DNA of 64,000 bases, taken from positions 2,770 to 66,769 of the forward strand of contig CAYNVN010000121.1 in assembly GCA_964400655.1 (NCBI GenBank). The letters run 5' to 3'. Both the position numbers and the translations under genes were made by a program. The notes under the pieces were generated by a model. That model did no database searches, was not told where the DNA came from, and saw only the letters and a program-made list of their open reading frames with translations. Positions 1 through 64,000 of this stretch are shown here, one piece after another. The DNA is from an uncultured Lentimicrobiaceae bacterium (lineage in GTDB: Bacteria; Bacteroidota; Bacteroidia; Bacteroidales; F082). Each line of letters begins with the position of its first letter. The stretch's first letter is position 1.

Positions 1-1170
1 GGGGAAGTCAAGTTTAAAAGTAATAAACAACTCGTTACACCCTGTTGTACTTCCTTGTGTCGGTTCAATTAATTTTCCTTCAAAATCGGGATAAGAGCTC
101 GTCCATTTTTTTTCAATTATTTTCCAGCCCGGTTTTGAGCGACCACCTCTTAAAGCACCTTTTTTTAAAAATATTGTGGAATTAACATAAAATCCCGGTT
201 CCTGGCCTGCAGGCACATTTGAAAAAAGGAAATCTTCAATTGCAATTTTAATTTTCTTTTTACCACATCGGCTAACCTTTTTCCGAATTTTAAGTGTACG
301 CAAATCACGTGACGGGCCGTTAGGCGTTACCGAAGTAAAACCATCCCACTCATGGGCGAGCATAGTTCCTGTTTTGGTAGGGTTAGCATGAAAAAAGGCA
401 TTGGTTTGAGGGTTATCGTTATTTACGGTAGCGGCACAAACGGGCAAATCATGTTCTCCTCCCTGCGGGTCGGTCCATGGCACCTGATTTAATGGGTTAA
501 AACTACCTGGTGGAACTTGCGAACCTTCGATAAAAACACCACAGAAATCGGACATATTGGTACTCGACCAGCTCATGGGGTCGGTAATACTTACATCGTT
601 TGGTGCACCGGGATAAGGGTATTCGTCCGATGCAAAAATATAATCGATGGTAATAATAGTATCGAAAGGCTGATAAGTAAATTCTATATAGGCTGCGTCT
701 CCGGTATGTTTGTTCATCTTTACCGTTGTATCGTAAAAGGGGGTGCCGGGCGTATAAAACAAATCTTTATACATCCGCCACAAAGAGGTATCGCCCGGAC
801 GGCCGAAATCAACATCATCGGCATAGCCAACAGTATTATAATTTGATGAGAGTACCGACAAATCACCCGTTGACAGTCCCAAACCGGTTTCCCATCCCAA
901 CTCCGACCAGTTGGGTTTATCGCCATTCCAGTAATAACAAAATGCCCGCGGATCGCCAACATATCTTATACTATTTGTATCAATTAATCCGCCACCAAAG
1001 TGCAACACATTAAAAATCCAGTTTCGCACACTATCGATATCGGCTTCGCTTGGATTTTCGGGATTAGAAGCTACAGCTCTGTACTTAATCCGATCAGTTC
1101 CCTGAGCATAAATTAAAGTAGAAAAGGAAAACAAAAAAACTATTAAAAAGAGAGGTCTTTTAAATTGCAT
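1..1170 (-). CDS. N-terminal part of a large secreted surface protein (choice-of-anchor-L-like); the 3' end lies outside the window
   Basis: My own minus-strand translation from the ATG at 1170-1168 gives MQFKRPLFLIVFLFSFSTLIYAQGTDRIKY... (signal peptide). The frame stays open to position 1. It contains ...TIDYIFASDEYPYPG..., resembling the FASEEY-type motif of choice-of-anchor L domains. It is absent from the ORF track because it runs off the window edge. Confidence 0.55.
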   Translation of the reverse strand, partial: MQFKRPLFLIVFLFSFSTLIYAQGTDRIKYRAVASNPENPSEADIDSVRNWIFNVLHFGGGLIDTNSIRYVGDPRAFCYYWNGDKPNWSELGWETGLGLSTGDLSVLSSNYNTVGYADDVDFGRPGDTSLWRMYKDLFYTPGTPFYDTTVKMNKHTGDAAYIEFTYQPFDTIITIDYIFASDEYPYPGAPNDVSITDPMSWSSTNMSDFCGVFIEGSQVPPGSFNPLNQVPWTDPQGGEHDLPVCAATVNNDNPQTNAFFHANPTKTGTMLAHEWDGFTSVTPNGPSRDLRTLKIRKKVSRCGKKKIKIAIEDFLFSNVPAGQEPGFYVNSTIFLKKGALRGGRSKPGWKIIEKKWTSSYPDFEGKLIEPTQGSTTGCNELFITFKLDFP

Positions 1171-1276
1171 GTTTTTAACCTGTTTGTCACTGTCGCTAAA
1201 ATAAACAAATAAACTTTGGAAATAACAATCACAAAAAAATAGACATCAGATAATGGATTATCGTTGCCTTTGGGCA

Positions 1277-1312
1277 TAAAAAAACCCCATTTGAAAATCA
1301 AACGGGGTTTGC
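1277..1312 (-). terminator. Rho-independent terminator of the RRM-protein gene
   Basis: The minus-strand RNA forms AAACCCCGUUUGA-UUU-UCAAAUGGGGUUU, a long stem with one G-U pair, followed by a U-run. It lies just downstream of the stop at 1329. Confidence 0.8.
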
Positions 1313-1328
1313 AAAATGTTTTCGTTGT

Positions 1329-1583
1329 TTAGTAACGATTTTCTCTTGGACGGGCTTCGTTAACACGTAGATTTCTACCATTAACTTCTCTGCCTTCCAG
1401 AGCTTCAACAGCCTGACGGCCTTCGTCGTCGTTTGGCATTTCAACAAAACCAAAACCTTTTGAGCGGTTGGTAGCTCTGTCGATAATAATTCTTGCGCTT
1501 GATACTTCGCCAAATTCGCTAAAGATTTGCTCTAAATCGTGGTCATCCATCGAGTAGGCAATGTTTCCAATGTAAATGTTCAT
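1329..1583 (-). CDS. RRM-domain RNA-binding protein (84 aa)
   Basis: RNP-2-like IYIGNI and RNP-1 KGFGFVEM motifs. The length and layout are typical of single-RRM bacterial Rbp proteins. Confidence 0.95.
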   Translation of the reverse strand: MNIYIGNIAYSMDDHDLEQIFSEFGEVSSARIIIDRATNRSKGFGFVEMPNDDEGRQAVEALEGREVNGRNLRVNEARPRENRY

Positions 1584-1789
1584 TTTAAAAAAATTAAATA
1601 ACTAAAAAAATCCGGGAAAAAGTAAAATGAACCAGTCTTAAAAAAACGAAGGAAAGATAATACTTATTACAACCGGTGTTATTTACCCTCATAGCAGGCT
1701 GGAAATTCCTGCAACAATTTGAATAACTGTGCAAATGAAGTCATTTTTTGGTTACAAAATACAAAGAATGAAAATAAATAACCTTTTTT

Positions 1790-1837
1790 ACAAAATAAAT
1801 TCCTCAAAGTTTTAATATTTATCAAGTTTGAGGAATT
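1790..1837 (-). terminator. Putative terminator at the end of the inositol-lipid operon
   Basis: An 11-bp inverted repeat, AATTCCTCAAA (1798-1808) / TTTGAGGAATT (1827-1837). On the minus strand it is followed by TTTATTTTGT. It lies about 50 nt after the stop at 1889. Confidence 0.6.
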
Positions 1838-1888
1838 GTTTTCTCTAATTTGACGTTCCGTTTGATGCCGCCTAACTTCCGGATATAA

Positions 1889-2818
1889 TTAAATTAGTTT
1901 TATAAAGCGTTGTATTTTATTGTTTACAAACGGGTTTAACGATAGTTTTTCAAAAACAACAATTACAACAAGAGCTACTGTTACTCCCAAACCGATATCT
2001 ACAAGGTAGTGGTGTCCTGAATAAACTGCCGAAAACCAAATACCAAGCATAAAGACCGCAAAAAACCAATTCATAATTTTTAAACCTTTTTTTATGCCAT
2101 AATAAAGTACAATAACCGGATAAGCGGCATGTAATGAGGGTATGGCAGCAAGCACATTGGCATTTTTGTTGTAAATGGATTGAAAAACCGGAATACCGGT
2201 AATGGCATCAAAACGGGCAAGTCCGGCACTGTTTCCAGGAACGCCCAAATGCAAATCAAAACCATAAAGTTTAACATACCACGGCGGTGCTGCAGGATAG
2301 ATATAATAAATAACAAACCCGACAAGATTAACCAAAAGAAAAACCAGCGAGAACTTTGTAAACAGATATTTATCTTTAAAATACAGATAAACGGCAAAGG
2401 CCAGCGGTATGGGCACCCAGTTAATATAAAACAATCCGGCCAGTATATCTAAAAACGGTTTACTATGGATATTAAAATACTCGTTGGGCGTGAGTATATG
2501 GCCGGTTTCGTTAATTCCGAACAGCAATTTTTCCAGTTCATAGGGTTGTTTTATATGCACCTGCGACACCTGGTAATTGGGTATTACCCGCATTGAATCA
2601 TATACAATCCAATAGATGATAAATATTGAAAATGCCAAAATAAACCTGCGTGTTTTTTCGGTAAAATAATATCCCGTAAGCCAAATTAAAACAAGATAAT
2701 AGTATTCGGCTCTTATTCCTCCGGTAAAATAACTCCACAACAAACAGGCAAACACAACAATGGCGTTAAGTGTAATGTTTTTATTTGTAAACCTTATGAA
2801 CTCTGTATTTTCAGCCAT
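1889..2818 (-). CDS. PAP2-superfamily membrane protein, Aur1/inositol-phosphorylceramide-synthase-like
   Basis: Polytopic membrane protein carrying IPSLHAAYP and YSGHHYLVDIGLG. These match the PSxH and HYxxD motifs of the Aur1/sphingomyelin-synthase-like PAP2 branch. It is the last gene of the inositol-lipid operon, and its ATG overlaps the upstream stop (TAATG). Confidence 0.7.
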   Translation of the reverse strand: MAENTEFIRFTNKNITLNAIVVFACLLWSYFTGGIRAEYYYLVLIWLTGYYFTEKTRRFILAFSIFIIYWIVYDSMRVIPNYQVSQVHIKQPYELEKLLFGINETGHILTPNEYFNIHSKPFLDILAGLFYINWVPIPLAFAVYLYFKDKYLFTKFSLVFLLVNLVGFVIYYIYPAAPPWYVKLYGFDLHLGVPGNSAGLARFDAITGIPVFQSIYNKNANVLAAIPSLHAAYPVIVLYYGIKKGLKIMNWFFAVFMLGIWFSAVYSGHHYLVDIGLGVTVALVVIVVFEKLSLNPFVNNKIQRFIKLI

Positions 2819-3354
2819 TACTTAAAATATAATTTTTCGTACACCTTATTATTGGTTTTTATGTCGTTACCAAACAATTCCACATATAAAACTTTTGGCC
2901 AGAAACCCGATTCGTCGGCATAAATATACAGATGATCAAGTTTTGAAAGACTATTGTTAATATTGGCATAAACCACCGCTTTAAATGGTGCTTCCTGACT
3001 AAGCCAAAAGGAGTGTTCTTCATCAGCCACAAGTTTTACCCTGTAATATTTTTCTTTATCTTTTACCTTTTCGCATTTAACCCCGTATGCATACCATTTT
3101 TCGATGGTACGTAATTCCATTTTTTGTCCCTGTTCTTCGTATCGTATCCAGTAAACATTGATGGGGTTCTCTTTGTTCAAATTTCCGTTATCATCAAAAT
3201 TTGCATCGTAAACAATGGTATTTTTGTTATGATTACGCTGGATATAAAAAAGCAATTTATCATTTTTTAACGGCACGGGATAACGGTCGTCATCCACACT
3301 CTTAAACGACATCGTAACAAACAGCAGCAATATTATGGGAGCAACTCTCTTCAT
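2818..3354 (-). CDS. Small secreted protein of unknown function (DUF4833-like, from memory)
   Basis: Signal peptide MKRVAPIILLLFVTMSF. About 178 aa, with no catalytic motif recognised. The DUF4833 assignment is recollection only. Confidence 0.5.
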   Translation of the reverse strand: MKRVAPIILLLFVTMSFKSVDDDRYPVPLKNDKLLFYIQRNHNKNTIVYDANFDDNGNLNKENPINVYWIRYEEQGQKMELRTIEKWYAYGVKCEKVKDKEKYYRVKLVADEEHSFWLSQEAPFKAVVYANINNSLSKLDHLYIYADESGFWPKVLYVELFGNDIKTNNKVYEKLYFK

Positions 3355-3355
3355 A

Positions 3356-4363
3356 TTACAACATGTTTTTATTTTTATACCATGTTAAAGTTTCGGTAAG
3401 CCCTTTTATTAAATCATATTCGGGATAAAAACCAAAATCGTTTACCAGCGGAGTGCTGTCGCACAACCAGTTTTTACAACTTATCTCTTTATATTTTTCG
3501 GTATTTAGCGTAGGCGGCACTTTGGTAATACAGGCAATTTTTTCGGTTAAAAAGGCTACAATTTTAACAATGGTGCGGGGAAAAATAATACGAATGGTTT
3601 TTTTTCTTAAAACTTTTTTAATGATAGTATTAAACTCCGTAGCCGTATAGTAATTAAGGTCGGAAACAAAGTACGACTTTCCGGCAACCGGGGATTCCAG
3701 CGCATCAAAAATCAATCTAACCAAATCTTTAACATAAATAAATGTTAGATGCTGCCGGGTTGTACCAATATAGGTTTCAACACCCTGTTTGATGTTTTTA
3801 TAAACGAGATAAAAATCTTTTTCGCGATATCCGTAAGCGCCCGTAGGTCTGAAGATTAGAAAAGGAAAACCGGACAATGATTTAATATACCGTTCGGCCT
3901 TTAGTTTGCTTTCGCCATACAAGGTAACCGGATGAGGGGTATCGGAATCCGATACCGGTTTTAAGGTTTCTTCGTCTCCCGGGCCATAAGCCGCCAAACT
4001 GCTCATAAAAACAAATTTTCCCGACAGCGAAGCTGTTTCCGTTAAAGCTTCTATCAGGTTTTTGGTGTATTGAAAATTTACTTTGTCAAAATCGCTTTTT
4101 ACACACGATTTTGTAATTCCGGCATTATGAATAACAAAGTCGAACTTTCCGAATGTTTTTTGATGTGTTGTAAACTTCTCAGCCAAAAGGGCTTTATCGG
4201 AAAGTTCCGTTTCGATAAAGTTAATACGGGGATCGGATAAATAGGTTCTGTTGCTGGAACTTCTCACCGCAGCAAAAACACGATAGTTTCGTTTCAAAGC
4301 CTCCTCCACAAGAAAGCTGCCGATAAAACCGCTGGCACCTGTTATTAAAATATTTTTCATCAT
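3356..4363 (-). CDS. NAD(P)-dependent epimerase/dehydratase-family (extended SDR) protein
   Basis: N-terminal Rossmann motif ITGASGFIGS and catalytic YGESK (YxxxK). Confidence 0.85.
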   Translation of the reverse strand: MMKNILITGASGFIGSFLVEEALKRNYRVFAAVRSSSNRTYLSDPRINFIETELSDKALLAEKFTTHQKTFGKFDFVIHNAGITKSCVKSDFDKVNFQYTKNLIEALTETASLSGKFVFMSSLAAYGPGDEETLKPVSDSDTPHPVTLYGESKLKAERYIKSLSGFPFLIFRPTGAYGYREKDFYLVYKNIKQGVETYIGTTRQHLTFIYVKDLVRLIFDALESPVAGKSYFVSDLNYYTATEFNTIIKKVLRKKTIRIIFPRTIVKIVAFLTEKIACITKVPPTLNTEKYKEISCKNWLCDSTPLVNDFGFYPEYDLIKGLTETLTWYKNKNML

Positions 4364-4365
4364 TC

Positions 4366-6915
4366 TTAAAAATCCATTTTAAACCTGGCTCTTATTCCGT
4401 ATTCAGCAACATTAGGATTATCTAAATAGGTAACCCGTTTAACAACATCGACCCTGAAAAATTTAAGAATATTGCCAATACCTGCACTAACTTCAATATA
4501 GGGTTTGTCTTTTAAGGTAAATGTAGTCGGGTTGCCGTAACTATCAGTCGGAAATTTCATTACTCCGGGTGTAACATCGGGGTTGTTTTGGTCGCTTACG
4601 CTGCCGTAAAGTCCTTTAAACGACACAATGGCTCTCCACTTTAACCTTTTAAACAACGGAATTTTATTAAAAATAAAGCCGTTAAAATGATGTTCGATAA
4701 AAAGGCTTGCATACTGATCACTTACAAATTCCAGAAAGTTCATCATATTGTAAGAGCGAATTTGGTACGAATAGGTTTGGTTGGCACGAGGTATTGCAAG
4801 TAACGGGAAGGGTACCTGTCCGAAAACTTTTCCGGCTTCAATTTCCGTATTGGTAAATCCTATTGGTGAAAGATAAAAACGTTTAAAGGCATTAAAAGTA
4901 AGTTTACTATAGGTATAATCTGAATTAAACACCCCTTCAAAACCCTGTGTATAGGATATTTGAAAGATGGGATATTTTGTAATAATGGGAACTCTGAAAT
5001 CCATTCCCTGATAAAACTTTTCGTTGGGTGCAAAACGTAAACGGGTAATAATTTCGCTGGTAACAATCTGGTTAATCGAATAATCATCGTAGTTAAAATA
5101 TAACGTTCCTCCGGGTTCCTGTTTCATATTTTTAAAGATGAGTGTGGTAGAAAACCCGTTTTTCCAATCTTTATAATGTTTAAGTTCAAACATTTCGTAG
5201 TAAAGTATTTTATCTGAAACTCCCCTTTTAAACGAAAGTAAAAAATTATCTTCATTTATAAACTGCATCTCCATACCGGGGAAATTGGTTTCAACCTGAT
5301 ACATGGCAGAAAAATAGTGTTTCGGATTTTCTTTTAACGGTTTTTTATTAAGCGACCATGTGCCTTTTAATGAATATTTAAATCTTTCATCTTTAAACCC
5401 GTACATCAGATAGCCCTCAAGTCTTAATCGTTTACTGAATTTCTCGCTGGTTCGTCCTCCAGCTCTTAAGCGAAATCCTTCCACATCATTAAAACTATAA
5501 AAAGTATTAACCGGTCCAACATCAACTTTTCCGAAATTCCAATAGCCTGCAACCAGCAGCATAACAATATCCATTGTTCGTTTAAATGCCGGCACATGTT
5601 GAACGCTGTCAACCATCGAGTAAATATTTTTTTCTTTATCCGAAAGGTCAACCAACCGGTTTTTACCCCAGAAAGCGGTATCACGTTCATTATATCCGGG
5701 TTCGCGAATTATATTTTCAACACCTCTGTAAACGGTATCGGGTCGTTTTTTATTAAACAGATAATTATCGTAATAAACCGTTTTTCTTCCGAACATTCCG
5801 ATACCTTTTTTACCAAGATTAAAATCAACCACAAGATTATCTCTGGTAAGCATCCAGCATTGGTTATTGATGTAAGAATACTCCTGAACGATTTTAAGGT
5901 CGTTAACAAAATTCAAATTAATGTCATCGGTTATTCTCATATCGGCTTTAATAACCGCATATCTTTTATCATTGGTAATGTATAAGTTACCAACAAAGGC
6001 AAAGTCCTGCCTGTTTCGAGGCTGAAAAGCAAGATTAATACAGCTATAGCCGTTAACATCAACCGTATCTAGAATAAAAAATTTGTAAATAACCGGAGAA
6101 ATAGTTGACAAAGGGCTGACAAACGGATTGGTTAACAGCGTAATATTATTATCGTAAATATCGATATCCTGATACATATTGTCAATCATAAAGCTGATTC
6201 CCTCATTATCAAGATAGTCGTGAAAGCCGATCATTTTAGTTCCGGAAACGTATTCTTTTTCACTTTTCGGGTTTTTACGATAATACTTTTTTGAGACTGT
6301 TTCTTTTAAGAATACCGGAAGGTACGGTTTGCCGTTTATTTTGGAAGTATCTACATAATTAAAAACAAATTGTAGTTTTTTAAATACCTTTTTACTTTTA
6401 AATTTTTCGGTAATATTATTCAGGTCAAACTCAACCTTTTCATACTTATTGTATTCGTAATAATCCAGACTTTCTTTACGGTTTAGGTTTTTGTTTTTAA
6501 TAACTTTTTTAATAAGGTCAACCGCAGGGTTTCCTTTGTTTCTATATCGTTTCTTTTTAGTTGATATAACCACTTCATTTAAATCGATACTTTTTGATTT
6601 CAGTTCAAAATTTACAACCTGATTTTTTTCCGGTATTATTTTTTTAGTCTGACTATTGTAACCCAAAAATGATGCCTGCAGCGAATCGGATGCCCATAAT
6701 GTTTCAATACTGTATTTTCCGTTATAGTCGGTTGTAGTGCCTATATTTTTTCCCACAAAAACAATATTTACAAAAGGTAAAGGCTCTTTGGTTCCTGCAT
6801 CAATCACCGTACCTCTTACACGGGTCATTTTTTGGGCACGGCTCTCTTTTGCCGGTATAACCGCCAATAAAGAAGCAATTAAAACGATATATATTATTTG
6901 TTTAATCCTCACCAC
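4366..6915 (-). CDS. Outer-membrane protein with an N-terminal carboxypeptidase-regulatory-like domain and a large DUF5686-like beta-rich region
   Basis: GTG start and signal peptide ...LIASLLAVIPAKESRAQ. VRGTVIDAGTKEPLPFVNIVFVGKNIGTTTDYNGKYSI is a typical CarboxypepD_reg fold signature. The C-terminal end, ...GIRARFKMDF, looks like a beta-barrel terminus. The DUF5686 name is from memory. Confidence 0.65.
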   Translation of the reverse strand: MVRIKQIIYIVLIASLLAVIPAKESRAQKMTRVRGTVIDAGTKEPLPFVNIVFVGKNIGTTTDYNGKYSIETLWASDSLQASFLGYNSQTKKIIPEKNQVVNFELKSKSIDLNEVVISTKKKRYRNKGNPAVDLIKKVIKNKNLNRKESLDYYEYNKYEKVEFDLNNITEKFKSKKVFKKLQFVFNYVDTSKINGKPYLPVFLKETVSKKYYRKNPKSEKEYVSGTKMIGFHDYLDNEGISFMIDNMYQDIDIYDNNITLLTNPFVSPLSTISPVIYKFFILDTVDVNGYSCINLAFQPRNRQDFAFVGNLYITNDKRYAVIKADMRITDDINLNFVNDLKIVQEYSYINNQCWMLTRDNLVVDFNLGKKGIGMFGRKTVYYDNYLFNKKRPDTVYRGVENIIREPGYNERDTAFWGKNRLVDLSDKEKNIYSMVDSVQHVPAFKRTMDIVMLLVAGYWNFGKVDVGPVNTFYSFNDVEGFRLRAGGRTSEKFSKRLRLEGYLMYGFKDERFKYSLKGTWSLNKKPLKENPKHYFSAMYQVETNFPGMEMQFINEDNFLLSFKRGVSDKILYYEMFELKHYKDWKNGFSTTLIFKNMKQEPGGTLYFNYDDYSINQIVTSEIITRLRFAPNEKFYQGMDFRVPIITKYPIFQISYTQGFEGVFNSDYTYSKLTFNAFKRFYLSPIGFTNTEIEAGKVFGQVPFPLLAIPRANQTYSYQIRSYNMMNFLEFVSDQYASLFIEHHFNGFIFNKIPLFKRLKWRAIVSFKGLYGSVSDQNNPDVTPGVMKFPTDSYGNPTTFTLKDKPYIEVSAGIGNILKFFRVDVVKRVTYLDNPNVAEYGIRARFKMDF

Positions 6916-6921
6916 TAATCC

Positions 6922-7317
6922 TTATTTAAAAACAAAATATTTATGTGTTAAAAAGTTAAACCCGATACCCACAATAATTGCAACTATTATTTTAGAGATA
7001 ATATACCGGCAGTTAAAAAATTCAACCAGCAAATAAAGGCCTGCGGTATTTAAAAAAATACTGACAGACCAAACCAATATGTATTTAAATGACTGGGCGG
7101 AAACCTTCCCGCCGGTTTTCATAAAAGTCCAGTTTCGTTCCATAACAAACGCGGTTATTCCTCCTGAAACCGCACCGATAACGGCCGAAAGGAGATACCA
7201 GATTTCCAGGGCCTCCGTAAAAAGAATAAATACGGCAAAATCAACCGATGTAGCAACAATAGCCACAACATTGTATCTGAAAAATGAAGTTAGTGTTTTC
7301 GGTTTTGTATTCACCAC
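6922..7317 (-). CDS. GtrA-family small membrane protein
   Basis: 131 aa with four predicted TM segments. FFRYNVVAIVATSVDFAVF and the C-terminal FNFLTHKYFVFK are typical of GtrA-like proteins. The GTG start directly follows the pgpA stop. Confidence 0.75.
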   Translation of the reverse strand: MVNTKPKTLTSFFRYNVVAIVATSVDFAVFILFTEALEIWYLLSAVIGAVSGGITAFVMERNWTFMKTGGKVSAQSFKYILVWSVSIFLNTAGLYLLVEFFNCRYIISKIIVAIIVGIGFNFLTHKYFVFK

Positions 7318-7794
7318 TTATAAAATTTCAAGATACATTACCAATTGCAAAACAGCAGCTGCATAAACTCCCGCCAACACATCATCCAGCATAACACTCC
7401 AGTCGGATTTAAGGTTATCGAGTTTTTTAATGCCAAAGGGTTTTACAATATCAAATATTCTAAACAAAATAAGGGCGTAGAGGTAGTACTGCCATTTAAG
7501 CGGAATGGCAACGGCCGCAATGCCCACTCCCACAATTTCATCAATAACAATTTTAGGCGAATCGTGTTCCCATATCCGGTGAACCTTTTTAATGGCATAA
7601 ACACCCCACAGCAACAAAATAATAACAGCAAAAAGATTAAGAACCGAAACACCTGTTTTTCCTACTCCCAAATGGTTCAGCAAAAGGTTTAACCCGTAAA
7701 AAAAGGTTATTCCAAGTACCGAACCTGCCGTACCCGGTGCAACAGGTGCATATCCTGTTCCTAATCCCGATGCTATTATTTTTGCTGTTTTCAT
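7318..7794 (-). CDS. pgpA: PgpA-type phosphatidylglycerophosphatase A family protein (probable phosphatidylinositol-phosphate phosphatase in this context)
   Basis: GLGTGYAPVAPGTAGSVLG, DEIVGV and RIFDIVKPFGIKKLD motifs of PgpA. Its start abuts the MIPS stop (7794/7795). Confidence 0.85.
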   Translation of the reverse strand: MKTAKIIASGLGTGYAPVAPGTAGSVLGITFFYGLNLLLNHLGVGKTGVSVLNLFAVIILLLWGVYAIKKVHRIWEHDSPKIVIDEIVGVGIAAVAIPLKWQYYLYALILFRIFDIVKPFGIKKLDNLKSDWSVMLDDVLAGVYAAAVLQLVMYLEIL

Positions 7795-9114
7795 TTACTC
7801 CTCTTCGTAATAATCAAGACCAAGGTGGTTAATCAGGGTTTCTCCCATCATATAGCGCAAAGTATTTTCAAATTTTATTTTTTGAAGGAAAATATCATGG
7901 ATGGGTTCCAGCCCTTTTTTGGTTTGCGGCGATTTAAAATAAAACGACAACCACTCCTGAATGCCTTTATATCCTGCTCGTTGAGCAAGGTCCATAAATA
8001 AAACCAAATCCAAAACTACCGGAGCGGCAAGAATGGAATCTTTACATAAGAAATTAACTTTGATTTGCATTTTATAATTGAGCCAGCCGAAAATATCGAT
8101 GTTATCCCAGCTCTCCTTATCGTCTCCCTTGGGAGGATAGTAATTAATCCTTACTTTATGATACATATCTTTATAAAGTTCAGGATACTTATCGGGCTCC
8201 AAAATACTGTCTAAAACACTTAATTTGGAAACCTCTTTGGTTTTAAACGAATCAACATCGTCAAGCACCTCGCCATCTCTGTTGCCCAGAATATTTGTTG
8301 AGAACCAGCCGTCAATACCAATTAAACGCGATTTTAACCCCGGTCCCAAAATGGTTTTCATCAGCGTTTGGCCTGTTTTAAAGTCCTTACCAGCAATGGG
8401 AATATTAAGTTTATTAGCCATATCAATTAAAGCGGGAATATCAACTGTAAGGTTAGGTGCACCGTTAACAAACGGAACCCCGCTTTTTAATGCGGCATAA
8501 GCATAAATCATGCTGGGTGAAATGGAAGGATGATTTTCTTTTAAACCTTTTTCAAAATTTTCTATTGTTTGATGAACTTCGGTTTCCCGGGTATAAACTT
8601 CGGTGGAAGCACACCAAATCATAACCATCCTGCTACAATTATTGGCCGATTTAAAATATTCGATATCCTCCATTACTTCCAGGGCCAATTCCATTTTGGT
8701 ATTTTCTATTTTCACATTCTCGCCATGTATGTTTTTAACATATGCCGAATCGAAAACTGCCGGCATCGGTTCAATGGCACTCAGCTCATCTTTTACAGAG
8801 TCAAGCAAATCTTTATCTAAAACTCCTGCGTTTAAAGCAGCCTCATAAGCATTTTCTTTAAAAATATCCCAACCTCCGAAAACCAGATTCTCAACAGGTG
8901 CAAGAGGAACAAAGTCGTTTATTGCAGGATTTCTGTTTTCGGTCCGTTTTCCAAGTCTGATTTTTCCCATCTGCGAAATAGACCCAACAGGTTTGCCAAT
9001 TCCTTTTTTGGTGGCAAAAACTCCTGCCATAAAAGTGGTGGATACCGCACCGATACCCGGAATAAGAACACCCAGCTTACCGTCGGGGGCTTTAATGCTG
9101 TTTTGTGATTTCAT
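7795..9114 (-). CDS. ino1: myo-inositol-1-phosphate synthase
   Basis: 439 aa with an N-terminal NAD-binding GVLIPGIGAVSTTFMAG. The central SPSMIYAYAALKSGVPFVNGAPN block is characteristic of the MIPS family. Confidence 0.9.
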   Translation of the reverse strand: MKSQNSIKAPDGKLGVLIPGIGAVSTTFMAGVFATKKGIGKPVGSISQMGKIRLGKRTENRNPAINDFVPLAPVENLVFGGWDIFKENAYEAALNAGVLDKDLLDSVKDELSAIEPMPAVFDSAYVKNIHGENVKIENTKMELALEVMEDIEYFKSANNCSRMVMIWCASTEVYTRETEVHQTIENFEKGLKENHPSISPSMIYAYAALKSGVPFVNGAPNLTVDIPALIDMANKLNIPIAGKDFKTGQTLMKTILGPGLKSRLIGIDGWFSTNILGNRDGEVLDDVDSFKTKEVSKLSVLDSILEPDKYPELYKDMYHKVRINYYPPKGDDKESWDNIDIFGWLNYKMQIKVNFLCKDSILAAPVVLDLVLFMDLAQRAGYKGIQEWLSFYFKSPQTKKGLEPIHDIFLQKIKFENTLRYMMGETLINHLGLDYYEEE

Positions 9115-9151
9115 TTTTATTAAATTTAATAATTACTATATATCTTAACCT

Positions 9152-9838
9152 CTACATTTTATCGTAACAATGATGCAATCGCTGAAAAGCGGTATAGTTT
9201 GTTAATACAGCCATAATAAATATGGGAAATGTAAAAACCGATATGTTTTCAAAAAGCGGAAAAGGCAAAAAATCAACCGAAAACTTAAAATTGCCAAAAA
9301 CCATCGACACAATACCATACAATATTGCGGTAATACCAATGGTAAGCACTCTTTCAGGCCGCTGCATCATACCTACTTTACACTCCACACCCAATCCTTC
9401 AGCCCGGGCTCTTACATAACTTACCATAATGGAACCTATCATGGCAATAAAAGCGAATACGGAACTTAAAAGATAATCGTAACTAACAAGGTAATAAGCA
9501 ATACCAAAAAACATAACCATTTCGCTGTACCGGTCTAATACCGAATCGTATAAAGCACCGAATTTGGTTGTTTTTCCGGTTCGGCGGGCAAGCTGACCGT
9601 CAAGCATATCAAATAGTCCTGCAAATAAAGTAACAGCCCCAAACCACATTATATAATGGTAATTTCCTCTCTCACCCGCTTCGGCACCGTAAACAAGAAC
9701 GGCAGCCGAAATCATAGTAATAAATAAACCAATTGTTGTAATCCCGTTGGGTGTTACACCGGTTTTAATTAACACACCGATAAACGGATCAAGTAATTTA
9801 TATGCCCTTATTTTGATTTTTTCCCAGTTAAATTCCAT
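9152..9838 (-). CDS. CDP-alcohol phosphatidyltransferase (probable phosphatidylinositol-phosphate synthase)
   Basis: Complete DGx2ARx8Gx3Dx3D motif in DMLDGQLARRTGKTTKFGALYDSVLD. Polytopic membrane protein and first gene of the operon. Confidence 0.9.
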   Translation of the reverse strand: MEFNWEKIKIRAYKLLDPFIGVLIKTGVTPNGITTIGLFITMISAAVLVYGAEAGERGNYHYIMWFGAVTLFAGLFDMLDGQLARRTGKTTKFGALYDSVLDRYSEMVMFFGIAYYLVSYDYLLSSVFAFIAMIGSIMVSYVRARAEGLGVECKVGMMQRPERVLTIGITAILYGIVSMVFGNFKFSVDFLPFPLFENISVFTFPIFIMAVLTNYTAFQRLHHCYDKM

Positions 9839-9859
9839 TTTTAATATATAATTATATAT

Positions 9860-9879
9860 GTTAGTTTATATTTACTAAC
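9860..9879. promoter_or_regulatory. Operator-like palindrome, copy 3 (GTTAGTTTATATTTACTAAC), in the 5' leader of the inositol-lipid operon
   Basis: Shares the GTTAGT...ACTAAC arms with the other two copies. Lies 21 nt upstream of the ATG at 9838. Confidence 0.55.
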
Positions 9880-9960
9880 CTGTACTATAAAAAAACATTT
9901 ATCACAAACCTTCATTAGCCATTTTACCAATAATAAAGATAAATTGAAAAAATGATTTTG

Positions 9961-9984
9961 CAAAGTTAGTTAATATAAACTAAC
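9961..9984. promoter_or_regulatory. Operator-like palindrome, copy 2 (GTTAGTTAATATAAACTAAC, 9965-9984), overlapping a minus-strand TAACTTTG -7 box (9961-9968)
   Basis: The reverse complement of 9961-9968 is TAACTTTG, which fits the Bacteroidota TAnnTTTG -7 consensus. It is oriented toward the operon starting at 9838. Confidence 0.6.
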
Positions 9985-10286
9985 TTCCTAATTATTTTTA
10001 TTGTTTTTTTGCATTATTAAAACCCTGGATTTTGAAATAACTTTTTTTATAACCTGTAATACTTTGATTTAACCGGCTTTATTTAATGTCAAACATCTAA
10101 TACTGCTACATATTGTATAAATATTCCTTAAATCATCCCTTTTAATAAATCGTATTTTTTTACCAACCGGTCAGCTTTAAAAAAAACATTTAATAAAACA
10201 ATCGACATTATTTTTAAAATAATATTTGGTTATAAAGGCACCAACCCGTTTATTAAAATAAAAAAAAATTAAGAAAATGCTTGGAT

Positions 10287-10310
10287 GTTAGTTAATATTA
10301 ACTAACTTTG
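10287..10310. promoter_or_regulatory. Operator palindrome, copy 1 (perfect 20-mer GTTAGTTAATATTAACTAAC, 10287-10306), overlapping a plus-strand TAACTTTG -7 box (10303-10310)
   Basis: Perfect self-complementary 20-mer. The -7 box lies about 40 nt upstream of the TetR ATG (10351). Confidence 0.65.
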
Positions 10311-10350
10311 TCGCGGATTTCGATCGTAAAAGTAAAATAAATTTATTGTA

Positions 10351-10929
10351 ATGCAAACAGAAAGACAAACACAAATAATGGAGTCGGCACTTGAGCTTAT
10401 TGCCGAAAAAGGTATTCAGGGATTAACCATTAAAAATTTATCGAAAAAAATTGGCATTTCGGAACCGGCCATATATCGCCACTTTGAAAACAAAAGCAGC
10501 ATCTTACTTACCATTCTGGATAACTTTAAACAGATGGCTGCCATGTTATCGGCCATAATACCCACTGTTGGAGAAACCGCATTTGATAAAATTTCATTTA
10601 TCTTTTCAAAGATTACCCAACTTTTTATTGAGTCGCCATCTTATGTATCGGTAATTTTTTCGGAAGAGATTTTTAAAAACGATTTACAACTAAAAAATAA
10701 AATTACCGAAGTTCTTGACCAAAACGAGCAAACCATCGAGAACATCATTATTACCGGCCAGGAAAACGGCGATATACGAACAGACATCAGCAGCAAAAAT
10801 TTAGCACTTATTGTTATGGGTTCGTTACGATTTCTTGTTAAACAATGGGATATCAAGGAACGCCGGAAAAACCTTAAACAAGAAGGCGATCAACTGTTAA
10901 ACAGTTTAAAACTCATTATTAAAAAATAA
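10351..10929 (+). CDS. TetR/AcrR-family transcriptional regulator
   Basis: N-terminal HTH: IMESALELIAEKGIQGLTIKNLSKKIGISEPAIYRHFENK. 192 aa. Confidence 0.9.
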   Translation: MQTERQTQIMESALELIAEKGIQGLTIKNLSKKIGISEPAIYRHFENKSSILLTILDNFKQMAAMLSAIIPTVGETAFDKISFIFSKITQLFIESPSYVSVIFSEEIFKNDLQLKNKITEVLDQNEQTIENIIITGQENGDIRTDISSKNLALIVMGSLRFLVKQWDIKERRKNLKQEGDQLLNSLKLIIKK

Positions 10930-11101
10930 AATACCGAAAGAACAAAAGTTTACATGAACAAAAGCGGTGTAGTGATGAAATAAACGGATTAAACATTAAG
11001 CACAACAGAAAGATTTGAAGCATTACAATCCCAAAAATGTGCGATATAATTGATGTTATTATTGGGATGCAGGAAGATTTCCGGATCATAAAATAACTGT
11101 T

Positions 11102-11917
11102 ATGAAAATAAAAATCAATATATTGTTATTATTCGGCTTACTGCTTTTCACTTCTTGCAACGAAGTATTTGACTACTCACCTTATGTTATTGATTTTGAC
11201 GACGAAAACAGAGATGTTAACAAAACCAATATAGCCAAATTATTATTAAAAAAAGCACCTGACACCATACACATTGCATTTACGGGAGACTCGCACAGGT
11301 TTTATGACGAACTGGAAGATTTTGTTGACAAAGTAAACGAAGTAAACCAAACAAGCCCTTTTGATTTTGTAATTCATGTTGGAGATATTGCCGACTTCGG
11401 TTTACCAAAACAGTATTTGTGGGGCAACTCCTCTTTACTAAACCTTGACATACCCTATTTTGTTCTTTTGGGAAATCACGATATGGTTGGAAATGGCGGA
11501 CAGGCTTACACCGAAATGTTTGGCGACTACAACTTCAGCTTTATTTACGGCAAAATAAAGTTTGTTTTTTTAAACACAAACAGCCGCGAATTTAAATTCA
11601 ACGGTAAAGTACCCGATTTAAACTGGCTTGATAATGAGCTAAAACCCGCCGATGATTTCAGTTATGCCGTAGTTATTTTCCATGTGCCTCCCACGGATGC
11701 TGATTTTGACCCTGATTTAACAGAAGCTTTCCATCAAACGCTGGCAAAGTATAACAATGTGCTGTTTGGAGTGCACGGCCATTTACACCATTTCAATGTT
11801 TACAAACCTTTTCCCGACAGCATTACCTATGTTAATGTTTACGGTGTAGAACACCGGAAATTCACAGTCATTGACATTAGCGGCCATCACTTTAATATTA
11901 AGGAGTATGCGTTTTAA
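11102..11917 (+). CDS. Calcineurin-like metallophosphoesterase lipoprotein
   Basis: Lipobox LLFTSC. Phosphoesterase motif series GDSH, GDIADFG, GNHD, FHVPP and GHLHH. Confidence 0.85.
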   Translation: MKIKINILLLFGLLLFTSCNEVFDYSPYVIDFDDENRDVNKTNIAKLLLKKAPDTIHIAFTGDSHRFYDELEDFVDKVNEVNQTSPFDFVIHVGDIADFGLPKQYLWGNSSLLNLDIPYFVLLGNHDMVGNGGQAYTEMFGDYNFSFIYGKIKFVFLNTNSREFKFNGKVPDLNWLDNELKPADDFSYAVVIFHVPPTDADFDPDLTEAFHQTLAKYNNVLFGVHGHLHHFNVYKPFPDSITYVNVYGVEHRKFTVIDISGHHFNIKEYAF

Positions 11918-12518
11918 AATACTAATTATATTAATTTTTATGGCGGGAACCCCATCAGTGGCGCAACACGCTGAAGCTTCTCCAAAAGCCGATACTTCGG
12001 TTTGGGTTAAGTTTATCCCCGATTATGTTAAACTGCAATATGCCGGAGGAATAGGCTTTTTATCGGCAGGAGTTGGCTACACCTTTTTCAAACAAAACCT
12101 CGATATCTCACTGTTTTACGGTTATGTTCCAAAGTGGTTTACCACCGACGACCTGCACAGCATCAGTTTGCAGTTTACGGCAAAACTGTTCAGAATTAAA
12201 GCATCCGATAACATTGAAATTCTTCCTTTAAACATAGGATGGTATTTACATCATACTTTTGGTAACGAATATTGGGTAAAACTACCTAACAACTATCCTA
12301 AAGGTTACTATTGGTGGTCGCCCGGAAGAAATGCAGGAGTATTTTTGGGTGGTGAAATAAAAACAAAACTGCTGGCCAATAAATCGCCGGCATCGGGGCT
12401 GGCTTTTTATGTAAGGGCAGGTACCCGGGGGCTTTACTTAGCCAGTAAAGCGGGAAACAAATCGTTACCGATTACCGACATTATAGAGCTTGGATTTGGC
12501 GTTGCCTTGTACCGATAA
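11907..12518 (+). CDS. Secreted hypothetical protein, probably a small outer-membrane beta-barrel
   Basis: I chose the ATG at 11907 because it gives signal peptide MRFKILIILIFMAGTPSVAQ. Alternating aromatic/Gly-rich strands and a C-terminal ...GFGVALYR. Overlaps the upstream stop by 11 nt. Confidence 0.5.
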   Translation: MRFKILIILIFMAGTPSVAQHAEASPKADTSVWVKFIPDYVKLQYAGGIGFLSAGVGYTFFKQNLDISLFYGYVPKWFTTDDLHSISLQFTAKLFRIKASDNIEILPLNIGWYLHHTFGNEYWVKLPNNYPKGYYWWSPGRNAGVFLGGEIKTKLLANKSPASGLAFYVRAGTRGLYLASKAGNKSLPITDIIELGFGVALYR

Positions 12519-12528
12519 TATTTTAAAA

Positions 12529-13422
12529 ATGAAAAACATACTTATAATACTTCTTACGGGGATTTTGATTTTGGCAAAATGTCAGGCTCAAAACAAAAAG
12601 GTTCCCGAAATACGCTTAACTACCATAGCACAGGTTAACCAGGGAAACAGTTACATAACGGCACCCATAGATATTGGCAATATAGAGCCATTATGGTTTG
12701 AAGCAAATATTATTCCCGGATTTCATATACGTCAAAATAAAGATTCGAGATTAATGGGCGTTTTAACACCCCAAATCATCATCAGAATGTATCAGGAAAA
12801 GTCGGCTCCGGTACGTACCCCCAGTTATATCCCACAAATTACGGTATATTATAAACTCAAATCAAAAACCGAAGCAAACAGTCTTAGTGTTTTCGGTAAA
12901 ATAGCACACCACTCAAACGGCCAGGACGGAGAATATTTGTTGGAAAACGGAGAGGTTAATCTAAAAACCGGCGACTTTTCAACCAATTACATTGAGATGG
13001 GCATTATTGTAACCAACTTCAACAAAAAACTTAATGCGGTACAGTTTTTCGGAACCTCTTTTGAACTTCATCCCGAAAGCCTGACAAATAATACCATGAT
13101 CGGCTCATACGGGCTGTATCGCTGGAACTCCATCTTTTCAATATTTAAGTTGCCTGACGGTGCCGGCAACAAACAAAAAAAACGGGCTAAAATATCGCTG
13201 AAAGGCGAAACAACCTGGATGTTCGGCAAACTTTACGACTGGAACTGGTACTCATTGAACCGGTTAAATTTAAGTTTTACATTTTACTATCATCCGCGTT
13301 TTTTAGAAGAGATAGGCCTGTTTGTAAATATTTACCACGGAATGGATTATTACAACATCTATTTCAACCATCAGATCAGCGTTATTCGTTTTGGAATAAT
13401 GACTGAAATATTGCAGTTCTAA
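12529..13422 (+). CDS. Outer-membrane phospholipase A (OMPLA/PldA)-like protein
   Basis: Start chosen at MKNILIILLTGILILAKCQAQ. IAHHSNGQDG matches the HxSNG catalytic motif of OMPLA, and a downstream DFSTNY is a possible catalytic Asn region. Size is about right for PldA. Confidence 0.6.
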   Translation: MKNILIILLTGILILAKCQAQNKKVPEIRLTTIAQVNQGNSYITAPIDIGNIEPLWFEANIIPGFHIRQNKDSRLMGVLTPQIIIRMYQEKSAPVRTPSYIPQITVYYKLKSKTEANSLSVFGKIAHHSNGQDGEYLLENGEVNLKTGDFSTNYIEMGIIVTNFNKKLNAVQFFGTSFELHPESLTNNTMIGSYGLYRWNSIFSIFKLPDGAGNKQKKRAKISLKGETTWMFGKLYDWNWYSLNRLNLSFTFYYHPRFLEEIGLFVNIYHGMDYYNIYFNHQISVIRFGIMTEILQF

Positions 13423-13573
13423 ACAAAATTTTTAAAGCAACGCCACTATTTATTACCAACAAATTATGTAAATATACCATAACAACAATTTACAGCAATA
13501 TCAAATAATATTTGCTTTAACACGTTATCGTAATTCATATTTACACAAATTAAAAATCAAAACCTTTAAATAA

Positions 13574-13996
13574 ATGATTAAAAACGTTTTATTAATTGTG
13601 CTTTTCCTTACCACAACTACAGGATTTTCACAACAAGCCAACGACATTATTGGAAAGTACAGGCTGCCAAACAAACTGGACATTGAAATATTTAAAGTTA
13701 ACAATGAATATTTCGGGAAAATTATCGCATTAAACGGTTATGAAAACGGTCAAACGGTTGACCTGAAAAACCCTGACAAGTCGAAACGGAATAATCCGTT
13801 GGTGGGTATGGTCATTATTAAAAACCTAAAATACGATGAAAAAGAAGGCAAATGGATTGACGGTGAAATGTACGGCCCTGAAAAAGGTATGGTTTTTAAC
13901 CTGAAAATAACAGAAATAAAAAACAACAAAGCTACTGCCGTCGGGTCGAAATACTTTTTCCGGCACACCCTGCAATGGGAAAAATTAGATTCTTAA
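13574..13996 (+). CDS. DUF2147-like small secreted protein
   Basis: Signal peptide followed by IIGKY...GKII...NPDKSKRNNPLVGMVIIKNLKYDEKEGKWIDGEMYGPEKG, a pattern typical of DUF2147. Confidence 0.65.
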   Translation: MIKNVLLIVLFLTTTTGFSQQANDIIGKYRLPNKLDIEIFKVNNEYFGKIIALNGYENGQTVDLKNPDKSKRNNPLVGMVIIKNLKYDEKEGKWIDGEMYGPEKGMVFNLKITEIKNNKATAVGSKYFFRHTLQWEKLDS

Positions 13997-14040
13997 GATT
14001 TGCAAACCAATATCCATGCGCTTTAAATATTGGTTTCTTA

Positions 14041-14067
14041 ATCCCTGCTTATGCAGGGATTTTTTTA
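14041..14067 (+). terminator. Rho-independent terminator
   Basis: Perfect 8-bp stem ATCCCTGC/GCAGGGAT with loop TTAT, followed by T7. Confidence 0.8.
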
Positions 14068-15357
14068 TTGCTTAACAAAAACTCCCGTGGAAACAGGTCT
14101 GTTTTTTTCCGACAGTTTTAAAAGATAAACACCTGCCGGTATCCGGCTTATGTTTATAGGGTTTGAACCAACATCTCCGCTGTTTACCAAACGCCCTTGG
14201 GATGTGTAAATGGCAAACCGGTCATAATCCTGAATATCTTTTACAACAATATAATCTGTTGCAGGGTTGGGATAAACAACAAGTTGCAACATGTTTTTTC
14301 CGGTAACCGACTGCGGTTTAAAAGCCGAATAGTAATAATCGGTAGTGGTTTTAACTTCCCAGTTGCCGTTATCGGTTTCGTAATAAACAGCTTCGGCAAC
14401 CTTCCCTTTGGGATCAGGAACTTCGTACAAGGTGGTATAGGGGGAAAAACCGGCATCTGGACGAATGATTAATTCCGGTGCAATATCGTATTCAAGGGCA
14501 AACTCATTTTTTGAAATTCCTTCCCATGCCTCCGTTTCTTCATTCCAGCCAAAGTTTTCATAATAAGCCACATCTCCCTGATCATTATAATGATAAACAG
14601 CCTTGTGGTAATTCACAAATGCTCCAATTTCATACACCCAGTTTTCTTCCGTAATGGTTTTGGTAAGCGTTTCATAAGCATATTCAAATCTTTTTGAGAT
14701 AACCCACGATTCGGCACTGGCCACCCAGTTATACGTCAACCGCGTTAACAACAAAGTATCCGCATCGTAAATCAACGTTGATTTGCTGAAGTTAACCAGT
14801 TGCGAACCCGATAACTGTTTAACCAAAATGGTAACGGGCATATTCATTTCGTTGTATTCGATGGTATCGGTACGGTATAGCTTCATCTGTCCGCTTTCAT
14901 CAACCACTCGATAAACAGAACCGCTGATTCGCAACCCTGCGTTATTGTATGTATAAACCGATCTTTCCAACTGTTCCCATTCTTCCGAAACCGTATTCCA
15001 TTTATACTGTTGCTCTTCAACAAGCGCACCCGCATCGTTTAAAAACATCTCCCTCTTTTCATCGTTCAATAACGCTTTTGAATCGCTTGCACTCTGTTTG
15101 GTAATTTGAACAATATGCCTATCGCTGTACTCACGGGTACATTCTGTTTCGTGAAGCACATTGTTATTGTACGAAAAGTTATAACGGTAAACCAGCCTGC
15201 CGTAAAAATCGTATTGATATTTTTCATGAAAGGTATCGGTTCCCTCACCGTTTTTTACAATACTATCAAGCTGTATCCTGTCACCCGACAAAAGGGTTTG
15301 ACCAAATGACGAAACCCCAATCACCAGGGCCATCGTCAATAAAACATATTTTTTCAT
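14065..15357 (-). CDS. T9SS-secreted protein (type A C-terminal sorting domain)
   Basis: Signal peptide, plus a C-terminus LVVYPNPATDYIVVK...IYTSQGRLV...IPAGVYLLKL...TGVFVKQ typical of the Por/T9SS CTD. Confidence 0.8.
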   Translation of the reverse strand: MKKYVLLTMALVIGVSSFGQTLLSGDRIQLDSIVKNGEGTDTFHEKYQYDFYGRLVYRYNFSYNNNVLHETECTREYSDRHIVQITKQSASDSKALLNDEKREMFLNDAGALVEEQQYKWNTVSEEWEQLERSVYTYNNAGLRISGSVYRVVDESGQMKLYRTDTIEYNEMNMPVTILVKQLSGSQLVNFSKSTLIYDADTLLLTRLTYNWVASAESWVISKRFEYAYETLTKTITEENWVYEIGAFVNYHKAVYHYNDQGDVAYYENFGWNEETEAWEGISKNEFALEYDIAPELIIRPDAGFSPYTTLYEVPDPKGKVAEAVYYETDNGNWEVKTTTDYYYSAFKPQSVTGKNMLQLVVYPNPATDYIVVKDIQDYDRFAIYTSQGRLVNSGDVGSNPINISRIPAGVYLLKLSEKNRPVSTGVFVKQ

Positions 15358-15593
15358 ATTTTAATATTTTTTACAAAAATAGCAGCTATTTCATCCATTC
15401 ACTATTTTTTTATCTGTATTTTTTCAACCATCCGAAATCCAGGCCTTTATCCGAAAAACAATGTATCCTTTGTAAAAGCCTTAAAACAAAACCGCTGAAG
15501 CAAAACCGTAAGTTGGCCACTCAACTTTTATATGTTTTGATTTAAGTTTTCAAATAAATTATCATCTTTGTAAAATAAATTGTTAACAGGTTG

Positions 15594-17414
15594 ATGGCAT
15601 TAAAACAGCTGATTAAGATTATTTTACCTGCAGTGCTTGCTGCCGTGATTTTTTCGTGTGCCCGCGAAATGATGCCCACTGGCGGAAAAAAGGATGTAAA
15701 ACCTCCGCAGATTGTTCAATCGGTACCGCCCAACGGCTCGGCAAACTTTACCGGCAATAAGTTTGAATTAAAGTTCAATGAATTTGTGGTGCTGGATAAA
15801 ATTAACGAACAGCTGCTCATTTCGCCGCCCGTTAAAGAAAATCCCGACTTCCGCCTAAAAGGAAAATCGCTGATTGTTAAATTTAAAAACGAGCTGAAAC
15901 CCAACACAACCTATTCGGTTTATTTTGGCGATGCCATTGTTGACCTTACGGAAGGAAACCCGATACACAGTTTTACCTACCTCTTTTCAACCGGCGACCA
16001 TGTTGACTCGTTAAGCATGGCCGGCAAAGTTATCAACGCATTTGATTTAAAACCTGCCGACGGTGTGATGGTTATGCTCTACCGCAACGATAACGACACC
16101 ATACCGTTTGACTCGCTGCCCATGAGGGTACCGCCTTACTATTTAAGCAAAACGGACAAACAGGGGAATTTTCAATTTTCGGGACTGGCCGGCGACAACT
16201 ACCTTGTTTTTGCATTAAAGGACCTGAACAACAACTATATTTTCGACCAGCCCTCCGAAGAGATTGCCTTTTCCGACACACTTGTTTATCCCGAATACAT
16301 AACCCCTGCAAAAGTGGACACCACAATTGCAACCGATTCGGTTGCCATTGAAATAGATTCGGCCGCACAAATTATTTCCGACAGTTTGCTGCTCGACACC
16401 CTTCAAAAAACGGGAAAAATAACTCCGTTAAAACTATTATTGTTTAAGCAATACGATACCGTTCAACGGCTAATGGAAGCCAAACTCATCAGGCTTAACA
16501 CCATCCGGTTTATTTTTTCCAATCCTGCAGATAATGTAAGCATCAACGCGGTAAATTATCCTCAACGTAATGTTTGGCATTTAACCAAATGGTCGGCCGA
16601 ACACGACACCTTATGGTGGTTTTTACAAGAACCCGAAATAACGGTTGATACCCTAAACATCCTTTTGACGAACCGTGGCGACACCCTCGACAATCTGTTT
16701 ATCCCCGTTAAACTGCGCGAAAAAAAGCCGAACGTACGATTACGGAAAAACGAAAAAGAAAAAAGGAAAAGAAAAGACCTGCTTACCTGGCAAACAAACA
16801 TGACGGGAGGCATATCACCGGTTACAACGTTACATATAACCTTCGACCAGCCCATAGAAACAATCCTTACCGACTCGATACTTTTTGTAGCCGGTGAAGA
16901 TTCGGTTTACGCACCCACGTTTATCCCGCAGGATTCGTTACATATGGATTTTGTATTACCGGTCAAACTTAAAGAAGATACCAAATACAGGCTGTTTCTG
17001 CCCGACTCCTGCTTTATCGACCTGAACGGATATTTCAATAAAGAGAAATCGTTGAATTTTGGTGTAAAACCAATTAAAGAGTACGGCACTTTAACCATTA
17101 ACCTTAAACCCGGCGAAAAGGGAAGTTACCTGTTTCAGTTAATTAACGGTAAAGAAGAGGTTTTCAGACAAACATCTTTTACCGCCGACACCGCAGTGTA
17201 TATGGAGTATTTAAAACCGGGAAATTACCTGTTCAAAATTATAGTGGATAAAAACAACAACGGCAAATGGGATCCGGGCAATTATATCAAAAAGCTGGAG
17301 CCCGAACCGGTAACCTATTTTCAAAAAGTCATAAATGTACGTGCCAACTGGGAAATTGAAGAAACCTGGCAGTTCAAACCCGACGAAATGATTCCTGCCC
17401 CCGGAAAAAAATAA
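15594..17414 (+). CDS. Ig-like domain lipoprotein (SbsA/Big_5-like N-terminus)
   Basis: Lipobox VIFSCA followed by DVKPPQIVQSVPPNGSANF. ATG at 15594; the track's M at 15591 is a TTG. Confidence 0.6.
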   Translation: MALKQLIKIILPAVLAAVIFSCAREMMPTGGKKDVKPPQIVQSVPPNGSANFTGNKFELKFNEFVVLDKINEQLLISPPVKENPDFRLKGKSLIVKFKNELKPNTTYSVYFGDAIVDLTEGNPIHSFTYLFSTGDHVDSLSMAGKVINAFDLKPADGVMVMLYRNDNDTIPFDSLPMRVPPYYLSKTDKQGNFQFSGLAGDNYLVFALKDLNNNYIFDQPSEEIAFSDTLVYPEYITPAKVDTTIATDSVAIEIDSAAQIISDSLLLDTLQKTGKITPLKLLLFKQYDTVQRLMEAKLIRLNTIRFIFSNPADNVSINAVNYPQRNVWHLTKWSAEHDTLWWFLQEPEITVDTLNILLTNRGDTLDNLFIPVKLREKKPNVRLRKNEKEKRKRKDLLTWQTNMTGGISPVTTLHITFDQPIETILTDSILFVAGEDSVYAPTFIPQDSLHMDFVLPVKLKEDTKYRLFLPDSCFIDLNGYFNKEKSLNFGVKPIKEYGTLTINLKPGEKGSYLFQLINGKEEVFRQTSFTADTAVYMEYLKPGNYLFKIIVDKNNNGKWDPGNYIKKLEPEPVTYFQKVINVRANWEIEETWQFKPDEMIPAPGKK

Positions 17415-17671
17415 CCACCGGCTTCCGGCAGCTTGTATTCGTAATAAAGCAAGCACAGACCGTTTAATGCCACCATTCAAATTCACATTTTCTTAATAAG
17501 CCTGCGAATAATAAAAATTCATATACGCTTATCCTTTTTATTATGAACGGAGGAGGTACCATACTATTTTTGATCATGAAAACCGGTGATCGATTTCATC
17601 TTTTACACAAAATATTTGTTATCAATATTACGGTTTTGGAAATAAACAATTAACAAACAAAATTTATTATT

Positions 17672-18385
17672 ATGAAAATCATTTTATCCACCTTAACAGT
17701 GTCAGTGATGATGATCCTGGTTTTATCAACATCCTGCAAAAAAGAAGATGAGAACAGCAATCCTGTTATCAGCGCAGTAACCGTTACTCCGGGCAGCGTG
17801 GCGGCAAACGGAACAGTAACCGTTGCAGTAACCGCCAGCGACCCTGACGGCGATGCCTTAACCTATACCTACACCGCCACCGGCGGAGCTATTCAGGGAA
17901 ACGGAGCCACTGCCACATGGACAGCACCGGCTCAGGCAGGCAGCTACTCGGTAACCGTAACCGTTAACGACGGCAAAGGAGGGTCGGCCAGCAGCAACGG
18001 AGCACTAAGCGTTACCGCTCCTGTTACGCAAATTACCGGTACCGCCAGTTTTCCTGCCGGCACCTCGGGCGACCTTTCCAATGCAAAGGTTAGTATTTAC
18101 ACCACACTTGATAACTGGAACAATAACTCACCGGTAAAATTCGGTACCGTTTCGGGTTCGGGAGCCAGTGTATCCTTTACTTTAACCAACATCAATCCGG
18201 GTAATTATTACCTTGATGTTTGGAAAGATATGGACAACAACGGAATTTGGTCAACCGGAGATTATGTTGGCTGGTATGGCTCGGGCGGGCTTGGAAGTCC
18301 TGCACTCACCGAAATCCAAATTACGGAAGGACAAACTTTTAGCTGTACAGTAGAAATGTATATCGCTAAAAAAAGCGGCAAGTAG
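17672..18385 (+). CDS. Lipoprotein with a PKD/Ig-like domain
   Basis: Lipobox LSTSCK, then ...VTASDPDGDALTYTYTATGG...ATWTAPAQAGSYSVTVTVNDGKGG.... Locally GC-rich. Confidence 0.6.
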   Translation: MKIILSTLTVSVMMILVLSTSCKKEDENSNPVISAVTVTPGSVAANGTVTVAVTASDPDGDALTYTYTATGGAIQGNGATATWTAPAQAGSYSVTVTVNDGKGGSASSNGALSVTAPVTQITGTASFPAGTSGDLSNAKVSIYTTLDNWNNNSPVKFGTVSGSGASVSFTLTNINPGNYYLDVWKDMDNNGIWSTGDYVGWYGSGGLGSPALTEIQITEGQTFSCTVEMYIAKKSGK

Positions 18386-18412
18386 TGATTCCCTGGTTTT
18401 TGAATGATAAAA

Positions 18413-18443
18413 AGCTGCCGGAGAAATCCGGTGGCTTTTTTTT
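18413..18443 (+). terminator. Rho-independent terminator (GNRA loop)
   Basis: 10-bp stem AGCTGCCGGA/TCCGGTGGCT (two G-U pairs in the plus-strand RNA), loop GAAA, followed by T7. Confidence 0.75.
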
Positions 18444-20907
18444 ATGAATTTTTTGTTTTCTCTCCATTCAAAAAAGCCCTTACAAAATGTAATTCCGACC
18501 ATGTAACCCTGTCGCCAAAAAATTCCTTTACCGCGCCCAGCCCCTCATCGGGATGCTCTTTCATATAATCGCTTATCAGGGTTACTTTTTCGGGGGCAAC
18601 CATTTTTTCGACGGGAAGTTTACCCGATTCAACATAAAAGGCAAGGTGCCGTTCGATGGTACCCTCGGTATAGCCCCTCTCTTCGGCAATTTTTTGTACC
18701 GACATTCCCTCCTGCCACATTTCAAAACTGATTTGTTTGGTGGGCTTTTTGGGAGTTATTTCAGGTTCGATGTAAGGTTCGGGCTGAAAATCATTTTCGT
18801 CGCAATAATCGGTTACAATCTCCAGCAGCTCACTACCGTAAAGTTCCAGTTTCTTTTTACCCATTCCTTTTACCGCTTTTAAAGCCGGAAGTGTAACCGG
18901 GAGCTTGTTGCTTATTTCGCGCATGGTTTTTAAGGGTAAAATCATGTAATAAGGCAGGCCCGTCTCTTCCACCCTGGCATCACGCCAATGTTTTAGCCGC
19001 ATATAAAGTTCGGGGTGTTCCAGGGTAGCGTCGGTTTTTGACACGGCCTTTTTCCCGGGCTTCGTTTTTACAGGCTCATCAATGGAAGCAAGTGCCTTTG
19101 CCTGTAAATAATCTTGTACCACAAATCCGTTTTCGCAGGCTTTCAAACAGGCAAACTTATATGCCGCGTCCTCCGACAATTTATTAAGCGCATCATAAAT
19201 GGATTTGCGCACGGCTTTATTGTCGGTTTCAATATCCGTTTCGTCAATTTTGTCAATAATTAACGTCTGCAACTTTTCCGAAAAATAGCCCGATGCCTTT
19301 TTAACACGCTCCTGCAGTTTTTCATTCTTTTCAACCTGCGGTTCCTCACTCAGCAGCGCCGTTAGTTGCCGGTTGAATTTTTCGGAAACAATCACCACCT
19401 CGTTTTTTAGTTTATCGCTCATGGATAAAAAAGGTGTTTTCAAATCAACCTGCAGCGATGCGGCATGTTCGTCAGCCAGTTTTAACAGATAAAATACTCT
19501 ACGGCGCAATGCTTCAAAATCAAACAAATCGGTTAAAAGCTGACGCTGAAAATCCTGCTTTGATTTTTCCAGTTCATTGCTGTCGGGCTGCTTCTCTTCA
19601 AAGTTTTTTGTAAATCGTTCAACGGTAGCATCGTGTTTGATGCTTGTGTTGGTAATCCGGCTGCTCAGTATCATACCTTCCAGCGATTTACAACGGCTGA
19701 GCGCCACATATACCTGACCGTGGGCAAAAGCGGCCTGAGCATCAATAACCGCTTTTTCAAAAGTAAGTCCCTGACTTTTATGAATGGTAATGGCCCATGC
19801 AGGTTTCAGGGGCAACTGGGTAAAGGTACCCTCAATATCTTCCTTAATCTCTTTGGTTTTATCGTTAATGGTATATTTCACTTTCTCCCATTCCAGCGGC
19901 GACACCTCAATAGGCTCATCATCGCCTTCGCAAAGCACCGTTACCCTGTTTTTCCCAATTTCGGTTATCACACCTATTTTACCATTATAAAACCGCTTAT
20001 CAGGGTCGGGATCGTTTTTAACAAACATAACCTGTGCGCCCTCTTTAAGTCGCAAATCAGGCTCGGTCGGGTAGATAAGTTCCGGGAAATTACCCTTTAT
20101 TACGGCTTTAAATTTTTTTTCTTTGCCTTTAAGTGCCAGCATCTTTTCATCGTTGATGGCCTTGGCTTTGGCATTGTGGGTGGTTAAAATAATGTACCCC
20201 GGCGTATCGAAATTAAAATCAGGCCTGTACCTTTTGTTTAACAGGGTTACCACCTCATCATCCATTTTATTGTCGCGAACCTTGTTAAGCAATTTGATAA
20301 AACTTTCATCTTTTTGGCGATAAACAAAAGTCAGTTCAACCGTTACATAATGTGTTTTTTTAAGGGCGTTACTGCTAAAAAAGAAAGGGGTGTCGTAATG
20401 ATTTCGCAACAGGCTCCACTCATCCTCCTTCACCACCGGAGCCAGTTGCTGCAAATCACCAATCATCAGCAGTTGCACACCGCCAAAGGGGCGGCTGTGG
20501 TCGCGAAATTTTCGTAATACTGCATCAATGCCGTCCAGCAAATCGGCCCGCACCATACTTATCTCATCAATCACCAGCAAATCCATGCTTTTGATGATGT
20601 TGATTTTGTTACGGTTAAACCGCTTAACCCCCTTACCGTTTTCGTCTTTCTGACGGGCATGCAGATATTCGGGAATTTGAGGGCCAAAGGATATTTGAAA
20701 AAAAGAATGAATGGTTACCCCGCCTGCATTGATGGCCGCCACTCCCGTGGGTGCCACTACCACCATCCGTTTTGAGGAATGCTTTTTTAAATAATGTAAA
20801 AAGGTGGTCTTCCCTGTTCCTGCTTTTCCGGTTAAAAAAACATTTCTTCCGGTAAACTGAACAAAGTCGTGAGCCAGCTGCAGTTGGGAATTGTTTTGAA
20901 AATTCAT
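18442..20907 (-). CDS. Pif1/RecD-like SF1 DNA helicase with C-terminal HRDC and HTH regions
   Basis: Walker A FLTGKAGTGKTT and Walker B LLVIDEISM. HRDC-like ...LKHWRDARVEETGLPYYMILPLKTMREI.... ATG chosen at 20907; the track's M at 20949 is a TTG. Confidence 0.85.
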   Translation of the reverse strand: MNFQNNSQLQLAHDFVQFTGRNVFLTGKAGTGKTTFLHYLKKHSSKRMVVVAPTGVAAINAGGVTIHSFFQISFGPQIPEYLHARQKDENGKGVKRFNRNKINIIKSMDLLVIDEISMVRADLLDGIDAVLRKFRDHSRPFGGVQLLMIGDLQQLAPVVKEDEWSLLRNHYDTPFFFSSNALKKTHYVTVELTFVYRQKDESFIKLLNKVRDNKMDDEVVTLLNKRYRPDFNFDTPGYIILTTHNAKAKAINDEKMLALKGKEKKFKAVIKGNFPELIYPTEPDLRLKEGAQVMFVKNDPDPDKRFYNGKIGVITEIGKNRVTVLCEGDDEPIEVSPLEWEKVKYTINDKTKEIKEDIEGTFTQLPLKPAWAITIHKSQGLTFEKAVIDAQAAFAHGQVYVALSRCKSLEGMILSSRITNTSIKHDATVERFTKNFEEKQPDSNELEKSKQDFQRQLLTDLFDFEALRRRVFYLLKLADEHAASLQVDLKTPFLSMSDKLKNEVVIVSEKFNRQLTALLSEEPQVEKNEKLQERVKKASGYFSEKLQTLIIDKIDETDIETDNKAVRKSIYDALNKLSEDAAYKFACLKACENGFVVQDYLQAKALASIDEPVKTKPGKKAVSKTDATLEHPELYMRLKHWRDARVEETGLPYYMILPLKTMREISNKLPVTLPALKAVKGMGKKKLELYGSELLEIVTDYCDENDFQPEPYIEPEITPKKPTKQISFEMWQEGMSVQKIAEERGYTEGTIERHLAFYVESGKLPVEKMVAPEKVTLISDYMKEHPDEGLGAVKEFFGDRVTWSELHFVRAFLNGEKTKNS

Positions 20908-20986
20908 TGACACAAAATGTAAAACACAAATATCCGAATTATTTAGCAATTAGACACTGTCCGTTTTGAAAATGAGCACACTAATC

Positions 20987-22486
20987 TTATTGTTTTTTTA
21001 CCGGCTTGTTCAATCGTTTTTTAATGATGGGCAGAAGGAACGAAACTGCCGCCAGCACCAAAATAATCAAACTCCAGGGGCGGGTAAAAAAATCGGAAAC
21101 ATCACCTTTTACCAGCGAAAGACGCAGGTTTTCTTCTATCATCCTGCCCAGTATCAATCCTAAAATTACGGGTGCCGTGGGAAATCCTCCTCTTTTCAGC
21201 ATCCAGCCCAGAAGGCCGAAAGCCAGACAGGTTCCCACATCAAAAAGAGAATTTTGAATAAAGTAACTGCCGATAAAAGAAAGGGCAATAATCAGCGGAT
21301 AGAGCAGCTTTTTAGGAGCTTCAATTATACGTACCCAAAGCCTGTTTCCCATCAATCCCAGCCCCATCATCACCAGATTGGCCAGAAACAAACTGATAAA
21401 CAGACCGTACACCAGCCCCGGTTCATTTTCAAACAGCTGAGGGCCGGGATTCAGTTTATGAACCATCAGGGCACCAATCAGCACGGCTGTTGAAGCGCTT
21501 CCCGGAATACCGAGGGTTAACAAAGGCACCAAAGCGCCCCCCACCGATCCGTTGTTGGCAGCTTCGGGAGCGGCAACCCCTTCCAGCGAACCTTTGCCAA
21601 ACCGTTTGGGATGTTTGCTGGTGCTTTTGGCATTGTTGTATGCAATAAAGGTGGCAATGGTTCCTCCTGCGCCGGGAATAACCCCAATAAGCGTACCCAC
21701 CACCGATGAACGGAGCATCAAACCTTTCAGCTTCCACAATTTTCTAAAGGGTAGTTTTTTATTTTTATGAATGGCTTTTTTTGCCGAAACCTCTTTTTTA
21801 AGCACCTTAAAATGCTCAATACTAAAAAATATTTCACCTAAGGCAAACAACCCGATCAGTGCCGGAATAAACTCTATTCCGTCGGCAAGTTGCGGAATAC
21901 CCATATTAAAACGCGAAAACGGCAACTGCGTATCAAAGCCAACGGTAACCAAAAGCAAACCCAGCAGCGATGCAATGTATCCCTTTACCGGATTGTCTCC
22001 TGCCAGCGACGAAATAATGGTCATACCGAAAACACCCAAAGCAAAATATTCGTATGATTCAAACGACAGAGCCAGTTGTGCCAACGGAATGGAAAACAGG
22101 ATAAGAATTACCGTTCCTACCAAACCGCCAACCGTGGAAGCCGTTAACGATGTAATTAAAGCATACATGGGTTTTCCCTGTTTGGTTAACTCATAGCCGT
22201 CGAAAGTGGTGGCAACCGCTCCGGGTGTTCCCGGTGTATTAATGGCGATGGCAGTGATGGAGCCTCCGTAATTGGCCGAAAGATAAACCGCCGTTAGCAG
22301 TACCAGCGCGCTCATGGGGTCCATTCCAAAGGTAGCCGGCAACATCAGGGCAACCCCTATTGAGGGGGAAAGCCCGGGCAAAACACCCACCATAATGCCC
22401 ACAACCACGCCAATCAAAATCATCAGCAACGGTGTAAGGTGCATTAACGACGAAAAACCCAGACTCAAATTATGTATAATATCCAT
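20987..22486 (-). CDS. tctA: Tripartite tricarboxylate transporter large permease TctA
   Basis: 499-aa polytopic protein. The N-terminal ...GVLPGLSPSIGVALMLPATFGMDP...YGGSITAIAINTPGTPGAVATTFDGY is typical of TctA/DUF112. Confidence 0.9.
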   Translation of the reverse strand: MDIIHNLSLGFSSLMHLTPLLMILIGVVVGIMVGVLPGLSPSIGVALMLPATFGMDPMSALVLLTAVYLSANYGGSITAIAINTPGTPGAVATTFDGYELTKQGKPMYALITSLTASTVGGLVGTVILILFSIPLAQLALSFESYEYFALGVFGMTIISSLAGDNPVKGYIASLLGLLLVTVGFDTQLPFSRFNMGIPQLADGIEFIPALIGLFALGEIFFSIEHFKVLKKEVSAKKAIHKNKKLPFRKLWKLKGLMLRSSVVGTLIGVIPGAGGTIATFIAYNNAKSTSKHPKRFGKGSLEGVAAPEAANNGSVGGALVPLLTLGIPGSASTAVLIGALMVHKLNPGPQLFENEPGLVYGLFISLFLANLVMMGLGLMGNRLWVRIIEAPKKLLYPLIIALSFIGSYFIQNSLFDVGTCLAFGLLGWMLKRGGFPTAPVILGLILGRMIEENLRLSLVKGDVSDFFTRPWSLIILVLAAVSFLLPIIKKRLNKPVKKQ

Positions 22487-22498
22487 ATCCGTTATTCT

Positions 22499-24004
22499 TT
22501 ACATAAACAGGCTCCCAAGCGGCAGGTCAATTTTTAACAACAGCTGAAACACCACAAACGAAAACACCACAAATCCAAAACCGTAAGCAATCATTACCGG
22601 CCATTTACGATATTTGAGAATATAAAATCCGGCCAGTAAAAAAAAGGGCGTTGATAAATAATATCCGGCATACGGAATGGCAATAAAATACAATACCAAC
22701 ACCAACAATATTTTGCCTGTAAGTTTTATCCTTCCGCTTTTAACCGGTTTGTATTTTCCTTTTAATTCGTTTACCAGATTCCATATTGCCGTAACAAACA
22801 ATAAAACCGACCATAACCTCGGAATAAGTGCCGGGCTGGTGATGTTCAACCCTTCGGGGATTTTAAAAAGAAAAGTTTGATAGAAAAAGAAAACCGAAAT
22901 CCACACAAACACTCCCGACAAAATCAGATTGTAGGTAAGCCGTTTTACTTTAAATCCGGTAATCAGCATCAAAACAAAAAAGATAAAAAGCGCAAAAATA
23001 ACGGCCATCATCAAAAGAGGAACCGGGCCTTTGTTAACATAACTGTTTAGCAAACCGGCTTTTTTCAAATAGGCAATGGTTTCGGCCGTTTCGTCATCAA
23101 TTCTTTTTGAAAAGGTTTTGGAATCGAGATAATCCGGAAAAGAATAAACCTCTCTGCAATAAGCAATCCACTCCTCATCCTGCGAAACCTTTTTCAATAC
23201 CTCCGACAAATAAGCTGTTGCTATTTCGGAGGTTCCTTTTTTAACGGCAAAGCCGCGCCACATGGATTCATTAATATCATATCCCGACTCTTTAAAAGTG
23301 GGCACATCCGGCAAACTTTCCAGCCGGTTTTCGGCGGCTATTGCCAATATTTTCAAATCATCTTTTCCCAAAATATCCGAAGGGTTTCCCACATAAACCG
23401 GTGCTTCGTTACGCAACATGGCCAACACCGACTGCGGCCCGCTTTTATAATCAACCCATTGCCCGTTTATACCGAGTATTTCCCAGCACTTTAAAGCCAT
23501 TAAATGGTCACGGCTTCCGGTTCCGGGGCCAATCCACACCTGTCTGCCTTCTTCCTTCGCCTTATCCACAACATCCTGTAACGATTTGTATCCGCTTGCC
23601 TTATTGGTAATAACCGCTTCGGGGTCCGATATCATATTGGAAAGAAAAAGAAAGTCGGAAATGGCCACATTGCTTTTGTTAACCACAAGGGTGCTTAAAA
23701 ACGACTTGGTAACGCCCAGCATGGTATAACCGTCGGCCTTTTTATCCATCACATATTGCATGGCCACAATACCCTGAGTACCCGGATGATTTTCGATAAC
23801 AAAAGGCTGCGGGCAATATTTACGTGCCAAACCGGCAACCTTACGCGACATAAGGTCGATGGAAGAACCGGGTTTGGAATGCACCACAATGGTTATGGGT
23901 TTGTTCGGGTAGGCTTTGCTGCTGTCGGCTCCTCCGTACAAATAAAAAAGAAGCCCGAGATAAATCAGAAATAAAAGGGTGGCAATAACTTTATATATTC
24001 TCAT
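22499..24004 (-). CDS. Fusion of a TctC (Bug-type) solute-binding domain and a TctB small membrane subunit
   Basis: N-terminal TM anchor. A roughly 300-aa Bug/TctC-like region follows (PITIVVHSKPGSSIDLMSRKVA...PGTQGIVAMQYV...). The C-terminal ~165 aa has four TM helices, as in TctB. ATG at 24004 preferred over the TTG at 24031. Confidence 0.7.
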   Translation of the reverse strand: MRIYKVIATLLFLIYLGLLFYLYGGADSSKAYPNKPITIVVHSKPGSSIDLMSRKVAGLARKYCPQPFVIENHPGTQGIVAMQYVMDKKADGYTMLGVTKSFLSTLVVNKSNVAISDFLFLSNMISDPEAVITNKASGYKSLQDVVDKAKEEGRQVWIGPGTGSRDHLMALKCWEILGINGQWVDYKSGPQSVLAMLRNEAPVYVGNPSDILGKDDLKILAIAAENRLESLPDVPTFKESGYDINESMWRGFAVKKGTSEIATAYLSEVLKKVSQDEEWIAYCREVYSFPDYLDSKTFSKRIDDETAETIAYLKKAGLLNSYVNKGPVPLLMMAVIFALFIFFVLMLITGFKVKRLTYNLILSGVFVWISVFFFYQTFLFKIPEGLNITSPALIPRLWSVLLFVTAIWNLVNELKGKYKPVKSGRIKLTGKILLVLVLYFIAIPYAGYYLSTPFFLLAGFYILKYRKWPVMIAYGFGFVVFSFVVFQLLLKIDLPLGSLFM

Positions 24005-24231
24005 GGAGCCTTTTGGTAAATAAGGATACAATAATAAATCATTTTTTTTATTTCCACACCCACCAATGTTTGAATTGCAATCAGGCTGACAAAATGATAA
24101 AAACTAAAGAAACGGAAACTTATGTAAAAGCAAAACCGTTTTTGATATACTGCTTTATAAAGTACGTTTTGAAACCAACGGTTTACACCGGAAAGGCTTG
24201 ATGATACAGGGGGCTTTAGTTCGCTAATATT

Positions 24232-26649
24232 TTATCGTTCATTTAATTGTTTGTCAGTTAAGATAAAAGAACCCGTTAGCCTTATATCCGTTGAAGAACT
24301 TCCGATGAGAATATTAAATTTACCCGGCTCCACAACAAAGTTCATATTTCTGTCGTACAAAGCAATATCTTCAGGGGTAATAACAAAATCAACTGTTTTC
24401 TCTTCGCCTGTTTTTAACGAAACCCTGTCAAATCCGCGCAACTGTTTTTCGTATTGTGTAACTGAGCTTACAGCATCGTTTACATACAGCTGAACCACTT
24501 CGCTACCATCATATTCTCCTGTATTTTTAACCTTAAAAGATACATTTATTGATGATGCTATTCCTCCTTTACCGGGTGTTATTTTTAAGTCTGAATATTC
24601 AAAAGTTGTATAACTTAAGCCGTAGCCAAAAGGATAAAGTTCTTTGAAAACACGTGAGCCTCCTCTCTTTTCCCTGTCCGCCTGCGAACCCGGTTTAAAT
24701 GGAAAGTTATAAGGTATTTGCCCCACTGTTTTGGGTGTAGTAACACTCATCTTTCCTCCGGGATTATATTTTCCGAAAAGTACATCTGCAATGGCGGTGC
24801 CGCCATACATTCCGGGGAACCATGCCTCAATAATAGCCGGTATATTTTTATTTGCCCAATTTATTGATAGTGGCCGTCCGTTTAATAATACAAGCACTAT
24901 TGGTTTACCTGTTTTTTTAAGCTCCATTAAAAATTTTCGTTGATTCCCAGGCAAATCCAAACTTGTACGCGAACATGACTCTCCAACTATTTTGCTGTTT
25001 TCACCTAAAAAAGCTATAATTAAATCCGACGCTTTTGCTTTGTTAACGGCTTCGTTCATAAGTTGTTGTTCCTTATCGCCTACGGCAACGGGATACAGCT
25101 CTTGTTCAGGCCAGGTATCGGGATTGTACAGCAGGCAACCTTTTGCGTATTGAACATCAGCTTTGTCGCCAACAAAAGCCTCAATACCTTCAAAGCCTGA
25201 AATCACATCAATATGATTTGGGCCGTAACGACTTTCCGAAGAGGCCTCCTCTTTTGCATTCGGGCCACATATTAAAATATTTTTATAATCTGAAATATTT
25301 AACGGTAACAGCTTGTTTTCATTTTTCAATAAAACAATGGCTTCACGCGATGCCTGAAGCGCCACTTTTTTACTCTTTTCGGTATTTACAATGTCATTTA
25401 CCGCCTTTTCGTCATGATACGGATTATCAAAAAGCCCTTCCCAAAACTTCACTCTTAAAACATCTCTGACTCTGTCGTCTATTATTTTGGTGGAAATGGA
25501 ACCTTCATTTATTAATTCACGTAAGGGCAACACAAAATTTTCGGGAATTTCAAAAGAGGTACGTACATTAAGCCCGGCCTGCACCGATTGACGAACAGCC
25601 TCTTTATATGTGGCAGCAGTATGGTGTTTTTCCGAAATAAACTTAACAGCCCACGAGTCGGAAACAACATATCCTTTAAAATGATACGTGTTTCGTAATA
25701 GTTTTGTAAGAAAATATTCACTTCCTGTAACCGGAACGCCATTATAATCGTTATAGGAACTCATTACTCCCAAAGCGCCGCCCTCCTGAATACCTCTGCG
25801 GAAAGGATATAGATATATACTGTGTGCTTCTCTGTTTGTAATATGAGGGTCGGTACGTACTTTCCCGTCTCTGCCACCTTTTGGAGCAGAGTAAATTGCA
25901 AAATGTTTTAAAGTGCTTGTTACCCTGTTTGCCTGTATCCCCTTAATTTGCTGTATGCCTAATTCTGCAACAAGAAAAGGGTCTTCCCCGTATGTTTCTA
26001 CAATTCTGCCCCAACGCTGGTCGCGCGAAACATCCATAATCGGCGAATAGACATTATTGTAACCTAATGCACGGGCTTCCGTGCCTGTTATTTTACCTAT
26101 CTCATTCACAAGTTTTTTATCCCAGGTACAGCCAACAGCAATTTGAGCCGGAAAACATGTTGCTTTTGTATGATTTAACCCTCTGATACCTTCGTTTGTA
26201 AATTCAACCGGAATGCCAAGTCTTGTCTCTTCAACAAAAAACTTTTGAACCTGATTTAAAGCCCAAACATGTTTTGAGTATGGATACATATAATCGGATT
26301 CAACCACACCGTTACAGTGTTCATCAATATTGGCAAGTCCGTCTTTCCATATTGCCGTTTTCCATTCGGGTGTTGGCAGCTGGTCTTTTGCAACCCGTTT
26401 GTAACCGTACAAAGTAACCATCTGCATTGTTTTCTCCTCAATACTCATTTGCGACAGCAAATCTTCAACACGTGCATCAATATCCTGACCGGGGTCTTCG
26501 TAAATATCTTTTTTACCATTTTTGTTGAAGTCAATCCATCCTTTGTGATAAATTGATGTTGAATTATTTTTCCGATTCTTTTGTGCTTCCAAAGTGTTAA
26601 TTTGAAACACTAAAAGTGTTATAAAAACTACAAACAGTTGTTGTCTCAT
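24232..26649 (-). CDS. Glycoside hydrolase family 3 (beta-glucosidase/BglX-like)
   Basis: Signal peptide, a GH3 catalytic region KGYVVSDSWAV, and a C-terminal FnIII-like domain. 805 aa. Confidence 0.9.
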   Translation of the reverse strand: MRQQLFVVFITLLVFQINTLEAQKNRKNNSTSIYHKGWIDFNKNGKKDIYEDPGQDIDARVEDLLSQMSIEEKTMQMVTLYGYKRVAKDQLPTPEWKTAIWKDGLANIDEHCNGVVESDYMYPYSKHVWALNQVQKFFVEETRLGIPVEFTNEGIRGLNHTKATCFPAQIAVGCTWDKKLVNEIGKITGTEARALGYNNVYSPIMDVSRDQRWGRIVETYGEDPFLVAELGIQQIKGIQANRVTSTLKHFAIYSAPKGGRDGKVRTDPHITNREAHSIYLYPFRRGIQEGGALGVMSSYNDYNGVPVTGSEYFLTKLLRNTYHFKGYVVSDSWAVKFISEKHHTAATYKEAVRQSVQAGLNVRTSFEIPENFVLPLRELINEGSISTKIIDDRVRDVLRVKFWEGLFDNPYHDEKAVNDIVNTEKSKKVALQASREAIVLLKNENKLLPLNISDYKNILICGPNAKEEASSESRYGPNHIDVISGFEGIEAFVGDKADVQYAKGCLLYNPDTWPEQELYPVAVGDKEQQLMNEAVNKAKASDLIIAFLGENSKIVGESCSRTSLDLPGNQRKFLMELKKTGKPIVLVLLNGRPLSINWANKNIPAIIEAWFPGMYGGTAIADVLFGKYNPGGKMSVTTPKTVGQIPYNFPFKPGSQADREKRGGSRVFKELYPFGYGLSYTTFEYSDLKITPGKGGIASSINVSFKVKNTGEYDGSEVVQLYVNDAVSSVTQYEKQLRGFDRVSLKTGEEKTVDFVITPEDIALYDRNMNFVVEPGKFNILIGSSSTDIRLTGSFILTDKQLNER

Positions 26650-27353
26650 TTCTAAATCAATATTTTATCTCAAAACAAAATCAAAACAGGTTATTTTATA
26701 TAATTCTTTTTGCTTTTGCGGCGGTGTAACCCCCCCCCTGTTTTAGGAAGGCACTAAATTAGACTTTTTTCGTGTTATAATCTTTCATCCATTCTTCATG
26801 CAATCGGATTACCTGACGGGGAAAATCAAACATATAAATATCTGACACACCAGGCAGAGAGAAAATGCTTTTCAAAAAAAAGCAAAGGCAAATTTACAAT
26901 AGTAAAAAGGCAGACTTTTGATTTACCCCGAAACCGCTATTTTGTTGAGCTTCCCTATACAATAGGATTTGAACGGTTTGAGCATTTGGTTGAAAGCATT
27001 AAAAACAACTGCAATATTAATATGTTCAATGCCGCCCCGGTAACCCTTGCCCGTTACGACAGGGTAATGAACTTTATTGCTGTCTGTTCAAAAGATTGCG
27101 ATGAATAAAAGCTTCCTGAATTTAAATACTATCCCGACAAACATATTTAGAGAGATTTCTAAATTAAATATCTCAAATTTTCAGGTTATATCCTTTATAA
27201 ATAGTGCTGTAAAAAACAGTACTACAACTTATTCTGCATGCATAATATTTTTAGGTATCGAATATATTTAAATATAATATAAATAACTGACATCTTTTAT
27301 TTTATAAGGCATGAGATATAATTTTGCCCTCATCAACATAAAAGATTTTTCAC

Positions 27354-29018
27354 ATGAAAAAAATACTTGAAATCATTTTTATCATCATTATTCCCTGGGT
27401 TATTATCCTATGGATAGTATTCAATTACAATAGCGACAGGGACAGCGATTATTACCCCTCATCGGAGATTAGTCTGAAACACGACTCCATTCCGGTTGAC
27501 CACTCAAAATTTGAGATTTTACAGCAGGATTTCAAAACCGGCCCCGAAGTTACCGAAGCCTGTTTAAGCTGCCATAACGGACGGGGTAAAGAGTTTATGA
27601 AAACACAACACTGGAAATGGTTAAAAACCGACTCCATTCCCGGAAGAGGGACTTTTGAACTGGGAAAGAAAAACCTGCTGAACAACTTCTGTATCGGTGT
27701 TAACTCCAACGAAAAACTCTGTTCAAAATGTCATGCCGGATATGGCTACGGCGATAAAAACTTTGATTTCAACAATCAAAACAACATCGACTGTTTGATA
27801 TGCCACGACGGTACCAAAACCTATAAAAAATCCAAACCCGGCAAAGGCCCCGGTTCGGGTTCCGGATATCCGGCAGCCGGTGTTAACCTCAGCTTTGTTG
27901 CGCAACATGTTAATTTGCCAAAACGGAACAACTGCGGCAGCTGCCACTTTACCGGCGGAGGCGGAAACAATGTAAAACACGGTGATTTGGAAATAGGATT
28001 ACTGAGTGCACACACCGGACTTCACGGCGATGTGGATGTTCATATGGGAATGGGTAAAGACGGCAAAAACATGCAGTGTATCGATTGCCACAAAACACAC
28101 CAACATCAAATATCGGGTCAGCTTTACTCCGTTTCGTCATCCAACAGCAATCGTGCTACCTGCGAAGAGTGCCACACATCAAAACCGCACAAAAGCAAAC
28201 TGTTAAACGACCACTTTAAAACCATTGCCTGTCAAACCTGCCACATAACAGGCTATGCCAAATTACACGAAACCAAAATTATTTGGGACTGGTCAACCGC
28301 AGCCATGCACGACAAAAACGGCAAATTAATAACCAAAATAAACACAAAAGACAGCACCTATACATTCGACGGAAAAGTTTACAAAAATGTTAAAATACAT
28401 TTTGATGCCAAGCATGGTACCGCCGTATTTAAAAAAGATGTACGTCCCGAATACATCTGGTTTAACGGTACTGCCGACCACTACATGATTACCGATAAAA
28501 TCAAAGACCCCTCAAAACCTTTAGTAATGAACCCGCTGCTTGGTTCTTACGAAGATCATTACAACCCTGCCGACCCTAAATCACCTTCTAAAATATGGCC
28601 TGTTAAAATCATGCGCGGCAAACAACCTTATGATGCGGTTAATAAAACGCTGGTTCAACCCAAACTGGTAGGAAAAAAAGGCAGTGGTGCTTTATGGGCC
28701 GATTATAACTGGAACATCTCCATTAAAAAAGGCATGGAATATATCGGTCAACCTTACAGCGGTAAATACGGCTTTATCGAAACCCAAACACTGTGGCCGC
28801 TTAACCATGAAGTTTCGCAAAAGGATAAAGCCCTGCAATGTGCCGACTGCCACAACGCTACCGACAGCAGGCTGAAAAACCTCACCGGTTTTTATCTGCC
28901 GGGCAGAGACAAAAGCGCATTACTCGATAATGCCGGCCTCATCTTCCTCGTTTTGGTTTTACTGGGAGTCAGTATTCACGGATTCCTAAGAATTGTCAGC
29001 AGTAAAAAAGAACATTAA
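27354..29018 (+). CDS. Octaheme c-type cytochrome, tetrathionate-reductase (OTR)-family-like
   Basis: Eight CxxCH motifs: CLSCH, CSKCH, CLICH, CGSCH, CIDCH, CEECH, CQTCH, CADCH. There is a gap of about 200 aa before heme 8. N-terminal TM/signal anchor and a C-terminal TM helix LIFLVLVLLGVSIHGFL. The heme count is certain; the subfamily call is from memory. Confidence 0.8.
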   Translation: MKKILEIIFIIIIPWVIILWIVFNYNSDRDSDYYPSSEISLKHDSIPVDHSKFEILQQDFKTGPEVTEACLSCHNGRGKEFMKTQHWKWLKTDSIPGRGTFELGKKNLLNNFCIGVNSNEKLCSKCHAGYGYGDKNFDFNNQNNIDCLICHDGTKTYKKSKPGKGPGSGSGYPAAGVNLSFVAQHVNLPKRNNCGSCHFTGGGGNNVKHGDLEIGLLSAHTGLHGDVDVHMGMGKDGKNMQCIDCHKTHQHQISGQLYSVSSSNSNRATCEECHTSKPHKSKLLNDHFKTIACQTCHITGYAKLHETKIIWDWSTAAMHDKNGKLITKINTKDSTYTFDGKVYKNVKIHFDAKHGTAVFKKDVRPEYIWFNGTADHYMITDKIKDPSKPLVMNPLLGSYEDHYNPADPKSPSKIWPVKIMRGKQPYDAVNKTLVQPKLVGKKGSGALWADYNWNISIKKGMEYIGQPYSGKYGFIETQTLWPLNHEVSQKDKALQCADCHNATDSRLKNLTGFYLPGRDKSALLDNAGLIFLVLVLLGVSIHGFLRIVSSKKEH

Positions 29019-29036
29019 TATTATAAACAAAGAAAA

Positions 29037-30566
29037 ATGAAAAAGGTATTAATATATAAAGGTTACGAACGTTTTTGGCACTGGACACAGGCATTGCTTA
29101 TCCTGCTGCTGGCGGTCACCGGTTTTGAAGTTCACGGAACTTTTCACTTAATGGGATACGAAGAGGCCGTATTAATTCACCGCAACCTGGCATGGGCATT
29201 TATCATTCTTATTGTTTTTACTCAATTTTGGAATATGACCACCGGCGAATGGCGACAATATGTTCCCTCAACCCAGTTGTTAAAAGACCAAATTGAATAC
29301 TACATAACAGGCATTTTCAGAAATGCCCCCCACCCCACACGTAAAACGGTTTACAACAAATTTAATCCGTTGCAACGCTTAACCTATCTCGGTCTCCGAA
29401 TATTAATCATTCCTGTGGTGGTATTAAGCGGATTGGTTTACATGTATTATGTATCGCTGGTTGATCAAAGCGCCGTGGGAAGTCTGGCACCTGTTGCCCT
29501 GATACACACCCTCGGAGCCTTTTTACTGCTCGGGTTTGTTATCGGCCATGTTTATTTAACAACTACCGGACACCGTCCGCTCTCGGCCATTAAAGCCATG
29601 CTCACCGGATGGGAGGACATGTCGGATGAAGATGCCGAAATGGCACTGGAAGAAAACTTAAAAGTGGCACTCATCGAAAGCAGAAAAGGCATTAGCGGAC
29701 GGGGAAGCATCGAAAAAGAGGGTATGTTTGAAACCGCCTTTGAAGATGTGGTGGAAAAACTGGGTATCAGCACCGAATCAACAAGATTGCGCGAAAAGCT
29801 ACTCTCCTCCAACGTTGGATATTTCCGTATCGGAAAAGACGGCAAATATCAGGAGGTGAACGAAGTTTGGCTCAAACTCTATAAATGCACCAATAAAAAA
29901 GAGGTGATAGGTTCGGATGTAACCCTCGACAGAACACCCGAAGGCAAAAAACAAATTATGACGCTCGTTAACAAAATCCTTTCGGGCGAAATAATTACCG
30001 GCGAACGTGTTGAACGGGTTTGTAAAGACGGCAGCATAGGTTATCATACCGTTTCGGCAGCACCGCTAAAAGACAAAGACGGTAACATTGTCGGACTGGA
30101 AGGCTTTATCATCGACATCACCCCGCAGGTAGAAGCCGAAAAAGCCCTTGAAAAGAAAATAGCCGCCCAACACCGGTCGAATATTTTTTATGAGCAGATT
30201 GCCAAATCAAAAGATGTGGGTTATTTCCGCATTGGCGATCAGGGATTTTATCAGGAGGTAAACGATGCCTGGCTTAAACTTTACAAATACGAATCAAAAG
30301 ACGAAATCATCGGCAAACACTACTCGTTAAGCCGTACCAAAGAAGACTTTATTAAACTGAAACAATCATTTGAAAAAGTTTTAAAAGGTGAAACCATCCC
30401 GCTGGGTATTACACGCCGTTATTGTAAAGACGGATCGGTAGGTTATCACACCATAACCATGACCCCTGTTTACGAAAACGGTAAAATTACCGCCGTTGAA
30501 GGATTTATTGTTGACAAAACCGACCGCAAGCTGGCCGAAGAAGAGTTGAAAAAAGGACAGGTTTAA
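29037..30566 (+). CDS. Cytochrome b (Ni/Fe-hydrogenase/PhsC b-type family) membrane domain fused to two PAS domains
   Basis: N-terminal ERFWHWTQALLILLLAVTGF, four TM helices with conserved His residues, and ...GHVYLTTTGH. Two paralogous PAS-like repeats follow, starting VGYFRIGKDGKYQEVNEVWLKLYK and VGYFRIGDQGFYQEVNDAWLKLYK. No kinase or other output domain. Confidence 0.8.
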   Translation: MKKVLIYKGYERFWHWTQALLILLLAVTGFEVHGTFHLMGYEEAVLIHRNLAWAFIILIVFTQFWNMTTGEWRQYVPSTQLLKDQIEYYITGIFRNAPHPTRKTVYNKFNPLQRLTYLGLRILIIPVVVLSGLVYMYYVSLVDQSAVGSLAPVALIHTLGAFLLLGFVIGHVYLTTTGHRPLSAIKAMLTGWEDMSDEDAEMALEENLKVALIESRKGISGRGSIEKEGMFETAFEDVVEKLGISTESTRLREKLLSSNVGYFRIGKDGKYQEVNEVWLKLYKCTNKKEVIGSDVTLDRTPEGKKQIMTLVNKILSGEIITGERVERVCKDGSIGYHTVSAAPLKDKDGNIVGLEGFIIDITPQVEAEKALEKKIAAQHRSNIFYEQIAKSKDVGYFRIGDQGFYQEVNDAWLKLYKYESKDEIIGKHYSLSRTKEDFIKLKQSFEKVLKGETIPLGITRRYCKDGSVGYHTITMTPVYENGKITAVEGFIVDKTDRKLAEEELKKGQV

Positions 30567-30613
30567 AACAAAAACAACTCAAAAACAAGTTTTCCCGGGG
30601 AGATGCCCCACAT

Positions 30614-30648
30614 AAAAACCCGCAGTCATGGGCAACTGCGGGTTTTTT
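30614..30648. terminator. Bidirectional Rho-independent terminator
   Basis: 10-bp stem AACCCGCAGT/ACTGCGGGTT, flanked by an A-run and a T-run. It sits between convergent genes. Confidence 0.85.
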
Positions 30649-30677
30649 AATATATAAGCACTAAATATGCCGTATAA

Positions 30678-31283
30678 CTACTTTCCGGCATTATCTCTCG
30701 ATTTTTGGCCGAGGTAACCGCCATGATGGCGTAATGAATACTCTTTGCTGGTGAATCCTATTTTTTTCATCATCTGCACCACCAAAATATCGCCTATCAC
30801 GGTCATAATGGTGGTGGAAGTGGTGGGCGACAAACCCAGAGGGCATACCTCCCGGGGATTACCCGTACAAAGCACCACATCGGCTTCGCCGGCAACCACA
30901 CTTTCGTTGTTGGAGGTTACGGCAATAATGGGAATATCGGGATGGAGTCGCCGGGTAAGTGTTATCAATTCAATTATTTCGCGGGTTTTACCCGAATTGG
31001 AAATAAGCAACAGCGCATCGTTCCGCTGAATAACACCCAAATCGCCGTGTTGTGCATCGCTCGGGTGCAAAAATACCGACGGAGTTCCCGTAGAGCTGAA
31101 AGTGGTGGCAATGTTAATGGCAATTTGTCCCGCCTTACCCATACCGCTGGTAATTAGTTTACCCTCCTTTTGGTGCACATGACGGTAAATAATTTCGATG
31201 GCCTTTTCGTAAGCATCCGTAACCGGAATATTTAAAATGGCTTCTGCTTCCTGCTGCCTTATCTTTAATATATCGTCTATCAT
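30678..31283 (-). CDS. Single-domain SIS protein, KpsF/KdsD (arabinose-5-phosphate isomerase)-like, without CBS domains
   Basis: GKLITSGMGKAGQIAINIATTFSSTGTPSVFLHPSDAQHGDLGVIQRNDALLLISNSGKT closely follows the KdsD/GutQ SIS core. Start chosen at MIDDILK. Confidence 0.8.
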   Translation of the reverse strand: MIDDILKIRQQEAEAILNIPVTDAYEKAIEIIYRHVHQKEGKLITSGMGKAGQIAINIATTFSSTGTPSVFLHPSDAQHGDLGVIQRNDALLLISNSGKTREIIELITLTRRLHPDIPIIAVTSNNESVVAGEADVVLCTGNPREVCPLGLSPTTSTTIMTVIGDILVVQMMKKIGFTSKEYSLRHHGGYLGQKSRDNAGK

Positions 31284-31434
31284 TGTAATTTGCTTTGGAA
31301 AGCACAAAAGTAGTCAAAATAAAATCTACGTTTTCAAACTTAGGTTGTCAATTATTAAAGTTATCCTATTTTAGCAGGCTTACAAAAAGCCTGTAAATAT
31401 ATTTTGTAAAAAAACCAACAAAAATCGTAAACAA

Positions 31435-32805
31435 ATGAAACAAAACTTTATCCTTTTAATGCTGTCAATGGTTTTGCTAATGCCAACGGTTTATGCCGAA
31501 TCTCCCAAAGAAAAACCCCAACAAAAAAAAGAGCGCATGGCATGGTGGACTCACGATCGTTTCGGCATGTTTATCCACTGGGGGTTGTATTCAATGGCTT
31601 CGCGCCATGAATGGGTTAAAAAATATGAACGGATGACCGATGAAGAATATCAAAAATATTTTGAATTGTTCGATCCCGATATGTTTAATCCTCGCGAATG
31701 GGCTAAAATGGCCAAAGCGGCCGGCATGAAATACGCGGTTATCACCACTAAGCATCACGAAGGTTTTTGCATGTTCGATTCAAAATACACCGATTATAAA
31801 GTTACCAACACTCCGGCAGGTCGCGATTTAATTAAAGAGTGGACGGAAGCTTTTAGAGCCGAAGGTTTAAAAGTGGGTTTTTACTATTCGTTGCTCGACT
31901 GGCATCACCCCGATTATACAATAGACCGCAATCATCCGCAAAGTGCTTCAACAGATGAGGAGTACGAAAAACTCAATCGCGGACGGGATATGAATGTATA
32001 TCGTCAATATATTAAAGATCAGGTAAGAGAATTATTAACCAACTATGGTAAAATCGATATTATCTGGCTTGACTACTCATTTCCTTCAGGAAAACACGGA
32101 AAAGGCAAAAACGACTGGGATTCGCAAAACCTTTTAAAGATGGTGCGCCGGTTACAACCCGGAATTATTGTTAACGACAGGCTTGATTTACTTGACAGTG
32201 AAGACGGATGGGACTTCACAACTCCCGAACAATACAACGTATCCAGATGGCCCGAGCGTAACGGCAAACGCATCCCCTGGGAAACCTGTCAGACTTTTTC
32301 GGGATCGTGGGGATACTACCGTGACGAGATGACCTGGAAAAGCAACAGGCAACTATTAACCCTTTTAATAGAAACCGTAAGCAAAGGCGGCAACCTGTTA
32401 TTAAATGTTGGCCCCACCTCCCGCGGCATCATCGATTATCGTGCCCAAAACCGTTTGGCAGCCATGGGTAAGTGGATGAAATTTAATTCACGTTCCATTT
32501 ACGGTTGCACACAAGCCCCTCCTGAATTTACCACACCGCCCAACACTCTTTTAACCTACAATCCCGAAACCAACCGCCTTTACATTCATCTGTTAAACTA
32601 TCCCATTAAACGACTCATCCTTAAAGGATATGCCGACAGAATAAAATATGCACAGTTTCTCCACGACGGTTCCGAAATAAAGTTCGGCAAACCACGCCAC
32701 AATGTTACCTACATGGAAAAACAGGATAAAAATGACATTATATTAATGTTACCCGTTGTAAAACCCAATGTTGAAATTCCGGTAATCGAACTGTTTTTAA
32801 AATAG
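31435..32805 (+). CDS. alpha-L-fucosidase (GH29)
   Basis: Signal peptide, then WWTHDRFGMFIHWGLYS and AVITTKHHEGFCMFDS, which are typical GH29 blocks. Confidence 0.9.
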   Translation: MKQNFILLMLSMVLLMPTVYAESPKEKPQQKKERMAWWTHDRFGMFIHWGLYSMASRHEWVKKYERMTDEEYQKYFELFDPDMFNPREWAKMAKAAGMKYAVITTKHHEGFCMFDSKYTDYKVTNTPAGRDLIKEWTEAFRAEGLKVGFYYSLLDWHHPDYTIDRNHPQSASTDEEYEKLNRGRDMNVYRQYIKDQVRELLTNYGKIDIIWLDYSFPSGKHGKGKNDWDSQNLLKMVRRLQPGIIVNDRLDLLDSEDGWDFTTPEQYNVSRWPERNGKRIPWETCQTFSGSWGYYRDEMTWKSNRQLLTLLIETVSKGGNLLLNVGPTSRGIIDYRAQNRLAAMGKWMKFNSRSIYGCTQAPPEFTTPPNTLLTYNPETNRLYIHLLNYPIKRLILKGYADRIKYAQFLHDGSEIKFGKPRHNVTYMEKQDKNDIILMLPVVKPNVEIPVIELFLK

Positions 32806-32869
32806 CAACTGCATTTTTTGCAACTTTGAAAAATGTTTGATTATAAAAACCATCAATAAAAATTTTCCT

Positions 32870-33688
32870 ATGAACATTATTAATTCTGAAACCGGTTTGG
32901 AGAAAATAATTTTTGAAGTGGCCGAAATTGCCGGTTACCTTTGGCAACGGGGATGGGCCGAACGAAATGCCGGAAACATATCGGTAAACATCAGCGAATT
33001 ACTAACCCAAGAACCCGGAAATTTTGAACAATATTCCTTTTTTGAGCTAAACAAACCTTATCCCGCACTTTCGGAAAAATATTTTTTTATTAGCGGTACA
33101 GGCCGCCGTATGCGCGATTTAGCACGTGAACCGTTATCAAATGCCCTGTTTATTAAACTGAACAAACAGGGAAACGGTTATCATATTATCACTATTGGCG
33201 ATAATAAACCCACGGATAATTTTTTACCCACTTCTGAACTGCCTACCCACCTTGCCATACATCAAATGATTTTAAATCGGGGCAGCAACGAAAAAGTTGT
33301 GATGCACACCCATGCCAACGAACTGGTAGCACTTACCCAAATTGGCGAATTTTGCAACGAAGAAAAATTAAACCGTCTGCTTTGGGGTATGCACCCCGAA
33401 ACCATCATATTTGTCCCAAACGGCGTAGGCTTTGTACCTTACACAACACCCGGAACGCAGGAAATAGCTGAAAAAACCCTGAAAGCACTTCAAAATCATC
33501 AGGTGGCGCTATGGGAAAAACATGGTATTTTTTCCATTGGCAAATCGGTTTTCGACACCTTTGACACCATCGACATTCTGGCAAAATCGGCAAAAATATT
33601 TTTCCTTACCAAATCTGCCGGTTACCGGCCTCAGGGGTTAAACAACAACGAACTTGAAAAATTAAAACAGATAGCAAACAATTATTAA
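32870..33688 (+). CDS. Class II aldolase of the long RhaD (rhamnulose-1-phosphate aldolase) type; probably acts as the fuculose-1-P aldolase here
   Basis: YLWQRGWAERNAGNISV aligns with E. coli RhaD ...AWLKGWDERNGGNLTL. 272 aa from the ATG at 32870; the track's start at 32837 is a TTG. Confidence 0.75.
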   Translation: MNIINSETGLEKIIFEVAEIAGYLWQRGWAERNAGNISVNISELLTQEPGNFEQYSFFELNKPYPALSEKYFFISGTGRRMRDLAREPLSNALFIKLNKQGNGYHIITIGDNKPTDNFLPTSELPTHLAIHQMILNRGSNEKVVMHTHANELVALTQIGEFCNEEKLNRLLWGMHPETIIFVPNGVGFVPYTTPGTQEIAEKTLKALQNHQVALWEKHGIFSIGKSVFDTFDTIDILAKSAKIFFLTKSAGYRPQGLNNNELEKLKQIANNY

Positions 33689-33710
33689 AATGCAGATAAA
33701 AACATGAACC

Positions 33711-35003
33711 ATGCAAGCATGTAACAAACCGGTAGTTCCGAAAAAAGTAATTCTTCCTTTTGTTTTAATCACCTCTTTATTCGCCCTCTGGGGATTTGCC
33801 AACGACATTACCAACCCCCTGGTAGCGGCATTTAAAACGGTAATGGAAATTTCAAATGCAAAAGCAGCCTTAATACAATTTGCTTTTTACGGCGGTTATG
33901 CCACCATGGCCATACCGGCAGCACTTTTTATTAATAAGTTCAGTTATAAAAAGGGCATTTTACTGGGGCTTGCACTTTATGCCGTGGGCGCATTACTTTT
34001 TTATCCTGCCGCCAAATACCAAATGTTCGGATTTTTTCTCGGTTCACTTTATATTTTAACATTCGGACTTGCTTTCCTCGAAACCACCGCCAACCCCTAT
34101 ATTCTTTCCATGGGCGAACGCGAAACAGCAACACGCAGGTTAAACCTCGCCCAGTCATTCAACCCCGTTGGTTCGCTGCTCGGTATGTTTGTAGCATCAA
34201 ATTTTATACTTACCCAACTCCAATCCGACAAAAGAGATGCCGCCGGCAAATTAATTTTTTCAACACTCAACACTGCACAAAAAGCAGCTGTCAGGTCGCA
34301 CGACCTTGCCGTAATACGAAACCCGTACGTTATACTCGGCTTTGTGGTTATAGCAATGTTTGTTATAATAGCAATTATTAAAATGCCCGAAAGCAACAAA
34401 CAAAATAAAAACGTAAAAGCTTCCGAATCGTTTAAACGTCTTATTAAAAACGTAAACTATCGCGAAGGAGTTATTGCCCAGGTTTTTTACGTTGGTGCGC
34501 AAATTATGAACTGGACATTTATTATTCAATATGCCGACAGGCTGGGCATTACAAAAGCACAGGCCCAATATTACAATATAGTGGCAATGATTATCTTTTT
34601 ATCAAGCCGGTTTATCAGCACACTGTTAATGAAATATCTTAATTCCAAACTGCTATTAACCGTTTTTGCCGTGGGGGGGATAATAACCATGGCTGGAACC
34701 ATATTAATTCAGGGGATGTTCGGACTTTACTGCCTTATCGCCACATCGGCCTTTATGTCACTCATGTTTCCCACTATTTACGGAATAGCACTTACGGGGC
34801 TTGGTAAAGACACAACCCTGGGTGCTGCCGGTTTGGTTATGGCCATTGTGGGAGGTGCACTAATGCCTCCGCTACAGGGAGCCATTATTGATTTGGGAAC
34901 CGTTGCAGGCATGCCGGCAGTAAACTTTTCGTTTATACTGCCACTGTTCAGTTTTGTAGTAATCACTATTTACGGTTACAGAACCATGAAAAATAAAATA
35001 TAA
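33711..35003 (+). CDS. fucP: L-fucose:H+ symporter permease
   Basis: MFS protein with ...LFALWGFANDITNPLV..., FLETTANPY and RLNLAQSFNPVGS, closely paralleling E. coli FucP. Confidence 0.9.
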   Translation: MQACNKPVVPKKVILPFVLITSLFALWGFANDITNPLVAAFKTVMEISNAKAALIQFAFYGGYATMAIPAALFINKFSYKKGILLGLALYAVGALLFYPAAKYQMFGFFLGSLYILTFGLAFLETTANPYILSMGERETATRRLNLAQSFNPVGSLLGMFVASNFILTQLQSDKRDAAGKLIFSTLNTAQKAAVRSHDLAVIRNPYVILGFVVIAMFVIIAIIKMPESNKQNKNVKASESFKRLIKNVNYREGVIAQVFYVGAQIMNWTFIIQYADRLGITKAQAQYYNIVAMIIFLSSRFISTLLMKYLNSKLLLTVFAVGGIITMAGTILIQGMFGLYCLIATSAFMSLMFPTIYGIALTGLGKDTTLGAAGLVMAIVGGALMPPLQGAIIDLGTVAGMPAVNFSFILPLFSFVVITIYGYRTMKNKI

Positions 35004-35036
35004 ATTTGTTGTTAACATTTAAAAAGTTTTTTACCC

Positions 35037-36797
35037 ATGAATAACCATCCGAAAATCGGCATTCGTCCTACAATTGACGGCCGTGAAGGAGGCGTAAGAG
35101 AATCGCTGGAAGAACAAGTAATGACGATGGCCAAAACAGCCGCAAAATTTTTATCGGAAAATCTAAAATATCCCGACGGCAAACCGGTGGAATGTGTAAT
35201 TGCCGATAACTGCATCGGAGGAGTGGCTGAAGCGGCGGCAACAGCTGAAAAATTTGAAAAAGAAGGTGTAGGCGTGTCGTTAACCGTTACTCCCGCCTGG
35301 TGTTACGGAACCGAAACCATCGACATGAACCCATTAATACCTAAAGCGGTGTGGGGATTCAACGGTACCGAACGCCCCGGGGCCGTTTATCTTGCAGCAG
35401 CACTTGCCGGGCATAATCAAAAAGGTTTACCTGCATTTGGTATTTACGGTAAAGATGTACAGGATGCAGGCGAAACCCTTATTCCGGAAGACGTAAAACA
35501 AAAACTGTTGCGCTTTGCAAAAGCAGGACTTGCCGTTGCCTTGATGAAAGGTAAATCTTACCTTTCCATGGGTTCCGTCTCAATGGGTATTGCAGGCTCT
35601 ATTGTCGATTCGGATTTCTTTCAAAGCTATCTCGGTATTCGCAACGAATATGTGGATATGACAGAATTCTTACGCCGTATGGACAATAAAATTTATGATG
35701 AAGACGAATATGAAAAAGCTCTGATATGGGTAAAAAACAACTGTAAAGAAGGAAAAGACTATAACACCGTTCCCAAATCAGACGAACAAAAAAATACCGA
35801 GTGGGAAAAAGTAATAAAAATGACACTGATTGCCCGTGATATGATGAGCGGCAATCAGAAACTTATCGAAAAAGGGTTTCGTGAAGAAGGACTTGGACAT
35901 AATGCTATTTTAGCCGGATTTCAGGGGCAGCGTCAATGGACCGATTATCAACCCAACGGCGATTTTATGGAAGCCATACTAAATTCGTCATTCGACTGGA
36001 ACGGTAAAAGAGCACCATTTTTGGTGGCTACCGAAAACGATTCGCTTAACGGGGTGGCCATGTTGTTTGGTTACCTGCTAACCAACAGCGCCCAAATGTT
36101 CTCCGATATCCGTACCTACTGGAGCCCCCGGGCCATTGAACGCGTTACCGGACAAAAACCCGAAAAAGAGATATCAGGTGGTATTATTCACCTAATCAAT
36201 TCGGGCGCATCTGCCCTTGATTTTACCGGACAACAATCAATCGAAGGCAAGCCCGGCATTAAACCTTTTTGGGAAATTACCGACGAAGAGGCCGACAAGT
36301 GCCTTAAAGCCACCTCGTGGTGCCCCGCCATATCCGAATATTTCAGAGGCGGAGGTTTTTCATCGGAATTTTTAACCAAAGGGGGCATGCCCATTACCAT
36401 TTCAAGAATCAATATTGTAAAAGGGATGGGGCCCGTTTTACAAATTGCCGAAGGATATACCGTTGAACTACCCCCTGAAATGAACCGCATATTAACCCAA
36501 CGTACAAACCCGTCGTGGCCCACCACCTGGTTTGTTCCGCGCCTTAACAACAAAGGTGCCTTTAAAGATGTTTATTCGGTTATGGCTAACTGGGGGGCCA
36601 ACCATTGCGCCTCCTCTTACGGACATATTGGTGCCGATTTAATAACACTGGCATCCATGTTACGCATACCGGTTAATATGCACAATGTTGACGAAGACAA
36701 AATATTCAGACCAAACGCATGGAGCCTGCACGGTACGGAAAATAAAGAAAGTGCCGATTACCGTGCCTGTTATACTTACGGGCCTCTTTATAAATAA
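35037..36797 (+). CDS. fucI: L-fucose isomerase
   Basis: Near-colinear with E. coli FucI: [74 protein letters not shown]. Confidence 0.95.
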
Positions 36798-36808
36798 AAC
36801 AGGGCAAA

Positions 36809-38203
36809 ATGAAAAAAGCCGTTCTTATTTTAGATGTAGGAGCTACCAATTTACGGGCCGTCGCCGTTAGCGAAACCGGTAACATTATTGCTCAAAAATT
36901 TTTTCCTAATCAAACTTCACCCGACCCCTTTTACAAAGACGGATTAATTTGGGATGTGGACAATATTTGGAAAAAACTAAGCAAAGCCACCCGTTTTGTT
37001 ATCAACCAAATAAACAATACCGAAATCATCGGAATTACCGTTACCACATTTGGCGTTGACGGAGCCCCTTTCGATAACAAAGGCCGTCAGCTTTATCCGG
37101 TTATTTCGTGGGCATGTCCACGAACACAAACGGTTACGGAAGATGTACACAAAATACTTCCTCTTAATTATCTTTATAAAACAACCGGTGTTTACCCTTT
37201 TGCATTCAATACCATTTACAAACTCTTTTGGCTTAACAAACATCATAAAAATTTGATGAGCAAAATGGCCCATTGGTTATTTATGCCTTCAATATTGTCT
37301 AACCGGCTGACGGGAACCAAACATACCGATATTTCCATGGCAGGAACTTCCATGCTTACTCAATTAAACAGCCGTGGTTTTTCAGAACACATTATACACG
37401 AAACGGGCTTAAAACCTCAAATATTTCCACCACTAAAAGAGGCGGGACAACAGGTTGGTTTTGTTACCAAAGCGGCAGCAGTTCAAACAGGGATCAATGA
37501 AGGAACTCCGGTTTTTGCGACCGGGCACGATACTCAGTTTGCAGTGTTCGGTTCCGGAGCAGGTATTAACGAACCGGTATTAAGTTCAGGCACCTGGGAA
37601 ATATTAATGGTGCGAACGCCTAATATTAAAGTAAATAAACAAGCCTTTAACGCTGGTATCACAACTGAGTGGGACAGTCTTCCGGGGTATTTCAATCCCG
37701 GTTTACAATGGCAGGGATCGGCAATACTGGAATGGATAAAAAAGAATTTTTACACCGATATAATAAACAACCCTTCCGTTTATGATATAATGATTAACGA
37801 AGCTGAATCTGTTAAAAACACTGCTGTTTATTTTAATACAAACTTTTTAAATAACAACGGGCAAATATTAAACCTGAATACTCACACCAAAAGAGGAGAA
37901 ATTTATAGAGCAGCATTAACGGCCCTTGCAATACACACAAAAAAAAGTTTACAACTAATTGAAGAAGCAGCCGGTTTTAAAGCCAAATCGCTTACCATTG
38001 TGGGAGGAGGTTCAAAAAACAAACTTTGGAACCGGATACGTTCCGAAACACTCGGCATTCCGGTAAAAACCGTATTGCAAACCGAAACAACAGTATTAGG
38101 AGCGGCCATGTTTGTTTTCGGAAACACCTTATACCGGTCGCCGGAAGAAGCAAAACAGATATTTCAAAAAACTACTTCTTCCAAAAAGCAGGCGAAAAGA
38201 TAA
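36809..38203 (+). CDS. fucK: FGGY-family carbohydrate kinase, L-fuculokinase-like
   Basis: N-terminal ILDVGATNLRAVAV, like FucK's LDCGATNVRAIAV. It sits immediately after fucI. Confidence 0.8.
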   Translation: MKKAVLILDVGATNLRAVAVSETGNIIAQKFFPNQTSPDPFYKDGLIWDVDNIWKKLSKATRFVINQINNTEIIGITVTTFGVDGAPFDNKGRQLYPVISWACPRTQTVTEDVHKILPLNYLYKTTGVYPFAFNTIYKLFWLNKHHKNLMSKMAHWLFMPSILSNRLTGTKHTDISMAGTSMLTQLNSRGFSEHIIHETGLKPQIFPPLKEAGQQVGFVTKAAAVQTGINEGTPVFATGHDTQFAVFGSGAGINEPVLSSGTWEILMVRTPNIKVNKQAFNAGITTEWDSLPGYFNPGLQWQGSAILEWIKKNFYTDIINNPSVYDIMINEAESVKNTAVYFNTNFLNNNGQILNLNTHTKRGEIYRAALTALAIHTKKSLQLIEEAAGFKAKSLTIVGGGSKNKLWNRIRSETLGIPVKTVLQTETTVLGAAMFVFGNTLYRSPEEAKQIFQKTTSSKKQAKR

Positions 38204-39644
38204 TTAATACCGTAAAGAGTTCGAGTCGTCCCAGCAACATTAAAAACGACAATATCCATTTTCCAAGAGGCGGAATAAAAGCATAATTTTCCACCGGACC
38301 AACCCCGCCTATTCCGGGGCCAATATTTCCAAGGCTTGCAATGGATGCTCCTACCGATGTTTCAAAATCGAGGCCAAGCAGCGCCATAATGATTACCCCG
38401 AAGGAAAATATCAGAATATAGATAAGGAAAAAGGCCATCACATTGAAAATAACCTGCTGACCAATGGATTTACCCCCGTATTTTACCGGAATTATGGCCG
38501 CGGGATGGATGGTACGTTTCAGCTCAATCCACGAATTTTTTAACAACAACAAATGCCTGATGATTTTTACACCGCCGCCCGTTGAGCCCGCACTTCCCCC
38601 AATAAACATTAAAGCGGCTATCAGTATCCACAAAAATACCGGCCACAATATGTAATCAGCCGTTACAAAACCGGTGGTGGTTAAAATGGAAACCACCGTA
38701 AAAAGCGAATCGCGAAATGCCGATTCGATGCCCGAATGCCTGATGGTTATCAATCCAAAGGTAAGTGCCAGGGTTATTACAAGAATTATTACAAGATAGG
38801 TTCGGAATTCTTCGTTTTTAATCACCTTTTTAAACTGGCCGTGAAGCGTAAAATAGTGCAGGGTAAAGTTTGTTCCCGCCAATATCATAAAAACAATAAT
38901 TACATACTGCGAATAAGGCATAAAACCCGCAATGCTGTCGTTTTTGGTTGAAAAACCTCCGGTAGCCATGGTGGCAAAGGCATGGCAAACAGAATCGAAC
39001 AGATTCATCTCGCCGGCCCAAAGCAGCAAAATTTCAACAAGTGTTAAAATTAAGTAAATACCCCAAAACCGTTTTGCGGTAGCAGTTATCCGCGGATGTA
39101 ATTTATCGGGTGCAATGCCCGGCATTTCGGCAATTAGCAACTGCATTCCTCCAATCCCCAAAAAGGGCAACACGGCTACCGTTAACACAATGATTCCCAT
39201 ACCGCCTATCCAGTGTGTCATGGCACGCCAGTACAAAATATTTTTTGCCACCGATTCAATATCGGTTAAAACGGATGACCCGGTGGTGGTAAACCCCGAC
39301 ATGGTTTCAAAAAAAGCATTGGTAAACCCGGGTATGGCTCCGCTGAACATAAAAGGCAGCGAACCGAAAACCGAAATAATAACCCATGTAAGCGTTACAA
39401 TTGTATAACCTTCGCGCTTACCTATGTTTTTATTATTATGCCTGTTACCTATAAAGGCAAGCACACCGCCCGTTATGGCCGTAATAATTGCCGAATAAAC
39501 AATGGGTAATGCAGATTCGTGGTAATAAAACGCAACAATCAGGGAAGTAAGCATAAAGCCCGACAAAATCACCAGCAGGATACCCATAACCTTCATAAGT
39601 ATCCACACATTGAGTAGTTTAGTAATGCCCTGTTTTTTCATCAA
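38172..39644 (-). CDS. trkH: TrkH-family potassium uptake protein
   Basis: Polytopic protein with repeated MSGFTTTGSS / ATGGFST / LTTTGF / GSTGGG selectivity-filter-like motifs. Confidence 0.9.
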   Translation of the reverse strand: MMKKQGITKLLNVWILMKVMGILLVILSGFMLTSLIVAFYYHESALPIVYSAIITAITGGVLAFIGNRHNNKNIGKREGYTIVTLTWVIISVFGSLPFMFSGAIPGFTNAFFETMSGFTTTGSSVLTDIESVAKNILYWRAMTHWIGGMGIIVLTVAVLPFLGIGGMQLLIAEMPGIAPDKLHPRITATAKRFWGIYLILTLVEILLLWAGEMNLFDSVCHAFATMATGGFSTKNDSIAGFMPYSQYVIIVFMILAGTNFTLHYFTLHGQFKKVIKNEEFRTYLVIILVITLALTFGLITIRHSGIESAFRDSLFTVVSILTTTGFVTADYILWPVFLWILIAALMFIGGSAGSTGGGVKIIRHLLLLKNSWIELKRTIHPAAIIPVKYGGKSIGQQVIFNVMAFFLIYILIFSFGVIIMALLGLDFETSVGASIASLGNIGPGIGGVGPVENYAFIPPLGKWILSFLMLLGRLELFTVLIIFSPAFWKK

Positions 39645-39650
39645 AAAAAA

Positions 39651-41015
39651 TTAAAGTCCGAACATCGACTTATTAAAAAACTTCTCCACCCTTGCAGTGG
39701 TTCCCGGCAGGGCAAACACCACCACATTATCGCCGGGTTCAATTTGAAAATCGCCCACGGCAATATACGACTCGTCACCGCGTAAAATACCACCCACAAT
39801 AACACCATCCGGTAACTTAACATCTTTAATGGGATGCTTGGTAACGGGAGAACCTGGCTTTGCCTCAATTTCAATAATTTCGGCATTTATTCCGCTAACA
39901 ATTTTCAGCGAAGCCACCTCGTCGCCCATGGAGTGTTTAACAATATAACTGGCGGCAATCAGTTTTTTATTTAAAATGGTATCGATACCAATATTTTGCG
40001 AAATATCAATGTAATCAAGATTTTCAACCAGAGCAATGGTTTTTTTAACTCCGTACTTTTTTGCATGTAAACAGGTAAGTATATTGGTTTCGGTATTGTT
40101 CGACACGGCAATAAAAGCATCTGCATTTTCGATACCTTCATCCTCAAGCAGGGTAATATCGCGGGCATCGCCGTTTATAATCAACGTATCGTCAAGCATT
40201 TCGGTAAGAAACATACAGCGATCCCTGTCCATCTCAATCAGTTTAATGTTAACATCTTTTTCAAGACGTTTACAAATTACCCTGCCCACACGGCCACCGC
40301 CTACCACAATAATATTATTAATCTCCACCTCCTCTTTTCCGCTTAATCCCAACATGGTTCCAAGCGCATCAGGCTTCGAGATAACATAAACCAGGTCGTC
40401 GGCATGAAATATAGTTTTTCCCGAAGGCAAAAAAGTATCGTTTCCGCGATGAATGGCCACTGCCCTGAAGTCGAGATGCTTATAATTAAACGAAGAGGCA
40501 ACCTCATCCAGTGTTTTACCCACAACGGGGGCATTTTTTTCAATTCTGATAAGATAGATGGAAAGCTTACCGTTTGAGAGGTCATAAATTTCGGTGGCTG
40601 TGGGGTTGTTCAACAAATCAATCACCTCATGCCCTGCAATATCTTCCGGTGAAATCAAAAAATCAATCCCCAGCTCTTCATATATTTTTCTGTTTTCGGG
40701 ACTCAGGCTTTCCAGCGTATTAACACGGGCAATCACCTGTTTAGCCCCCAGCTTTTTAGCCAGTATTGCCGTTAAAATATTGATACTCTCCTCATGCAAC
40801 ACCGAAATCACCAAATCGGCTTTATTTACCTGCGCCTGTTTTAAAATGCCCACCGAATTCGATTCGCCCACAATGGTCATCAAATCGGCATGTGCCTCAA
40901 TCATTTCCAGCAATTCCTCATGCGGATCAACAATTGTTATATTGTGATTGGAGTTTACCAGTGCCTCGGCAAGATGAAATCCAACCTCTCCGTCTCCTGC
41001 AATAATTATGTTCAT
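39651..41015 (-). CDS. trkA: Trk system NAD-binding protein TrkA
   Basis: Two RCK/TrkA-N Rossmann repeats (IIIAGDGEVG and IIVVGGGRVG), each with a TrkA-C region. Confidence 0.9.
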   Translation of the reverse strand: MNIIIAGDGEVGFHLAEALVNSNHNITIVDPHEELLEMIEAHADLMTIVGESNSVGILKQAQVNKADLVISVLHEESINILTAILAKKLGAKQVIARVNTLESLSPENRKIYEELGIDFLISPEDIAGHEVIDLLNNPTATEIYDLSNGKLSIYLIRIEKNAPVVGKTLDEVASSFNYKHLDFRAVAIHRGNDTFLPSGKTIFHADDLVYVISKPDALGTMLGLSGKEEVEINNIIVVGGGRVGRVICKRLEKDVNIKLIEMDRDRCMFLTEMLDDTLIINGDARDITLLEDEGIENADAFIAVSNNTETNILTCLHAKKYGVKKTIALVENLDYIDISQNIGIDTILNKKLIAASYIVKHSMGDEVASLKIVSGINAEIIEIEAKPGSPVTKHPIKDVKLPDGVIVGGILRGDESYIAVGDFQIEPGDNVVVFALPGTTARVEKFFNKSMFGL

Positions 41016-41110
41016 TTTATAGGTAATTAGATGAGGTAAAAGTAAAAATTCTTACATAAACAGCTTAAATAATTTTTTCACCTTTTTAAACAGAGCCAAA
41101 CAACTAAAAA

Positions 41111-41908
41111 TTATACGTTTATTAAAAAGTCGTCCCAATCGTTTCCAACGTTAAATTTAGCACGAAAATTTGTTAGCTCCTTTTTAGATATGATTACACT
41201 GCCGGCGGTTTCTTTACCGGGTTCGGCCCTCGACACAACATTTCCTTTGGGATCGACAAGCGCCGAGTTTCCCGAATAATAATTACCCGGACCGTCATAT
41301 CCAATCCTGTTTACCCCCAGCACATATGCCTGATTTTCGATGGCGCGGGCAATCAGCAACATCTCCCACGGGTAACTGCGTTGCGAAGGCCAGTTGGCAA
41401 CATAAACGGCAAGGTCATATTCAAAATTTCCATTTTCATCCAACCGGTTTTTACTCCACACCGGAAATCGTAAATCGTAACAAATCATCGGTCTGATACG
41501 CCACCCGTTCAGCTCCGTAATCAGTTGTTTATCTCCTTTTGTAATTTTTTTATCCTCTCCTCCCATCGAAAAAACATGCCGTTTATCGTATCTGTCAAAA
41601 GTACCGTCGGGTTTCATCCAAATCAACGAATTGTAAAAACTGTTTTTTTCTTTCAGTAAAAAACTTCCGGTAATAACGGCATTCGTGTCTTTTGCCAACG
41701 CACGCATCCATGCAACGGTTTCACCTTTTTCCGTTTCGGCAAACGGAGCAGGGTCAACCGGAAACCCCGTTGTAAACGTTTCGGGTAAAACAATCAAATG
41801 ATGGTTCTCAAAAGCCTGATGGATTTTTCGCGAGAAATGCTCACGATTTAAAGCCGGATTTTCCCAAACCAAATCCGATTGCAAATATAAAACCTTTAAA
41901 TCCTGCAT
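41111..41908 (-). CDS. Carbon-nitrogen hydrolase (omega-amidase YafV-like)
   Basis: E-K-C triad context: VLPETF, KRHVF, ICYDLRFP. Paired with an upstream YbdL-like aminotransferase, as in E. coli ybdL/yafV biology. Confidence 0.85.
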   Translation of the reverse strand: MQDLKVLYLQSDLVWENPALNREHFSRKIHQAFENHHLIVLPETFTTGFPVDPAPFAETEKGETVAWMRALAKDTNAVITGSFLLKEKNSFYNSLIWMKPDGTFDRYDKRHVFSMGGEDKKITKGDKQLITELNGWRIRPMICYDLRFPVWSKNRLDENGNFEYDLAVYVANWPSQRSYPWEMLLIARAIENQAYVLGVNRIGYDGPGNYYSGNSALVDPKGNVVSRAEPGKETAGSVIISKKELTNFRAKFNVGNDWDDFLINV

Positions 41909-43053
41909 AAAATTTCTGCTGCTTTATCCAGTGTCGATTCCTGTTTGGCAAAACAAAACCTCAGCACCTGTTGATTTTTTTCATCGTGATAAAACGGAGA
42001 TAGCGGAATGGCTGCTATTCCGAATTCGGTTACCAGTCTTTTTGCAAAATCATACTCCGGTTCATCCGAAATATTGCTGTAATCCAACAGTTGAAAATAA
42101 GTGCCTTTTGCCGGCACCGCTTTAAACCTCGATTTTTCCAGTGCTTTTAAAAAATAATCGCGCTTTTGCTGATAAAAAGTTCCCAGGCTTTCGTAATTTA
42201 CAGGATCTTTCACAAAATCGGCAATGGCGTGTTGTATGGGGGTGTTGGAAGCAAATACAACAAACTGATGAAACTTTCTGAACTCTGCGGTAATATTTTC
42301 AGGAGCCAGTACAAAACCTGTTTTCCACCCCGTAGCATGAAAAGTTTTGCCGAACGAACCAATTACCATTGTTCGCGAAGCAAGATCGGGAAACAGACAG
42401 GCACTGTAATGCGTTTCATCATCAAAAATAAGATGTTCATATACCTCATCGCTGATAAGCATAATATCCCTTCCGCGTAAAAAACGCTCCAAAATTTCAA
42501 AATCCTGCTTTTTCAAAACGGTTCCGGTAGGATTATGCGGTGTGTTCAATATAATAAGTTTTGTCCGCGAGGTTACATTGCGTTTTACTTCGTCCCAGTT
42601 TATCGAAAAGTCGGGGAATTTTAACGACACAAACTTTACCATTCCGCCGTTTGCCAATACGGCAGGAGCATAACTGTCGTATGCCGGTTCAAAAATAATG
42701 GCTTCATCACCCTCATCAATAAAAGCCGAAATGGCGGTATAAAGCGCCTGTGTTGCACCGGCTGTAATGGTTATCTCTTTTTCCGGGTCATAAACGGCAT
42801 CGTAATTACGTTTAAACATTTGCGAAATAGCCTTACGCAGTTCAGGCACACCCGGCATGGGTGCATACTGATTAAAACCTTTCTTCATATAATAATGAAC
42901 CCGTTCGATCAACCCTTTATCAATGGGGAAATCAGGAAACCCCTGCGACAGATTAACAGCGTTAAAATCAAGGGCAAGCTTAGTCATTACAGCAAAAACC
43001 GATGTTTTGGCTCCGGGGAGCTTACTATTAAAATGACCGTCAAATAATTTCAT
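41896..43053 (-). CDS. PLP-dependent aminotransferase (methionine aminotransferase YbdL-like)
   Basis: VNLSQGFPDFP, the SFGKTFHATGWKTG Lys motif, 385 aa. Overlaps the downstream gene by 13 nt. Confidence 0.85.
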   Translation of the reverse strand: MKLFDGHFNSKLPGAKTSVFAVMTKLALDFNAVNLSQGFPDFPIDKGLIERVHYYMKKGFNQYAPMPGVPELRKAISQMFKRNYDAVYDPEKEITITAGATQALYTAISAFIDEGDEAIIFEPAYDSYAPAVLANGGMVKFVSLKFPDFSINWDEVKRNVTSRTKLIILNTPHNPTGTVLKKQDFEILERFLRGRDIMLISDEVYEHLIFDDETHYSACLFPDLASRTMVIGSFGKTFHATGWKTGFVLAPENITAEFRKFHQFVVFASNTPIQHAIADFVKDPVNYESLGTFYQQKRDYFLKALEKSRFKAVPAKGTYFQLLDYSNISDEPEYDFAKRLVTEFGIAAIPLSPFYHDEKNQQVLRFCFAKQESTLDKAAEILCRI

Positions 43054-43335
43054 AAATTGGATTTTTTCAGCACAAATTTAATCTTTTACAAATCTTAGCT
43101 GATTTTTTCCTGCAGATATTTTACAATAAAAATAACGGATATTTTAAACTTTTTTCATAACAACCCGTTACGATTTTGAATAAAACTATAAAAACAACTA
43201 TCCGAAACTGTAAATAACACCGTTTACAGAAACCCCATACAACACATACAACACTGTTAATCTTTATATTATAAACTTTGGTCTGTATATTGCAAGTACA
43301 TTGAAACGATAACGCAACCACAAAATTTAAAAGAT

Positions 43336-43656
43336 ATGCTTATTTACGGCATTGTATTATACTTAGTAATTACATTTGTTTTAACCCTGTTTGGAATTGA
43401 CAGGCAAAGTGAAGCAATAAAATTATTTACAATCAGTTTAATGCTCACTCCGTTGGCAGGCATTATCTGGTTAATTAAAAACCGACCCCAATCACAAAAA
43501 ATAAACTACTATTACTGCGAAGAGTGCAACTACGTTTACCCTGTAAAGATGGGGCACTGCCCAATTTGTGCTGAAAAAGGCAAAAGTGTCAGGCTCAAAA
43601 AGTACAAATCGCCCTATGACCTCACCAAAAACCTGCAAAAACTGACTTTAGCCTAG
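43336..43656 (+). CDS. Small membrane protein with a C-terminal zinc ribbon
   Basis: Two N-terminal TM helices, then CEECNYVYPVKMGHCPICAEKG (CxxC...CxxC). Followed by a strong terminator. Confidence 0.5.
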   Translation: MLIYGIVLYLVITFVLTLFGIDRQSEAIKLFTISLMLTPLAGIIWLIKNRPQSQKINYYYCEECNYVYPVKMGHCPICAEKGKSVRLKKYKSPYDLTKNLQKLTLA

Positions 43657-43665
43657 AGCCTGGCG

Positions 43666-43695
43666 AAACCCTCAAGAAATTGAGGGTTTTTTTTT
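43666..43695 (+). terminator. Rho-independent terminator
   Basis: 9-bp stem AAACCCTCA/TGAGGGTTT followed by a long T-run. Confidence 0.85.
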
Positions 43696-43775
43696 GCCTG
43701 TTTTGCAGATAATTTCCTGAAAACTTTTAAACGAAAAATCATTTTTGTACGTTTGAAGATTAAAACAATAAATAC

Positions 43776-45293
43776 GTGGATATTTACACCAAAAAAAAAC
43801 GATGGAAGATATTTCTGTTTATCGCAGGAATGATACTTATTGCCGTTTCAATTTTTTATACCAACCGGCTGGTGGGTAAATTTGCGTCTGCCGAGCGTAA
43901 AAACGTGCGCCTGTGGGCCGATGCCGTACACCGCAAAGCCGAGTTAATGCAATATACCGAAAAGTTTTTCGGCCAGCTTCAGGAACAAGAACAAAAAAAG
44001 GCAGCATTGCTTGCCAAAGTGTATAACCGCCTGCTTAACGATACGGTTTCGCCCGACCTTACCTTTTACCTCGACATTATCCATGACAACAAAACCATAC
44101 CGATTATTTTAACCGACGAAACCGGATTAATTTTAAACACCAAAAACCTGCAGGAAGGACAAGACACAATAAAATATCTTACCGGAAAACTTAAAGAGGA
44201 GTTTTCGGTTTACGAACCCATTGAAGTGGAATATATTAAAGGAAAAAAGAATTTTCTTTACTATAAAAACTCTACCCTGTTCACCGAATTAAAAAATGTA
44301 CTGAATGATTACATCACCATTTTCATTGAGGAGGTAGCTCTTAACTCATCAAGTGTTCCGGTAATTATTACCGACAGCACGCAATCCAATATTTTGCTTT
44401 ACGGCAACCTGAACGAAATTAAAATGAGTGATTCCTCTTTTGCCGTTAAGAAACTGATGGAAATGAAAGGCGAAAACAAACCCATTGTATTGGATTTTCT
44501 TGATGTTGGAAAGGTTTACATTTTTTACAAAGACTCGGAACTGTTAAATAAGATGAGACTTTTTCCGCTGGCACAACTGTTAATCATCATTGCGTTTATC
44601 GGGATAGCTTACCTGTTATTCAGCATATCGCGCAATGCCGAACAAAACCGGGTTTGGGCAGGAATGGCACGCGAAACAGCCCATCAGATTGGCACCCCCC
44701 TCTCTTCGATTTTAGCATGGATAGAGCTTTTAAAAATGGACGGAGCCGATCACAAGCAAGCCGCCGATGAAATTGAAAAAGATGTTACCCGGCTCCAAAT
44801 GATTTCGGAAAGGTTCTCTAAAATAGGGTCAACCCCGTCTCTCGAACAAACAAACATTTCGGAAACAATAAGAAAAACCATTGACTATTTAAAGCCGCGA
44901 ACTCCGCGAAAAACAGAATACCATATCAAATTGCCAAAACATGATGTTATTGCTTTGGCCAACGGCCCGCTTTTTAGCTGGGTGCTGGAAAATCTTTTTA
45001 AAAATGCCATTGATGCCATGAGCGGAAAAGGAATAATAACCGTTGAAATGAAAGAGGAAAACGGCAGCGTTATTATTGATGTTAAAGATACCGGCAAAGG
45101 CATTTCGCGAACGGAACAACGTGATGTTTTCAATCCCGGGTACACTACCAAAAAACGCGGCTGGGGCCTCGGCCTTTCATTGGCAAAACGTATTATCAAA
45201 GAGTATCATAAAGGAAAAATCTATGTAAAACACTCCTCACCGGGAAAAGGCACCACCTTTCGTATTGTTTTAAAAAAGGAGGCTAAAATATAA
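43776..45293 (+). CDS. Sensor histidine kinase (orphan)
   Basis: GTG start, two TM segments flanking a periplasmic region of about 230 aa. H-box ARETAHQIGTPLSSI, N-box NLFKNAIDAM, G-boxes DTGKGI and GWGLGLSL. No adjacent response regulator. Confidence 0.85.
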   Translation: MDIYTKKKRWKIFLFIAGMILIAVSIFYTNRLVGKFASAERKNVRLWADAVHRKAELMQYTEKFFGQLQEQEQKKAALLAKVYNRLLNDTVSPDLTFYLDIIHDNKTIPIILTDETGLILNTKNLQEGQDTIKYLTGKLKEEFSVYEPIEVEYIKGKKNFLYYKNSTLFTELKNVLNDYITIFIEEVALNSSSVPVIITDSTQSNILLYGNLNEIKMSDSSFAVKKLMEMKGENKPIVLDFLDVGKVYIFYKDSELLNKMRLFPLAQLLIIIAFIGIAYLLFSISRNAEQNRVWAGMARETAHQIGTPLSSILAWIELLKMDGADHKQAADEIEKDVTRLQMISERFSKIGSTPSLEQTNISETIRKTIDYLKPRTPRKTEYHIKLPKHDVIALANGPLFSWVLENLFKNAIDAMSGKGIITVEMKEENGSVIIDVKDTGKGISRTEQRDVFNPGYTTKKRGWGLGLSLAKRIIKEYHKGKIYVKHSSPGKGTTFRIVLKKEAKI

Positions 45294-45341
45294 TTTGACA
45301 CAAACCAATCCGGTATATCGGCCAAACCCTCACTCAAAACT

Positions 45342-47291
45342 TTAATACACTCTTGCGGCCCAGCCGCCGCCGGGTGCCAGATGTATTTTTAAACTGTCCG
45401 AACCGGTTACCTTTCGTGAAACTTTTTTAAAATCGTTGCCGTATCGGTGGGCATTAACACCATCCTGCCAAATATCAATGGTATATTCATCATTTCCCAA
45501 AAAGGAAAGATCGATTTCCAAATCACGGGCCGTCCAATTTGTCATGGCACCAATATACCATTCATTACCGCTTTTACGGGCAAGTAAAACATACTCTCCC
45601 ACTTCGGCATCCAACACTTTTGTTTCATCCCAAACCGTGGGAACTTTTGAAAGGAACTCCATGGTTTCGGGCTCGTCATAGTAATGTGAAGGGCTGTCGG
45701 CAAGCATTTGTAACGGACTTTCGTAAACTACGTACATGGCCAGCTGGTGACAGCGCGTACCCTGACTCATGGGCCTGTTCCATACCGCCCTGAAATTATC
45801 TTTTTGGGCATTTATCATGGCACCTGGTGTATAATCCATTGGACCGGCAAGCATACGAATAAAGGGCAGGGTTACATCCAAATCGGGAGTTTCTTCATCG
45901 CCCCATTTATTATGCTCCAAACCATGTACCCCTTCGCGTGTTATTACATTGGGATATGCACGCCGGAGGCCCGAAGGTTTATAACTACCGTGAAAATCAA
46001 CCAGCATATGGCGTTTGGCAGCTTCTTTGGCCACCCGCCAATAGTAGTCAACCATCCATTGATCGTCGCGCTGCATAAAATCTACCTTTATACCCTTAAT
46101 GCCCCATTTTTCAAACCGGTCAAAAGCTGCATCCCATTGGTCATCCAGGGTTTTCCAAACCACCCACAAAATAATTCCCACATTTTTTTCTTTCCCGTAA
46201 CCAACAATTTCCTCCATATCAATATCGGGTACCACATTCATTAAATCGCCCAAAACATACCAGCCTTCGTCCAAAATAATATAATCAATACCATATTTTG
46301 AAGCAAAGTCGATGTAATATTTATAAGTTTGGGTATTCACTCCCGATTTAAAATCCACCCCGTAAATATTAAGTGCATTCCACCAGTCCCATGCAACTTT
46401 ACCCGGTTTAACCCAGCTAAAATCACCTTCTGCTTTGGCACGTGCCAGTTTAAAAACCATTTGATTAGTTATCAGGCCTGCATCGTTTTCGGCAATGGCA
46501 ATTATTCTCCACGGGAAAGTTCTGTTACCGGATGTTTTGGCAATATAACCGGCCTTTAAGGTTACCGGAATATTCCGGTCACCTCCGTGTTCCGAAAGAT
46601 CAACCTCCTTATCTTTTAAAGCAAAAGCAGGGTGGATACCGGTTAAATTATTGCCACCTCCAACTTGCAAATACATGCCCGGAAAGTCATATAAATCCGA
46701 TTCGGTTATTGCAAGTTTGGCTACTCCGGCATCAACTAATACAGGCATGCTGCAAAATTGCCCCTTGTCAAGTTCATCAAAAGAGGTATGAAGATACAAT
46801 CGTTCCATATGGGTCATCATACTGGTTTCTTCGGGAAACCAAAGCCCGTAATTACCTGCAAAATTAAATGCGACCTGTTCTTTCTTTACAACAACTTCCC
46901 CTTTATCATGTAAAATAAACCTGTAGGCAACTCCGTCGTCGTATGCTCTGAATTCAATATCGTATCCTTTAAAAACAAGTTTTAACCGATTATATTTATC
47001 TGCTATTTCAGCAGATTTTTGTTGAACAACAGGATGGATAAAACCGGAAACGGTATTGGTTACAGATTTTTTAAACTTCCCGTCAACTCCCAAAACCCGG
47101 TTATTTAATGACAGTGAAATAAACGAGGTATCGATTACCATTTGTCCGTTAACCCTAAGCTGATAGCCAACCTTCTTACCGATTATAACGGTTACTGTGT
47201 TTTTGCCGTTGGGCGAAGATAAAGTAAACGATTTGGCAGATGCCTGAGAAACAACAACCGTAAACAGTAATGCGATGAGATACTTTTTCAT
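45342..47291 (-). CDS. Glycoside hydrolase family 97 (SusB-like alpha-glucosidase)
   Basis: Signal peptide and an N-terminal beta-sandwich region beginning LSSPNGKN. YIILDEGW and IKGIKVDFMQRDDQWMV are typical GH97 blocks. Confidence 0.9.
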   Translation of the reverse strand: MKKYLIALLFTVVVSQASAKSFTLSSPNGKNTVTVIIGKKVGYQLRVNGQMVIDTSFISLSLNNRVLGVDGKFKKSVTNTVSGFIHPVVQQKSAEIADKYNRLKLVFKGYDIEFRAYDDGVAYRFILHDKGEVVVKKEQVAFNFAGNYGLWFPEETSMMTHMERLYLHTSFDELDKGQFCSMPVLVDAGVAKLAITESDLYDFPGMYLQVGGGNNLTGIHPAFALKDKEVDLSEHGGDRNIPVTLKAGYIAKTSGNRTFPWRIIAIAENDAGLITNQMVFKLARAKAEGDFSWVKPGKVAWDWWNALNIYGVDFKSGVNTQTYKYYIDFASKYGIDYIILDEGWYVLGDLMNVVPDIDMEEIVGYGKEKNVGIILWVVWKTLDDQWDAAFDRFEKWGIKGIKVDFMQRDDQWMVDYYWRVAKEAAKRHMLVDFHGSYKPSGLRRAYPNVITREGVHGLEHNKWGDEETPDLDVTLPFIRMLAGPMDYTPGAMINAQKDNFRAVWNRPMSQGTRCHQLAMYVVYESPLQMLADSPSHYYDEPETMEFLSKVPTVWDETKVLDAEVGEYVLLARKSGNEWYIGAMTNWTARDLEIDLSFLGNDEYTIDIWQDGVNAHRYGNDFKKVSRKVTGSDSLKIHLAPGGGWAARVY

Positions 47292-47372
47292 AACTTTGGA
47301 ATTTACCTTTTGATTTTGAAAAAGTAAAACTACACTAATTACCGTTAATTATATTAAGCCTGTTTAACTTTT

Positions 47373-48173
47373 CTATCCGATTGTTAAAGTAAGTGCCACA
47401 GAAAAACCAAATGTTTTATTAACATTCCGGCCATATACATCGAATGGTGCAGCCACCACGATAATGTACCTTTTACCCGTTTCGATGGTAACGCCCGGAT
47501 AAATCATCAGGCGTGTTTGGTTCAATCCGTTTTCCAGATGACTGTGTTCAAATCCAACCGAACCGATCAACTGCAACTGATGCTTAAAAACATAATAACC
47601 GGCATCAAGACTTGTATAAACGGAACCTGTTTTCGTGCTGGCAGGCTCTTTTAAAAACCTGTCGTACTCCAGATTAAAGTCCAGCGAAAAATTTTCTCCC
47701 TTTTGATAGGAAAAAACGCCGCCAATACCTGCCTGTATGGTATTATCTTCGGTACGATACCCCCTGTTAAAAGTTCCATCTCCCATGGGAATATTTACAC
47801 CACCAATTAAAGCCAGTCCAAAACGCTTTTTTTGCATCAAAACATATCTTGCACCAAACAAACCGGTTTTCATATCCATGGGAACAAAAACCCCGATTTC
47901 AAGTTTATCGAACAACCCGTAAGTAATACGCATACCAACGCCCGAAAAACGGTTAATGCTGTCGGAAGTCGAAAAAGTATCTTCCAATTCCGATTCATTA
48001 TTCCAGTGCTTTCGACTTTGACCATAATAAAAGGCCGGCTCAAACTCAATTTTATGATGATCAACCACATCAACACAATACGAACGGAGTTTAGAACCTG
48101 AGATGCCCCCAATCTGAGCAATAATACCGCTACTAAACAATAGTGACAAAATCAATACTAAAAAATGTTTCAT
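47373..48173 (-). CDS. Outer-membrane beta-barrel protein of unknown function
   Basis: Start chosen at MKHFLVLILSLLFSSGIIAQ. Alternating-strand composition and a C-terminal ...FGFSVALTLTIG. Family uncertain. Confidence 0.5.
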   Translation of the reverse strand: MKHFLVLILSLLFSSGIIAQIGGISGSKLRSYCVDVVDHHKIEFEPAFYYGQSRKHWNNESELEDTFSTSDSINRFSGVGMRITYGLFDKLEIGVFVPMDMKTGLFGARYVLMQKKRFGLALIGGVNIPMGDGTFNRGYRTEDNTIQAGIGGVFSYQKGENFSLDFNLEYDRFLKEPASTKTGSVYTSLDAGYYVFKHQLQLIGSVGFEHSHLENGLNQTRLMIYPGVTIETGKRYIIVVAAPFDVYGRNVNKTFGFSVALTLTIG

Positions 48174-48286
48174 ATACTTTTTTTTGGACAAATAAAAACA
48201 AAGAAACAACATTATTCACTAACTATTGTTAGGTATTTACCAATAAGCCAAAAAAAGTACTTTTGTAAAAATAAAAATCTTGTCAA

Positions 48287-49933
48287 ATGAATATAACCAA
48301 CACCTTTACCCTCTCCGGAAACATTGTTGATATCCACACCGAAACGGTAATTAAAGGAACCGTTTATGTTGAAAACGGATACATTAAAGATATTGTAAAA
48401 GACGAATCGGTTACCGGAGAACAGCACATTCTTCCGGGCCTTATTGATTCGCACATCCATATCGAAAGCTCCATGCTAATCCCTTCGGAATTTGCGCGAC
48501 TTGCCGTTACCCACGGAACCGTGGCCACCGTTTCCGACCCGCATGAAATTGCCAACGTTTTGGGCATCAACGGAATCAAATATATGATCGAAAACGGCAA
48601 GCAGGTTCCTTTCAAATTTTATTTCGGCGCATCCTCGTGTGTGCCCGCCACCCCTTTTGAAACAGCAGGAGCCGAACTCGGCCCCAAAGAGCTGGATGAA
48701 CTGATGGCCATGGACGAAATCAAATACATGGCTGAAATGATGAATTTTCCGGGGGTTATAAACCGCGACCCTTTTGTGATGGAAAAACTATCCATTGCCA
48801 AAAAATACAACAAACCGGTTGACGGCCACGCTCCGGGTGTAAAAGGTGAAGCTGCCGAAAAATATATTGAAGCAGGTATCAGCACCGACCACGAGTGCTT
48901 TACCATGGAAGAGGCTCTGGAAAAAATAAAATACGGAATGAAAATACAAATCCGCGAAGGTAGTGCCGCCAAAAACTTTGATGCCCTTGTGGACCTGCTT
49001 AATGATCATGCCGATGATGTTCTGTTTTGCTCGGACGACAAACATCCCGACGATTTGGAGGCCGGCCACATTAACCAACTTGTAAAACGTGCCGCCGCAA
49101 AGGGTTACGATATCATAAAGGTTTTAAAAAATGTAATCTTAAACCCCATAAATCATTACAACCTGGAGGTGGGTTCGCTTAAAACCGGCGACCCGGCCGA
49201 TATGATTGTTGTGGACAATCTTAAATCCTTTAATGTTTTACAAACCTATGTCAACGGAATAAAAGTTGCCGAAAACGGTAAAACACTTATTAAATCGGTA
49301 ACAGCAGAAAAACCCAACCAGTTTAATGCCGATCCCGTTTCTGTTAACGACATAAAGGTGCCGGCAGGTAACAACAATAAAATTAAAGTAATAGAAGCAT
49401 ACGACGGGGAACTGATTACCGGTGTTTTAAAAGAAAACGCCAAAATTGAAAACGATACGATTATAAGCGACGTAGATAACGATGTTTTAAAAATTGTGGT
49501 GCTAAACCGCTATCAAAAAGGGGCAAAACCCGCTGTTGCCTTTATCAAAGGTTTCGGGCTAAAAACAGGAGCATTGGCATCCAGCGTGGCTCACGACAGC
49601 CATAATGTGGTTGCCACAGGCACTTCGGATGAAGAGATTGTTAAAGCCATGAATCTGGTCATCAACTCAAAAGGTGGCGTTTCTGTTTCAAACGGCGAAT
49701 ATTCGGATGTTTTACCGTTACCGGTGGCCGGACTTATGAGTACCGATGATGCTTACGAAGTTTCAAAAAAATATCACCGGCTGGATAAAAAAGCCCACGA
49801 ACTCGGCTCAAAATTAAGAGCTCCGTTTATGACCATGTCGTTTATGGCCCTGCTGGTAATACCCGATTTAAAACTGAGCGACAAAGGACTGTTTGACGGA
49901 ACAACTTTCAGTTTTACCGATATTTATGAATAA
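48287..49933 (+). CDS. ade: Adenine deaminase
   Basis: Amidohydrolase metal motif LPGLIDSHIHIESSM. 548 aa, with the typical two-domain Ade layout. A TACTTTTG -7-like box at 48258-48265 precedes it. Confidence 0.9.
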   Translation: MNITNTFTLSGNIVDIHTETVIKGTVYVENGYIKDIVKDESVTGEQHILPGLIDSHIHIESSMLIPSEFARLAVTHGTVATVSDPHEIANVLGINGIKYMIENGKQVPFKFYFGASSCVPATPFETAGAELGPKELDELMAMDEIKYMAEMMNFPGVINRDPFVMEKLSIAKKYNKPVDGHAPGVKGEAAEKYIEAGISTDHECFTMEEALEKIKYGMKIQIREGSAAKNFDALVDLLNDHADDVLFCSDDKHPDDLEAGHINQLVKRAAAKGYDIIKVLKNVILNPINHYNLEVGSLKTGDPADMIVVDNLKSFNVLQTYVNGIKVAENGKTLIKSVTAEKPNQFNADPVSVNDIKVPAGNNNKIKVIEAYDGELITGVLKENAKIENDTIISDVDNDVLKIVVLNRYQKGAKPAVAFIKGFGLKTGALASSVAHDSHNVVATGTSDEEIVKAMNLVINSKGGVSVSNGEYSDVLPLPVAGLMSTDDAYEVSKKYHRLDKKAHELGSKLRAPFMTMSFMALLVIPDLKLSDKGLFDGTTFSFTDIYE

Positions 49934-50081
49934 GATAGCCGGGCTATAAAACAGATATTATCCGGTTTTAGGGCTACATGCTTATTTAGATTTGTTAAAA
50001 ATATATATAGGTAAGTAATATATATAGATACATTATTATTATTACAACTATCTTTTTTTATTTTTGCTAAAAAATAGTGTC

Positions 50082-50381
50082 ATGGGAAATTTTAATATTG
50101 ATATTGATAAACTGGAATTGGCTGCAAGCAAACTGAGAGCCATATCGCACCCTATGAGAATTGCCATAATCGAACTGCTATCCGGCGATAAACACCTGAG
50201 TGTAACCGAAATTTACAAAGCCCTCGATATTGAACAGGCAACCGCTTCGCATCATTTGAATATTTTGAAAAACAAAAACGTGCTGGTTTCAAAACGCGAC
50301 GGAAAAAAAATATTTTATGCCCTGCGCAGTTCAACCCTAACAGAAATTATTGAGTGTATTAACCGTTGTAACGACGATTAA
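50082..50381 (+). CDS. ArsR/SmtB-family transcriptional regulator
   Basis: LRAISHPMRIAIIELLSGDKHLSVTEIYKALDIEQATASHHLNILKNKNVLVSKRDGKKIFYAL. ATG at 50082; the track's start at 50064 is a TTG. Confidence 0.85.
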   Translation: MGNFNIDIDKLELAASKLRAISHPMRIAIIELLSGDKHLSVTEIYKALDIEQATASHHLNILKNKNVLVSKRDGKKIFYALRSSTLTEIIECINRCNDD

Positions 50382-50399
50382 CCAACATAAAGCCGTTGA

Positions 50400-50957
50400 T
50401 TACGCTTCAATGGCTTTAACCAGTTTTTGATACCACGTTTTACCGAACTTTCTTTCAAGAGGCGTTTTCAGATACTTATAAAGAGGCACACCGTTTTCAC
50501 GGCCGGCCTTTAATGCAGGGGCACAAATAGACCACCTGTGATAATTCACCGCAATCTTATCTCCCACTTTATCCAGTCTAACAGGGTACAAATGACAGGA
50601 AACCGGTTTCCGGAAATTAATTTTCCCATCAAGCCAGGCTTTTTCGATGGCACACAGTGCAATTCCGTTTTCATAATAAACAAATGCACATTCGCGGTTA
50701 TTAACCAATGTGGTAACATATTCGGCATCCATATCATAATCAAAAACACCGGTTAACTTAACCGCTTCAATCCCCTCTTTTGTCATGTAAGGAGTTATCT
50801 CGTCCAAATAGTCCTCCAAAACGGAAATTTCCTCTTCTTCCAGCGGGGCACCGGCATCGCCCTCCACACAACAATCACCGCGACAAGCTTTAAGATTACA
50901 GGAAAAATAGATATCTTTTATTTCGTCGCTTACCAGAACATCATCAATAATTATCAT
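50400..50957 (-). CDS. DUF3109-like Cys-rich protein
   Basis: N-terminal CNLKACRGDCCVEGDAGAP cluster, 185 aa. The family name is from memory. Confidence 0.55.
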   Translation of the reverse strand: MIIIDDVLVSDEIKDIYFSCNLKACRGDCCVEGDAGAPLEEEEISVLEDYLDEITPYMTKEGIEAVKLTGVFDYDMDAEYVTTLVNNRECAFVYYENGIALCAIEKAWLDGKINFRKPVSCHLYPVRLDKVGDKIAVNYHRWSICAPALKAGRENGVPLYKYLKTPLERKFGKTWYQKLVKAIEA

Positions 50958-51014
50958 GGGGCAAAGGTAGAATTTTAGAAACTATTTTACAGCATAAACA
51001 AAAGAAACGGCAAA

Positions 51015-52112
51015 CTACCTCAGTTTGTATCGCTTTCCGGGCAAACTAATTACCAGACCACGGAACTCAAGGTTCAAAAGCAGGGAAGAGACCTGCGAAA
51101 CGGGAATTTTACTTTTTGCCATCAGCTCATCAATTCCGGTTTCTCCATCTTCTGTAAGAATATCCATCAATATTTTTTCATCATCCGACAGATTTACAAA
51201 AAGCTCAGGTTGGGATACCGGTTTTTCATCATCATCTTCCCAGCCTGTTAAGCGAATAATGTCATCCGCCGATTCAACCAAAGCCGCCCTATTGGTTTTT
51301 ATTAAAAAATTGGTTCCTTTTGAATAGACATCTTCTGTTCTACCCGGAACTGCAAACACATCGCGGCTGTACGAAAAAGCAATGTCGGCCGTAATAATCG
51401 CACCTCCTTTTATCCTCGATTCAACAACCAGTGTCGCATCGGTCATTCCCGCAACAATTCTGTTTCTTTTGGGAAAATTCTCCCGATCGGGAGTGGTGCC
51501 CGAAAGGAATTCGGTAAGCAGCCCTCCGTTTTCCATCATCGAGGCGGCAAGGTTACGGTTTTCGGCCGGATACAGCCTGTCGAGCCCGTGGCCCAATACA
51601 CCAACCGTAGGCAAATGGTAACTAAGGGCGTTTTTATGGGCACAACTGTCGATACCATAGGCAAGGCCGCTTACAATCATCACCCCTTTATTTTTTAACC
51701 CTTCAATAATTTTTTCGCATTGGGTTCTTCCGTAAGGAGTTGAGCGGCGAGTACCCACCACGGCAAGCATCCGTTTATAATTTAAACTTTGGTTGCCCTG
51801 ATAGTATAGCATCACAGGACCGTCGTCGCAATGAAACAACCGCCGGGGATACTCTTCATCGGTATAAAACAGCGGTTTAATATTATATTTTTTAATAAAC
51901 GATATCTCCTTTTCCGCCCTGCTCAACACCGAATGGTTAACAATGTTGTTGACCGTACTTTCGCCAATGCCCGGTATTTTCAGCAATGCCTTCCTGCTTT
52001 CGCGAAATACGGCTTCCGCCCCGCCGCAATAGGATACCAGCTTTTTACCATTTACCGAGCCGATGGAAGGAATCAGTGTTATTCCTATTTTATATAACAG
52101 ATCGTCGGGCAT
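51015..52112 (-). CDS. dprA: DNA-processing protein DprA (Smf)
   Basis: VVGTRRSTPYG, SGLAYGIDSCAHKNAL and the Rossmann-like core, plus a C-terminal winged-helix region. ATG at 52112. Confidence 0.9.
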   Translation of the reverse strand: MPDDLLYKIGITLIPSIGSVNGKKLVSYCGGAEAVFRESRKALLKIPGIGESTVNNIVNHSVLSRAEKEISFIKKYNIKPLFYTDEEYPRRLFHCDDGPVMLYYQGNQSLNYKRMLAVVGTRRSTPYGRTQCEKIIEGLKNKGVMIVSGLAYGIDSCAHKNALSYHLPTVGVLGHGLDRLYPAENRNLAASMMENGGLLTEFLSGTTPDRENFPKRNRIVAGMTDATLVVESRIKGGAIITADIAFSYSRDVFAVPGRTEDVYSKGTNFLIKTNRAALVESADDIIRLTGWEDDDEKPVSQPELFVNLSDDEKILMDILTEDGETGIDELMAKSKIPVSQVSSLLLNLEFRGLVISLPGKRYKLR

Positions 52113-52121
52113 AACAAACAA

Positions 52122-52592
52122 TCACAAAATATCTTTATTATTTGAACCGGTTTCTTTTCTTAAAATGCTATAAGCACAACGGGCTACCGCCACAGGCTCA
52201 TCCTGGTGTTTTTGAAACAGTTTTACATCGGCTACAATGATACGCTTACCCGATTTCACCAGTTTACTTACTGCAAAAATATCTTTTTCAATGGCTCCGT
52301 GAAGGTAGTCGATACGCATATCGATGGTATTTACCTTATCGCCGGGAACGGCAAGGCTAAGTGCCACCAATCCGCCCGTACTGTCGGCAATTGCCGCCAA
52401 TATACCTCCGTGCCACAATCCGCGCGAAAAATCGCCGGTAAATTCATCTTTAAACGGAATGCAAACTTCGGCAAAGCCCTCTTCCAGCTTTTGTATTTCC
52501 ATTCCCAATATTTTATTGGCAGGCATGATATTTTCAATAATATCTTTTAAAGCCGACAAGCGTTCTTCGGTTGTTAAAAAATTATCTTTCAT
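52122..52592 (-). CDS. PaaI-type hotdog-fold thioesterase
   Basis: ...NKILGMEI...EGFAEV...NPRGxxHGG-like LWHGGILAAIADSTGG block. ATG at 52592 preferred over the TTG at 52616. Confidence 0.75.
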   Translation of the reverse strand: MKDNFLTTEERLSALKDIIENIMPANKILGMEIQKLEEGFAEVCIPFKDEFTGDFSRGLWHGGILAAIADSTGGLVALSLAVPGDKVNTIDMRIDYLHGAIEKDIFAVSKLVKSGKRIIVADVKLFQKHQDEPVAVARCAYSILRKETGSNNKDIL

Positions 52593-52635
52593 TCCTATAA
52601 TTTGATTTTCATACAAAAGTAATGGTATAAACCAT

Positions 52636-55314
52636 TTAGTAATCTCTGAAATCTTTCTTTTTATTAAGTTTCAGATCCTGAAGAATAGCAGCCTTCACAT
52701 TTATGGAAAAATTCCAACTTTTGCGTGGCCCGAAAGGAATAACATTGAAGCTCATTTCCCAGCAATGCAGATCGCGATGTATGTTAAAAGAAGTAAGAGA
52801 AATCTCATTATCGGTAAAATCCCAACCCGTTCGAAAAGTAACTTTCCATTTTGGTGTAATATTAACCTGGCCGGAAAGCCCAAGCGTTTGAACAATCCTG
52901 TTTGTTGGTATTTTTTCGTAATTGATATACGCTATATTGGTGGTATAACTAAAATTATAGCTCAGATTAATGGACCAGGGAATGTTCCAATCGATATATT
53001 CGCTATGGTCGTTTAACGTTCCCACATCTTCACGGACATATTTCTCCTCTGTAATTATTTCACTTTTTTCCTCCTCATTTTTCCCCTTATCCTTTTTCTT
53101 TTTAAAATCTTTATCGCTTAGCCGCAGGCTGAGACTAAGTGCCCATGCAGTATTGGATTTTCTGAACAGCCTTTTGTTTTTTGTCCACTCAAGAGTATTG
53201 GTACGCCTGCCGGCCGAGTCTAACGCATACGGGTCCCACAGCGAGCTGTATTTCAAATCAATATTTTTCCAAAGGGTTGTTCTTCCACTCATACTAAGGT
53301 ACGACATATTTACCGAATCCTTGGCAAGATCATAATTACCATTAATGGTAAAGCTCTTTATCAGGGTAATTTTTTTCATACCTGTGACAGTATCTTTGCG
53401 TGATCTCACCTTAATTTCCAGGTTATTTCCAAAATTAAAACCTATTTGTCCCGACTTATACTGAGGCGGCGAACCATATAAAAACCCCTGATACTTTGAA
53501 TAGGAATGCTCTTCGCCTTCGCCATCAATATAAGAGTCGTAATATCCCCATGTTGAGTTTCCGAAATCCGGCACATAATTAAATGTTATGGAGGGCGTAA
53601 AAACATGACGAACAGCCTTTAACGGCCCTTTTTTAAATCGCAGCATTCCGTAAACCTTGGTGGAAAGGCTGCTGCTTACGTTAAAATCGAACGTATTGTT
53701 AAACCCCGCTATGGTATCTTTGGCAACATATCCCACGATGGTATCGTTTCCGTTAATAATGGTATCGTTAACCCAATATTGATCAACCTGTTGCGAATAC
53801 ATTCTGTCGGTAACGGTTAGCGAGTTACTCCATGTAAAATATTTAAACAGTTTTACGGGGAGTCTGACAGGTAACTTATGTATTACTCCGTTTTGCATAT
53901 TGCGTTGATAAGCCTGCTCGGTAAAAACCAGCGAATCGTAGGTATTAACCACATTTTTCCCGTTAACCGAATAGGTGATACTCAAATCTTCGTAGAATCG
54001 TTTTTTACCGGTTCTGTTCTTTTTCCGCAAAGGATAAAAAGTATTTACATTAAAAGTAAGCTCCGGCAAAGTAATCTGCACCACATGAGTTTTGGTGTTT
54101 TGCCGGTGACTTCCGTTGGCGGTTAAATAATATTTACCTGCCCAGCTGGTTTGGTATGAAACGCTCGACTGGAACTCGTTGGAAAGATAGTCGTTAAGAT
54201 CAACAGAATTATACTTAATAAAATTGGAGGTTACAATGTTAACATTGGCATTGAACCTGCTGTTAGGGCGGGCCTTTGCATCTTGTGAGTGCGTCCACCG
54301 TATTCTGAAGTCATTGCTTTTTTGATAGTCGGGCGAATACTTATCGCTTATAATATTAACCGCATATTGCACTGCAAACGAGCCACTGAATTTATACCGT
54401 TTTTTATAACGAAAAGTCGGTTTTATGGCCCAGCTTCCTCTTGAATAGATATCGCCAATCATTTTCAGGTCCATATAATCGTTTATGTGCCAATAGTACC
54501 CGCCTCCTTCGAGGTAAAACCCGCGATTGGCCGATTCACCATAACTTGGAATCACAATTCCCGACCGCTGGCGACTGTTGTTTGGAAACATCCCGAAAGG
54601 TATGGCCAGCGGTGTTGGCACACCTTCTATTTCCATGTAGGCAGGCCCCGTTACAATTTTGTTATCGGGAATAACCCTCGCTTTTTTAAACTTAAACCTG
54701 AAATGGGGATGATCTTCAAGGTTACAGGTTGTATATGAACCATGCAGAAGGTTGATTGAATTATCAGGTAATTTTTTAACCCGTCCTCCGGCCAAAAACC
54801 CCTGTGCATCCTCGGTAAAGATGCTGTAAATATAGCCTTTGCCCGAATCAAAATTATACTCAATGGTATCGGCTTTAAAGGTTTGCCCGCCCTGTGTAAA
54901 TACAGGCCTGCCCTGCTGCTTTCCCGTTGAATCGATAACCCCGTATGCCACAACGGTATTATTGTTAAAGTTAACCTCAATGCGGGCTGCTTTCAAATCA
55001 ATATCTTCATATTTAATTTCTGCATTACCATACAAAAAAACCTTTTTACTTAAAATATCCTGCACAATGGAGTCGGTGGCCGTTCGTTCAACCTTTGCAT
55101 CAATTTTGGAGTGAGTTTGCGTAAAATTAGTACTGTCAATTAAAACGGAATCCTTTTTTATGATTGCCGTATCTCCGGCAGGATTAAGGGTATCGGCAAC
55201 AATTTCCGGAAATCCATACACCATTTTTGCCGAAACACCGTTACCATACCAGGTTATCGTTAGTAATAACCAAAGCCATGTTAATAATTTACCTGAAGAT
55301 GACCTTTTCGTCAA
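52636..55314 (-). CDS. LptD/OstA-like outer-membrane LPS-assembly protein (Bacteroidota type)
   Basis: About 890-920 aa and beta-rich, with an OstA-like N-terminal region. The 5' end is uncertain. I prefer the TTG at 55314, which gives signal peptide TKRSSSGKLLTWLWLLLTITWYGNGVSA. The maximal ORF (55404) would overlap the divergent amidase start. Confidence 0.65.
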   Translation of the reverse strand: MTKRSSSGKLLTWLWLLLTITWYGNGVSAKMVYGFPEIVADTLNPAGDTAIIKKDSVLIDSTNFTQTHSKIDAKVERTATDSIVQDILSKKVFLYGNAEIKYEDIDLKAARIEVNFNNNTVVAYGVIDSTGKQQGRPVFTQGGQTFKADTIEYNFDSGKGYIYSIFTEDAQGFLAGGRVKKLPDNSINLLHGSYTTCNLEDHPHFRFKFKKARVIPDNKIVTGPAYMEIEGVPTPLAIPFGMFPNNSRQRSGIVIPSYGESANRGFYLEGGGYYWHINDYMDLKMIGDIYSRGSWAIKPTFRYKKRYKFSGSFAVQYAVNIISDKYSPDYQKSNDFRIRWTHSQDAKARPNSRFNANVNIVTSNFIKYNSVDLNDYLSNEFQSSVSYQTSWAGKYYLTANGSHRQNTKTHVVQITLPELTFNVNTFYPLRKKNRTGKKRFYEDLSITYSVNGKNVVNTYDSLVFTEQAYQRNMQNGVIHKLPVRLPVKLFKYFTWSNSLTVTDRMYSQQVDQYWVNDTIINGNDTIVGYVAKDTIAGFNNTFDFNVSSSLSTKVYGMLRFKKGPLKAVRHVFTPSITFNYVPDFGNSTWGYYDSYIDGEGEEHSYSKYQGFLYGSPPQYKSGQIGFNFGNNLEIKVRSRKDTVTGMKKITLIKSFTINGNYDLAKDSVNMSYLSMSGRTTLWKNIDLKYSSLWDPYALDSAGRRTNTLEWTKNKRLFRKSNTAWALSLSLRLSDKDFKKKKDKGKNEEEKSEIITEEKYVREDVGTLNDHSEYIDWNIPWSINLSYNFSYTTNIAYINYEKIPTNRIVQTLGLSGQVNITPKWKVTFRTGWDFTDNEISLTSFNIHRDLHCWEMSFNVIPFGPRKSWNFSINVKAAILQDLKLNKKKDFRDY

Positions 55315-55389
55315 TTGGATTGATTTACTTTTGTTAATGGCAAATACCTTTATTTGTGCAAATATAATTTCTAATTTGATACCATTAAT

Positions 55390-56802
55390 TTGAAACGGCT
55401 GCAATATATTGTTATTATCTTTTTGGTGACTTTTTCTTTGGAGTTGTTATGGGGTCAAACAACGGATAACAAAGGGAAAAAGATTACCACCATTGTTATT
55501 GATGCCGGACACGGGGGAAGAGACCCGGGCGCTTTGGGCAAACACTCGCGTGAAAAAGATATTACCCTTGCCGTGGCCCTGAAAACAGGGAGGTATATCA
55601 AAGCCAATCTTCCGGATGTTAAGGTAATTTACACCCGTAACCGGGACAGGTTTGTGGAACTAAAAACCCGCGGACAGATAGCCAATAAAAACAATGCCGA
55701 CCTGTTTATTTCAATACATTGCAATTCCAACAATTCACACGCTCCTTATGGTGCCGAAACATACGTACTGGGAAGCGACGACAAACGAAGCAACCGCAAC
55801 ATGAAAGTAGCCATGCTCGAAAATGCCGCCATCCTGCTTGAAGACAACGCTAAAGACAACTACAACGGGTTTGATCCCAATTCACCCGAATCATACATCA
55901 TCTTTTCGTTAAAACAAAACGATTACAAACAGGAGCAAAGCCTTGTGCTGGCACAAAAAATTCAAAGCCAGTTTAAAAACCGGGCAGGAAGAAAAGACAG
56001 GGGTGTTCATCAGGCGGGATTTTTGGTACTGGCAGGCACCTACATGCCTTCGGTACTGGTTGAGCTGGGATACCTTAGTAACTATACCGAAGAAAAATTC
56101 CTGTTGTCGGACAAAGGTCAATCCTATCTTGCTTCGGCCATTTACCGTGCGGTAAAATCGTACAAACACGATTACGAACTGGAAAACAATGCCGGCAGCA
56201 GTGCTGCAAATAGAACAACGGCTAAAAAAGATAAACCGGCTAAAACGTCACCATCCCCCAAACCAAAACCTGCCACCTCCGGCATTGAATACAGGGTGCA
56301 ATTTTTTACTTCGGCAAAAAAGATTCCGCTTTCCGATAAACGTTTTGGCTCCATTCCCGAAAAGTCGGTTTATTATCATAATGGTTTGTACAAGTACACA
56401 TCCGGTCATTTTAGCAATCAACAGGATGCCGAGACGCGGCGAAAAACCTTAAAAAACAAAGGCTACAACTCTTCATGGATAGTGCTGATGAAAAACGGTA
56501 AACGATATACCGGAAACCCGCCGCCACCACCCGAAACATCCGGAACAAAAAACAAACTTACCACCCATACCGTTGAATACAGGGTTCAGTTTTACACTTC
56601 ACCGAGTAAAATTCCGATAACAAGTTCAAAGTTCAAAGGAGTTGAGCAGGTTGACGTATATTATCATAACGGACTTTACAAATATACTTCGGGGCATTAC
56701 CCCTCGTTAAACCGGGCGGCAGCGCAGCAGTCAAAACTCCGTAAAAAAGGATTTACAGGAGCATTTGTTATAAAAATGAAAAACGGCAAAAGGTTGAATT
56801 AA
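55390..56802 (+). CDS. N-acetylmuramoyl-L-alanine amidase (Amidase_3) with two C-terminal SPOR domains
   Basis: IVIDAGHGGRDPGA and ISIHCNS motifs. Two SPOR-like repeats each begin EYRVQF(F/Y)TS...YYHNGLYKYTSGH. TTG start, the only start codon in the frame. Confidence 0.9.
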   Translation: MKRLQYIVIIFLVTFSLELLWGQTTDNKGKKITTIVIDAGHGGRDPGALGKHSREKDITLAVALKTGRYIKANLPDVKVIYTRNRDRFVELKTRGQIANKNNADLFISIHCNSNNSHAPYGAETYVLGSDDKRSNRNMKVAMLENAAILLEDNAKDNYNGFDPNSPESYIIFSLKQNDYKQEQSLVLAQKIQSQFKNRAGRKDRGVHQAGFLVLAGTYMPSVLVELGYLSNYTEEKFLLSDKGQSYLASAIYRAVKSYKHDYELENNAGSSAANRTTAKKDKPAKTSPSPKPKPATSGIEYRVQFFTSAKKIPLSDKRFGSIPEKSVYYHNGLYKYTSGHFSNQQDAETRRKTLKNKGYNSSWIVLMKNGKRYTGNPPPPPETSGTKNKLTTHTVEYRVQFYTSPSKIPITSSKFKGVEQVDVYYHNGLYKYTSGHYPSLNRAAAQQSKLRKKGFTGAFVIKMKNGKRLN

Positions 56803-56979
56803 CACTCTCTATAATAAACTGACAAACCTTATAAATATAGATTTATCAAAGGTAAAAAGAAGATACAAACCCTGCTTGTTGTAAAACCGGCTTTGATTAT
56901 TACTATTTTTGTTTTTTGATTTTTTAATAAAGTCCACTTAAACAAATTATCTAACTTTACACTTTAAAATAACGGCATC

Positions 56980-57927
56980 GTGAAAAGATCGAAACCATAT
57001 TTAATAGGATTTACTTTTATTTTGGCCATCGTAATATTTGTTTGGGGGTTCAACTTTCTTAAAGGACGCGACCTGTTTAAAAAACAGGAATTTTTGTTTG
57101 CCCGATACAAAATGGTAAACGGCCTGGTTGCAGCCAAGCCGGTTTATATAAACGGATTACAGGTGGGACAGGTAAGCAGGCTCTATTTTGCCCCCGATAT
57201 GTCGGGCGACATTATCGTGGAAATGGTTATTCAAAGCAAATTCCCCATCCCCAAAAACAGTGTTGCACATATTTTTAGTGCCGACCTGATGGGCTCCAAA
57301 TCCATTGAATTACATTTGGGCGACTCAAAAGAGATTGCCCAAAGCGGCGATACTTTATTAACCAGCGTAGAAGGCTCCATAATGGAGTCGGTCAACAAAC
57401 AGGTGGCACCGCTTAAAGCCAAAGCCGAAGTATTGATGAGCTCGGTTGATACCCTGATTGCAGCATTTAACACCGTATTAAACAAAAACACAACCGAAAA
57501 CCTGAAAGCAAGCATCAAAGATATTACCACTACTTTCAGGAACCTTTCAAACACTACCAGCAACATTGACACCCTTGTGGAGGTAGAATCAAACCGACTG
57601 GCCAATATTCTTGCACATGTTGATTCGCTTACCGGTACGCTAAGTGATAACCGCGAAGACCTAAGTAAAATTATTATCAACTTCAGAAGCATTAGCGATT
57701 CGCTGGCAAAAACCGATTTTTTAAGCATTATCCAAAAAGCCGACTCGTCCATAAACAGTTTAAACCAAATTCTTGCTAAAATCAACGAAGGACAAGGAAC
57801 GGCCGGCATGCTGATGAATAACGATTCGCTATACCGCGAACTGGATAAATCAGCCGAAGAATTAAATAAGTTATTAAAAGATATTAGGGAAAACCCTAAA
57901 CGGTATGTAAAATTTTCGCTGTTTTAA
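56980..57927 (+). CDS. MlaD/MCE-family protein
   Basis: GTG start, N-terminal TM helix, MCE domain ...VNGLVAAKPVYINGLQVGQVSRLYF..., and a long helical C-terminus. Confidence 0.85.
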   Translation: MKRSKPYLIGFTFILAIVIFVWGFNFLKGRDLFKKQEFLFARYKMVNGLVAAKPVYINGLQVGQVSRLYFAPDMSGDIIVEMVIQSKFPIPKNSVAHIFSADLMGSKSIELHLGDSKEIAQSGDTLLTSVEGSIMESVNKQVAPLKAKAEVLMSSVDTLIAAFNTVLNKNTTENLKASIKDITTTFRNLSNTTSNIDTLVEVESNRLANILAHVDSLTGTLSDNREDLSKIIINFRSISDSLAKTDFLSIIQKADSSINSLNQILAKINEGQGTAGMLMNNDSLYRELDKSAEELNKLLKDIRENPKRYVKFSLF

Positions 57928-57956
57928 CGCCGTCAGTATCTTTTAAAAATCATCAA

Positions 57957-59081
57957 CTAAAATTTGTACTGATAGATTCTGTACTTTTTGTACATCTCGG
58001 CATTAATATTTTTTAAAGCGCGGTTCATCATGATATTATCTTCCAATATCCAGCTTGCTTCTCCCGTATAGTAGCCTCTTTTGGTTCCGTTATGAAATGT
58101 TTTTGCATACATACAGGCATCGATACCGGTTTTACGATAATTCTCCAAAATACCAAGTGTTAATACTCTTACACTTTTTACTTTTTTCTTAAAATTGATA
58201 AGTTTCAGGAAATTAAACGGAAAAAGTTTACCGTTTCTTATCTTTATAAATATTTCGTTAATATTCGGTATTGTGGCCGAAAAAGCCACGGGTTTTCCGT
58301 TATCCTCAACCATAAATACCAAATCGGGGGTAGTAATCATTTTTAACTCTTTTACCAAAGCATCAAACTCTTCCACGGTCATGGGAATAAATCCCCAATT
58401 ATCTTTCCATGCTTCATTGTATATGTACCGAATTTTAGGAATTTCCTCCTTCATATTATTAAAATCAACCTGCCGGATGATGATCCCCTGCGATTTCAGC
58501 CGTTCCTCAATTTTGGCACTCAAACTCAACATCCGCTCCGGAATCTCCTTATGACGCAGATACCAGGCAAACAAATCCATTCGTTTTTCCAGTCCGTAAT
58601 CAAGGAAAAGGCTATCGTAATACGCTTTGTTGTGGGTCATCATAACAAACGGTGGTGTATCAAAACCTTCTACCAACGTACCACATGGATCGTTGGTTGA
58701 CGGATTCATGGGGCCGTACATACCATCCACCCCTTTATCTTTTAGCCAGGCAACGGCCGTATCAAATAACGCTTTGGCAACCTCTTTATCTTCAACAGAT
58801 TCAAAAAATCCGAAAAAACCATAATTCTCTTTCCAGTGGTCAACATAGGCCTGATTGGTAATGGCCGCTATCCTACCAACAACCTCCCCGTTACCATTAG
58901 TTGCAATAAAATACTCTGCTTCACCATGCTTAAAAAAAGGATTCTTCTTTTTATCCAGTGTCTCTTTGGTCATAAGCCTGAGTTCAGGAACATAATTCTT
59001 ATCATCTTTATAATGATTGTAAGGAAAATCAATAAATTTCTTTATCCCCTTTTTATCATTAACCTTTTGTACTGTTATCAT
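57957..59081 (-). CDS. GNAT-like N-acyltransferase-family protein of unknown specificity (374 aa)
   Basis: The N-terminus MITVQKVNDKKGIKKFIDFPYNHYKDDKNYVPEL resembles a widespread ~370-aa family annotated as GNAT N-acetyltransferase (recollection). Divergent from spt. Confidence 0.45.
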   Translation of the reverse strand: MITVQKVNDKKGIKKFIDFPYNHYKDDKNYVPELRLMTKETLDKKKNPFFKHGEAEYFIATNGNGEVVGRIAAITNQAYVDHWKENYGFFGFFESVEDKEVAKALFDTAVAWLKDKGVDGMYGPMNPSTNDPCGTLVEGFDTPPFVMMTHNKAYYDSLFLDYGLEKRMDLFAWYLRHKEIPERMLSLSAKIEERLKSQGIIIRQVDFNNMKEEIPKIRYIYNEAWKDNWGFIPMTVEEFDALVKELKMITTPDLVFMVEDNGKPVAFSATIPNINEIFIKIRNGKLFPFNFLKLINFKKKVKSVRVLTLGILENYRKTGIDACMYAKTFHNGTKRGYYTGEASWILEDNIMMNRALKNINAEMYKKYRIYQYKF

Positions 59082-59221
59082 GGTAATTATTTTTTATTAC
59101 AACCTCCAAATTTAATATTTTCTCAATACTAATAAAATAATCGCTATTTTTGAACTCGAACAATATCCATGATAGATATTTTTAATTGATTTTCAATTAT
59201 TAAAACAAAATAATTTATTTT

Positions 59222-60409
59222 ATGACCGAACTACAAAAGCGAGCCGCTGCCTATACCGAGCCACAAAAAGTTAAAGAGGCGGGAATTTATCCCTATTTCA
59301 GGGTACTTCAGTCGGGACAGGATAAAGAGGTGGTTATCGACGGAAAAAAGGTGTTGATGTTTGGTTCAAATAACTATCTGGGACTAACCAGTCATCCTCG
59401 CATTAAAGAAGCGGCCATTGCGGCCATAAAAAAATACGGATCGGGAACTGCAGGCTCCCGTTTTCTGAACGGAACACTTGATATCCATCTGGAACTGGAA
59501 GAAAAACTCGCAAAATTTGTGGGTAAAGACGAAGCCATTACCTATTCAACGGGGTTTCAAACCAACCTCGGTGTAATTTCAGGAATTATCGGACGAAACG
59601 ACTGCATCATCATTGATGAACAGGATCATGCTTCACTTATTGACGGCACTCGTTTGTCGTTTGGAAAAGTATATAAATACAAGCACAACGACATGGAGTC
59701 GCTGGAAAAGGTACTGATTCGTCAAAACAACTATGCTCTTAAGCTGATTATTCTGGATGGCATCTTCAGCATGGAAGGCGACATTGCCCGTTTAGATGAG
59801 GTGGTAAGACTTGCCGAAAAATATAATGCTTCTATTTTGGTTGATGATGCACATGGCTTGGGTGTTTTGGGCGAAAGAGGAAAAGGCACCGCTAATCACT
59901 TCGGTGTAACCGATAAAGTAGAGATGATTACCGGAACTTTTAGCAAATCGCTTGCTACGGTGGGGGGATTTGTTGCCGGTTCAAAGGAGATAATCAACGT
60001 ATTGCGCCATGTTTCACGAAGTTTTATTTTTAGTGCCAGTTTGCCACCGGCTTCAACGGCATCGGTAATTGCCGCACTGGAACTAATTGAAGAACAGCCC
60101 GAAATAGTTGACAACCTTTGGAAAAACGCCAACCTTTCCATTAAACTATTTAACCATTACGGCATTGACATCGGTAATTCAGAAACCCCAATCATTCCGG
60201 TTTATATCCGCGATAACGAAAAAACGTTTTACATAACAAAACTGTTACTGGAAGAGGGTATTTTTGTCAATCCGGTTATTTCGCCGGCAGTACCACCCGA
60301 GCACTCGCTGCTTCGTTTCTCGCTGATGGCAACCCACTCAACCGAAGAAATTGAATATACCATAGAAAAAATTTACAAAACGGGTAAAAAAATCGGTTTG
60401 TTTGATTAG
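59222..60409 (+). CDS. spt: alpha-oxoamine synthase family PLP enzyme, most likely serine palmitoyltransferase
   Basis: GIYPYFR, VLMFGSNNYLGLT, KKYGSGTAGSRFLNGTLDIHLELE, YKYKHNDMESLEKVL, DGIFSMEGDIARL and the GTFSKSLATVGGF Lys motif. It closely recalls Bacteroides SPT rather than BioF/Kbl. The family call is certain; the subfamily is inferred. Confidence 0.75.
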   Translation: MTELQKRAAAYTEPQKVKEAGIYPYFRVLQSGQDKEVVIDGKKVLMFGSNNYLGLTSHPRIKEAAIAAIKKYGSGTAGSRFLNGTLDIHLELEEKLAKFVGKDEAITYSTGFQTNLGVISGIIGRNDCIIIDEQDHASLIDGTRLSFGKVYKYKHNDMESLEKVLIRQNNYALKLIILDGIFSMEGDIARLDEVVRLAEKYNASILVDDAHGLGVLGERGKGTANHFGVTDKVEMITGTFSKSLATVGGFVAGSKEIINVLRHVSRSFIFSASLPPASTASVIAALELIEEQPEIVDNLWKNANLSIKLFNHYGIDIGNSETPIIPVYIRDNEKTFYITKLLLEEGIFVNPVISPAVPPEHSLLRFSLMATHSTEEIEYTIEKIYKTGKKIGLFD

Positions 60410-60491
60410 CAGGTAAAAGTGTCTAAAGTGTAATGTCAGTGCCCGTAATACATTGACCACTCTTTTTATGATAAAAACAGGGAAAAGGTAT

Positions 60492-61955
60492 TTAATACCG
60501 ATAACTAAGCGTTAAAACAGCCTGATAATCTTTTTCGTTGATTTTTGAGGGTGCAGTATAAAAGTTTTCGGAGGTATAAAGATAATAATCGCTTTTTTTA
60601 TTCCCGTACACAAAAGCAAAATCAACACTAAAACCGTTATAACTATAACCAATCCCTCCGGTAAAATACTGTTTTTGGCCGTCGTTTAAATTGTTTTGAT
60701 ACGGACTTGCATAAAGTGCATAACCGCCTCTGAAGCTAAAAACACCTGCCCGTATTTCAACACCGCCTCTAAAATTGCTTGTGCCCGTGTAATAATTTTG
60801 GATATCGGCATTGGTTCCCGAGGCATAGTCAACCCCGTTGGCTTTAAATTTGGCTGTCGAATAATCAACATACTCATATTCAAAAGTAAAAAATCCGTAT
60901 TTCTTAAAAACAAGGGCAACATCACCGATAAAACGCATCGGAGTGTGCAGTTTATAATCAAACAAACCGTCGGGAGAGGAATGGCTGAAACTGTTCCATT
61001 CCAAATCGGAGTTAAAAATGGTGTACCACCTGTCGGTTAACGAATACCATGTGGGAGAGTGATAGGCCCCTCCAATGCGCAGCCAGTCGGTTGGCCGGTA
61101 GATCAAACCTACTTTAACATTGAATCCTATTCCCGTAGTCTCCAGATATTCATACATCGACCATGAAGAAAAATAGGGAATAGTATCCATTACATCCGAT
61201 TCGCTGTAAGTTGTTTGTCTGAAATACCTTGTGTAAGGCATGCCAAGGGTTAATCCGAAATAGAGTTTATCATCAAAATTAGCTCCAAAGGAAAAGTCGT
61301 ACTCATTGGTTGAGCCTCTGCTTGCCACAATTTCCTTTTGAAGAGTACCGGCAAAAGGAACCGGTGTATAATACAAATCCGTATATCCCGGAATGGTATC
61401 AAGAAGCACCGTCCACCATGCAGGCGTTAAATCGTAAGAGTACCATCCGTTTTTATCATTTTCAATATCGCCGTAATACGTACCGTCGGCTTGCTCCAAA
61501 AAGACATCAAGTTTGGAGTTATCACCGTTTTTACCGATAATTGTCCGGTTGGTATTGAAATTATTCAGCCTGTTAAAACCAAAGGCAAATTGCATATATT
61601 TTAATCCTGCAGCATTATGTCCCGGTCTTGCCGTTGAAACAACGCCAAAGTTGCTCAGGTCAAAAACGGTTCTTGTATCTTCGGCACTACTTCCGTAATA
61701 AAGGGCCGATGTGTTTCGTGTAAAAACTTCGGGTGTAATGCTGTATTCGTCTTTGCGATAGAGGCCCAGTCCGGCCGGATTGGTTGTTAGTGTGGAAAGG
61801 TCGGACCCCAAAGCACCGAAAGCACTTCCCACTGCCATATTTCTTGCCGTTCCCTGATAGTATTGTTGTGAAATCCTTAGTGCATCGCTGGCATATTGTG
61901 AATATGCAGACGTTGCTAACACAATTATTACAGATATGAGGATAACTCGTTTCAT
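60492..61955 (-). CDS. FadL/OmpP1-like outer-membrane beta-barrel protein
   Basis: Signal peptide and N-terminal ...GSAFGALGSDLSTLTTNPAGLG, typical of the FadL/TodX family. The C-terminus ...AVLTLSYRY is a beta-barrel end. Confidence 0.55.
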   Translation of the reverse strand: MKRVILISVIIVLATSAYSQYASDALRISQQYYQGTARNMAVGSAFGALGSDLSTLTTNPAGLGLYRKDEYSITPEVFTRNTSALYYGSSAEDTRTVFDLSNFGVVSTARPGHNAAGLKYMQFAFGFNRLNNFNTNRTIIGKNGDNSKLDVFLEQADGTYYGDIENDKNGWYSYDLTPAWWTVLLDTIPGYTDLYYTPVPFAGTLQKEIVASRGSTNEYDFSFGANFDDKLYFGLTLGMPYTRYFRQTTYSESDVMDTIPYFSSWSMYEYLETTGIGFNVKVGLIYRPTDWLRIGGAYHSPTWYSLTDRWYTIFNSDLEWNSFSHSSPDGLFDYKLHTPMRFIGDVALVFKKYGFFTFEYEYVDYSTAKFKANGVDYASGTNADIQNYYTGTSNFRGGVEIRAGVFSFRGGYALYASPYQNNLNDGQKQYFTGGIGYSYNGFSVDFAFVYGNKKSDYYLYTSENFYTAPSKINEKDYQAVLTLSYRY

Positions 61956-62009
61956 GCTGTTTTGTATGAAAGTTAAAAATTAGATTAATTAAGAAAAGGT
62001 GGTGCCGTT

Positions 62010-64000
<1,991 letters not shown>

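Follow-up and report, generated by a model that had tools for sequence, protein, structure and literature searches.

Bacteroides-type inositol lipid genes packed as a tight eight-gene unit in an uncultured hydrothermal-vent Bacteroidales bacterium

Judged from its sequence, an uncultured hydrothermal-vent Bacteroidales bacterium carries Bacteroides-type genes for phosphatidylinositol (PI) and inositol phosphoceramide (IPC) packed as one tight eight-gene unit. The block lies on the minus strand of the window, the whole 64,000-nucleotide stretch of DNA that was analysed (GCA_964400655.1 CAYNVN010000121.1:2770-66769), and it is probably transcribed as a single unit serving inositol membrane lipids, of the kind already characterised in Bacteroides thetaiotaomicron. 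From position 9838 down to 1889 its genes are:

9838-9152, minus strand: ORF 1, PIP synthase, a CDP-alcohol phosphatidyltransferase of BT_1523 type (228 aa)
9114-7795, minus strand: ORF 2, myo-inositol-phosphate synthase (MIPS), BT_1526 type (439 aa)
7794-7318, minus strand: ORF 3, PgpA-family phosphatase, predicted PIP phosphatase, BT_1525 type (158 aa)
7317-6922, minus strand: ORF 4, GtrA-family small membrane protein, BT_1524 type (131 aa, GTG start)
6915-4366, minus strand: ORF 5, secreted CarboxypepD_reg + DUF5686 protein, BT_1527 type by description (849 aa, GTG start)
4363-3356, minus strand: ORF 6, extended SDR, probable CerR-like ceramide reductase (335 aa)
3354-2818, minus strand: ORF 7, secreted DUF4833 protein (178 aa)
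2818-1889, minus strand: ORF 8, Aur1-like PAP2_3 protein, predicted phosphoinositol dihydroceramide (IPC) synthase, BT_1522 type (309 aa)

All features that the initial annotation had given for this eight-gene block were found where it had placed them. It had named MIPS, a CDP-alcohol transferase and PgpA as the first three genes, and the families are right, but not a MIPS-first order: PIP synthase comes first, followed by MIPS and PgpA. The gaps between successive genes are 37, 0, 0, 6, 2, 1 and -1 nt, the first being the largest, and three junctions abut or overlap. Two of the junctions can be read directly in the sequence, namely the pgpA TAA abutting the GTG start of the GtrA gene at 7317 and the stop/start overlap TAATG at 2816-2820. 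From this layout we infer a single operon with translational coupling. The DUF5686-to-SDR junction is spanned by contigs of three metagenome runs, one of which is possibly the window's source sample, so the gene arrangement is not a misassembly.

Predicted route to inositol lipids

The activities proposed here are drawn from work on B. thetaiotaomicron and yeast. MIPS would convert glucose-6-phosphate to inositol phosphate, which the BT_1523-type transferase would combine with CDP-diacylglycerol to form phosphatidylinositol phosphate (PIP); the PgpA-type phosphatase would then take the phosphate off PIP to leave PI, and the Aur1-like PAP2 enzyme would move phosphoinositol from PI onto dihydroceramide to give inositol phosphoceramide. 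The MIPS and PgpA identities proposed initially are borne out by clear Pfam matches (NAD_binding_5 343.6 bits and Inos-1-P_synth 107.9 bits for the former, PgpA 133.7 bits for the latter), and the predicted function of the PgpA-family protein as a PIP phosphatase is carried over from Heaver et al. PIP synthase matches Pfam CDP-OH_P_transf (68 bits), and the catalytic motif of the BT_1523/mycobacterial PgsA1 type, Dx2DGx2AR...Gx3Dx3D, is complete (DMLDGQLARRTGKTTKFGALYDSVLD, residues 77-102), as had been claimed for the DGx2ARx8Gx3Dx3D part. Its best NCBIfam match, top by far and full length, is PIPSynBT1523 (NF052561, 311 bits, E 4.7e-93), with the cut-off of 350 not reached; the runner-up families are archaetidylinositol-phosphate synthase and PIPSynth. 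On its sequence the protein is a candidate diverged orthologue rather than a certified equivalog of PIPSynBT1523.

The 309-aa PAP2 protein scores 82 bits with Pfam PAP2_3 (cut-off 27) and 25 bits with generic PAP2, below the latter's own cut-off. PhinosDhcerSyn (NF052609) is its sole NCBIfam match, at 329 bits (E 3.2e-98, below the cut-off of 480) and spanning profile positions 9-289 of 305. Its motifs are PAAPPWY, PSLH (227) and HHYLVD (269), of which the last two align with AUR1, and the conserved catalytic residues His...His-His-x-x-x-Asp are intact. The sole sequence relatives in the PDB are structures of yeast AUR1 (9vj3 and 9ivc; E 1.6e-17 over 260 residues), which agrees with the earlier reading of an Aur1/IPC-synthase-like protein with PSLH and HHYLVD motifs. 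Grouping with generic lipid phosphatases, which would have refuted that reading, is not borne out, given these AUR1-only matches. The protein resembles the catalytic subunit of yeast IPC synthase, with which it shares PAAPPWY, PSLH and HHYxVD, but it is shorter (309 aa vs 401 aa), it is not accompanied by a Kei1 partner gene, and its substrate would be dihydroceramide, by analogy with BT_1522.

In B. thetaiotaomicron the pathway is fixed by published genetics on BT_1522-BT_1526, a cluster next to which BT_1521 and BT_1527 lie (Heaver et al. 2022, PMC9246714; Sartorio et al. 2022, PMC8791184). The same five families (Aur1-like PI-DHC synthase, PIP synthase, GtrA, PgpA-type PIP phosphatase and MIPS) and the same predicted PIP-dependent route occur in both clusters, each accompanied by a protein with a CarboxypepD_reg domain. 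A BT-like cluster is recognised by a MIPS gene beside those for PIP synthase, a PgpA-type phosphatase and an Aur1-like PI-DHC synthase, and all four lie within one 8-kb block in the window. The shared enzyme logic noted initially is retained, PIPSynBT1523 at 311 bits and PhinosDhcerSyn at 329 bits each being the best family though under the equivalog cut-off. The GtrA protein (Pfam GtrA_DPMS_TM 72.7 bits, about four hydrophobic segments) has its counterpart in BT_1524, whose deletion lowers IPC and raises PI in B. thetaiotaomicron. The two clusters differ in several respects. PIP synthase is first and PI-DHC synthase last in the window, the DUF5686 protein lies inside the unit, the window's block showed no flippase-like gene of BT_1521 type, and a divergent TetR gene with candidate palindromic operators is present. 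The extended SDR and DUF4833 genes are insertions relative to the published cluster. It had been proposed that four genes go beyond the described model; this is overstated, because GtrA belongs to the published cluster (BT_1524) and BT_1527, whose description the DUF5686 protein fits, was already listed as a shared neighbour (Heaver et al.). Only the extended SDR and DUF4833 are outside the published model.

Transcription and candidate regulation

Transcription would start from a -7 box ahead of PIP synthase and would probably be repressed by the product of a divergent TetR gene acting on three 20-bp palindromes, two of them over -7 boxes. The features are:

10351-10929, plus strand: TetR-family regulator gene, divergent from the block, with Pfam TetR_N (E 6.5e-13) and YsiA-like TetR_C_4
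10287-10306: palindrome 1, perfect 20-bp, operator-like, GTTAGTTAATATTAACTAAC
9961-9984, minus strand: palindrome 2 (9965-9984) fused to the -7 box TAACTTTG (9968-9961)
9860-9879: palindrome 3, 21 nt ahead of the ATG of the PIP synthase gene
1798-1837, minus strand: hairpin, candidate terminator, 11-bp stem with a U-rich run after it

The -7 box claimed upstream of the block is present on the minus strand: 9961-9968, read in reverse complement, gives TAACTTTG, and the first ATG comes 123 nt further downstream. Palindrome 1 and the TTTG that follows it likewise make the plus-strand -7 box TAACTTTG of the TetR gene (10303-10310), placing an operator-like palindrome that abuts TTTG on both divergent promoters. 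Counting both strands, the window contains six matches to the palindrome, at three sites, where chance would give 0.01; all are confined to the spacer between the block and the TetR gene. In a relative (L001) whose divergent TetR homologue is 81% identical to the window's, the number of palindromes, the composite of palindrome plus TTTG and the placement with respect to the -7 boxes are retained. In five further loci (L037, L048, L053, L046, L058) the cluster is immediately preceded by a TetR gene, and at least seven loci have one adjoining it. These sequence patterns suggest that the divergent TetR is a candidate repressor of both the operon and its own gene, through the three palindromes.

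Division into several transcription units, with promoters embedded in coding sequence (such as one before pgpA) and with tight spacing that reflects only genome compaction, is an unlikely alternative. It would draw on a -7-like word, TAGTTTTG, at 8011-8018 inside MIPS and 217 nt before pgpA, which could be an internal promoter, and on B. thetaiotaomicron, where expression of BT_1525 exceeds that of BT_1522 and BT_1523 and BioCyc predicts two operons for the region. However, the TAnnTTTG word is depleted within the 8-kb operon (one seen vs 5.3 expected from base composition), and only two minus-strand copies occur in 1700-10350, one of them the TAACTTTG at 9961-9968. Gaps of at most 37 nt, three abutting or overlapping junctions, terminator-like sites in the block that are no commoner than in shuffles, and a gene order conserved across orders of Bacteroidota also argue against several units and for one. 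The downstream hairpin with an 11-bp stem that had been taken to bound the block is real, but as a terminator it is modest: the stem has three G-C pairs, encloses an 18-nt loop and is followed by UAUUUUG, the 111-nt context has a folding energy of -18.4 kcal/mol (z = -1.76), and the hairpin is absent from the output of a consensus terminator scan.

Ceramide supply and the extended SDR

Dihydroceramide would be supplied by the operon SDR together with two genes found elsewhere in the window, spt for the sphingoid base and an adjoining candidate for a GNAT-type ceramide synthase:

59222-60409, plus strand: spt, serine palmitoyltransferase, unlinked to the block (about 50 kb off)
57957-59081, minus strand: gene for a 374-aa GNAT-like protein, divergent from spt, with a weak Pfam Acetyltransf_1 match

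The original spt call holds, with SerpalmtaseCFB (NCBIfam) at 635.5 bits vs a cut-off of 640. The GNAT-like protein, a candidate bacterial ceramide synthase, shares only 28% identity over its full length with the GNAT embedded in relatives' clusters and 47% with that of a relative's spt-GNAT-SDR block (L079).

The SDR most likely would reduce 3-oxo-dihydroceramide, the role of the ceramide reductase CerR. By sequence it is a generic extended SDR (Pfam Epimerase 117.7 bits, 3Beta_HSD 56.9 bits) whose best matches are sugar-nucleotide epimerases; the motifs GASGFIG (residue 9, NAD(P)-binding GxxGxxG type) and YGESK (residue 149, catalytic YxxxK) do not discriminate for CerR because they are common to all extended SDRs. 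CerR itself is an NDUFA9-like extended SDR and belongs to the bacterial ceramide route Spt-bCerS-CerR, known from Caulobacter crescentus (Stankeviciute et al. 2022; localisation PMC11087976). The SDR comes after spt and the GNAT gene in 23 of the 51 informative loci, and in two (L053, L079) the three genes stand together as a block away from the usual position. Since the SDR travels with spt and GNAT as a triad in relatives, it is probably CerR, the window differing in that its spt and GNAT genes lie about 50 kb from the operon. The relatives' triads match the Caulobacter route in type (alpha-oxoamine synthase, GNAT-type acyltransferase, NDUFA9-like extended SDR, all contiguous), a likeness by family and context. 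The three ceramide genes of Bacteroidota have been stated to be unclustered (PMC11334938), whereas spt-GNAT-SDR is clustered in many of the Bacteroidota loci found here.

It is improbable that the SDR instead modifies a sugar or inositol head group as an epimerase, dehydratase or dehydrogenase, perhaps for a modified or glycosylated inositol lipid handled by GtrA. Its top matches (UDP-glucose 4-epimerases, the hopanoid-associated sugar epimerase HpnA and dTDP-glucose dehydratases) and the usual tie of GtrA proteins to lipid-linked glycans speak for such a role, but glycosyltransferase and nucleotidyltransferase genes were not found in the cluster by Pfam, and the lipid 3-oxo reductase types 3Beta_HSD and OleD are matched as well. 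The association with spt and GNAT, which make up with the SDR the gene set of the Spt-bCerS-CerR route, also favours a CerR role over a sugar-modifying one.

Envelope proteins and conservation of the cluster

GtrA, as a small inner-membrane protein, DUF4833, as a secreted one, and DUF5686, as an Omp85-like outer-membrane barrel, would be accessory parts of the envelope, not enzymes of the established route, and any role in transport would be putative. The DUF5686 protein (Pfam DUF5686 213.8 bits, CarbopepD_reg_2 76 bits) gave an AF2 model of moderate confidence (pLDDT 77, pTM 0.65), to which Foldseek returned 119 PDB matches at E<=1e-3; the best 50 of these are Sam50, TamA, BamA, CdiB and Toc75, save one SusC N-terminal domain matched at the N-terminus. 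The C-terminal half of the model superposes on the 16-strand barrels of the Omp85 type (TamA, BamA, Sam50, TpsB) with E 3.5e-8 to 1e-5 and probability 1.0. Unlike the Omp85 family, the protein is without POTRA domains and has a CarboxypepD_reg/SusC-NTE-like domain at its N-terminus, after which comes a distinct region of mixed helix and strand. A Pfam search gave no sequence similarity to Omp85 families, the N-terminal domains being only of CarboxypepD_reg type, and the protein is predicted from its model to be an outer-membrane barrel that resembles Omp85 without being classed in that family. The EV/OMV proteome table of Tannerella forsythia assigns a DUF5686 protein to the outer membrane. 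DUF4833 (Pfam 133 bits) is a secreted protein, all-beta in an AF2 model with pLDDT 88; the model has no fold match in the PDB, and no mention of DUF4833 was found in the literature searched.

The order PIPS-MIPS-PgpA-GtrA-DUF5686-(spt-GNAT)-SDR-DUF4833-IPCS is retained in Bacteroidales, Lentimicrobiaceae, Flavobacteriales and other MAGs. It recurs in at least 35 Bacteroidota genomes, and 35 of the 51 loci whose flanks are long enough have all six core genes. Of these 51 informative loci, 46 carry DUF5686. In 54 of 74 loci DUF4833 is followed within 250 nt by the gene for PI-DHC synthase, and one natural protein (P0319) is a fusion of PIP synthase with DUF4833. It is very unlikely that DUF5686, DUF4833 and the SDR are passengers, present by chance or for unrelated envelope functions: DUF4833 does occur apart from inositol genes in four loci (L042, L052, L055, L056), adjoining TonB-dependent-receptor-like barrels or a LysE gene and an OlsF-like acyltransferase gene, but the adjacency within the inositol lipid cluster is kept across at least four orders, with DUF4833 directly upstream of PI-DHC synthase, the fusion argues likewise, and Heaver et al. 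report a BT_1527 homologue next to the alternative inositol cluster as well as the BT-like one.

Altogether, the gene orders compared indicate that the long architecture is not special to the window's organism, a free-living vent or epibiont bacterium in contrast to the gut commensal B. thetaiotaomicron, and that it recurs in dozens of environmental Bacteroidota. In many of these environmental relatives the inositol lipid pathway is accompanied by the SDR, probably a ceramide reductase, and by two envelope proteins that are as yet unstudied.

A predicted inositol lipid operon of eight genes

Eight minus-strand open reading frames run head to tail from 9838 to 1889 in the ORF listing of the window, and a TetR gene is divergent from them:

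9838-9152 (-), PIP synthase (PIPS) of the BT_1523 type; CDP-OH_P_transf; NCBIfam PIPSynBT1523, 311 bits (cut-off 350)
9114-7795 (-), MIPS; NAD_binding_5, 344 bits, and Inos-1-P_synth, 108 bits
7794-7318 (-), PgpA; 134 bits
7317-6922 (-), GtrA; 73 bits
6915-4366 (-), CarbopepD_reg_2 plus DUF5686 protein; 214 bits; signal peptide
4363-3356 (-), extended SDR; Epimerase, 118 bits, and 3Beta_HSD, 57 bits; motifs GASGFIG and YGESK
3354-2818 (-), DUF4833 protein; 133 bits; signal peptide
2818-1889 (-), Aur1-like PI-DHC synthase (IPCS); PAP2_3, 82 bits; generic PAP2 below cut-off
10351-10929 (divergent from the operon), TetR gene; TetR_N plus YsiA-like C-domain

The intergenic gaps are 37, 0, 0, 6, 2, 1 and -1 nt. 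Read directly, the junctions show the pgpA TAA abutting the GTG start at 7317, the GTG at 6915 coming 6 nt behind the GtrA TAA, and a stop/start overlap (TAATG) at 2816-2820. A -7 box, TAACTTTG (reverse complement of 9961-9968), is located 123 nt ahead of the first ATG, and the block is followed by a hairpin at 1798-1837. The initial annotation had described this block of eight genes with its gaps, overlap, pgpA/GTG junction, -7 box and hairpin, all of which were recovered from the sequence; the sole correction to the observed layout is that the CDP-alcohol transferase gene, and not MIPS, comes first. Metagenome contigs from three runs (hydrothermal vent, epibiont and one unlabeled sample, one of them possibly the source sample) span the block, including the DUF5686/SDR junction.

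The PIP synthase bears the complete Dx2DGx2ARx8Gx3Dx3D motif, and its next-best NCBIfam models are archaeal and actinobacterial PIP synthases. The last protein had been proposed to be Aur1-like, and no grouping with generic lipid phosphatases was seen: phmmer against all PDB sequences returned yeast AUR1 only (E 1.6e-17, 260 residues), with PAAPPWY, PSLH and HHYxVD common to both, and the sole NCBIfam match is the BT_1522-type phosphoinositol dihydroceramide synthase (329 bits, cut-off 480). The active site of Aur1 faces the lumen, and by analogy that of the window enzyme probably faces the periplasm.

In B. thetaiotaomicron, BT_1522 is the PI-DHC/IPC synthase, BT_1523 the PIP synthase, BT_1524 a GtrA-motif membrane protein, BT_1525 a PgpA-type PIP phosphatase and BT_1526 MIPS, and homologues of BT_1521 ("flippase-like") and BT_1527 ("carboxypeptidase-regulatory-like domain protein") adjoin both cluster types (PMC9246714, PMC8791184). 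Deletion of BT_1524 in that species lowers IPC and raises PI, as would suit an action after PI has been made and before the PAP2 enzyme. The eight genes make up a genuine and intact operon of the BT type, predicted to serve inositol phospholipid and inositol phosphoceramide synthesis in an uncultured vent/epibiont Bacteroidales bacterium; its enzymology is ordinary and already known. Four of its genes had been regarded as additional to the published model. Two are already part of the Heaver/Sartorio picture, GtrA as BT_1524 and the DUF5686 protein, by description, as BT_1527, and the claim stands for the SDR and DUF4833. Neither DUF4833 nor an epimerase is mentioned in the Heaver paper (PMC9246714) or its supplements, and no mention of DUF4833 was found in the literature searched.

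Probable TetR-type control and the ends of the operon

A 20-bp palindrome, GTTAGTnnATAnnAACTAAC, occurs three times in the 64 kb (9860-9879, 9965-9984 and 10287-10306) and nowhere else there, against 0.01 matches expected. The copies at 9965-9984 and 10287-10306 each abut TTTG and so make a TAACTTTG -7 box, one for the operon and the other for the divergent TetR gene; the putative TetR target sequence is GTTAGTTAATATTAACTAAC. At L001, the closest relative locus, a divergent TetR gene (81% identical) is accompanied by three operator-like sites that are similarly placed, a palindrome-plus-TTTG composite among them, and TetR genes also lie directly upstream of the cluster at five other relatives' loci (L037, L048, L053, L046 and L058). 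Inside the operon, TAnnTTTG occurs once more (8011-8018, within MIPS) versus 5.3 expected. Together, the TetR/palindrome arrangement and the few internal TAnnTTTG words support one main predicted promoter controlled by TetR; a further one may lie inside the operon, ahead of pgpA. No RNA run was found to contain the MIPS gene, and a single transcript for the block is a prediction. A sigma-70/terminator consensus scan did not outperform shuffles, which is the expected outcome in Bacteroidota, and an Rfam search of the 123-nt leader found nothing.

Downstream of the TetR gene, 11102-13422 (+) holds genes for a Metallophos (calcineurin-like) phosphoesterase, a 215-aa product without a Pfam match and a 310-aa protein that weakly matches phospholipase A1 (PLA1). 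Their homologues are found within a few kb of the inositol cluster at L007, L009, L016, L019, L037, L049 and L053, and they may form a lipid-turnover module under the same TetR regulator.

The hairpin at 1798-1837 combines an 11-bp stem, three pairs of which are G-C, with an 18-nt loop and a U-rich tail. Together with its surroundings (111 nt) it folds at -18.4 kcal/mol (z = -1.76), which makes it genuine but modest. In two metagenome runs (X2 and X3), summed contig depth climbs 10- to 40-fold around 1796-1842; many contigs break there, and one loose contig end runs on with an operator-like GTTAGTGAATATTAACT. The raised depth suggested a repeated element, a reading that was rejected on the single copy in the whole window; the rise may mark a strain-level rearrangement point or sequence common to other community members. 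Beyond it, a gene for a stand-alone 84-aa RRM-domain protein lies at 1329-1583 (-) with a strong 13-bp-stem terminator at 1282-1310, and a weak Rfam match covering 1242-1323 (28 bits; gathering score 100) is a chance match to this terminator rather than an sRNA.

Conservation in relatives and the ceramide side

DUF4833 homologues were aligned and one genome per GTDB species was then scanned. The 80 loci retained are the best 80 of 148 matches, so the fractions favor orthologues, and they are taken over loci with enough flank. These best 80 of 148 come from Bacteroidales, Lentimicrobiaceae, Prolixibacteraceae and Flavobacteriales MAGs, Saprospiraceae, and cultured Arcicella and Flectobacillus. 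Among them, tblastn with the eight window proteins showed the order PIPS-MIPS-PgpA-GtrA-DUF5686-...-SDR-DUF4833-IPCS to be kept in about 40 loci; DUF4833 has the PI-DHC synthase gene within 250 nt behind it in 54 of 74 loci and the SDR immediately ahead of it in 39 of 74, while 46 of 51 loci contain DUF5686 and 35 of 51 the full set of six core genes. Arcicella and Flectobacillus have the order MIPS-PgpA-GtrA-DUF5686-PIPS-DUF4833-IPCS, without the SDR. Environmental Bacteroidota widely share this variant architecture, in which a CerR-like SDR, DUF4833 and DUF5686 belong to the unit and putative TetR operators are present; no description of it was found in the literature searched.

In 23 of the 51 informative loci (again from the best 80 of 148 matches), the stretch from DUF5686 to the SDR holds two further genes (L022:6599-8919, for example), encoding an alpha-oxoamine synthase (581 bits on the Bacteroidota SPT model) and a 374-aa GNAT-like protein. 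A ten-gene supercluster of spt-GNAT-SDR and inositol genes is thus formed at L013, L022, L036 and about 20 other loci, and at L053 and L079 the three genes are together elsewhere, ahead of the inositol genes. The triad corresponds in gene content to the Spt-bCerS-CerR route of bacterial ceramide synthesis, in which CerR is an NDUFA9-like extended SDR (PMC11087976). Its embedding runs against the published state in Bacteroidota, where spt, bcerS and cerR are reported as not clustered (PMC11334938). Because of this synteny with spt and GNAT, the operon SDR is most likely a ceramide reductase; its sequence is that of a generic extended SDR. When the PDB was searched with this protein alone and with a profile of 20 sequences, only generic epimerases and dehydratases came back, and an NCBIfam search gave no diagnostic match.

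The window and L001 (66-83% protein identity) both have the cluster without the spt-GNAT pair. An assembly error as the cause of this absence in the window is ruled out, since the DUF5686/SDR junction is bridged by contigs of three metagenome runs and L001 is arranged alike. The spt gene had been placed at 59222-60409, where SerpalmtaseCFB scores 635.5 bits against a cut-off of 640; it lies 50 kb from the operon, beside a divergent 374-aa GNAT that shares only 28% identity with the cluster-type GNAT in a full-length alignment. This pair has lipid-transport-type neighbors, namely an MlaD/MCE-family protein (56980-57927, +) and a 487-aa outer-membrane protein (60492-61955, -) with weak FadL/PorV-like matches. 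At L001, a sulfotransferase-domain gene (L001:2468-3352), of which there is none in the window, is the first gene after the putatively TetR-controlled promoter and precedes the PIP synthase gene; it could point to a sulfated lipid in that organism.

DUF4833, DUF5686 and a possible export route

Clustered at 50% identity, the DUF4833 family comprises about 2,000 representatives. The DUF4833 model, of high confidence (pLDDT 88), shows a signal peptide and an all-beta domain, and Foldseek against the PDB gave no match at E<=1e-3 (best E 0.18, TM at most 0.27); without a PDB fold match, the attempt to read function from fold failed. One family representative, P0319 (441 aa), is a fusion of PIP synthase, transmembrane linker and DUF4833, its PIP synthase part being 56% identical to the window enzyme along the entire length, and in P0289 and P0292, both N-terminally truncated, a C-terminal PIP synthase fragment is fused likewise to DUF4833. 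These three are known from protein sequence alone, with no locus, and may be frameshift or gene-calling artefacts. Outside inositol clusters, DUF4833 adjoins CarboxypepD_reg-Plug-barrel proteins or a DUF5686 protein. In Prolixibacteraceae (L054:9980-11170, L056:9890-12915), it is followed by a LysE-family translocator gene and, at L056, then by a gene for a 585-aa OlsF-like bifunctional acyltransferase; DUF4833 is there linked to another membrane-lipid pathway.

The DUF5686 model (pLDDT 77) has an N-domain resembling CarboxypepD_reg/SusC-NTE, a mixed helix/strand region apart from it and, at the C-terminus, a barrel. Its top Foldseek matches, among those listed, belong to the Omp85 family (Sam50, TamA, BamA, CdiB and Toc75; E from 3.5e-8), with one exception, a SusC N-terminal domain covering the N-terminus. 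A DUF5686 protein is entered as outer membrane in a Tannerella forsythia EV/OMV proteome table. On these models, an envelope or trafficking role of DUF4833 and DUF5686 is plausible. More tentatively, and with doubt prevailing, GtrA, the secreted DUF4833 protein and the Omp85-like DUF5686 barrel might constitute a dedicated envelope route, through which inositol lipids or ceramide would be flipped to the periplasmic leaflet, passed across the periplasm and then put into the outer membrane. If true, this would supply the missing step by which sphingolipids and inositol lipids are transported in Bacteroidota.

The inositol lipids and sphingolipids of Bacteroidota are important for interaction with the host and for the biology of the envelope. 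The published model consists of five gut-Bacteroides genes only and does not say by what means these lipids get to the outer membrane. In free-living Bacteroidota, a probable ceramide reductase gene accompanies the head-group genes, and in many relatives so does the entire spt-GNAT-SDR triad. The TetR gene and its palindromes offer a simple regulatory hypothesis. DUF4833, which has no solved structural relative, and the Omp85-like DUF5686 protein are near-constant, unstudied envelope companions of the pathway and concrete candidates for lipid export.

Follow-up and report, generated by a model that had tools for sequence, protein, structure and literature searches.

An inositol-lipid operon of an uncultured Lentimicrobiaceae bacterium with a putative ceramide reductase and a conserved DUF5686-DUF4833 pair as a candidate for lipid transfer to the outer membrane

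In Bacteroides thetaiotaomicron, inositol lipids are made by the products of the BT_1522-BT_1526 cluster, which encodes a myo-inositol-phosphate synthase (MIPS), a PgpA-type PIP phosphatase, a protein bearing a Gtr-A motif, a PIP synthase (PIPS) and a PAP2-type PI-DHC synthase (Heaver 2022, PMC9246714). In that study, the role of PIP phosphatase was ascribed to BT_1525, the knockout of BT_1524, which carries the Gtr-A motif, left the lipids unchanged on TLC, and PI-DHC was made with BT_1522-1526 alone, no DUF4833 protein being encoded among those genes. A carboxypeptidase-regulatory-like neighbour (BT_1527 homologue) near the cluster is likewise mentioned there, in one sentence. The second known system is the Spt/bCerS/CerR pathway (CCNA_01220, CCNA_01212 and CCNA_01222 of Caulobacter; BF9343_4218 and BF9343_4240 of B. 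fragilis), the three genes of which were reported to be often clustered. CerR was described as an NDUFA9-like NAD-binding enzyme in a 2024 JBC study on the spatial organisation of the pathway; it is a reductase acting on keto-dihydroceramide, which builds up when cerR is deleted in B. fragilis, and the Caulobacter enzyme was reported to be periplasmic. The same study states that a flippase or transporter for bacterial sphingolipids is not known. In Bacteroidota, sphingolipids and inositol lipids arrive in the outer membrane and in OMVs and have effects on the immunity and metabolism of the host.

In this study, we analysed 64,000 nucleotides (the window) from an uncultured Lentimicrobiaceae bacterium, in which genes for a GtrA-family protein, a DUF5686 protein, an extended SDR and a DUF4833 protein are placed on the minus strand between a PgpA-type phosphatase gene and a gene for a phosphoinositol dihydroceramide (IPC) synthase (IPCS). 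The reading that we prefer, with a confidence that stays somewhat below even, is that the SDR is a ceramide reductase, that the GtrA protein is the equivalent of BT_1524 and that DUF5686 and DUF4833 form a post-synthesis pair that moves the lipid to the outer membrane. The four accessory genes would thus belong to three different layers and not to one unit.

Organisation and conservation of the inositol-lipid cluster

The features of the window are collected in Table 1. A single operon, PIPS-MIPS-PgpA-GtrA-DUF5686-SDR-DUF4833-IPCS, that makes phosphatidylinositol (PI) and phosphoinositol dihydroceramide is the best explanation for the eight genes. MIPS, the PgpA-type phosphatase and the GtrA gene were all found and are contiguous in one cluster. 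Compared with the BT_1523 and BT_1522 types, the enzymes at both ends of the operon scored under the NCBIfam equivalog cut-offs: NF052561 (PIPSynBT1523) was by far the best match of the PIP synthase (311 bits vs 350 bits), and NF052609 (PhinosDhcerSyn) was the sole match of the IPC synthase gene (328.9 bits vs 480 bits).

Table 1. Positions in the window of the operon genes and of other features discussed in the text
Feature	Position	Strand	Characteristics
PAP2_3 enzyme, phosphoinositol dihydroceramide (IPC) synthase type, last operon gene	1889-2818	-	Pfam PAP2_3 82.4 bits
DUF4833 protein	2818-3354	-	178 aa; Pfam DUF4833 (PF16117) 133 bits (cut-off 23.1 bits), profile positions 1-138 of 138
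Extended SDR, putative ceramide reductase (CerR type)	3356-4363	-	335 aa; Pfam Epimerase 117.7 bits
DUF5686 protein	4366-6915	-	849 aa, GTG start; Pfam DUF5686 (PF18939) 213.8 bits (cut-off 39.2 bits), profile positions 2-657 of 669; CarbopepD_reg_2 76.2 bits, N-terminal to it
GtrA-family small membrane protein	6922-7317	-	131 aa, GTG start; Pfam GtrA_DPMS_TM (PF04138) 72.7 bits (cut-off 26.1 bits), residues 14-130
PgpA-family phosphatase, BT_1525 PIP phosphatase equivalent	7318-7794	-	Pfam PgpA 133.7 bits
Myo-inositol-phosphate synthase (MIPS)	7795-9114	-	Pfam NAD_binding_5 343.6 bits, Inos-1-P_synth 107.9 bits
PIP synthase (CDP-alcohol phosphatidyltransferase), first operon gene	9152-9838	-	Pfam CDP-OH_P_transf 68.4 bits
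Three 20-bp palindromes GTTAGTTWATATWAACTAAC, putative operators	9860-9879, 9965-9984, 10287-10306	unassigned	promoter region
TetR-family regulator	10351-10929	+	divergent from operon; Pfam TetR_N, TetR_C_4
LptD_2 gene	52636-55404		
bCerS-like GNAT protein	57957-59081	-	374 aa; divergent from Spt; weak Acetyltransf_1 match
Serine palmitoyltransferase (Spt)	59222-60409	+	NCBIfam NF047600 SerpalmtaseCFB 635 bits (cut-off 640 bits)

An earlier note on this DNA had given the places, domains and motifs of the four accessory genes and had pointed to their non-ATG starts and short spacings. The open reading frames and Pfam confirmed this, with GTG starts and with spacings between -1 and 6 nt; the Pfam scores listed for these genes in Table 1 all exceed the curated cut-offs. 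The junctions measure 0 nt (PgpA/GtrA), 6 nt (GtrA/DUF5686), 2 nt (DUF5686/SDR) and 1 nt (SDR/DUF4833), and the stop of DUF4833 overlaps the start of the IPC synthase gene by 1 nt. The co-transcription with the lipid enzymes that the same note had proposed is supported by these tight junctions. Terminator-like sites in the operon are not enriched compared with shuffles (10 observed, 8.1 in shuffles). The sole strong terminator-like site, a 13-pair stem at 1282-1310, lies beyond the next gene. In the promoter region, the palindromes listed in Table 1 have no further copies in the rest of the 64 kb (0.01 expected by chance). Homologues of the divergent TetR-family regulator adjoin the cluster in four related loci (L004, L041, L048 and L051). 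A sigma-70 promoter scan proved uninformative (30 sites vs 34 expected).

The linkage of these genes, which was followed in 160 loci from several orders, is not confined to close relatives and recurs with rearranged gene order. DUF5686 and DUF4833 stay with the inositol genes in no fewer than five Bacteroidota orders despite this reshuffling; the order in Cytophagales and Chitinophagales is MIPS-PgpA-GtrA-DUF5686-PIPS-DUF4833-IPCS as against PIPS-MIPS-PgpA-GtrA-DUF5686-...-DUF4833-IPCS, with both DUF genes kept. Among the genome loci that were anchored on DUF4833 and had enough flank (n = 49), PIPS was present in 45, MIPS, PgpA and IPCS in 44 each and DUF5686 in 43, not counting one fragmented copy. 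When metagenome loci were anchored on IPCS, DUF5686 was found in 35 of 36 and DUF4833 in 43 of 53. This linkage is far beyond chance. The two DUF genes are not strictly interdependent, because DUF5686 is present and DUF4833 absent in nine metagenome loci, while two genome loci have DUF4833 with no DUF5686 within 10 kb.

The GtrA gene always follows PgpA in the related loci, and it is the positional equivalent of BT_1524. It is not a novelty of the cluster but an already published member, which was deleted as BT_1524 without a lipid phenotype on TLC (PMC9246714). The hydropathy profile shows six overlapping hydrophobic peaks (residues 16-59 and 80-125) in which the helices are not individually separated, and it is compatible with the four TM helices that are typical of the family. 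That it flips PI or a related lipid is no more than a guess; GtrA is best described as a conserved member of the known cluster that is so far phenotype-less.

The DUF5686 and DUF4833 proteins

The DUF5686 protein is laid out as a signal peptide, a periplasmic CarboxypepD_reg domain and a large beta-rich region, which includes a beta/helical middle part of ~330 residues and ends in a predicted outer-membrane barrel. Its AF2 model is poor (pLDDT 65, pTM 0.43); searched with Foldseek against the PDB, this model gave 79 matches at E<=1e-3, of which the top 50 were nearly all TamA, BamA, Sam50 and Toc75. The best match was TamA (4c00, E=7.6e-7), and the Omp85 matches had a probability of 1.0 and a target-normalised TM of up to 0.54. 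The Omp85 superfamily is characterised by a 16-stranded barrel fold. The C-terminal Phe is invariant, and many polar residues are likewise invariant over 25-85% identity. Moreover, a member of the family was found in the OMVs of Tannerella forsythia. Sequence comparisons gave no such relationship: the Omp85 profile (PF01103) was not matched at E<=10 by the C-terminal 392 residues, Pfam searches of both halves at E<=10 returned only DUF5686 itself, and the hhalign probability of DUF5686 profiles was <1% against both E. coli TamA and the true Omp85 protein of locus L167. No POTRA domain was matched, the N-terminus being CarboxypepD_reg, and a PDB sequence search returned nothing outside the N-terminal domain. 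This domain matches positions 2-89 of TIGR04056 and the N-termini of SusC/RagA in the PDB (periplasmic N-terminal extension). A TonB-dependent receptor was considered and rejected, as neither a Plug nor a TonB_dep_Rec barrel was matched in the Pfam searches. Judged by its structural model, the protein is probably an Omp85-like outer-membrane beta-barrel, a barrel type that we assign with moderate confidence.

The DUF4833 protein has a signal peptide and an all-beta domain and is predicted to be periplasmic. Its AF2 model (pLDDT 84.7) had no Foldseek match in the PDB at E<0.1, nor did a sequence search of the PDB give one. A homologue search with a diverse DUF4833 profile returned same-clade matches only among the matches listed, and no mention of DUF4833 was found in the literature searched. 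Some DUF4833 paralogues are found in unrelated contexts, for example beside HxlR or alone, and in two loci (L171 and L075) DUF4833 is in an operon with a PhyH dioxygenase and a classical SDR. Some paralogues adjoin TonB-type receptors; in L050 and L053, the receptor genes are on the opposite strand, for which reason this adjacency was rejected as meaningful. The DUF5686-DUF4833 pair recurs beside aminolipid acyltransferase genes; three independent clusters of the form DUF5686-DUF4833-LysE-acyltransferase were found (L052, L173 and L176), which have no PAP2 enzyme. In L167/L168, the neighbours of DUF4833 are a PAP2_C gene and a barrel that is a true Omp85 by Pfam.

For these two genes, gene content, linkage, fusions and predicted localisation are what we observed, and a transport function is proposed with weak to moderate confidence. 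DUF4833 would be exported to the periplasm and act on the outer side of the inner membrane beside the PIP synthase and the IPC synthase, while DUF5686 would be an outer-membrane barrel with a periplasmic N-terminal domain. Their most likely joint task would be to pick up the completed inositol lipid, or a co-product, at the inner membrane and to place it in the outer membrane. An outer-membrane protein and a small secreted protein fit the post-synthetic, envelope-directed role that the earlier note had in mind. Because B. thetaiotaomicron makes PI-DHC with BT_1522-1526 alone, the pair is unnecessary for synthesis and, in that species, perhaps also for export. A broader version of this proposal, which we consider unlikely as a whole, is that DUF5686 and DUF4833 are a new two-part envelope machine of Bacteroidota, in which an Omp85-like barrel would work with a periplasmic lipid-binding protein of a new fold to bring non-LPS lipids to the outer membrane and OMVs. 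The cargo would include inositol sphingolipids and PI here, and aminolipids or other phosphosphingolipids in the paralogous clusters, and the machine would be the missing bacterial sphingolipid transporter. Both families are widely conserved and unstudied, and at present they are the most promising candidates for bringing lipids of this kind to the outer membrane. The cultured carriers include the Arcicella and Flectobacillus type strains, with loci L061 and L062 coming from Arcicella aquatica LMG 21963 and Flectobacillus roseus LMG 24501, and the transport question is therefore open to deletion and fractionated lipidomics.

The position of DUF4833 bears on a different role, namely that of a functionally Kei1-like subunit in the periplasm that would assist or regulate two membrane head-group transferases, the IPC synthase and the PIP synthase, by presenting ceramide/PI or removing diacylglycerol at the inner membrane, with a separate role for DUF5686. 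DUF4833 is immediately upstream of IPCS in 64 of the 72 loci, with a gap of -1 to about 50 nt in most loci and with frames that overlap or nearly do. In several lineages it is fused to the C-terminus of the PIP synthase through an extra TM segment (L063, L072, L074 and P0374; truncated forms in P0303 and P0343), and in L167 the PAP2_C neighbour is a second gene of the PAP2 superfamily. Additionally, the residues that are conserved best in it (QRN.N.NT, VYW.RY) are polar or aromatic, as would be expected of a ligand or partner site. However, the IPC synthase of B. thetaiotaomicron functions without DUF4833 in its cluster, nine PIPS-FAH-IPCS loci have no DUF4833, and the three PAP2-free clusters pair it with DUF5686. 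The L074 fusion also carries a signal-peptidase-like site (A-N-A|Q), and therefore the DUF4833 domain may be released rather than tethered. On balance, a subunit of this kind is unlikely, though less so than the readings that follow.

Tailoring or turnover of the lipid after synthesis by an outer-membrane/periplasmic system (for instance by deacylation, acyl transfer or head-group trimming) would be in line with the FA_hydroxylase gene that separates DUF4833 from IPCS in Chitinophagales and Saprospiraceae, with the PhyH-containing operons and with the many invariant polar residues of DUF5686. We consider it quite improbable, since profile and PDB sequence searches recognised no catalytic family or motif in either protein, no solved enzyme is related to DUF4833 in fold, and the barrel-like fold of DUF5686 suggests a transport or insertion protein. 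Still less probable is an uptake device, in which an outer-membrane channel and a periplasmic binder would import a precursor, for instance inositol or an inositol phosphate, or else a sphingoid base or a lipid of exogenous origin. The N-terminal domain that DUF5686 shares with SusC and TonB-linked receptors, the L052 cluster with an ECF sigma and FecR pair before it and a TonB-type receptor after it, as in trans-envelope signalling uptake loci, and the DUF4833 paralogues beside TonB-type receptors all point in this direction. TonB-type receptors are very common in Bacteroidota and their adjacency to DUF4833 may therefore be due to chance; in L050 and L053, the opposite strands show that they do not form one operon with it. 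Furthermore, DUF5686 has no Plug or TonB-receptor barrel match, and the operon encodes the de novo synthesis of inositol phosphate, which makes import unnecessary. Transport of the finished lipid by the DUF5686-DUF4833 pair continues to be the reading that we prefer.

The SDR and the ceramide module

The SDR carries the Gly-rich motif GASGFIGS at residues 9-16 and a YxxxK motif (YGESK), as in NAD(P)-binding extended SDRs, and it also matches Pfam 3Beta_HSD, NmrA and NAD_binding_10. Its best NCBIfam match was HpnA (75.9 bits, far under the cut-off of that model), with no CerR model among the matches. Orthologues with 37-72% identity are directly downstream of bCerS in 37 of the 42 related loci. 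In the metagenome loci anchored on IPCS with enough flank (n = 29), Spt and bCerS were each found upstream of IPCS in 22 and the SDR in 21, in the order Spt-bCerS-SDR. The genes for the PLP-dependent Spt, the GNAT-like protein (~374 aa) and the NAD-binding extended SDR adjoin one another in relatives, in the same three-gene clustering as in the literature. Fourteen inositol clusters without the SDR keep both DUF5686 and DUF4833, and complete inositol clusters with both DUF genes and without the SDR occur in Arcicella and Flectobacillus. Because the SDR travels with Spt-bCerS and is missing from the latter clusters, we assigned it to the ceramide module, and the gene context strongly suggests that it acts as the ceramide reductase in the Spt/bCerS/CerR pathway of bacteria. 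This context-based assignment is a further outcome of the analysis. The enzyme would supply dihydroceramide to the IPC synthase, with its partner genes, Spt and the bCerS-like gene, at 58-60 kb.

The Spt of the window is 52.7% identical to the in-cluster Spt of locus L002. Over its full length, the bCerS-like protein shares 27.9% identity with the 374-aa product encoded within the cluster of the same locus, and it shares 42-61% with the product of the gene that separates Spt from the SDR in the Chitinophagales/Saprospiraceae loci. Unlike in the clustered Spt/bCerS/CerR systems, the SDR is 51 kb from both partners, inside the inositol operon. Moreover, neither a signal peptide nor a TM segment was found in it, the Rossmann motif beginning at residue 9. 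This is a difference from the periplasmic CerR of Caulobacter, but it is not necessarily disqualifying. A KDSR of the BT_0972 type was also considered and rejected: this enzyme, which was identified via its similarity to Tsc10/FVT1, is described as a classical SDR, whereas the SDR of the window is of the extended type and travels with bCerS.

The modification of the sphingoid base that the earlier note had allowed for the SDR agrees with a ceramide reductase, which is a better reading of this protein than an epimerase of the head group. That all four genes form a single route from the inner to the outer membrane, with the SDR acting on the inositol head group by epimerisation or redox chemistry, is scarcely credible: the tight co-transcription and a generic similarity to sugar epimerases/dehydratases speak for it, but the SDR co-varies with Spt-bCerS rather than with the inositol or DUF genes, is absent from the complete Arcicella and Flectobacillus clusters and has no export signal. 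Likewise, the description of the four genes as uncharacterised holds for the unstudied DUF5686-DUF4833 pair but not for GtrA, which was published, nor for the SDR, which we place with a known enzyme of the ceramide pathway.

Comparison with known lipid systems

TamA-TamB has been linked to envelope lipid and protein traffic. DUF5686 resembles the Omp85 superfamily (BamA, TamA with TamB, Sam50 and Toc75) in its predicted C-terminal barrel and C-terminal aromatic residue, and it differs in having the CarboxypepD_reg domain and the beta/helical region instead of POTRA domains and a Pfam Omp85 match. By analogy only, the pairing of a large barrel in the outer membrane with a small, beta-rich partner, both serving one dedicated lipid of that membrane, recalls the LptD-LptE translocon; neither a sequence nor a fold relation to it was found. 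The window has an LptD_2 gene of its own (52636-55404), and a protein that can be fused to an inner-membrane enzyme, as DUF4833 is, seems ill-suited to the role of an LptE-like plug in the outer membrane. In yeast Aur1-Kei1, a PAP2-type IPC synthase has a small, obligatory and separately encoded partner. This is again an analogy only, as Kei1 is a membrane protein that is unrelated to DUF4833, whereas DUF4833 is predicted to be soluble and periplasmic and also occurs without any PAP2 enzyme.

The operon shares with BT_1522-BT_1526 (PMC9246714) the MIPS, the PgpA-type PIP phosphatase, the GtrA-motif protein, the PIP synthase and the PAP2-type synthase, and the internal order of the B. thetaiotaomicron cluster, MIPS-PgpA-GtrA-...-PIPS-...-IPCS, is that of the Cytophagales loci. 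Unlike in that cluster, DUF5686 and DUF4833 are inside the operon, both here and in most environmental Bacteroidota, and the environmental loci often include the whole ceramide module, Spt-bCerS-SDR. The environmental form is a ceramide-plus-inositol supercluster in full, and the B. thetaiotaomicron cluster represents a reduced version of it.

The inositol-lipid operon and its putative control region

Eight close-set ORFs, whose identities were assigned using Pfam and NCBIfam, occupy positions 1889-9838 on the minus strand. The GtrA, DUF5686, SDR and DUF4833 genes lie between those for PgpA and the PAP2_3 enzyme (IPCS) with junctions of 0, 6, 2, 1 and -1 nt, and terminator-like sites within the operon showed no excess over the shuffled sequence. 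Because the ORF, domain, junction and terminator checks agreed, the gene description in the earlier note, i.e., the places, domains, motifs and tight spacing, was found to be correct in all of the details that were checked. Downstream, past a 305-nt gap, is an RRM-type RNA-binding protein gene, after which comes the only strong intrinsic-terminator-like hairpin of the region.

Three 20-bp palindromes, GTTAGTTWATATWAACTAAC, are confined to the 512 nt that separate the divergent TetR gene from the first operon gene and are found nowhere else in the 64 kb (chance expectation 0.01). They are probably operators for the TetR protein, which would control the inositol-lipid operon. TetR homologues also adjoin the cluster in the related loci L004, L041/L088, L048 and L051.

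Features of the operon, its flanks and the distant ceramide genes (window positions)
Feature	Position	Strand	Remarks
CDP-alcohol phosphatidyltransferase, BT_1523 PIP-synthase type (PIPS)	9152-9838	-	Pfam/NCBIfam; transcribed 1st
Myo-inositol-phosphate synthase (MIPS)	7795-9114	-	Pfam/NCBIfam; 2nd
PgpA-family phosphatase	7318-7794	-	Pfam/NCBIfam; 3rd
GtrA-family protein	6922-7317	-	Pfam/NCBIfam; GTG start; 4th
CarboxypepD_reg + DUF5686 protein, 849 aa	4366-6915	-	Pfam/NCBIfam; GTG start; 5th
Extended SDR, 335 aa	3356-4363	-	Pfam/NCBIfam; GASGFIGS and YGESK; 6th
DUF4833 protein, 178 aa	2818-3354	-	Pfam/NCBIfam; 7th
PAP2_3 enzyme (IPCS)	1889-2818	-	Sole NCBIfam match: phosphoinositol dihydroceramide synthase model; 8th
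RRM-type protein, 84 aa	1329-1583	-	
Terminator-like hairpin	1282-1310		13-pair stem
GTTAGTTWATATWAACTAAC palindromes	9860-9879, 9965-9984, 10287-10306		Putative operators
TetR	10351-10929	+	
LptD_2	52636-55404	-	
MlaD-domain protein	56980-57927	+	
bCerS-like ORF, 374 aa	57957-59081	-	Divergent; GNAT-like partner of Spt
Spt	59222-60409	+	NF047600, 635 bits
FadL-like outer-membrane protein (weak)	60492-61955	-	

Linkage of the genes across the Bacteroidota

A DUF4833 alignment was used to query one genome per GTDB species, and the best 80 loci were kept. These came from the Bacteroidales, including Lentimicrobiaceae and Draconibacterium, the Flavobacteriales, the Cytophagales (Arcicella, Flectobacillus, Emticicia), the Chitinophagales (Chitinophagaceae, Saprospiraceae, Lewinellaceae) and one Pedobacter MAG. 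Neighbouring genes were located by tblastn with the window proteins and counted on the 49 loci whose flanks reached at least 8 kb upstream and at least 1.5 kb downstream; among these, which as best-80 matches to a window protein are biased towards environmental relatives and include too few gut Bacteroides, PIPS was present in 45, MIPS, PgpA and IPCS in 44 each, DUF5686 in 43 (plus a fragmented copy in L031) and GtrA in 40. IPCS lay no more than 900 nt downstream of DUF4833 in 64/72 genome loci, the two genes being mostly separated by -1 to 50 nt. The same picture was obtained from the JGI metagenomes using IPCS as the anchor, which made the scan independent of DUF4833: in its best 80 matches, which carry the same bias, DUF5686 was upstream in 35 of the 36 loci that had 4.5 kb or more of flank and DUF4833 in 43 of the 53 that had 1.5 kb or more. 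A few contigs are in both sets, e.g., L005/L085 and L041/L088. The exceptions were nine metagenome loci of the PIPS-FA_hydroxylase-IPCS type that retain DUF5686 without DUF4833, L064 and L070, which retain DUF4833 with no DUF5686 within 10 kb, and L161, a compact PgpA-GtrA-PIPS-IPCS cluster that resembles that of B. thetaiotaomicron. An FA_hydroxylase gene (PF04116, 206-215 aa) stands between DUF4833 and the IPC synthase in clusters of the Chitinophagales/Saprospiraceae (L054, L063, L074, L077-L080, L082, L083 and many of L109-L164; e.g., L079:10535-11182).

Assignment of the SDR gene to the ceramide module

The earlier note had treated the four genes as a single unit, which was not borne out. 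In the first three related chromosomes examined, extra genes separate DUF5686 from SDR: a 394-aa class I/II aminotransferase followed by a 374-aa GNAT-like protein in L002, a 394-aa class I/II aminotransferase and two shorter ORFs that replace the GNAT-like gene in L003, and the GNAT-like gene (375 aa) alone in L001, which combine to the order Spt-bCerS-SDR. A bCerS-like gene directly precedes the SDR orthologue (37-72% identity) in 37/42 genome loci of the best 80 scan, and in four of the remaining five SDR follows DUF5686 as it does in the window. Fourteen complete inositol clusters, including all of the Arcicella and Flectobacillus loci, have no Spt, bCerS or SDR and retain GtrA, DUF5686 and DUF4833. 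Since SDR travels with bCerS and is absent from these clusters, it is part of the ceramide module, not of the inositol/envelope module.

The gene context strongly supports a ceramide reductase of the CerR type, and this fits the literature in which Spt, bCerS and CerR are often clustered, CerR is an NDUFA9-like NAD-binding protein and the B. fragilis delta-cerR mutant accumulates keto-dihydroceramide. The SDR has no signal peptide, in contrast to the Caulobacter CerR, which was reported to be periplasmic, and BT_0972, a classical-SDR KDSR, is a different kind of enzyme from this extended SDR.

The partners that are missing beside SDR, Spt and a bCerS-like ORF, are encoded in the window itself as a divergent pair 51 kb away from the operon. 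The identity of the bCerS-like protein to the type found in the clusters of other Bacteroidales is only 28%, against 42-61% for the in-cluster type of the Chitinophagales and Saprospiraceae; there are thus two bCerS-like lineages, both of which are carried by L009. The LptD_2, MlaD-domain and weak FadL-like genes flank the pair; therefore, envelope lipid-transport genes surround the ceramide genes.

The DUF5686 and DUF4833 proteins and their possible role

The DUF5686 protein has a signal peptide ending SRA/QK and a CarboxypepD_reg domain for which the only sequence matches are to the N-terminal periplasmic extension of SusC, RagA and TonB-linked receptors; neither a Plug domain nor a receptor barrel was found in it. 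Its AlphaFold2 model (32 orthologues) was mediocre (pLDDT 65.3, pTM 0.43), with a confident N-terminal sandwich, a beta/helical middle (~130-455) and ~16 C-terminal strands. Foldseek against the PDB gave 79 matches at E<=1e-3, and the top 50 were nearly all Omp85-family barrels, namely TamA (4c00, E=7.6e-7), Toc75, Sam50 and BamA, with the proteins of Flavobacterium johnsoniae and B. thetaiotaomicron among the BamA matches. No match to Omp85 was obtained in sequence-profile tests. The protein ends in an invariant Phe, which is usual for outer-membrane barrels. Based on the fold model, the Foldseek matches and this residue, the protein is predicted with good confidence to be an outer-membrane barrel and, with moderate confidence, an Omp85-like one.

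The DUF4833 model was good (pLDDT 84.7, pTM 0.76) and consists of an N-terminal signal helix and an all-beta domain of ~11 strands, for which no fold relatives were found in the PDB (best E-value 0.13). The stretches LFYIQR..N.NT and VYW.RY.E, together with a few Gly and Pro residues, are conserved among members of 34-93% identity. In three loci (L063:9167-10465, L072:9182-10459, L074:2393-3694), DUF4833 continues the PIP synthase gene in frame at its 3' end, giving fused ORFs of ~430-440 aa (Pfam order CDP-OH_P_transf, then DUF4833), and an independent protein library contained the same fusion (P0374, 441 aa; P0303 and P0343, N-truncated). The linker comprises a basic stretch and one extra hydrophobic segment, so that the DUF4833 domain faces the periplasm; in L074 this segment ends A-N-A/Q, a signal-peptidase-like site, where signal peptidase may still cut and free the domain.

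The family has 1609 representatives (50% clustering, E<=1e-3), and for about two-thirds of the best 150 the nearest reference is of the cluster type. Sampling of the divergent members revealed one more full supercluster, the soil metagenome locus L169, and three independent DUF5686-DUF4833-LysE-Acyltransf_2 (OlsA-like) clusters (L052:5876-15636, L173:3-2416, L176:390-5130). In L167/L168:4418-8567, DUF4833 adjoins a PAP2_C (sphingomyelin-synthase-like) gene and the gene for a 366-aa barrel-only protein that matches Omp85 (PF01103) and has the RGY loop motif, and genes for PhyH and a classical SDR are close by; the locus may represent a further phosphosphingolipid cluster of the same accessory logic. 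A tight DUF4833-PhyH-adh_short operon (L171:8001-10110) and an adh_short-DUF4833 pair in Emticicia (L075:9167-10528) were also found, while some other contexts were unrelated or uninformative. The recurring theme is membrane-lipid synthesis together with an Omp85-type or DUF5686 barrel. Downstream of the IPC synthase in L169:10278-12584 come a 462-aa protein that has no Pfam match and a Glyco_tranf_2_5 gene, a hint that some lineages may glycosylate the inositol lipid further. In L052, an ECF sigma and FecR pair comes before the cluster, which extends into an Acetyltransf_5 (OlsB/GlsB-type) gene and then a TonB-type receptor whose N-terminus is FecR_C.

In the proposed mechanism, PI would be made at the cytoplasmic face by MIPS, PIP synthase and the PgpA-type phosphatase, and dihydroceramide by Spt, bCerS and SDR. 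The active sites of PAP2-type transferases (Aur1, sphingomyelin synthases) are exoplasmic, and IPC should therefore form on the periplasmic surface of the inner membrane, which is also where DUF4833 would be located, whether secreted or tethered to PIPS. Since the operon also encodes an outer-membrane barrel, the product may be transferred to the outer membrane, and the occurrence of the pair next to aminolipid acyltransferases suggests that its task is to handle lipids and not to carry out chemistry specific to inositol. We tentatively regard DUF5686 and DUF4833 as a candidate lipid-to-outer-membrane module, although B. thetaiotaomicron makes phosphoinositol dihydroceramide without DUF4833 in its cluster and each DUF gene can occur without the other. 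It is unlikely that DUF4833 is an accessory subunit of the transferases, one of which carries it in the fusions; a tailoring or turnover activity of the pair is less probable again, and an uptake device slightly more doubtful still. The single four-gene route with a head-group epimerase is highly improbable given the placement of SDR. The practical value of the lipid-to-outer-membrane reading is that it offers testable candidates for the sphingolipid export step, the machinery for which has not been identified in the literature.

Two of the four genes were already known, as was the pathway. BT_1522-BT_1526 of B. thetaiotaomicron were the subject of Heaver et al. 2022 (PMC9246714), who characterised them, and the GtrA gene, as BT_1524, is thus a published cluster member, whose deletion left the inositol lipids on TLC unchanged. 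The same paper mentions a carboxypeptidase-regulatory-like neighbour, the BT_1527 homologue, which is probably a DUF5686-type protein; if so, its presence near both inositol-lipid biosynthetic routes would also favour a post-synthetic role. In the literature searched, DUF4833 was not mentioned by name and DUF5686 appeared only in a Tannerella forsythia outer-membrane vesicle proteome table, classed as an outer-membrane protein. As far as this literature shows, the environmental supercluster form, the strict association of DUF4833 with the IPC synthase, the fusion of PIPS to DUF4833, the repeated occurrence of the DUF5686-DUF4833 pair next to other genes for lipids and the Omp85-like prediction are undescribed. 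The gene order of the Cytophagales and Chitinophagales, MIPS-PgpA-GtrA-DUF5686-PIPS-DUF4833-IPCS, is that of B. thetaiotaomicron with the addition of both DUF genes.

Follow-up and report, generated by a model that had tools for sequence, protein, structure and literature searches.

The inositol lipids and inositol sphingolipids of Bacteroidota received their biochemical characterisation as late as 2022, and their native regulator is undescribed. In the stretch of DNA analysed here, which we call the window (64,000 nucleotides from an uncultured Lentimicrobiaceae bacterium), a predicted inositol-lipid operon lies divergently from the gene of a TetR-type regulator, and the spacer between them holds three related palindromes of 20 bp. 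Are these palindromes operators of the neighbouring TetR protein? And is inositol-lipid synthesis what this protein family controls? The original prediction, made from the letters of the window, proposed a dimeric TetR that occludes two opposed promoters and is dedicated to inositol lipids.

The locus and its three palindromes

Pfam searches return the gene identities that had been proposed for the two sides of the spacer, an inositol-lipid operon on the minus strand and a TetR gene on the plus strand. The operon begins with PIPS (a CDP-alcohol phosphatidyltransferase of the PIP-synthase type) and MIPS (myo-inositol-1-phosphate synthase), followed by PgpA, GtrA, a DUF5686/CarboxypepD_reg protein, an NAD-dependent epimerase/reductase, DUF4833 and PAP2_3. 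By predicted function it has the content of a Bacteroides-type cluster: PF07994/PF01658 (MIPS), PF01066, PF04608 (PgpA) and PF14378 (PAP2). The Bacteroides inositol-lipid genes were defined by Heaver et al. 2022 (PMC9246714), with the Bacteroides thetaiotaomicron cluster BT_1522-BT_1526. The features of the locus are as follows.

1889..9838, minus strand: inositol-(sphingo)lipid operon, eight genes (Pfam; enzyme activities predicted)
9860-9879, no strand: O3, GTTAGTTTATATTTACTAAC, 25.7 bits (PWM)
9961..9968, minus strand: -7 box of the predicted inositol-lipid operon promoter, TAACTTTG
9965-9984, no strand: O2, GTTAGTTAATATAAACTAAC, 27.5 bits (PWM), overlapping the inositol-operon -7 box
10281..10283, plus strand: -33-like TTG of the predicted tetR promoter, 19 nt upstream of the TA of the -7 box
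10287-10306, no strand: O1, GTTAGTTAATATTAACTAAC, 32.1 bits (PWM), inside the predicted tetR promoter
10303..10310, plus strand: -7 box of the predicted tetR promoter, TAACTTTG, its first four bases being the outer half-site of O1
10351..10929, plus strand: tetR, 192 aa, TetR_N and a YsiA/FadR-like TetR_C_4 (Pfam)

The spacer measures 512 bp (9839-10350), as claimed, and has a GC content of 22%. Its small ORFs (20-40 aa) are low-complexity and AT-rich. Re-reading the sequence confirmed all three sites, in letters and in position, and also the perfect self-complementarity of O1. The centres of O2 and O3 are 105 bp apart (10.0 helical turns), O1 and O2 are separated by 322 bp, and O3 ends 21 nt before the ATG (9838) of the first minus-strand gene, as described before. 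The public sequencing runs that contain this stretch are three DNA metagenome runs and 0 RNA runs.

The three sites are far more than chance would supply. With up to two mismatches, the degenerate pattern GTTAGTNNATATNNACTAAC has three matches in the 64 kb, namely O1, O2 and O3, while shuffled sequences lead us to expect 0.02. We also trained a PWM on 30 sites from other species, leaving out the window and identical copies. Besides O1-O3, no position in the 64-kb window reaches 8 bits. Random sequence from a first-order Markov model with the composition of the spacer (22% GC), 2 Mb in all, reached 14.9 bits at most. Altogether, the motif was counted in the window, in 779 kb of tetR-centred loci and in 544 kb of PIPS-centred loci.

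Promoters of the Bacteroidota primary sigma factor (sigma-ABfr) have the consensus TTTG at about -33 and TAnnTTTG at -7 (PMC7366714), which agrees with the -7 consensus on which the original prediction relied. The whole spacer contains exactly two TAnnTTTG, one per strand, and they are built by O1 and O2: each consists of the outer TAAC of the palindrome and the flanking TTTG. On the plus strand, TAACTTTG lies at 10303-10310, 40 nt before the tetR ATG (10351). At 9961-9968, CAAAGTTA is TAACTTTG read on the minus strand, the sole minus-strand TAnnTTTG of the spacer. Both boxes are where they had been claimed to be. Near -33, where a TTTG-like element would be expected about 19-21 nt ahead of the -7 box, the tetR promoter has cTTG at a distance of 19 nt and the inositol promoter has TTAG, not TTTG.

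The TetR protein combines TetR_N (PF00440, E=6.5e-13, residues 9-53) with the C-terminal ligand-binding or dimerisation domain TetR_C_4 (PF08359, E=2e-8). The closest solved structure is FadR/YsiA of Bacillus subtilis (3whb/1vi0, E about 1e-14; 3whb over residues 5-181). The best NCBIfam match is likewise FadR (NF053878), with 64.9 bits against an equivalog cut-off of 200. Since this score is far under the cut-off, the protein is not a FadR ortholog. Nevertheless, a ligand domain of the YsiA/FadR type and a nearest structure that is an acyl-CoA sensor make it plausible that the effector is a lipid-type ligand, for example acyl-CoA or a lipid intermediate. The protein has more than 3,400 relatives. 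Its helix-turn-helix, GIQGLTIKNLSKxIGISEPAIYRHF, hardly varies across the family, if at all.

The palindrome upstream of tetR in related species

We compared 80 tetR-centred loci taken from named genomes (MAGs of Lentimicrobiaceae, Prolixibacteraceae, Marinilabiliaceae and further Bacteroidales, for the most part from sediments and vents), supplemented by a few loci from exact look-up. All in all, over 150 related loci enter the comparison. We counted as operator A any site that scores 13 bits or more and lies no further than 130 nt upstream of tetR.

Operator A is present in 71 of the 78 non-redundant loci, where the TetR proteins are only 53-93% identical. Its flanks are conserved too. Among 72 unique contexts, positions -7 to -4 read T58 T62 T52 G42 and positions +21 to +24 read T53 T67 T64 G55; TTTG directly follows the palindrome on the 3' side in 48 of the 72. 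The arrangement of O1, TTG-N3-palindrome-TTTG, is kept with the same position and flanks in 71/78 loci. Because TTTG flanks the palindrome on both sides, the palindrome spans the 19-nt gap between -33 and -7 and contributes the TA to the -7 box. These counts support the view that the motif travels with the tetR gene.

In about 80 related species the same sites stand before tetR, before a lipid-exporter operon and before inositol-lipid operons. An alignment (MAFFT) of the spacers of the window and of loci L096 and L007 mis-registered O2, where the spacing differs, and was used solely to show how far the flanks have diverged: only the region of O1 aligns cleanly, and all three sites persist.

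Another class of site near tetR, TTTTGCGAG(C/T)GAATACTAACTAAC, is degenerate in its left half, lies only about 10 nt before the start codon and carries TTTT(G) at its left in place of TTTG at its right. It occurs in L015, L018, L036, L052, L060, L063-L065, L067, L069, L070, L074, L076-L078, L081 and L082. In this subclade the operator seems to lie downstream of the -7 box, not upstream of it.

An exporter operon as the most conserved predicted target

Behind tetR, translated searches (tblastn) reveal a conserved operon: tetR, (Cupin_2), MMPL/HAE3, DUF1329, (Metallophos, a 215-aa protein), a protein of about 300 aa, (DUF1302) and DUF2147, where brackets mark genes that are not always present. 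The MMPL/HAE3 transporter is 71-98% identical among the loci, and DUF1329 is LolA/TP_0789-like. In 53 of 60 loci, a second site, operator B, is found 7-20 nt ahead of the MMPL start codon. Lacking a TTTG flank, operator B is not of the promoter type but belongs to a leader or to an intercistronic stretch.

Sites in transcribed leaders raise the question of whether the palindromes act as RNA. A 20-bp palindrome can always form a hairpin, and both O3 and the MMPL-proximal sites lie in leaders, so attenuators or terminators would be conceivable; dispersed repeats of the REP or MITE type are the other non-operator explanation. If pairing in RNA were what is conserved, then changes in one arm should be compensated in the other. 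Among 42 unique leader-proximal sites, however, we count 124 one-sided departures from the palindrome, of which 95 break a pair, against 1 that is compensated. As the changes are one-sided and not compensatory, the conserved unit is the DNA half-site and not an RNA hairpin. Moreover, transcription is predicted to start only downstream of O1 and O2, the spacer has no Rfam match at E<=1, and the fold of the leader RNA is unremarkable against shuffles (z = -0.87). A dispersed repeat should recur, but neither the rest of the 64 kb nor the 409 kb of control loci (see below) contains a further copy. Hairpins or repeats therefore strike us as barely credible, and we continue with the palindromes as operators.

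The prevalence of operator B also bears on how specific the regulator is. The most conserved predicted target of the family is the MMPL/HAE3-DUF1329 exporter operon, and so the TetR is not dedicated to inositol lipids; this part of the original prediction has to be given up. From the sequences, we regard the protein as a member of a widespread Bacteroidales TetR family that would control, first of all, the operon in which its own gene lies, tetR-MMPL(HAE3)-DUF1329-outer-membrane-protein. Beyond this core regulon, the family would recurrently act on clusters for the synthesis of inositol lipids or other CDP-alcohol lipids, and in some cases on tripartite RND pumps.

Two variations on the operon were observed. 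A small Cupin_2 gene (112-131 aa) is often inserted between tetR and the MMPL-proximal operator (for example L016 8597-8935, L047 8582-8977, L088 8586-8924 and many others). In other loci an operator stands before RND pump operons of the form OEP (TolC-like)-MFP-AcrB, which adjoin tetR and either replace or join the MMPL operon (L046 2180; L019 8998; L035 8996; L056 8988).

Loss of the exporter genes from the locus in the window

The window itself carries the tail of this operon:

11102..13996, plus strand: Metallophos, 215-aa unknown, 310-aa unknown and DUF2147, the tail of the tetR-MMPL operon

These genes are probably co-transcribed with tetR, and their homologs follow MMPL-DUF1329 in L011, L014, L018, L036, L052, L064, L068 and L169. 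In the window, tetR is followed directly by Metallophos (junction 10930-11101); MMPL, DUF1329 and the MMPL-proximal operator are absent. The junction is identical in four independent assemblies, and L169, whose TetR is 93% identical, retains tetR-MMPL-DUF1329-Metallophos; the two genes also stand in this place throughout most of the family. Since the four assemblies agree and L169 is intact, the loss is recent and no assembly artefact. By this comparison, the absence of MMPL and DUF1329 at the window is a real recent deletion or relocation. A search of the 172-bp tetR-Metallophos junction for remnants of MMPL or operator B gave just chance matches of 8-15 nt.

Sites upstream of inositol-lipid genes

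A test of the inositol link needs loci that were not chosen for their tetR. We retrieved 80 metagenome loci with PIPS as the query, of which 15 have the PIPS-first gene order and reach at least 200 nt beyond PIPS on its upstream side. In nine of these 15, which represent about seven lineages, there are sites of 15-30 bits no more than 800 nt upstream of PIPS, for a chance expectation below 0.03. By comparison, 52 control loci with the architecture MIPS...DUF5686-PIPS (409 kb) contain no site of at least 13 bits anywhere. No site could be detected in the remaining 6 of the 15 PIPS-first relatives. Thus the link to inositol lipids is frequent and not universal.

The gene order of the inositol operon in the window recurs in L007, L010 and L091-L105. 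Four arrangements of sites precede PIPS. First, PIPS is divergent from tetR (window, L007/L010, L096). Second, PIPS lies on the same strand downstream of an MMPL operon, with a site 26 nt before the PIPS ATG (L076). Third, PIPS follows a second tetR paralog (L091, L101). Fourth, no tetR is in view (L089, L092, L099/L100). Promoter-type sites like O2, with TTTG facing PIPS, occur in L007/L010, L096, L089, L092, L093/L094 and L099/L100. Sites like O3 lie 26-60 nt before PIPS in L076, L091, L092 and L101; O3, which has no TTTG flank, is also of one type with the start-proximal operator before MMPL in relatives.

The third arrangement brings up a different candidate for the binding protein: O2 and O3 might be bound mainly by a second paralog, TetR2, encoded elsewhere, while the adjacent TetR would autoregulate through O1 only. 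Such a paralog, if this genome encodes one, could also share the two sites with the adjacent TetR. TetR2 proteins, 44-52% identical and equipped with the same recognition helix, are indeed encoded directly upstream of PIPS in L091 and L101. Both paralogs can even be carried by one contig: L091 and L020 are overlapping pieces of a contig with two tandem units, operator-tetR2-operator-inositol operon and operator-tetR1-operator-MMPL operon. In L076 and L007/L010, however, there is a single tetR in the locus and yet there are sites before PIPS, and TetR2 is absent from the 64-kb window. Furthermore, as the recognition helices are identical, both paralogs would bind anyway. We consider a main role of TetR2 at O2 and O3 unlikely, and retain the adjacent TetR as the candidate repressor for all three sites.

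Alternatively, O1 alone could be functional, with O2 and O3 as decaying relics and an inositol operon that is no longer controlled. The pair of O2 and O3 with nothing between them resembles the tetR2-PIPS unit of L091 and L101 minus its gene, and the recent deletion of MMPL and DUF1329 makes this locus one in which genes have been lost. Against decay, O2 and O3 score as high as bona fide promoter sites (27.5 and 25.7 bits), and sites of both types are kept in L007/L010/L096 despite spacers that have diverged beyond alignment. In addition, the only -7 box facing the inositol operon comes from O2. That the two sites are relics appears very unlikely to us, and we treat O2 and O3 as candidate operators alongside O1.

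Several neighbourhoods of PIPS hold further genes. In L007 (4665-5549) and L010 (6668-7549) a sulfotransferase gene (PF00685) heads the inositol-lipid operon, and the start-proximal operator overlaps the sulfotransferase ATG, which hints that this lineage may make sulfated lipid products. In L071 (1-7615) two operators (32.0 and 29.8 bits) head a seven-gene cluster directly upstream of tetR-MMPL: DUF6134, TauE/SafE, a cytidylyltransferase, an unknown protein, a NAD_binding_4 reductase, a CDP-alcohol phosphatidyltransferase and a DUF5686-like protein. The cluster has the look of a pathway to lipids with another head group, controlled by the same regulator.

In L093 (3395-3946) and L094 (3396-3947) an ORF of 183 aa separates a strong promoter-type operator from PIPS. 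Its product aligns with the TetR family but has no Pfam match, and its helix-turn-helix is decayed, with IGRKRLPKEI replacing ISEPAIYRHF; the product may be a TetR paralog that no longer binds DNA. Two loci in which no operator was detectable upstream of PIPS have distant paralogs of the MMPL-operon accessories immediately upstream of that gene. In L097 (937-3481) these are Omp85-like, Metallophos-like and unk215-like genes; in L105 (381-3948) they are unk310-like, DUF1329 and DUF1302 genes, joined by a truncated TetR_N gene. Because such paralogs adjoin PIPS, L097 and L105 form a further neighbourhood link between the MMPL and inositol gene sets.

A proposed model of the switch

We propose that O1-O3 are operators of the adjacent FadR/YsiA-like TetR repressor, which would repress both its own gene and the inositol-lipid operon. 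On the strength of the sequence comparisons we hold this to be very likely. The sequences, the statistics, the geometry and the persistence of the sites in other species and gene orders are observed; from them we infer that the adjacent TetR binds, that it represses, where transcription starts and what kind of ligand is sensed.

Each of the two promoters has its core overlapped by one of the operators O1 and O2, and a bound TetR dimer should therefore keep RNA polymerase away. At the tetR promoter, O1 lies between -33 and -7, and a bound dimer would block the housekeeping sigma factor (sigma-ABfr type). Occupancy of O1 would then shut off tetR together with the genes behind it, which amounts to autoregulation. 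A dimer on O2 would impose the same blockade on the opposed promoter of the eight-gene inositol-lipid operon. A lipid-type ligand would release the repressor. Assuming that transcription begins about 5-8 nt beyond each TTTG, the leaders would be about 36 nt long for tetR and about 118 nt for the inositol operon. The more than 150 related loci support the occlusion of both promoters by a dimeric TetR, with autoregulation and control of the inositol operon, as originally predicted.

O3 would fall at about +77 to +96 of the inositol-operon transcript. As a second, downstream operator in the predicted leader it could be a roadblock, or it could cooperate or form a loop with O2; the original prediction had named both roadblock and looping. 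O3 matches the start-proximal operator type before MMPL and is hence a conserved design element, so that its standing as an operator is upheld. Looping fares less well. The distances between the equivalents of O2 and O3 in other loci are 33, 101, 185-187 and about 640-700 bp, without constant phase, and looping is thus speculative.

Comparison with known regulators

The control logic is that of the classical TetR system, Tn10 tetR/tetA; what is new is the regulon, which is undescribed. As in Tn10 TetR/tetO (and the TetR family members QacR and AcrR), a TetR_N regulator is divergent from its target. Palindromic operators cover the core of both promoters, as in tetR-tetA, and autoregulation, target repression and release by ligand are expected. 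Unlike Tn10, the promoters of the window do not share a compact region but have separate operators 322 bp apart. There is also a third operator in the leader of the target, and the promoters are of the Bacteroidota -33/-7 type. Finally, the targets are lipid biosynthesis and lipid export, and not a drug pump.

The acyl-CoA-responsive FadR (YsiA) of Bacillus subtilis shares with the window protein the TetR_C_4 ligand domain and a regulon in lipid metabolism. FadR, however, controls fatty-acid degradation, binds another operator sequence and belongs to another phylum.

In mycobacteria, TetR-family regulators repress mmpL lipid-exporter genes and respond to lipids. Phylum and operator differ from those of the Bacteroidales system, which adds to the mycobacterial plan a LolA-like DUF1329, outer-membrane partners and an operator that is common to exporter and lipid-synthesis operons.

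For inositol-lipid formation itself, the literature on dedicated bacterial regulators yielded a single case, IpsA of Corynebacterium and Mycobacterium, which controls ino1 (MIPS) and hence the formation of inositol-derived lipids (PMC3899939). Like the window TetR, IpsA is a transcription factor for inositol-lipid formation. It is LacI-type and actinobacterial, with an unrelated fold, operator and logic. We found nothing comparable for Bacteroidota, and no description of a dedicated TetR for bacterial inositol-lipid synthesis, just as the original prediction had stated. In the work that defined the Bacteroides genes, TetR serves solely as an engineered induction tool and no native regulator is described (Heaver et al. 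2022, PMC9246714).

On the export side, a 2026 preprint treats the outward transport of sphingolipids in Bacteroidetes as an open question and points to an MmpL gene next to spt in Myxococcus (bioRxiv 10.64898/2026.04.12.717747). DUF1329/DUF1302/HAE3 clusters have been linked to the handling of hydrophobic compounds in Proteobacteria and are unstudied in Bacteroidota.

What the regulon may mean

Seen by itself, the locus would be a simple switch made of two promoters, one small repressor and an operator of 20 bp whose consensus is clear. Once the ligand is found, the repressor/operator pair could serve as an orthogonal, Bacteroidota-native part for inducible expression.

Of greater interest than the switch is the link that the operator draws between inositol-lipid synthesis and the highly conserved MMPL/HAE3-DUF1329 operon, which provides a concrete candidate for lipid export and a way to approach the signal that sets the lipid composition of the outer membrane. 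A speculative reading, towards which we remain more sceptical than convinced, is that the common operator defines an envelope-lipid regulon of environmental Bacteroidales, in which the MMPL/HAE3-DUF1329-OMP machine exports inositol or other CDP-alcohol lipids outward. The window genome calls for caution here: it has lost MMPL and DUF1329 at this locus and kept the lipid operon. Either another copy of MMPL/DUF1329 exists elsewhere, or the exporter is dispensable for inositol lipids. If the reading is true, then one lipid-sensing TetR family would couple the synthesis of inositol (sphingo)lipids to their missing route to the outer membrane.

What the first reader, a model, noticed from the sequence alone, without database searches (positions are those of the whole stretch)
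27354..30566. Octaheme c-type cytochrome plus dedicated cytochrome b module between sugar-utilisation genes
The 554-aa protein has exactly eight CxxCH motifs and no CxxCK. Seven lie within about 230 aa, and the eighth follows a gap of about 200 aa. As I remember it, this pattern matches the octaheme tetrathionate reductase (OTR) family rather than NrfA. Unusually, it is predicted to carry both an N-terminal anchor and a C-terminal TM helix. A four-TM b-type cytochrome follows 18 nt downstream and would serve as a quinol-oxidising partner. The pair is isolated: about 700 bp of AT-rich non-coding DNA lies upstream and a strong bidirectional terminator downstream. No maturation or regulator genes are nearby. 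Its substrate (tetrathionate, nitrite, hydroxylamine, sulfite or other) cannot be read from the sequence. OTR-family physiology is poorly defined in general.
Basis: partly seen in the sequence, partly recalled or inferred. Interest (0 to 1): 0.6.

Follow-up and report, generated by a model that had tools for sequence, protein, structure and literature searches.

The report
Membrane octaheme reductase with PAS-tagged cytochrome b
This is a two-gene respiratory module from a hydrothermal-vent Bacteroidales bacterium: an eight-haem reductase of the OTR family plus its membrane cytochrome b. The pair itself is common and was already noted in the literature, but here the cytochrome b carries two cytoplasmic PAS sensor domains, and the sulfur genes that flank it in close relatives are missing.

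Summary
ORF 27354-29018 is a clear OTR-family octaheme cytochrome c: TIGR04315 at 525 bits against a cut-off of 375, and E=1e-104 to Shewanella OTR (PDB 1SP3). It has eight CxxCH motifs, no CxxCK, the Lys56-equivalent K105, and a hydrophobic helix at each end.

- **The partner is more than a cytochrome b.** ORF 29037-30566 is a HyaC/PhsC-type di-haem cytochrome b (residues 1-195) fused to two PAS domains, with no output domain.
- **The double anchor and the adjacent cytochrome b are normal.** 86 of 86 OTRs have the C-terminal helix, and about 79 of 80 loci have a cytochrome b directly downstream. One relative is a single OTR-cytochrome b polypeptide.
- **The isolation is secondary.** In the closest relative (cytochrome b-PAS 95% identical) the pair sits in the order: 239-aa gene, OTR, cyt b-PAS, psrABC, split yeeE, rhodaneses. 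Here a GH3 gene has replaced most of the 239-aa gene, leaving a remnant with an in-frame stop, and the psr block is absent. The "non-coding" spacer also holds a conserved palindrome and promoter block.

Most likely this is a menaquinol-linked periplasmic reductase for a sulfur compound. The substrate is inferred from gene neighbours only. The PAS role is unknown. I rate it a new variant of a known kind, of moderate interest.

The parts
26809..27150 (+). Pseudogene remnant: the 3' third of a conserved 239-aa gene of unknown function. It has no start codon and carries an in-frame TAA at 27106-27108. The homologous C-terminal codons (KLPEFKYYPDKHI) continue after that stop.
   Evidence: tblastn of neighbours' ORFs hits 26809-27147. 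The translation is and the alignment A6 with 21 intact homologues is. blastn shows that the relative L088 aligns only from window position 26998 onward, the rest being replaced by the GH3 gene.
27229..27248 (.). Conserved imperfect palindrome TTATTCTGCA|TGCATAATAT, a candidate operator for an unidentified regulator. Its form in relatives is TTATTACGCATGCGTAATAA.
   Evidence: The upstream alignment A8 is. The motif occurs once in the 64-kb window and at the equivalent upstream position in L085, L086, L088, L089 and L090. The background rate is 36 per 1.09 Mb.
27261..27290 (+). Conserved AT-rich block AATATATTTAAATATAATATAAATAACTGA upstream of the OTR gene.
   Evidence: It is conserved in 6 of 7 aligned upstream regions. 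Its function is not tested.
27319..27326 (+). TAATTTTG, which matches the Bacteroidota -7 promoter consensus TAnnTTTG, 28 nt before the ATG.
   Evidence: The sequence is and the position is conserved in L088 and L089. The consensus is from my own knowledge. This is weak evidence on its own.
27354..29018 (+). OTR-family octaheme cytochrome c, 554 aa. It has an N-terminal signal or anchor helix, eight CxxCH motifs, K105 as the Lys ligand of haem 2 (C123xxC126H127), and a C-terminal tail (GFYLPGRD, then a TM helix containing H541-x3-R).
   Evidence: Evidence is.
29037..29621 (+). Cytochrome b domain (residues 1-195) of PF01292 HyaC/FdnI/PhsC type. It has four TM helices and haem ligands H15, H48, H157 and H171, plus two further invariant histidines, H33 and H99.
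   Evidence: Pfam scores 85.4 bits against a cut-off of 30.1. The profile matches E. coli HyaC (4GD3) at E=6.7e-6 with all four histidines aligned.
29787..30170 (+). PAS domain 1 (residues about 251-378), cytoplasmic.
   Evidence: Evidence is.
30171..30551 (+). PAS domain 2 (residues about 379-505). It ends in a short helix and then the stop codon, with no transmitter domain.
   Evidence: Evidence is.
30614..30647 (.). Bidirectional intrinsic terminator hairpin, with an A-tract on one side and a T-tract on the other.
   Evidence: Evidence is.

Best explanation
The two genes encode one membrane-bound quinol:acceptor oxidoreductase.

**Shown**
- Gene 1 is a member of the octaheme tetrathionate reductase (OTR) family with every defining residue present.
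- Gene 2 begins with a HyaC/FdnI/PhsC-type four-helix cytochrome b that carries the four canonical haem-ligand histidines.
- The two genes are adjacent in nearly all relatives and are fused into one protein in at least one.

**Inferred**
- The OTR is exported and held at the outer face of the membrane by its ends. Its C-terminal helix, which has a near-universal His-x3-Arg, packs against the cytochrome b in the way the tail helices of FdnH and HyaA pack against FdnI and HyaC.
- Menaquinol is oxidised at the cytochrome b. Electrons pass through the b haems and the bis-His c-haem chain to the Lys-ligated haem 2, where a periplasmic substrate is reduced.
- The substrate is most likely an inorganic sulfur compound (tetrathionate, thiosulfate, polysulfide or sulfite). 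In relatives the pair sits beside YeeE/YedE sulfur-transport genes, rhodaneses, PsrABC-like enzymes or DsrE-TusA-Hdr-like genes.
- The two cytoplasmic PAS domains are a Bacteroidota-specific addition that most likely senses a cytoplasmic signal and modulates the complex, or reports to a separate partner.

**State of this locus**
This copy is a trimmed version of the cluster. The upstream accessory gene is dead and the psr-yeeE-rhodanese block is absent, but the two core genes look functional.
For: **Family membership**
- TIGR04315 scores 524.7 bits against a cut-off of 375, and PDB 1SP3 matches at E=1.2e-104.
- K105 aligns with the haem-2 ligand Lys56, and C123xxC126H127 aligns with C74xxC77H78. 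Those ligand residues are stated in PMC3769277.
- Seven further histidines are invariant, enough for seven bis-His haems.

**Cytochrome b**
- PF01292 scores 85.4 bits.
- H15, H48, H157 and H171 are invariant and align with the matching conserved histidine positions of HyaC in 4GD3.

**Link between the two genes**
- A cytochrome b lies directly downstream of the OTR in about 79 of 80 genome loci.
- P0148 is a single 777-aa OTR-cytochrome b fusion: TIGR04315 at 605 bits plus a PhsC-like domain.
- All 86 surveyed OTRs have a C-terminal hydrophobic helix; FY[LM]PG is present in 70 of 86 and H-x3-R in 85 of 86.

**Sulfur link**
- Among neighbours of plain-cytochrome-b loci, Sulf_transp (PF04143) matches 66 of 141 proteins and Rhodanese 49 of 141.
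- Among neighbours of PAS-type loci, Rhodanese matches 12 of 72 and Crp/Fnr 9 of 72.
- The closest relatives L088 and L089 carry psrABC-like genes, split yeeE and rhodaneses directly downstream. L085 and L086 carry DsrE2-DsrE-TusA-FlpD-HdrA-like genes.
- otr transcripts rose 36-fold after tetrathionate addition in an Acidobacteriota MAG (PMC8528874).
- The organism occurs in hydrothermal-vent and epibiont metagenomes.

**The core genes look functional**
- dN/dS against L088 is 0.025 for the OTR and 0.028 for cytochrome b-PAS, and 0.031 for the PAS part alone.
- The upstream palindrome, promoter block and terminator are conserved or intact.

**PAS domains as sensors**
- The AF2 model gives two canonical PAS folds.
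- The best PDB fold matches are tandem-PAS sensors: LOV-PAS histidine kinase, FixL, DosP, MmoS and NifL.
- The family signature R.C.DG..G.H recurs in PAS domains of histidine kinases and an HD-GYP protein.
Against: - There is no expression, biochemical or genetic evidence for this organism, and no RNA run was found.
- Purified Shewanella OTR is far better at reducing nitrite and hydroxylamine than tetrathionate, and an otr deletion has no tetrathionate phenotype (PMC12949373).
- The sulfur assignment rests on gene neighbourhood only, and in this very window those neighbours are absent.
- The complex between the OTR helix and the cytochrome b is an analogy. It was not modelled.
- The PAS domains have no output domain, no identified ligand and no close solved relative (best E=0.009). 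A purely structural or oligomerising role is not excluded.
- The dead upstream gene could mean that the module is on its way out.
Confidence: 0.6

Rival explanations
1. The enzyme is a nitrite or hydroxylamine reductase, serving ammonification or detoxification, and is not a sulfur-compound reductase.
For: In vitro, OTR enzymes show mainly nitrite and hydroxylamine reductase activity and very low tetrathionate activity. OTR also resembles NrfA and HAO structurally (PMC12949373). The window copy has no sulfur genes next to it.
Against: No Nap, Nrf or other nitrogen-oxide genes appear among the top families in 213 neighbour proteins from about 70 loci, whereas YeeE-type sulfur transport and rhodanese dominate. 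The closest relatives carry psrABC, yeeE and rhodanese genes, or DsrE and TusA genes.
Confidence: 0.15
2. In this strain the pair is a decaying remnant that no longer does useful work. It was left behind when the surrounding sulfur cluster was lost.
For: The upstream 239-aa gene is truncated and carries an in-frame stop. The psrABC-yeeE-rhodanese block present in relatives that are 89-95% identical is missing. A sister strain in another metagenome appears to keep more of the upstream gene: its contig runs on for 538 nt upstream and opens with matching coding sequence.
Against: Both ORFs are full length with all eight haem motifs, K105 and all haem-b histidines. dN/dS is about 0.03, although most of that divergence may predate the loss. 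The promoter region and terminator are intact. Many relatives (L002, L005, L090) also lack an adjacent psr block.
Confidence: 0.15
3. The cytochrome b-PAS protein is mainly a signalling device. The redox state of the b haems, set by the quinone pool or by OTR turnover, is read by the PAS domains and passed to an unlinked regulator. OTR then acts as a periplasmic sensor input rather than as a bulk respiratory enzyme.
For: PAS domains of this subtype occur in histidine kinases and an HD-GYP protein. PAS copy number varies from one to three within the family. Crp/Fnr regulators often flank the PAS-type loci. The last PAS domain ends in a helix of the kind that usually leads into a transmitter.
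Against: About 80% of surveyed OTR partners are plain cytochromes b with 47-70% identical cytochrome b domains, so the core function does not need PAS. There is no output domain and no conserved partner gene. The 239-aa gene is present in only some PAS-type loci and is dead here.
Confidence: 0.1

Closest known systems
Octaheme tetrathionate reductase (OTR, SO_4144) of Shewanella oneidensis, PDB 1SP3, family TIGR04315
   Same: It matches over the whole catalytic domain at E=1e-104, with 46% identity in alignment A1. It has eight CxxCH motifs with the same spacing, the same Lys ligand (Lys56 = K105) for haem 2, and the same invariant distal histidines.
   Different: Shewanella OTR is described as a soluble periplasmic protein thought to be fed through CymA and periplasmic cytochromes (PMC12949373). 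The matched part of the 1SP3 chain ends just after the last haem motif. The window protein has a roughly 50-aa C-terminal tail with a TM helix and a dedicated cytochrome b encoded directly downstream.
Otr plus cytochrome b561 gene pair noted in Ignavibacteriae bacterium Ch128a (PMC7509429)
   Same: It is the same two-gene arrangement and the same proposed link to the quinone pool. My survey shows that this is the standard arrangement in Ignavibacteriota, Bacteroidota, Acidobacteriota and other phyla.
   Different: In that pair, and in about 80% of surveyed loci, the cytochrome b is a plain protein of 200-240 aa. Here it is 509 aa with two PAS domains.
Membrane anchors of E. coli hydrogenase-1 (HyaC with the HyaA tail helix, PDB 4GD3), formate dehydrogenase-N (FdnI with FdnH) and Salmonella thiosulfate reductase PhsC
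   Same: It has the same PF01292 four-helix cytochrome b with four histidine ligands, two of them 14 residues apart on helix 4. The periplasmic electron-transfer subunit has a single C-terminal TM helix. That structural point is from my own knowledge of 1KQF and 4GD3.
   Different: The catalytic partner is a multihaem cytochrome c, not an Fe-S or Mo or Ni-Fe enzyme. The PhsC equivalog model scores 95.8 bits, below its cut-off of 204, so this is not a PhsC orthologue. There are extra invariant histidines (H33, H99 and H541 of the OTR tail). None of the known anchors carries PAS domains.
Tandem-PAS cytoplasmic sensors (FixL, DosP, NifL, MmoS, LOV-PAS histidine kinase)
   Same: They share the tandem PAS fold and are the best PDB fold matches.
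   Different: Sequence similarity is marginal. The LOV signature is absent at the aligned position. I did not test for haem- or flavin-binding residues. No kinase, GGDEF, EAL or DNA-binding output is present, and the N-terminus is a respiratory cytochrome b.

Membership tests
OTR family (TIGR04315, tetrathionate reductase family octaheme c-type cytochrome) | Scores above the curated family HMM cut-off over the full model | tested here: met
   The score is 524.7 bits against a cut-off of 375, covering model positions 1-440 of 440.
OTR family (TIGR04315) | Eight CxxCH haem-binding motifs, seven clustered and one distal | tested here: met
   The motifs lie at residues 70, 123, 147, 194, 242, 270, 293 and 496. 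All are invariant in alignment A1.
OTR family (TIGR04315) | A remote lysine (Lys56 in S. oneidensis) as axial ligand of haem 2 | tested here: met
   K105, in the GKKN motif, aligns with Lys56. G-K is kept in all 77 surveyed OTRs that the pattern search could align. The ligand identity comes from PMC3769277. Actual ligation is not testable here.
OTR family (TIGR04315) | Tetrathionate (or nitrite/hydroxylamine) reductase activity | not testable with these tools
   This needs enzyme assays. The physiological substrate of the family is itself unsettled (PMC12949373).
NrfA pentahaem nitrite reductase / ONR (TvNiR) | CxxCK motif at the catalytic haem | tested here: not met
   There is no CxxCK. PF02335 scores 17.5 bits, below its cut-off of 24.1. 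PDB NrfA hits have E of about 0.007.
MccA/SirA octahaem sulfite reductase | CX15CH motif for haem 8 (a feature recalled from PMC7096707) | tested here: not met
   All eight motifs are standard CxxCH, including the last one, C496ADCH. The copper-site cysteines were not examined.
PF01292 prokaryotic cytochrome b561 (HyaC/FdnI/PhsC type) | Pfam gathering score, four TM helices and four histidine haem ligands | tested here: met
   The score is 85.4 bits against a cut-off of 30.1. The helices are at residues 9-33, 41-69, 111-141 and 151-176. H15, H48, H157 and H171 are invariant and align with HyaC.
PhsC (NF011582 equivalog, thiosulfate reductase cytochrome b) | Equivalog HMM cut-off | tested here: not met
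   The score is 95.8 bits against a cut-off of 204. It is PhsC-like, not an orthologue.
PAS-containing sensor histidine kinase | HisKA and HATPase_c transmitter after the PAS domains | tested here: not met
   No kinase domain is found in Pfam or NCBIfam, and the protein ends 4 residues after the last PAS-associated helix.

The most novel reading that the evidence does not exclude
The tandem PAS domains make this a self-regulating respiratory enzyme. Each domain has a strongly conserved, highly polar residue set (Tyr, Asn, Trp, Tyr-Lys, His, Arg, Arg-x-Cys, His and Glu). On this reading the domains bind a cytoplasmic ligand or cofactor, for example haem, a flavin, or a sulfane-sulfur adduct on the invariant cysteine. 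They then gate electron flow through the adjacent cytochrome b, or pass the signal to an unlinked partner. That would be a transmitter-less one-component sensor built into a quinol dehydrogenase, a design not described for any respiratory cytochrome b. The small 239-aa four-cysteine protein seen only beside some PAS-type loci could be its partner.
Probability: 0.3. Interest if true: 0.75.

Novelty: new variant of a known kind. Interest (0 to 1): 0.45.

Why it matters
The physiological job of OTR-family cytochromes has been open since 2004. The only studied enzyme, from Shewanella, is an atypical soluble form with no deletion phenotype on tetrathionate (PMC12949373).

This locus belongs to the much larger membrane-bound, cytochrome b-linked clade, which has more than 580 loci among the species representatives searched. 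The gene neighbours of that clade point consistently to sulfur-compound handling. [quoted passage not shown]

The PAS-fused cytochrome b, found in Bacteroidota, is an unusual case of sensor domains attached directly to a respiratory membrane anchor. If the PAS domains control electron flow, that would be a new way of regulating a respiratory branch.

This particular copy is a poor model organism case. It comes from an uncultured vent bacterium, its accessory genes are lost, and there are no expression data.

Tried and rejected
- I therefore could not check the rest of the genome for cytochrome c maturation genes, psr, yeeE, rhodanese or Crp/Fnr genes.
- **FNR-type box.** TTGAT-N4-ATCAA is not enriched (60 matches against 58.5 expected), and there is no match in the spacer.
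- **Sigma-70 and terminator scan.** It gave nothing useful for this Bacteroidota promoter and missed the real terminator.
- **PAS profile against PDB sequences.** Only marginal hits appeared (best E=0.009), so no ligand could be inferred.
- **The 239-aa protein.** It has no Pfam or NCBIfam family. The confident AF2 model (pLDDT 87) has no significant PDB fold match: the best is E=0.03 and TM about 0.25 to coproheme decarboxylase, which I do not trust.
- **MccSep.** This pentahaem polysulfide reductase selenoprotein (PMC13510729) was checked as a possible relative. It is a different pentahaem enzyme.
- **RNA-seq runs.** None were found.
- **Alternative contig paths.** The paths at 30652 and 30670 in two metagenomes could not be matched to any fetched locus.
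- **Literature search for a cytochrome b-PAS fusion.** Nothing was found. The library is incomplete, so this is weak evidence of absence.


Full report
**1. What is there**

The window carries two co-directional ORFs, 27354-29018 (554 aa) and 29037-30566 (509 aa), separated by 18 nt.

The first ORF has eight CxxCH motifs, at residues 70, 123, 147, 194, 242, 270, 293 and 496, and no CxxCK. It has hydrophobic helices at residues 4-22 and 527-545.

Downstream, a hairpin at 30614-30647 is flanked by an A-tract and a T-tract. It folds at -26.3 and -27.5 kcal/mol on the two strands, and none of 200 shuffles does as well.

The neighbours on the left are a PIF1-type helicase, TctA, a TctC-TctB fusion and a GH3 glycosidase. 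On the right are a SIS-domain protein, a GH29 fucosidase, a class II aldolase, an MFS transporter and fucose isomerase.

Contigs from public metagenome runs span both junctions: 25648-28741 and 28730-31800 in one run, and 26524-30215 in another. The arrangement is therefore supported by other runs, although one of them may be the sample the window was assembled from. The DNA is found in hydrothermal-vent and epibiont metagenomes. No RNA run was found.

**2. Gene 1 is a true OTR-family enzyme**

- It scores 524.7 bits on NCBIfam TIGR04315 (cut-off 375) over the whole model.
- It matches the Shewanella oneidensis OTR chain 1SP3 at E=1.2e-104.
- In S. oneidensis OTR, haem 2 is attached at C74xxC77H78 and ligated by Lys56 (PMC3769277). 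In the alignment these are C123xxC126H127 and K105 of the window protein.
- Besides the eight motif histidines, seven more are invariant (H86, H209, H230, H251, H279, H287, H485). That is the number needed for seven bis-His haems.
- NrfA-type matches are insignificant.

**3. Gene 2 is a cytochrome b plus two PAS domains**

Residues 1-195 match PF01292 at 85.4 bits against a cut-off of 30.1. The closest named model is PhsC, at 95.8 bits, which is below its equivalog cut-off of 204. Residues about 251-378 and 379-505 are PAS domains. No output domain follows.

Across 70 homologues, six histidines are invariant: H15, H33, H48, H99, H157 and H171. A profile of the cytochrome b domain finds E. coli HyaC (4GD3) at E=6.7e-6. 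H15, H48, H157 and H171 align with the conserved RxWHW, TM2, TM4 and GHVY histidines of HyaC.

The AF2 model has a mean pLDDT of 79. It shows four long helices, a helical linker and two canonical PAS folds, with the second followed by a terminal helix. Its best PDB fold matches are tandem-PAS sensors: LOV-PAS histidine kinase, FixL, DosP, MmoS and NifL. The usual topology of this cytochrome b family puts both termini in the cytoplasm (my own knowledge), so the PAS domains should be cytoplasmic.

**4. The pair is the rule, not an oddity**

A pattern scan of one genome per species found more than 583 loci that encode relatives. In the 80 best loci:

- A cytochrome b homologue lies directly downstream of the OTR in about 79. 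The exception sits at a contig end.
- Every OTR has eight CxxCH motifs and a 48-73-aa tail with a hydrophobic helix.
- The tail motif FY[LM]PG occurs in 70 of 86 OTRs, and a His-x3-Arg in the helix occurs in 85 of 86.
- The N-terminal helix is not conserved in sequence, as expected for a signal or anchor.

A search of 1.8 billion cluster representatives found many proteins of 700-900 aa in which a multihaem cytochrome c is fused to this cytochrome b. One of them, P0148, scores 605 bits on TIGR04315 and carries the PhsC-like domain in the same chain. That natural fusion is strong evidence that the two proteins work as one unit. An 'Otr and cytochrome b561' cluster has already been noted in an Ignavibacteriae genome (PMC7509429).

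**5. The PAS fusion is the unusual part**

Sixteen of the surveyed loci have one, two or three PAS domains on the cytochrome b. Fifteen are labelled Bacteroidota and one MAG is labelled Chlorobiota. The rest have a plain cytochrome b of 200-260 aa.

At 50% clustering, only about four clusters combine the two domain types. On an OTR tree the window protein sits in a fully supported clade of eight whose partners all carry PAS domains. The trait needs at least three or four changes on the tree.

The 196 PAS domains of the family share a strong signature: GY[FY]RI, VN..W..LYK, IG.H....R, R.C.DG..G.H and EG[FI]I.D. No solved structure is close in sequence. The R.C.DG..G.H signature also occurs in PAS domains of histidine kinases and an HD-GYP protein. 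I found no paper that describes a cytochrome b-PAS fusion.

Earlier notes of this scan on another genome (e1-4305943) reached a similar description. I treated that as a lead only, and everything above was recomputed here.

**6. The 'isolation' is secondary**

In the closest relative, L088 (cytochrome b-PAS 95% identical), the gene order is: PIF1 helicase, TctA, TctC-TctB, a 239-aa gene, OTR, cytochrome b-PAS, a PsrA-like molybdoenzyme, a 4Fe-4S subunit, an NrfD-type subunit, two half-YeeE genes and rhodaneses. L089 is the same downstream.

blastn aligns L088 1-3205 with window 20844-24047, and L088 3959-7532 with window 26998-30568. So in the window:

- The GH3 gene (24232-26649, minus strand) occupies the place of the first two thirds of the 239-aa gene.
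- The remaining frame has no start codon and carries a TAA at 27106-27108. The conserved C-terminal residues continue after that stop.
- The psr block is replaced by the terminator and the fucose genes.

A sister strain in an epibiont metagenome is about 7% divergent here. Its contig continues upstream into sequence that encodes the intact protein's ...IYADVNDK motif.

The 239-aa family is small (21 homologues). It has no Pfam or NCBIfam assignment, has four conserved cysteines, and has no significant fold match. It was found only beside PAS-type loci.

**7. The spacer also holds conserved regulatory sequence**

Upstream regions of the window and of L085, L086, L088, L089 and L090 share three elements:

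- a palindrome (window 27229-27248; perfect form TTATTACGCATGCGTAATAA);
- an AT-rich block (27261-27290);
- a TAnnTTTG element (27319-27326).

The palindrome core with its flanks occurs once in the 64-kb window and 36 times in 1.09 Mb of fetched DNA. The regulator is unknown. An FNR-type box is absent.

**8. Substrate**

This is inference from neighbours.

- Around plain-cytochrome-b loci, Sulf_transp (YeeE/YedE type) matches 66 of 141 neighbour proteins and Rhodanese matches 49, with MerR, MarR and Crp regulators also present.
- Around PAS-type loci, Rhodanese matches 12 of 72 and Crp/Fnr matches 9 of 72.
- L085 and L086 have DsrE2-DsrE-TusA-FlpD-HdrA-like genes next door. L087, L088 and L089 have psrABC-like genes, yeeE and rhodaneses.
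- No nitrogen-oxide respiration genes reach the tallies.
- In sediment microcosms, otr transcripts of an Acidobacteriota MAG rose 36-fold with tetrathionate (PMC8528874).

Against this, purified OTR prefers nitrite and hydroxylamine, and otr deletions in Shewanella have no tetrathionate phenotype. A sulfite role has been suggested (PMC12949373).

I therefore put a sulfur-compound acceptor at roughly 0.55-0.6 and leave the exact compound open. The cytochrome b is PhsC-like, and Salmonella PhsABC is reported to use the proton motive force to drive thiosulfate reduction. That claim is from my own knowledge of Stoffels et al. 2012, which is listed in the references of PMC5317093; the paper itself is not held. 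A similar reverse-loop mechanism for a low-potential sulfur acceptor is possible here but untested.

**9. State of the genes**

Against L088, dN/dS is 0.025 for the OTR and 0.028 for cytochrome b-PAS (0.028 for the cytochrome b part and 0.031 for the PAS part). Synonymous sites are saturated. The pseudogene remnant has four to eight times more non-synonymous change than the two core genes.

The two core genes look functional. However, this measure covers the whole divergence, and most of it may predate the local losses.

**10. Verdict**

The 'unusual' features it stressed are ordinary for the clade. The most interesting feature, the PAS domains on a respiratory cytochrome b, was not part of this finding's description.

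This is a new variant of a known kind. It has moderate interest as a family-level lead on OTR physiology and on PAS-controlled respiration, and lower interest as an individual locus.

Noticed in passing
window 26809-27150: This is the remnant of a conserved 239-aa gene. The gene has four conserved cysteines and the motifs DHH, CFQD, SPGQ and KNNCxFNMFN, and it has no family assignment. It is intact and directly upstream of the OTR gene in L085, L088, L089 and L059, and I found it only beside PAS-type loci. Its AF2 model is confident (pLDDT 87) but has no significant PDB match.
   Followed up: partly
window 27229-27248 (also L085:5163, L086:5190, L088:4190, L089:4195, L090:4197): A conserved palindrome of the form TTAYnnGCATGCnnRTAA lies about 105-125 nt upstream of the OTR start codon. 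It is unique in the window, and the regulator that binds it is unknown.
   Followed up: partly
window 26650-28760, runs X3 and X4: There is strain heterogeneity here. In an epibiont metagenome the flanks are at least 99% identical at depth of about 50-65. The spacer and most of the OTR gene are covered mainly by an allele about 7% divergent, whose contig extends into an apparently more complete 239-aa gene. This looks like a recombination mosaic.
   Followed up: partly
window 30652 and 30670: Contigs in two runs leave the window sequence exactly at the two feet of the terminator. This suggests alternative neighbours in co-occurring strains. The alternative sequences matched none of the fetched loci.
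   Followed up: partly
window 26731-26738: A C8 homopolymer lies upstream of the GH3 gene. It shows a 2-nt length difference and a C>T change in contigs of runs X1, X2, X3 and X4.
   Followed up: no
window 22499-24031 (minus strand): A single 510-aa protein combines TctC (PF03401) and TctB (PF07331). The same fusion is present in the relative L088.
   Followed up: no
P0148, P0183, P0189 and about 40 other cluster representatives: A large class of 700-900-aa proteins fuses a cytochrome c with seven or eight CxxCH motifs to the same PhsC-like cytochrome b in one chain. Most members have seven CxxCH motifs and score only weakly on TIGR04315. They may be an uncharacterised sister family of membrane multihaem reductases.
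   Followed up: partly
L086:1785-4940 and L090:790-3812: A Rieske protein and a cytochrome b-multihaem cytochrome c fusion of about 910 aa lie divergently upstream of the OTR pair in two relatives.
   Followed up: no
L007: One Bacteroidota contig carries two OTR/cytochrome b-PAS pairs in tandem. The two pairs belong to different OTR clades.
   Followed up: no
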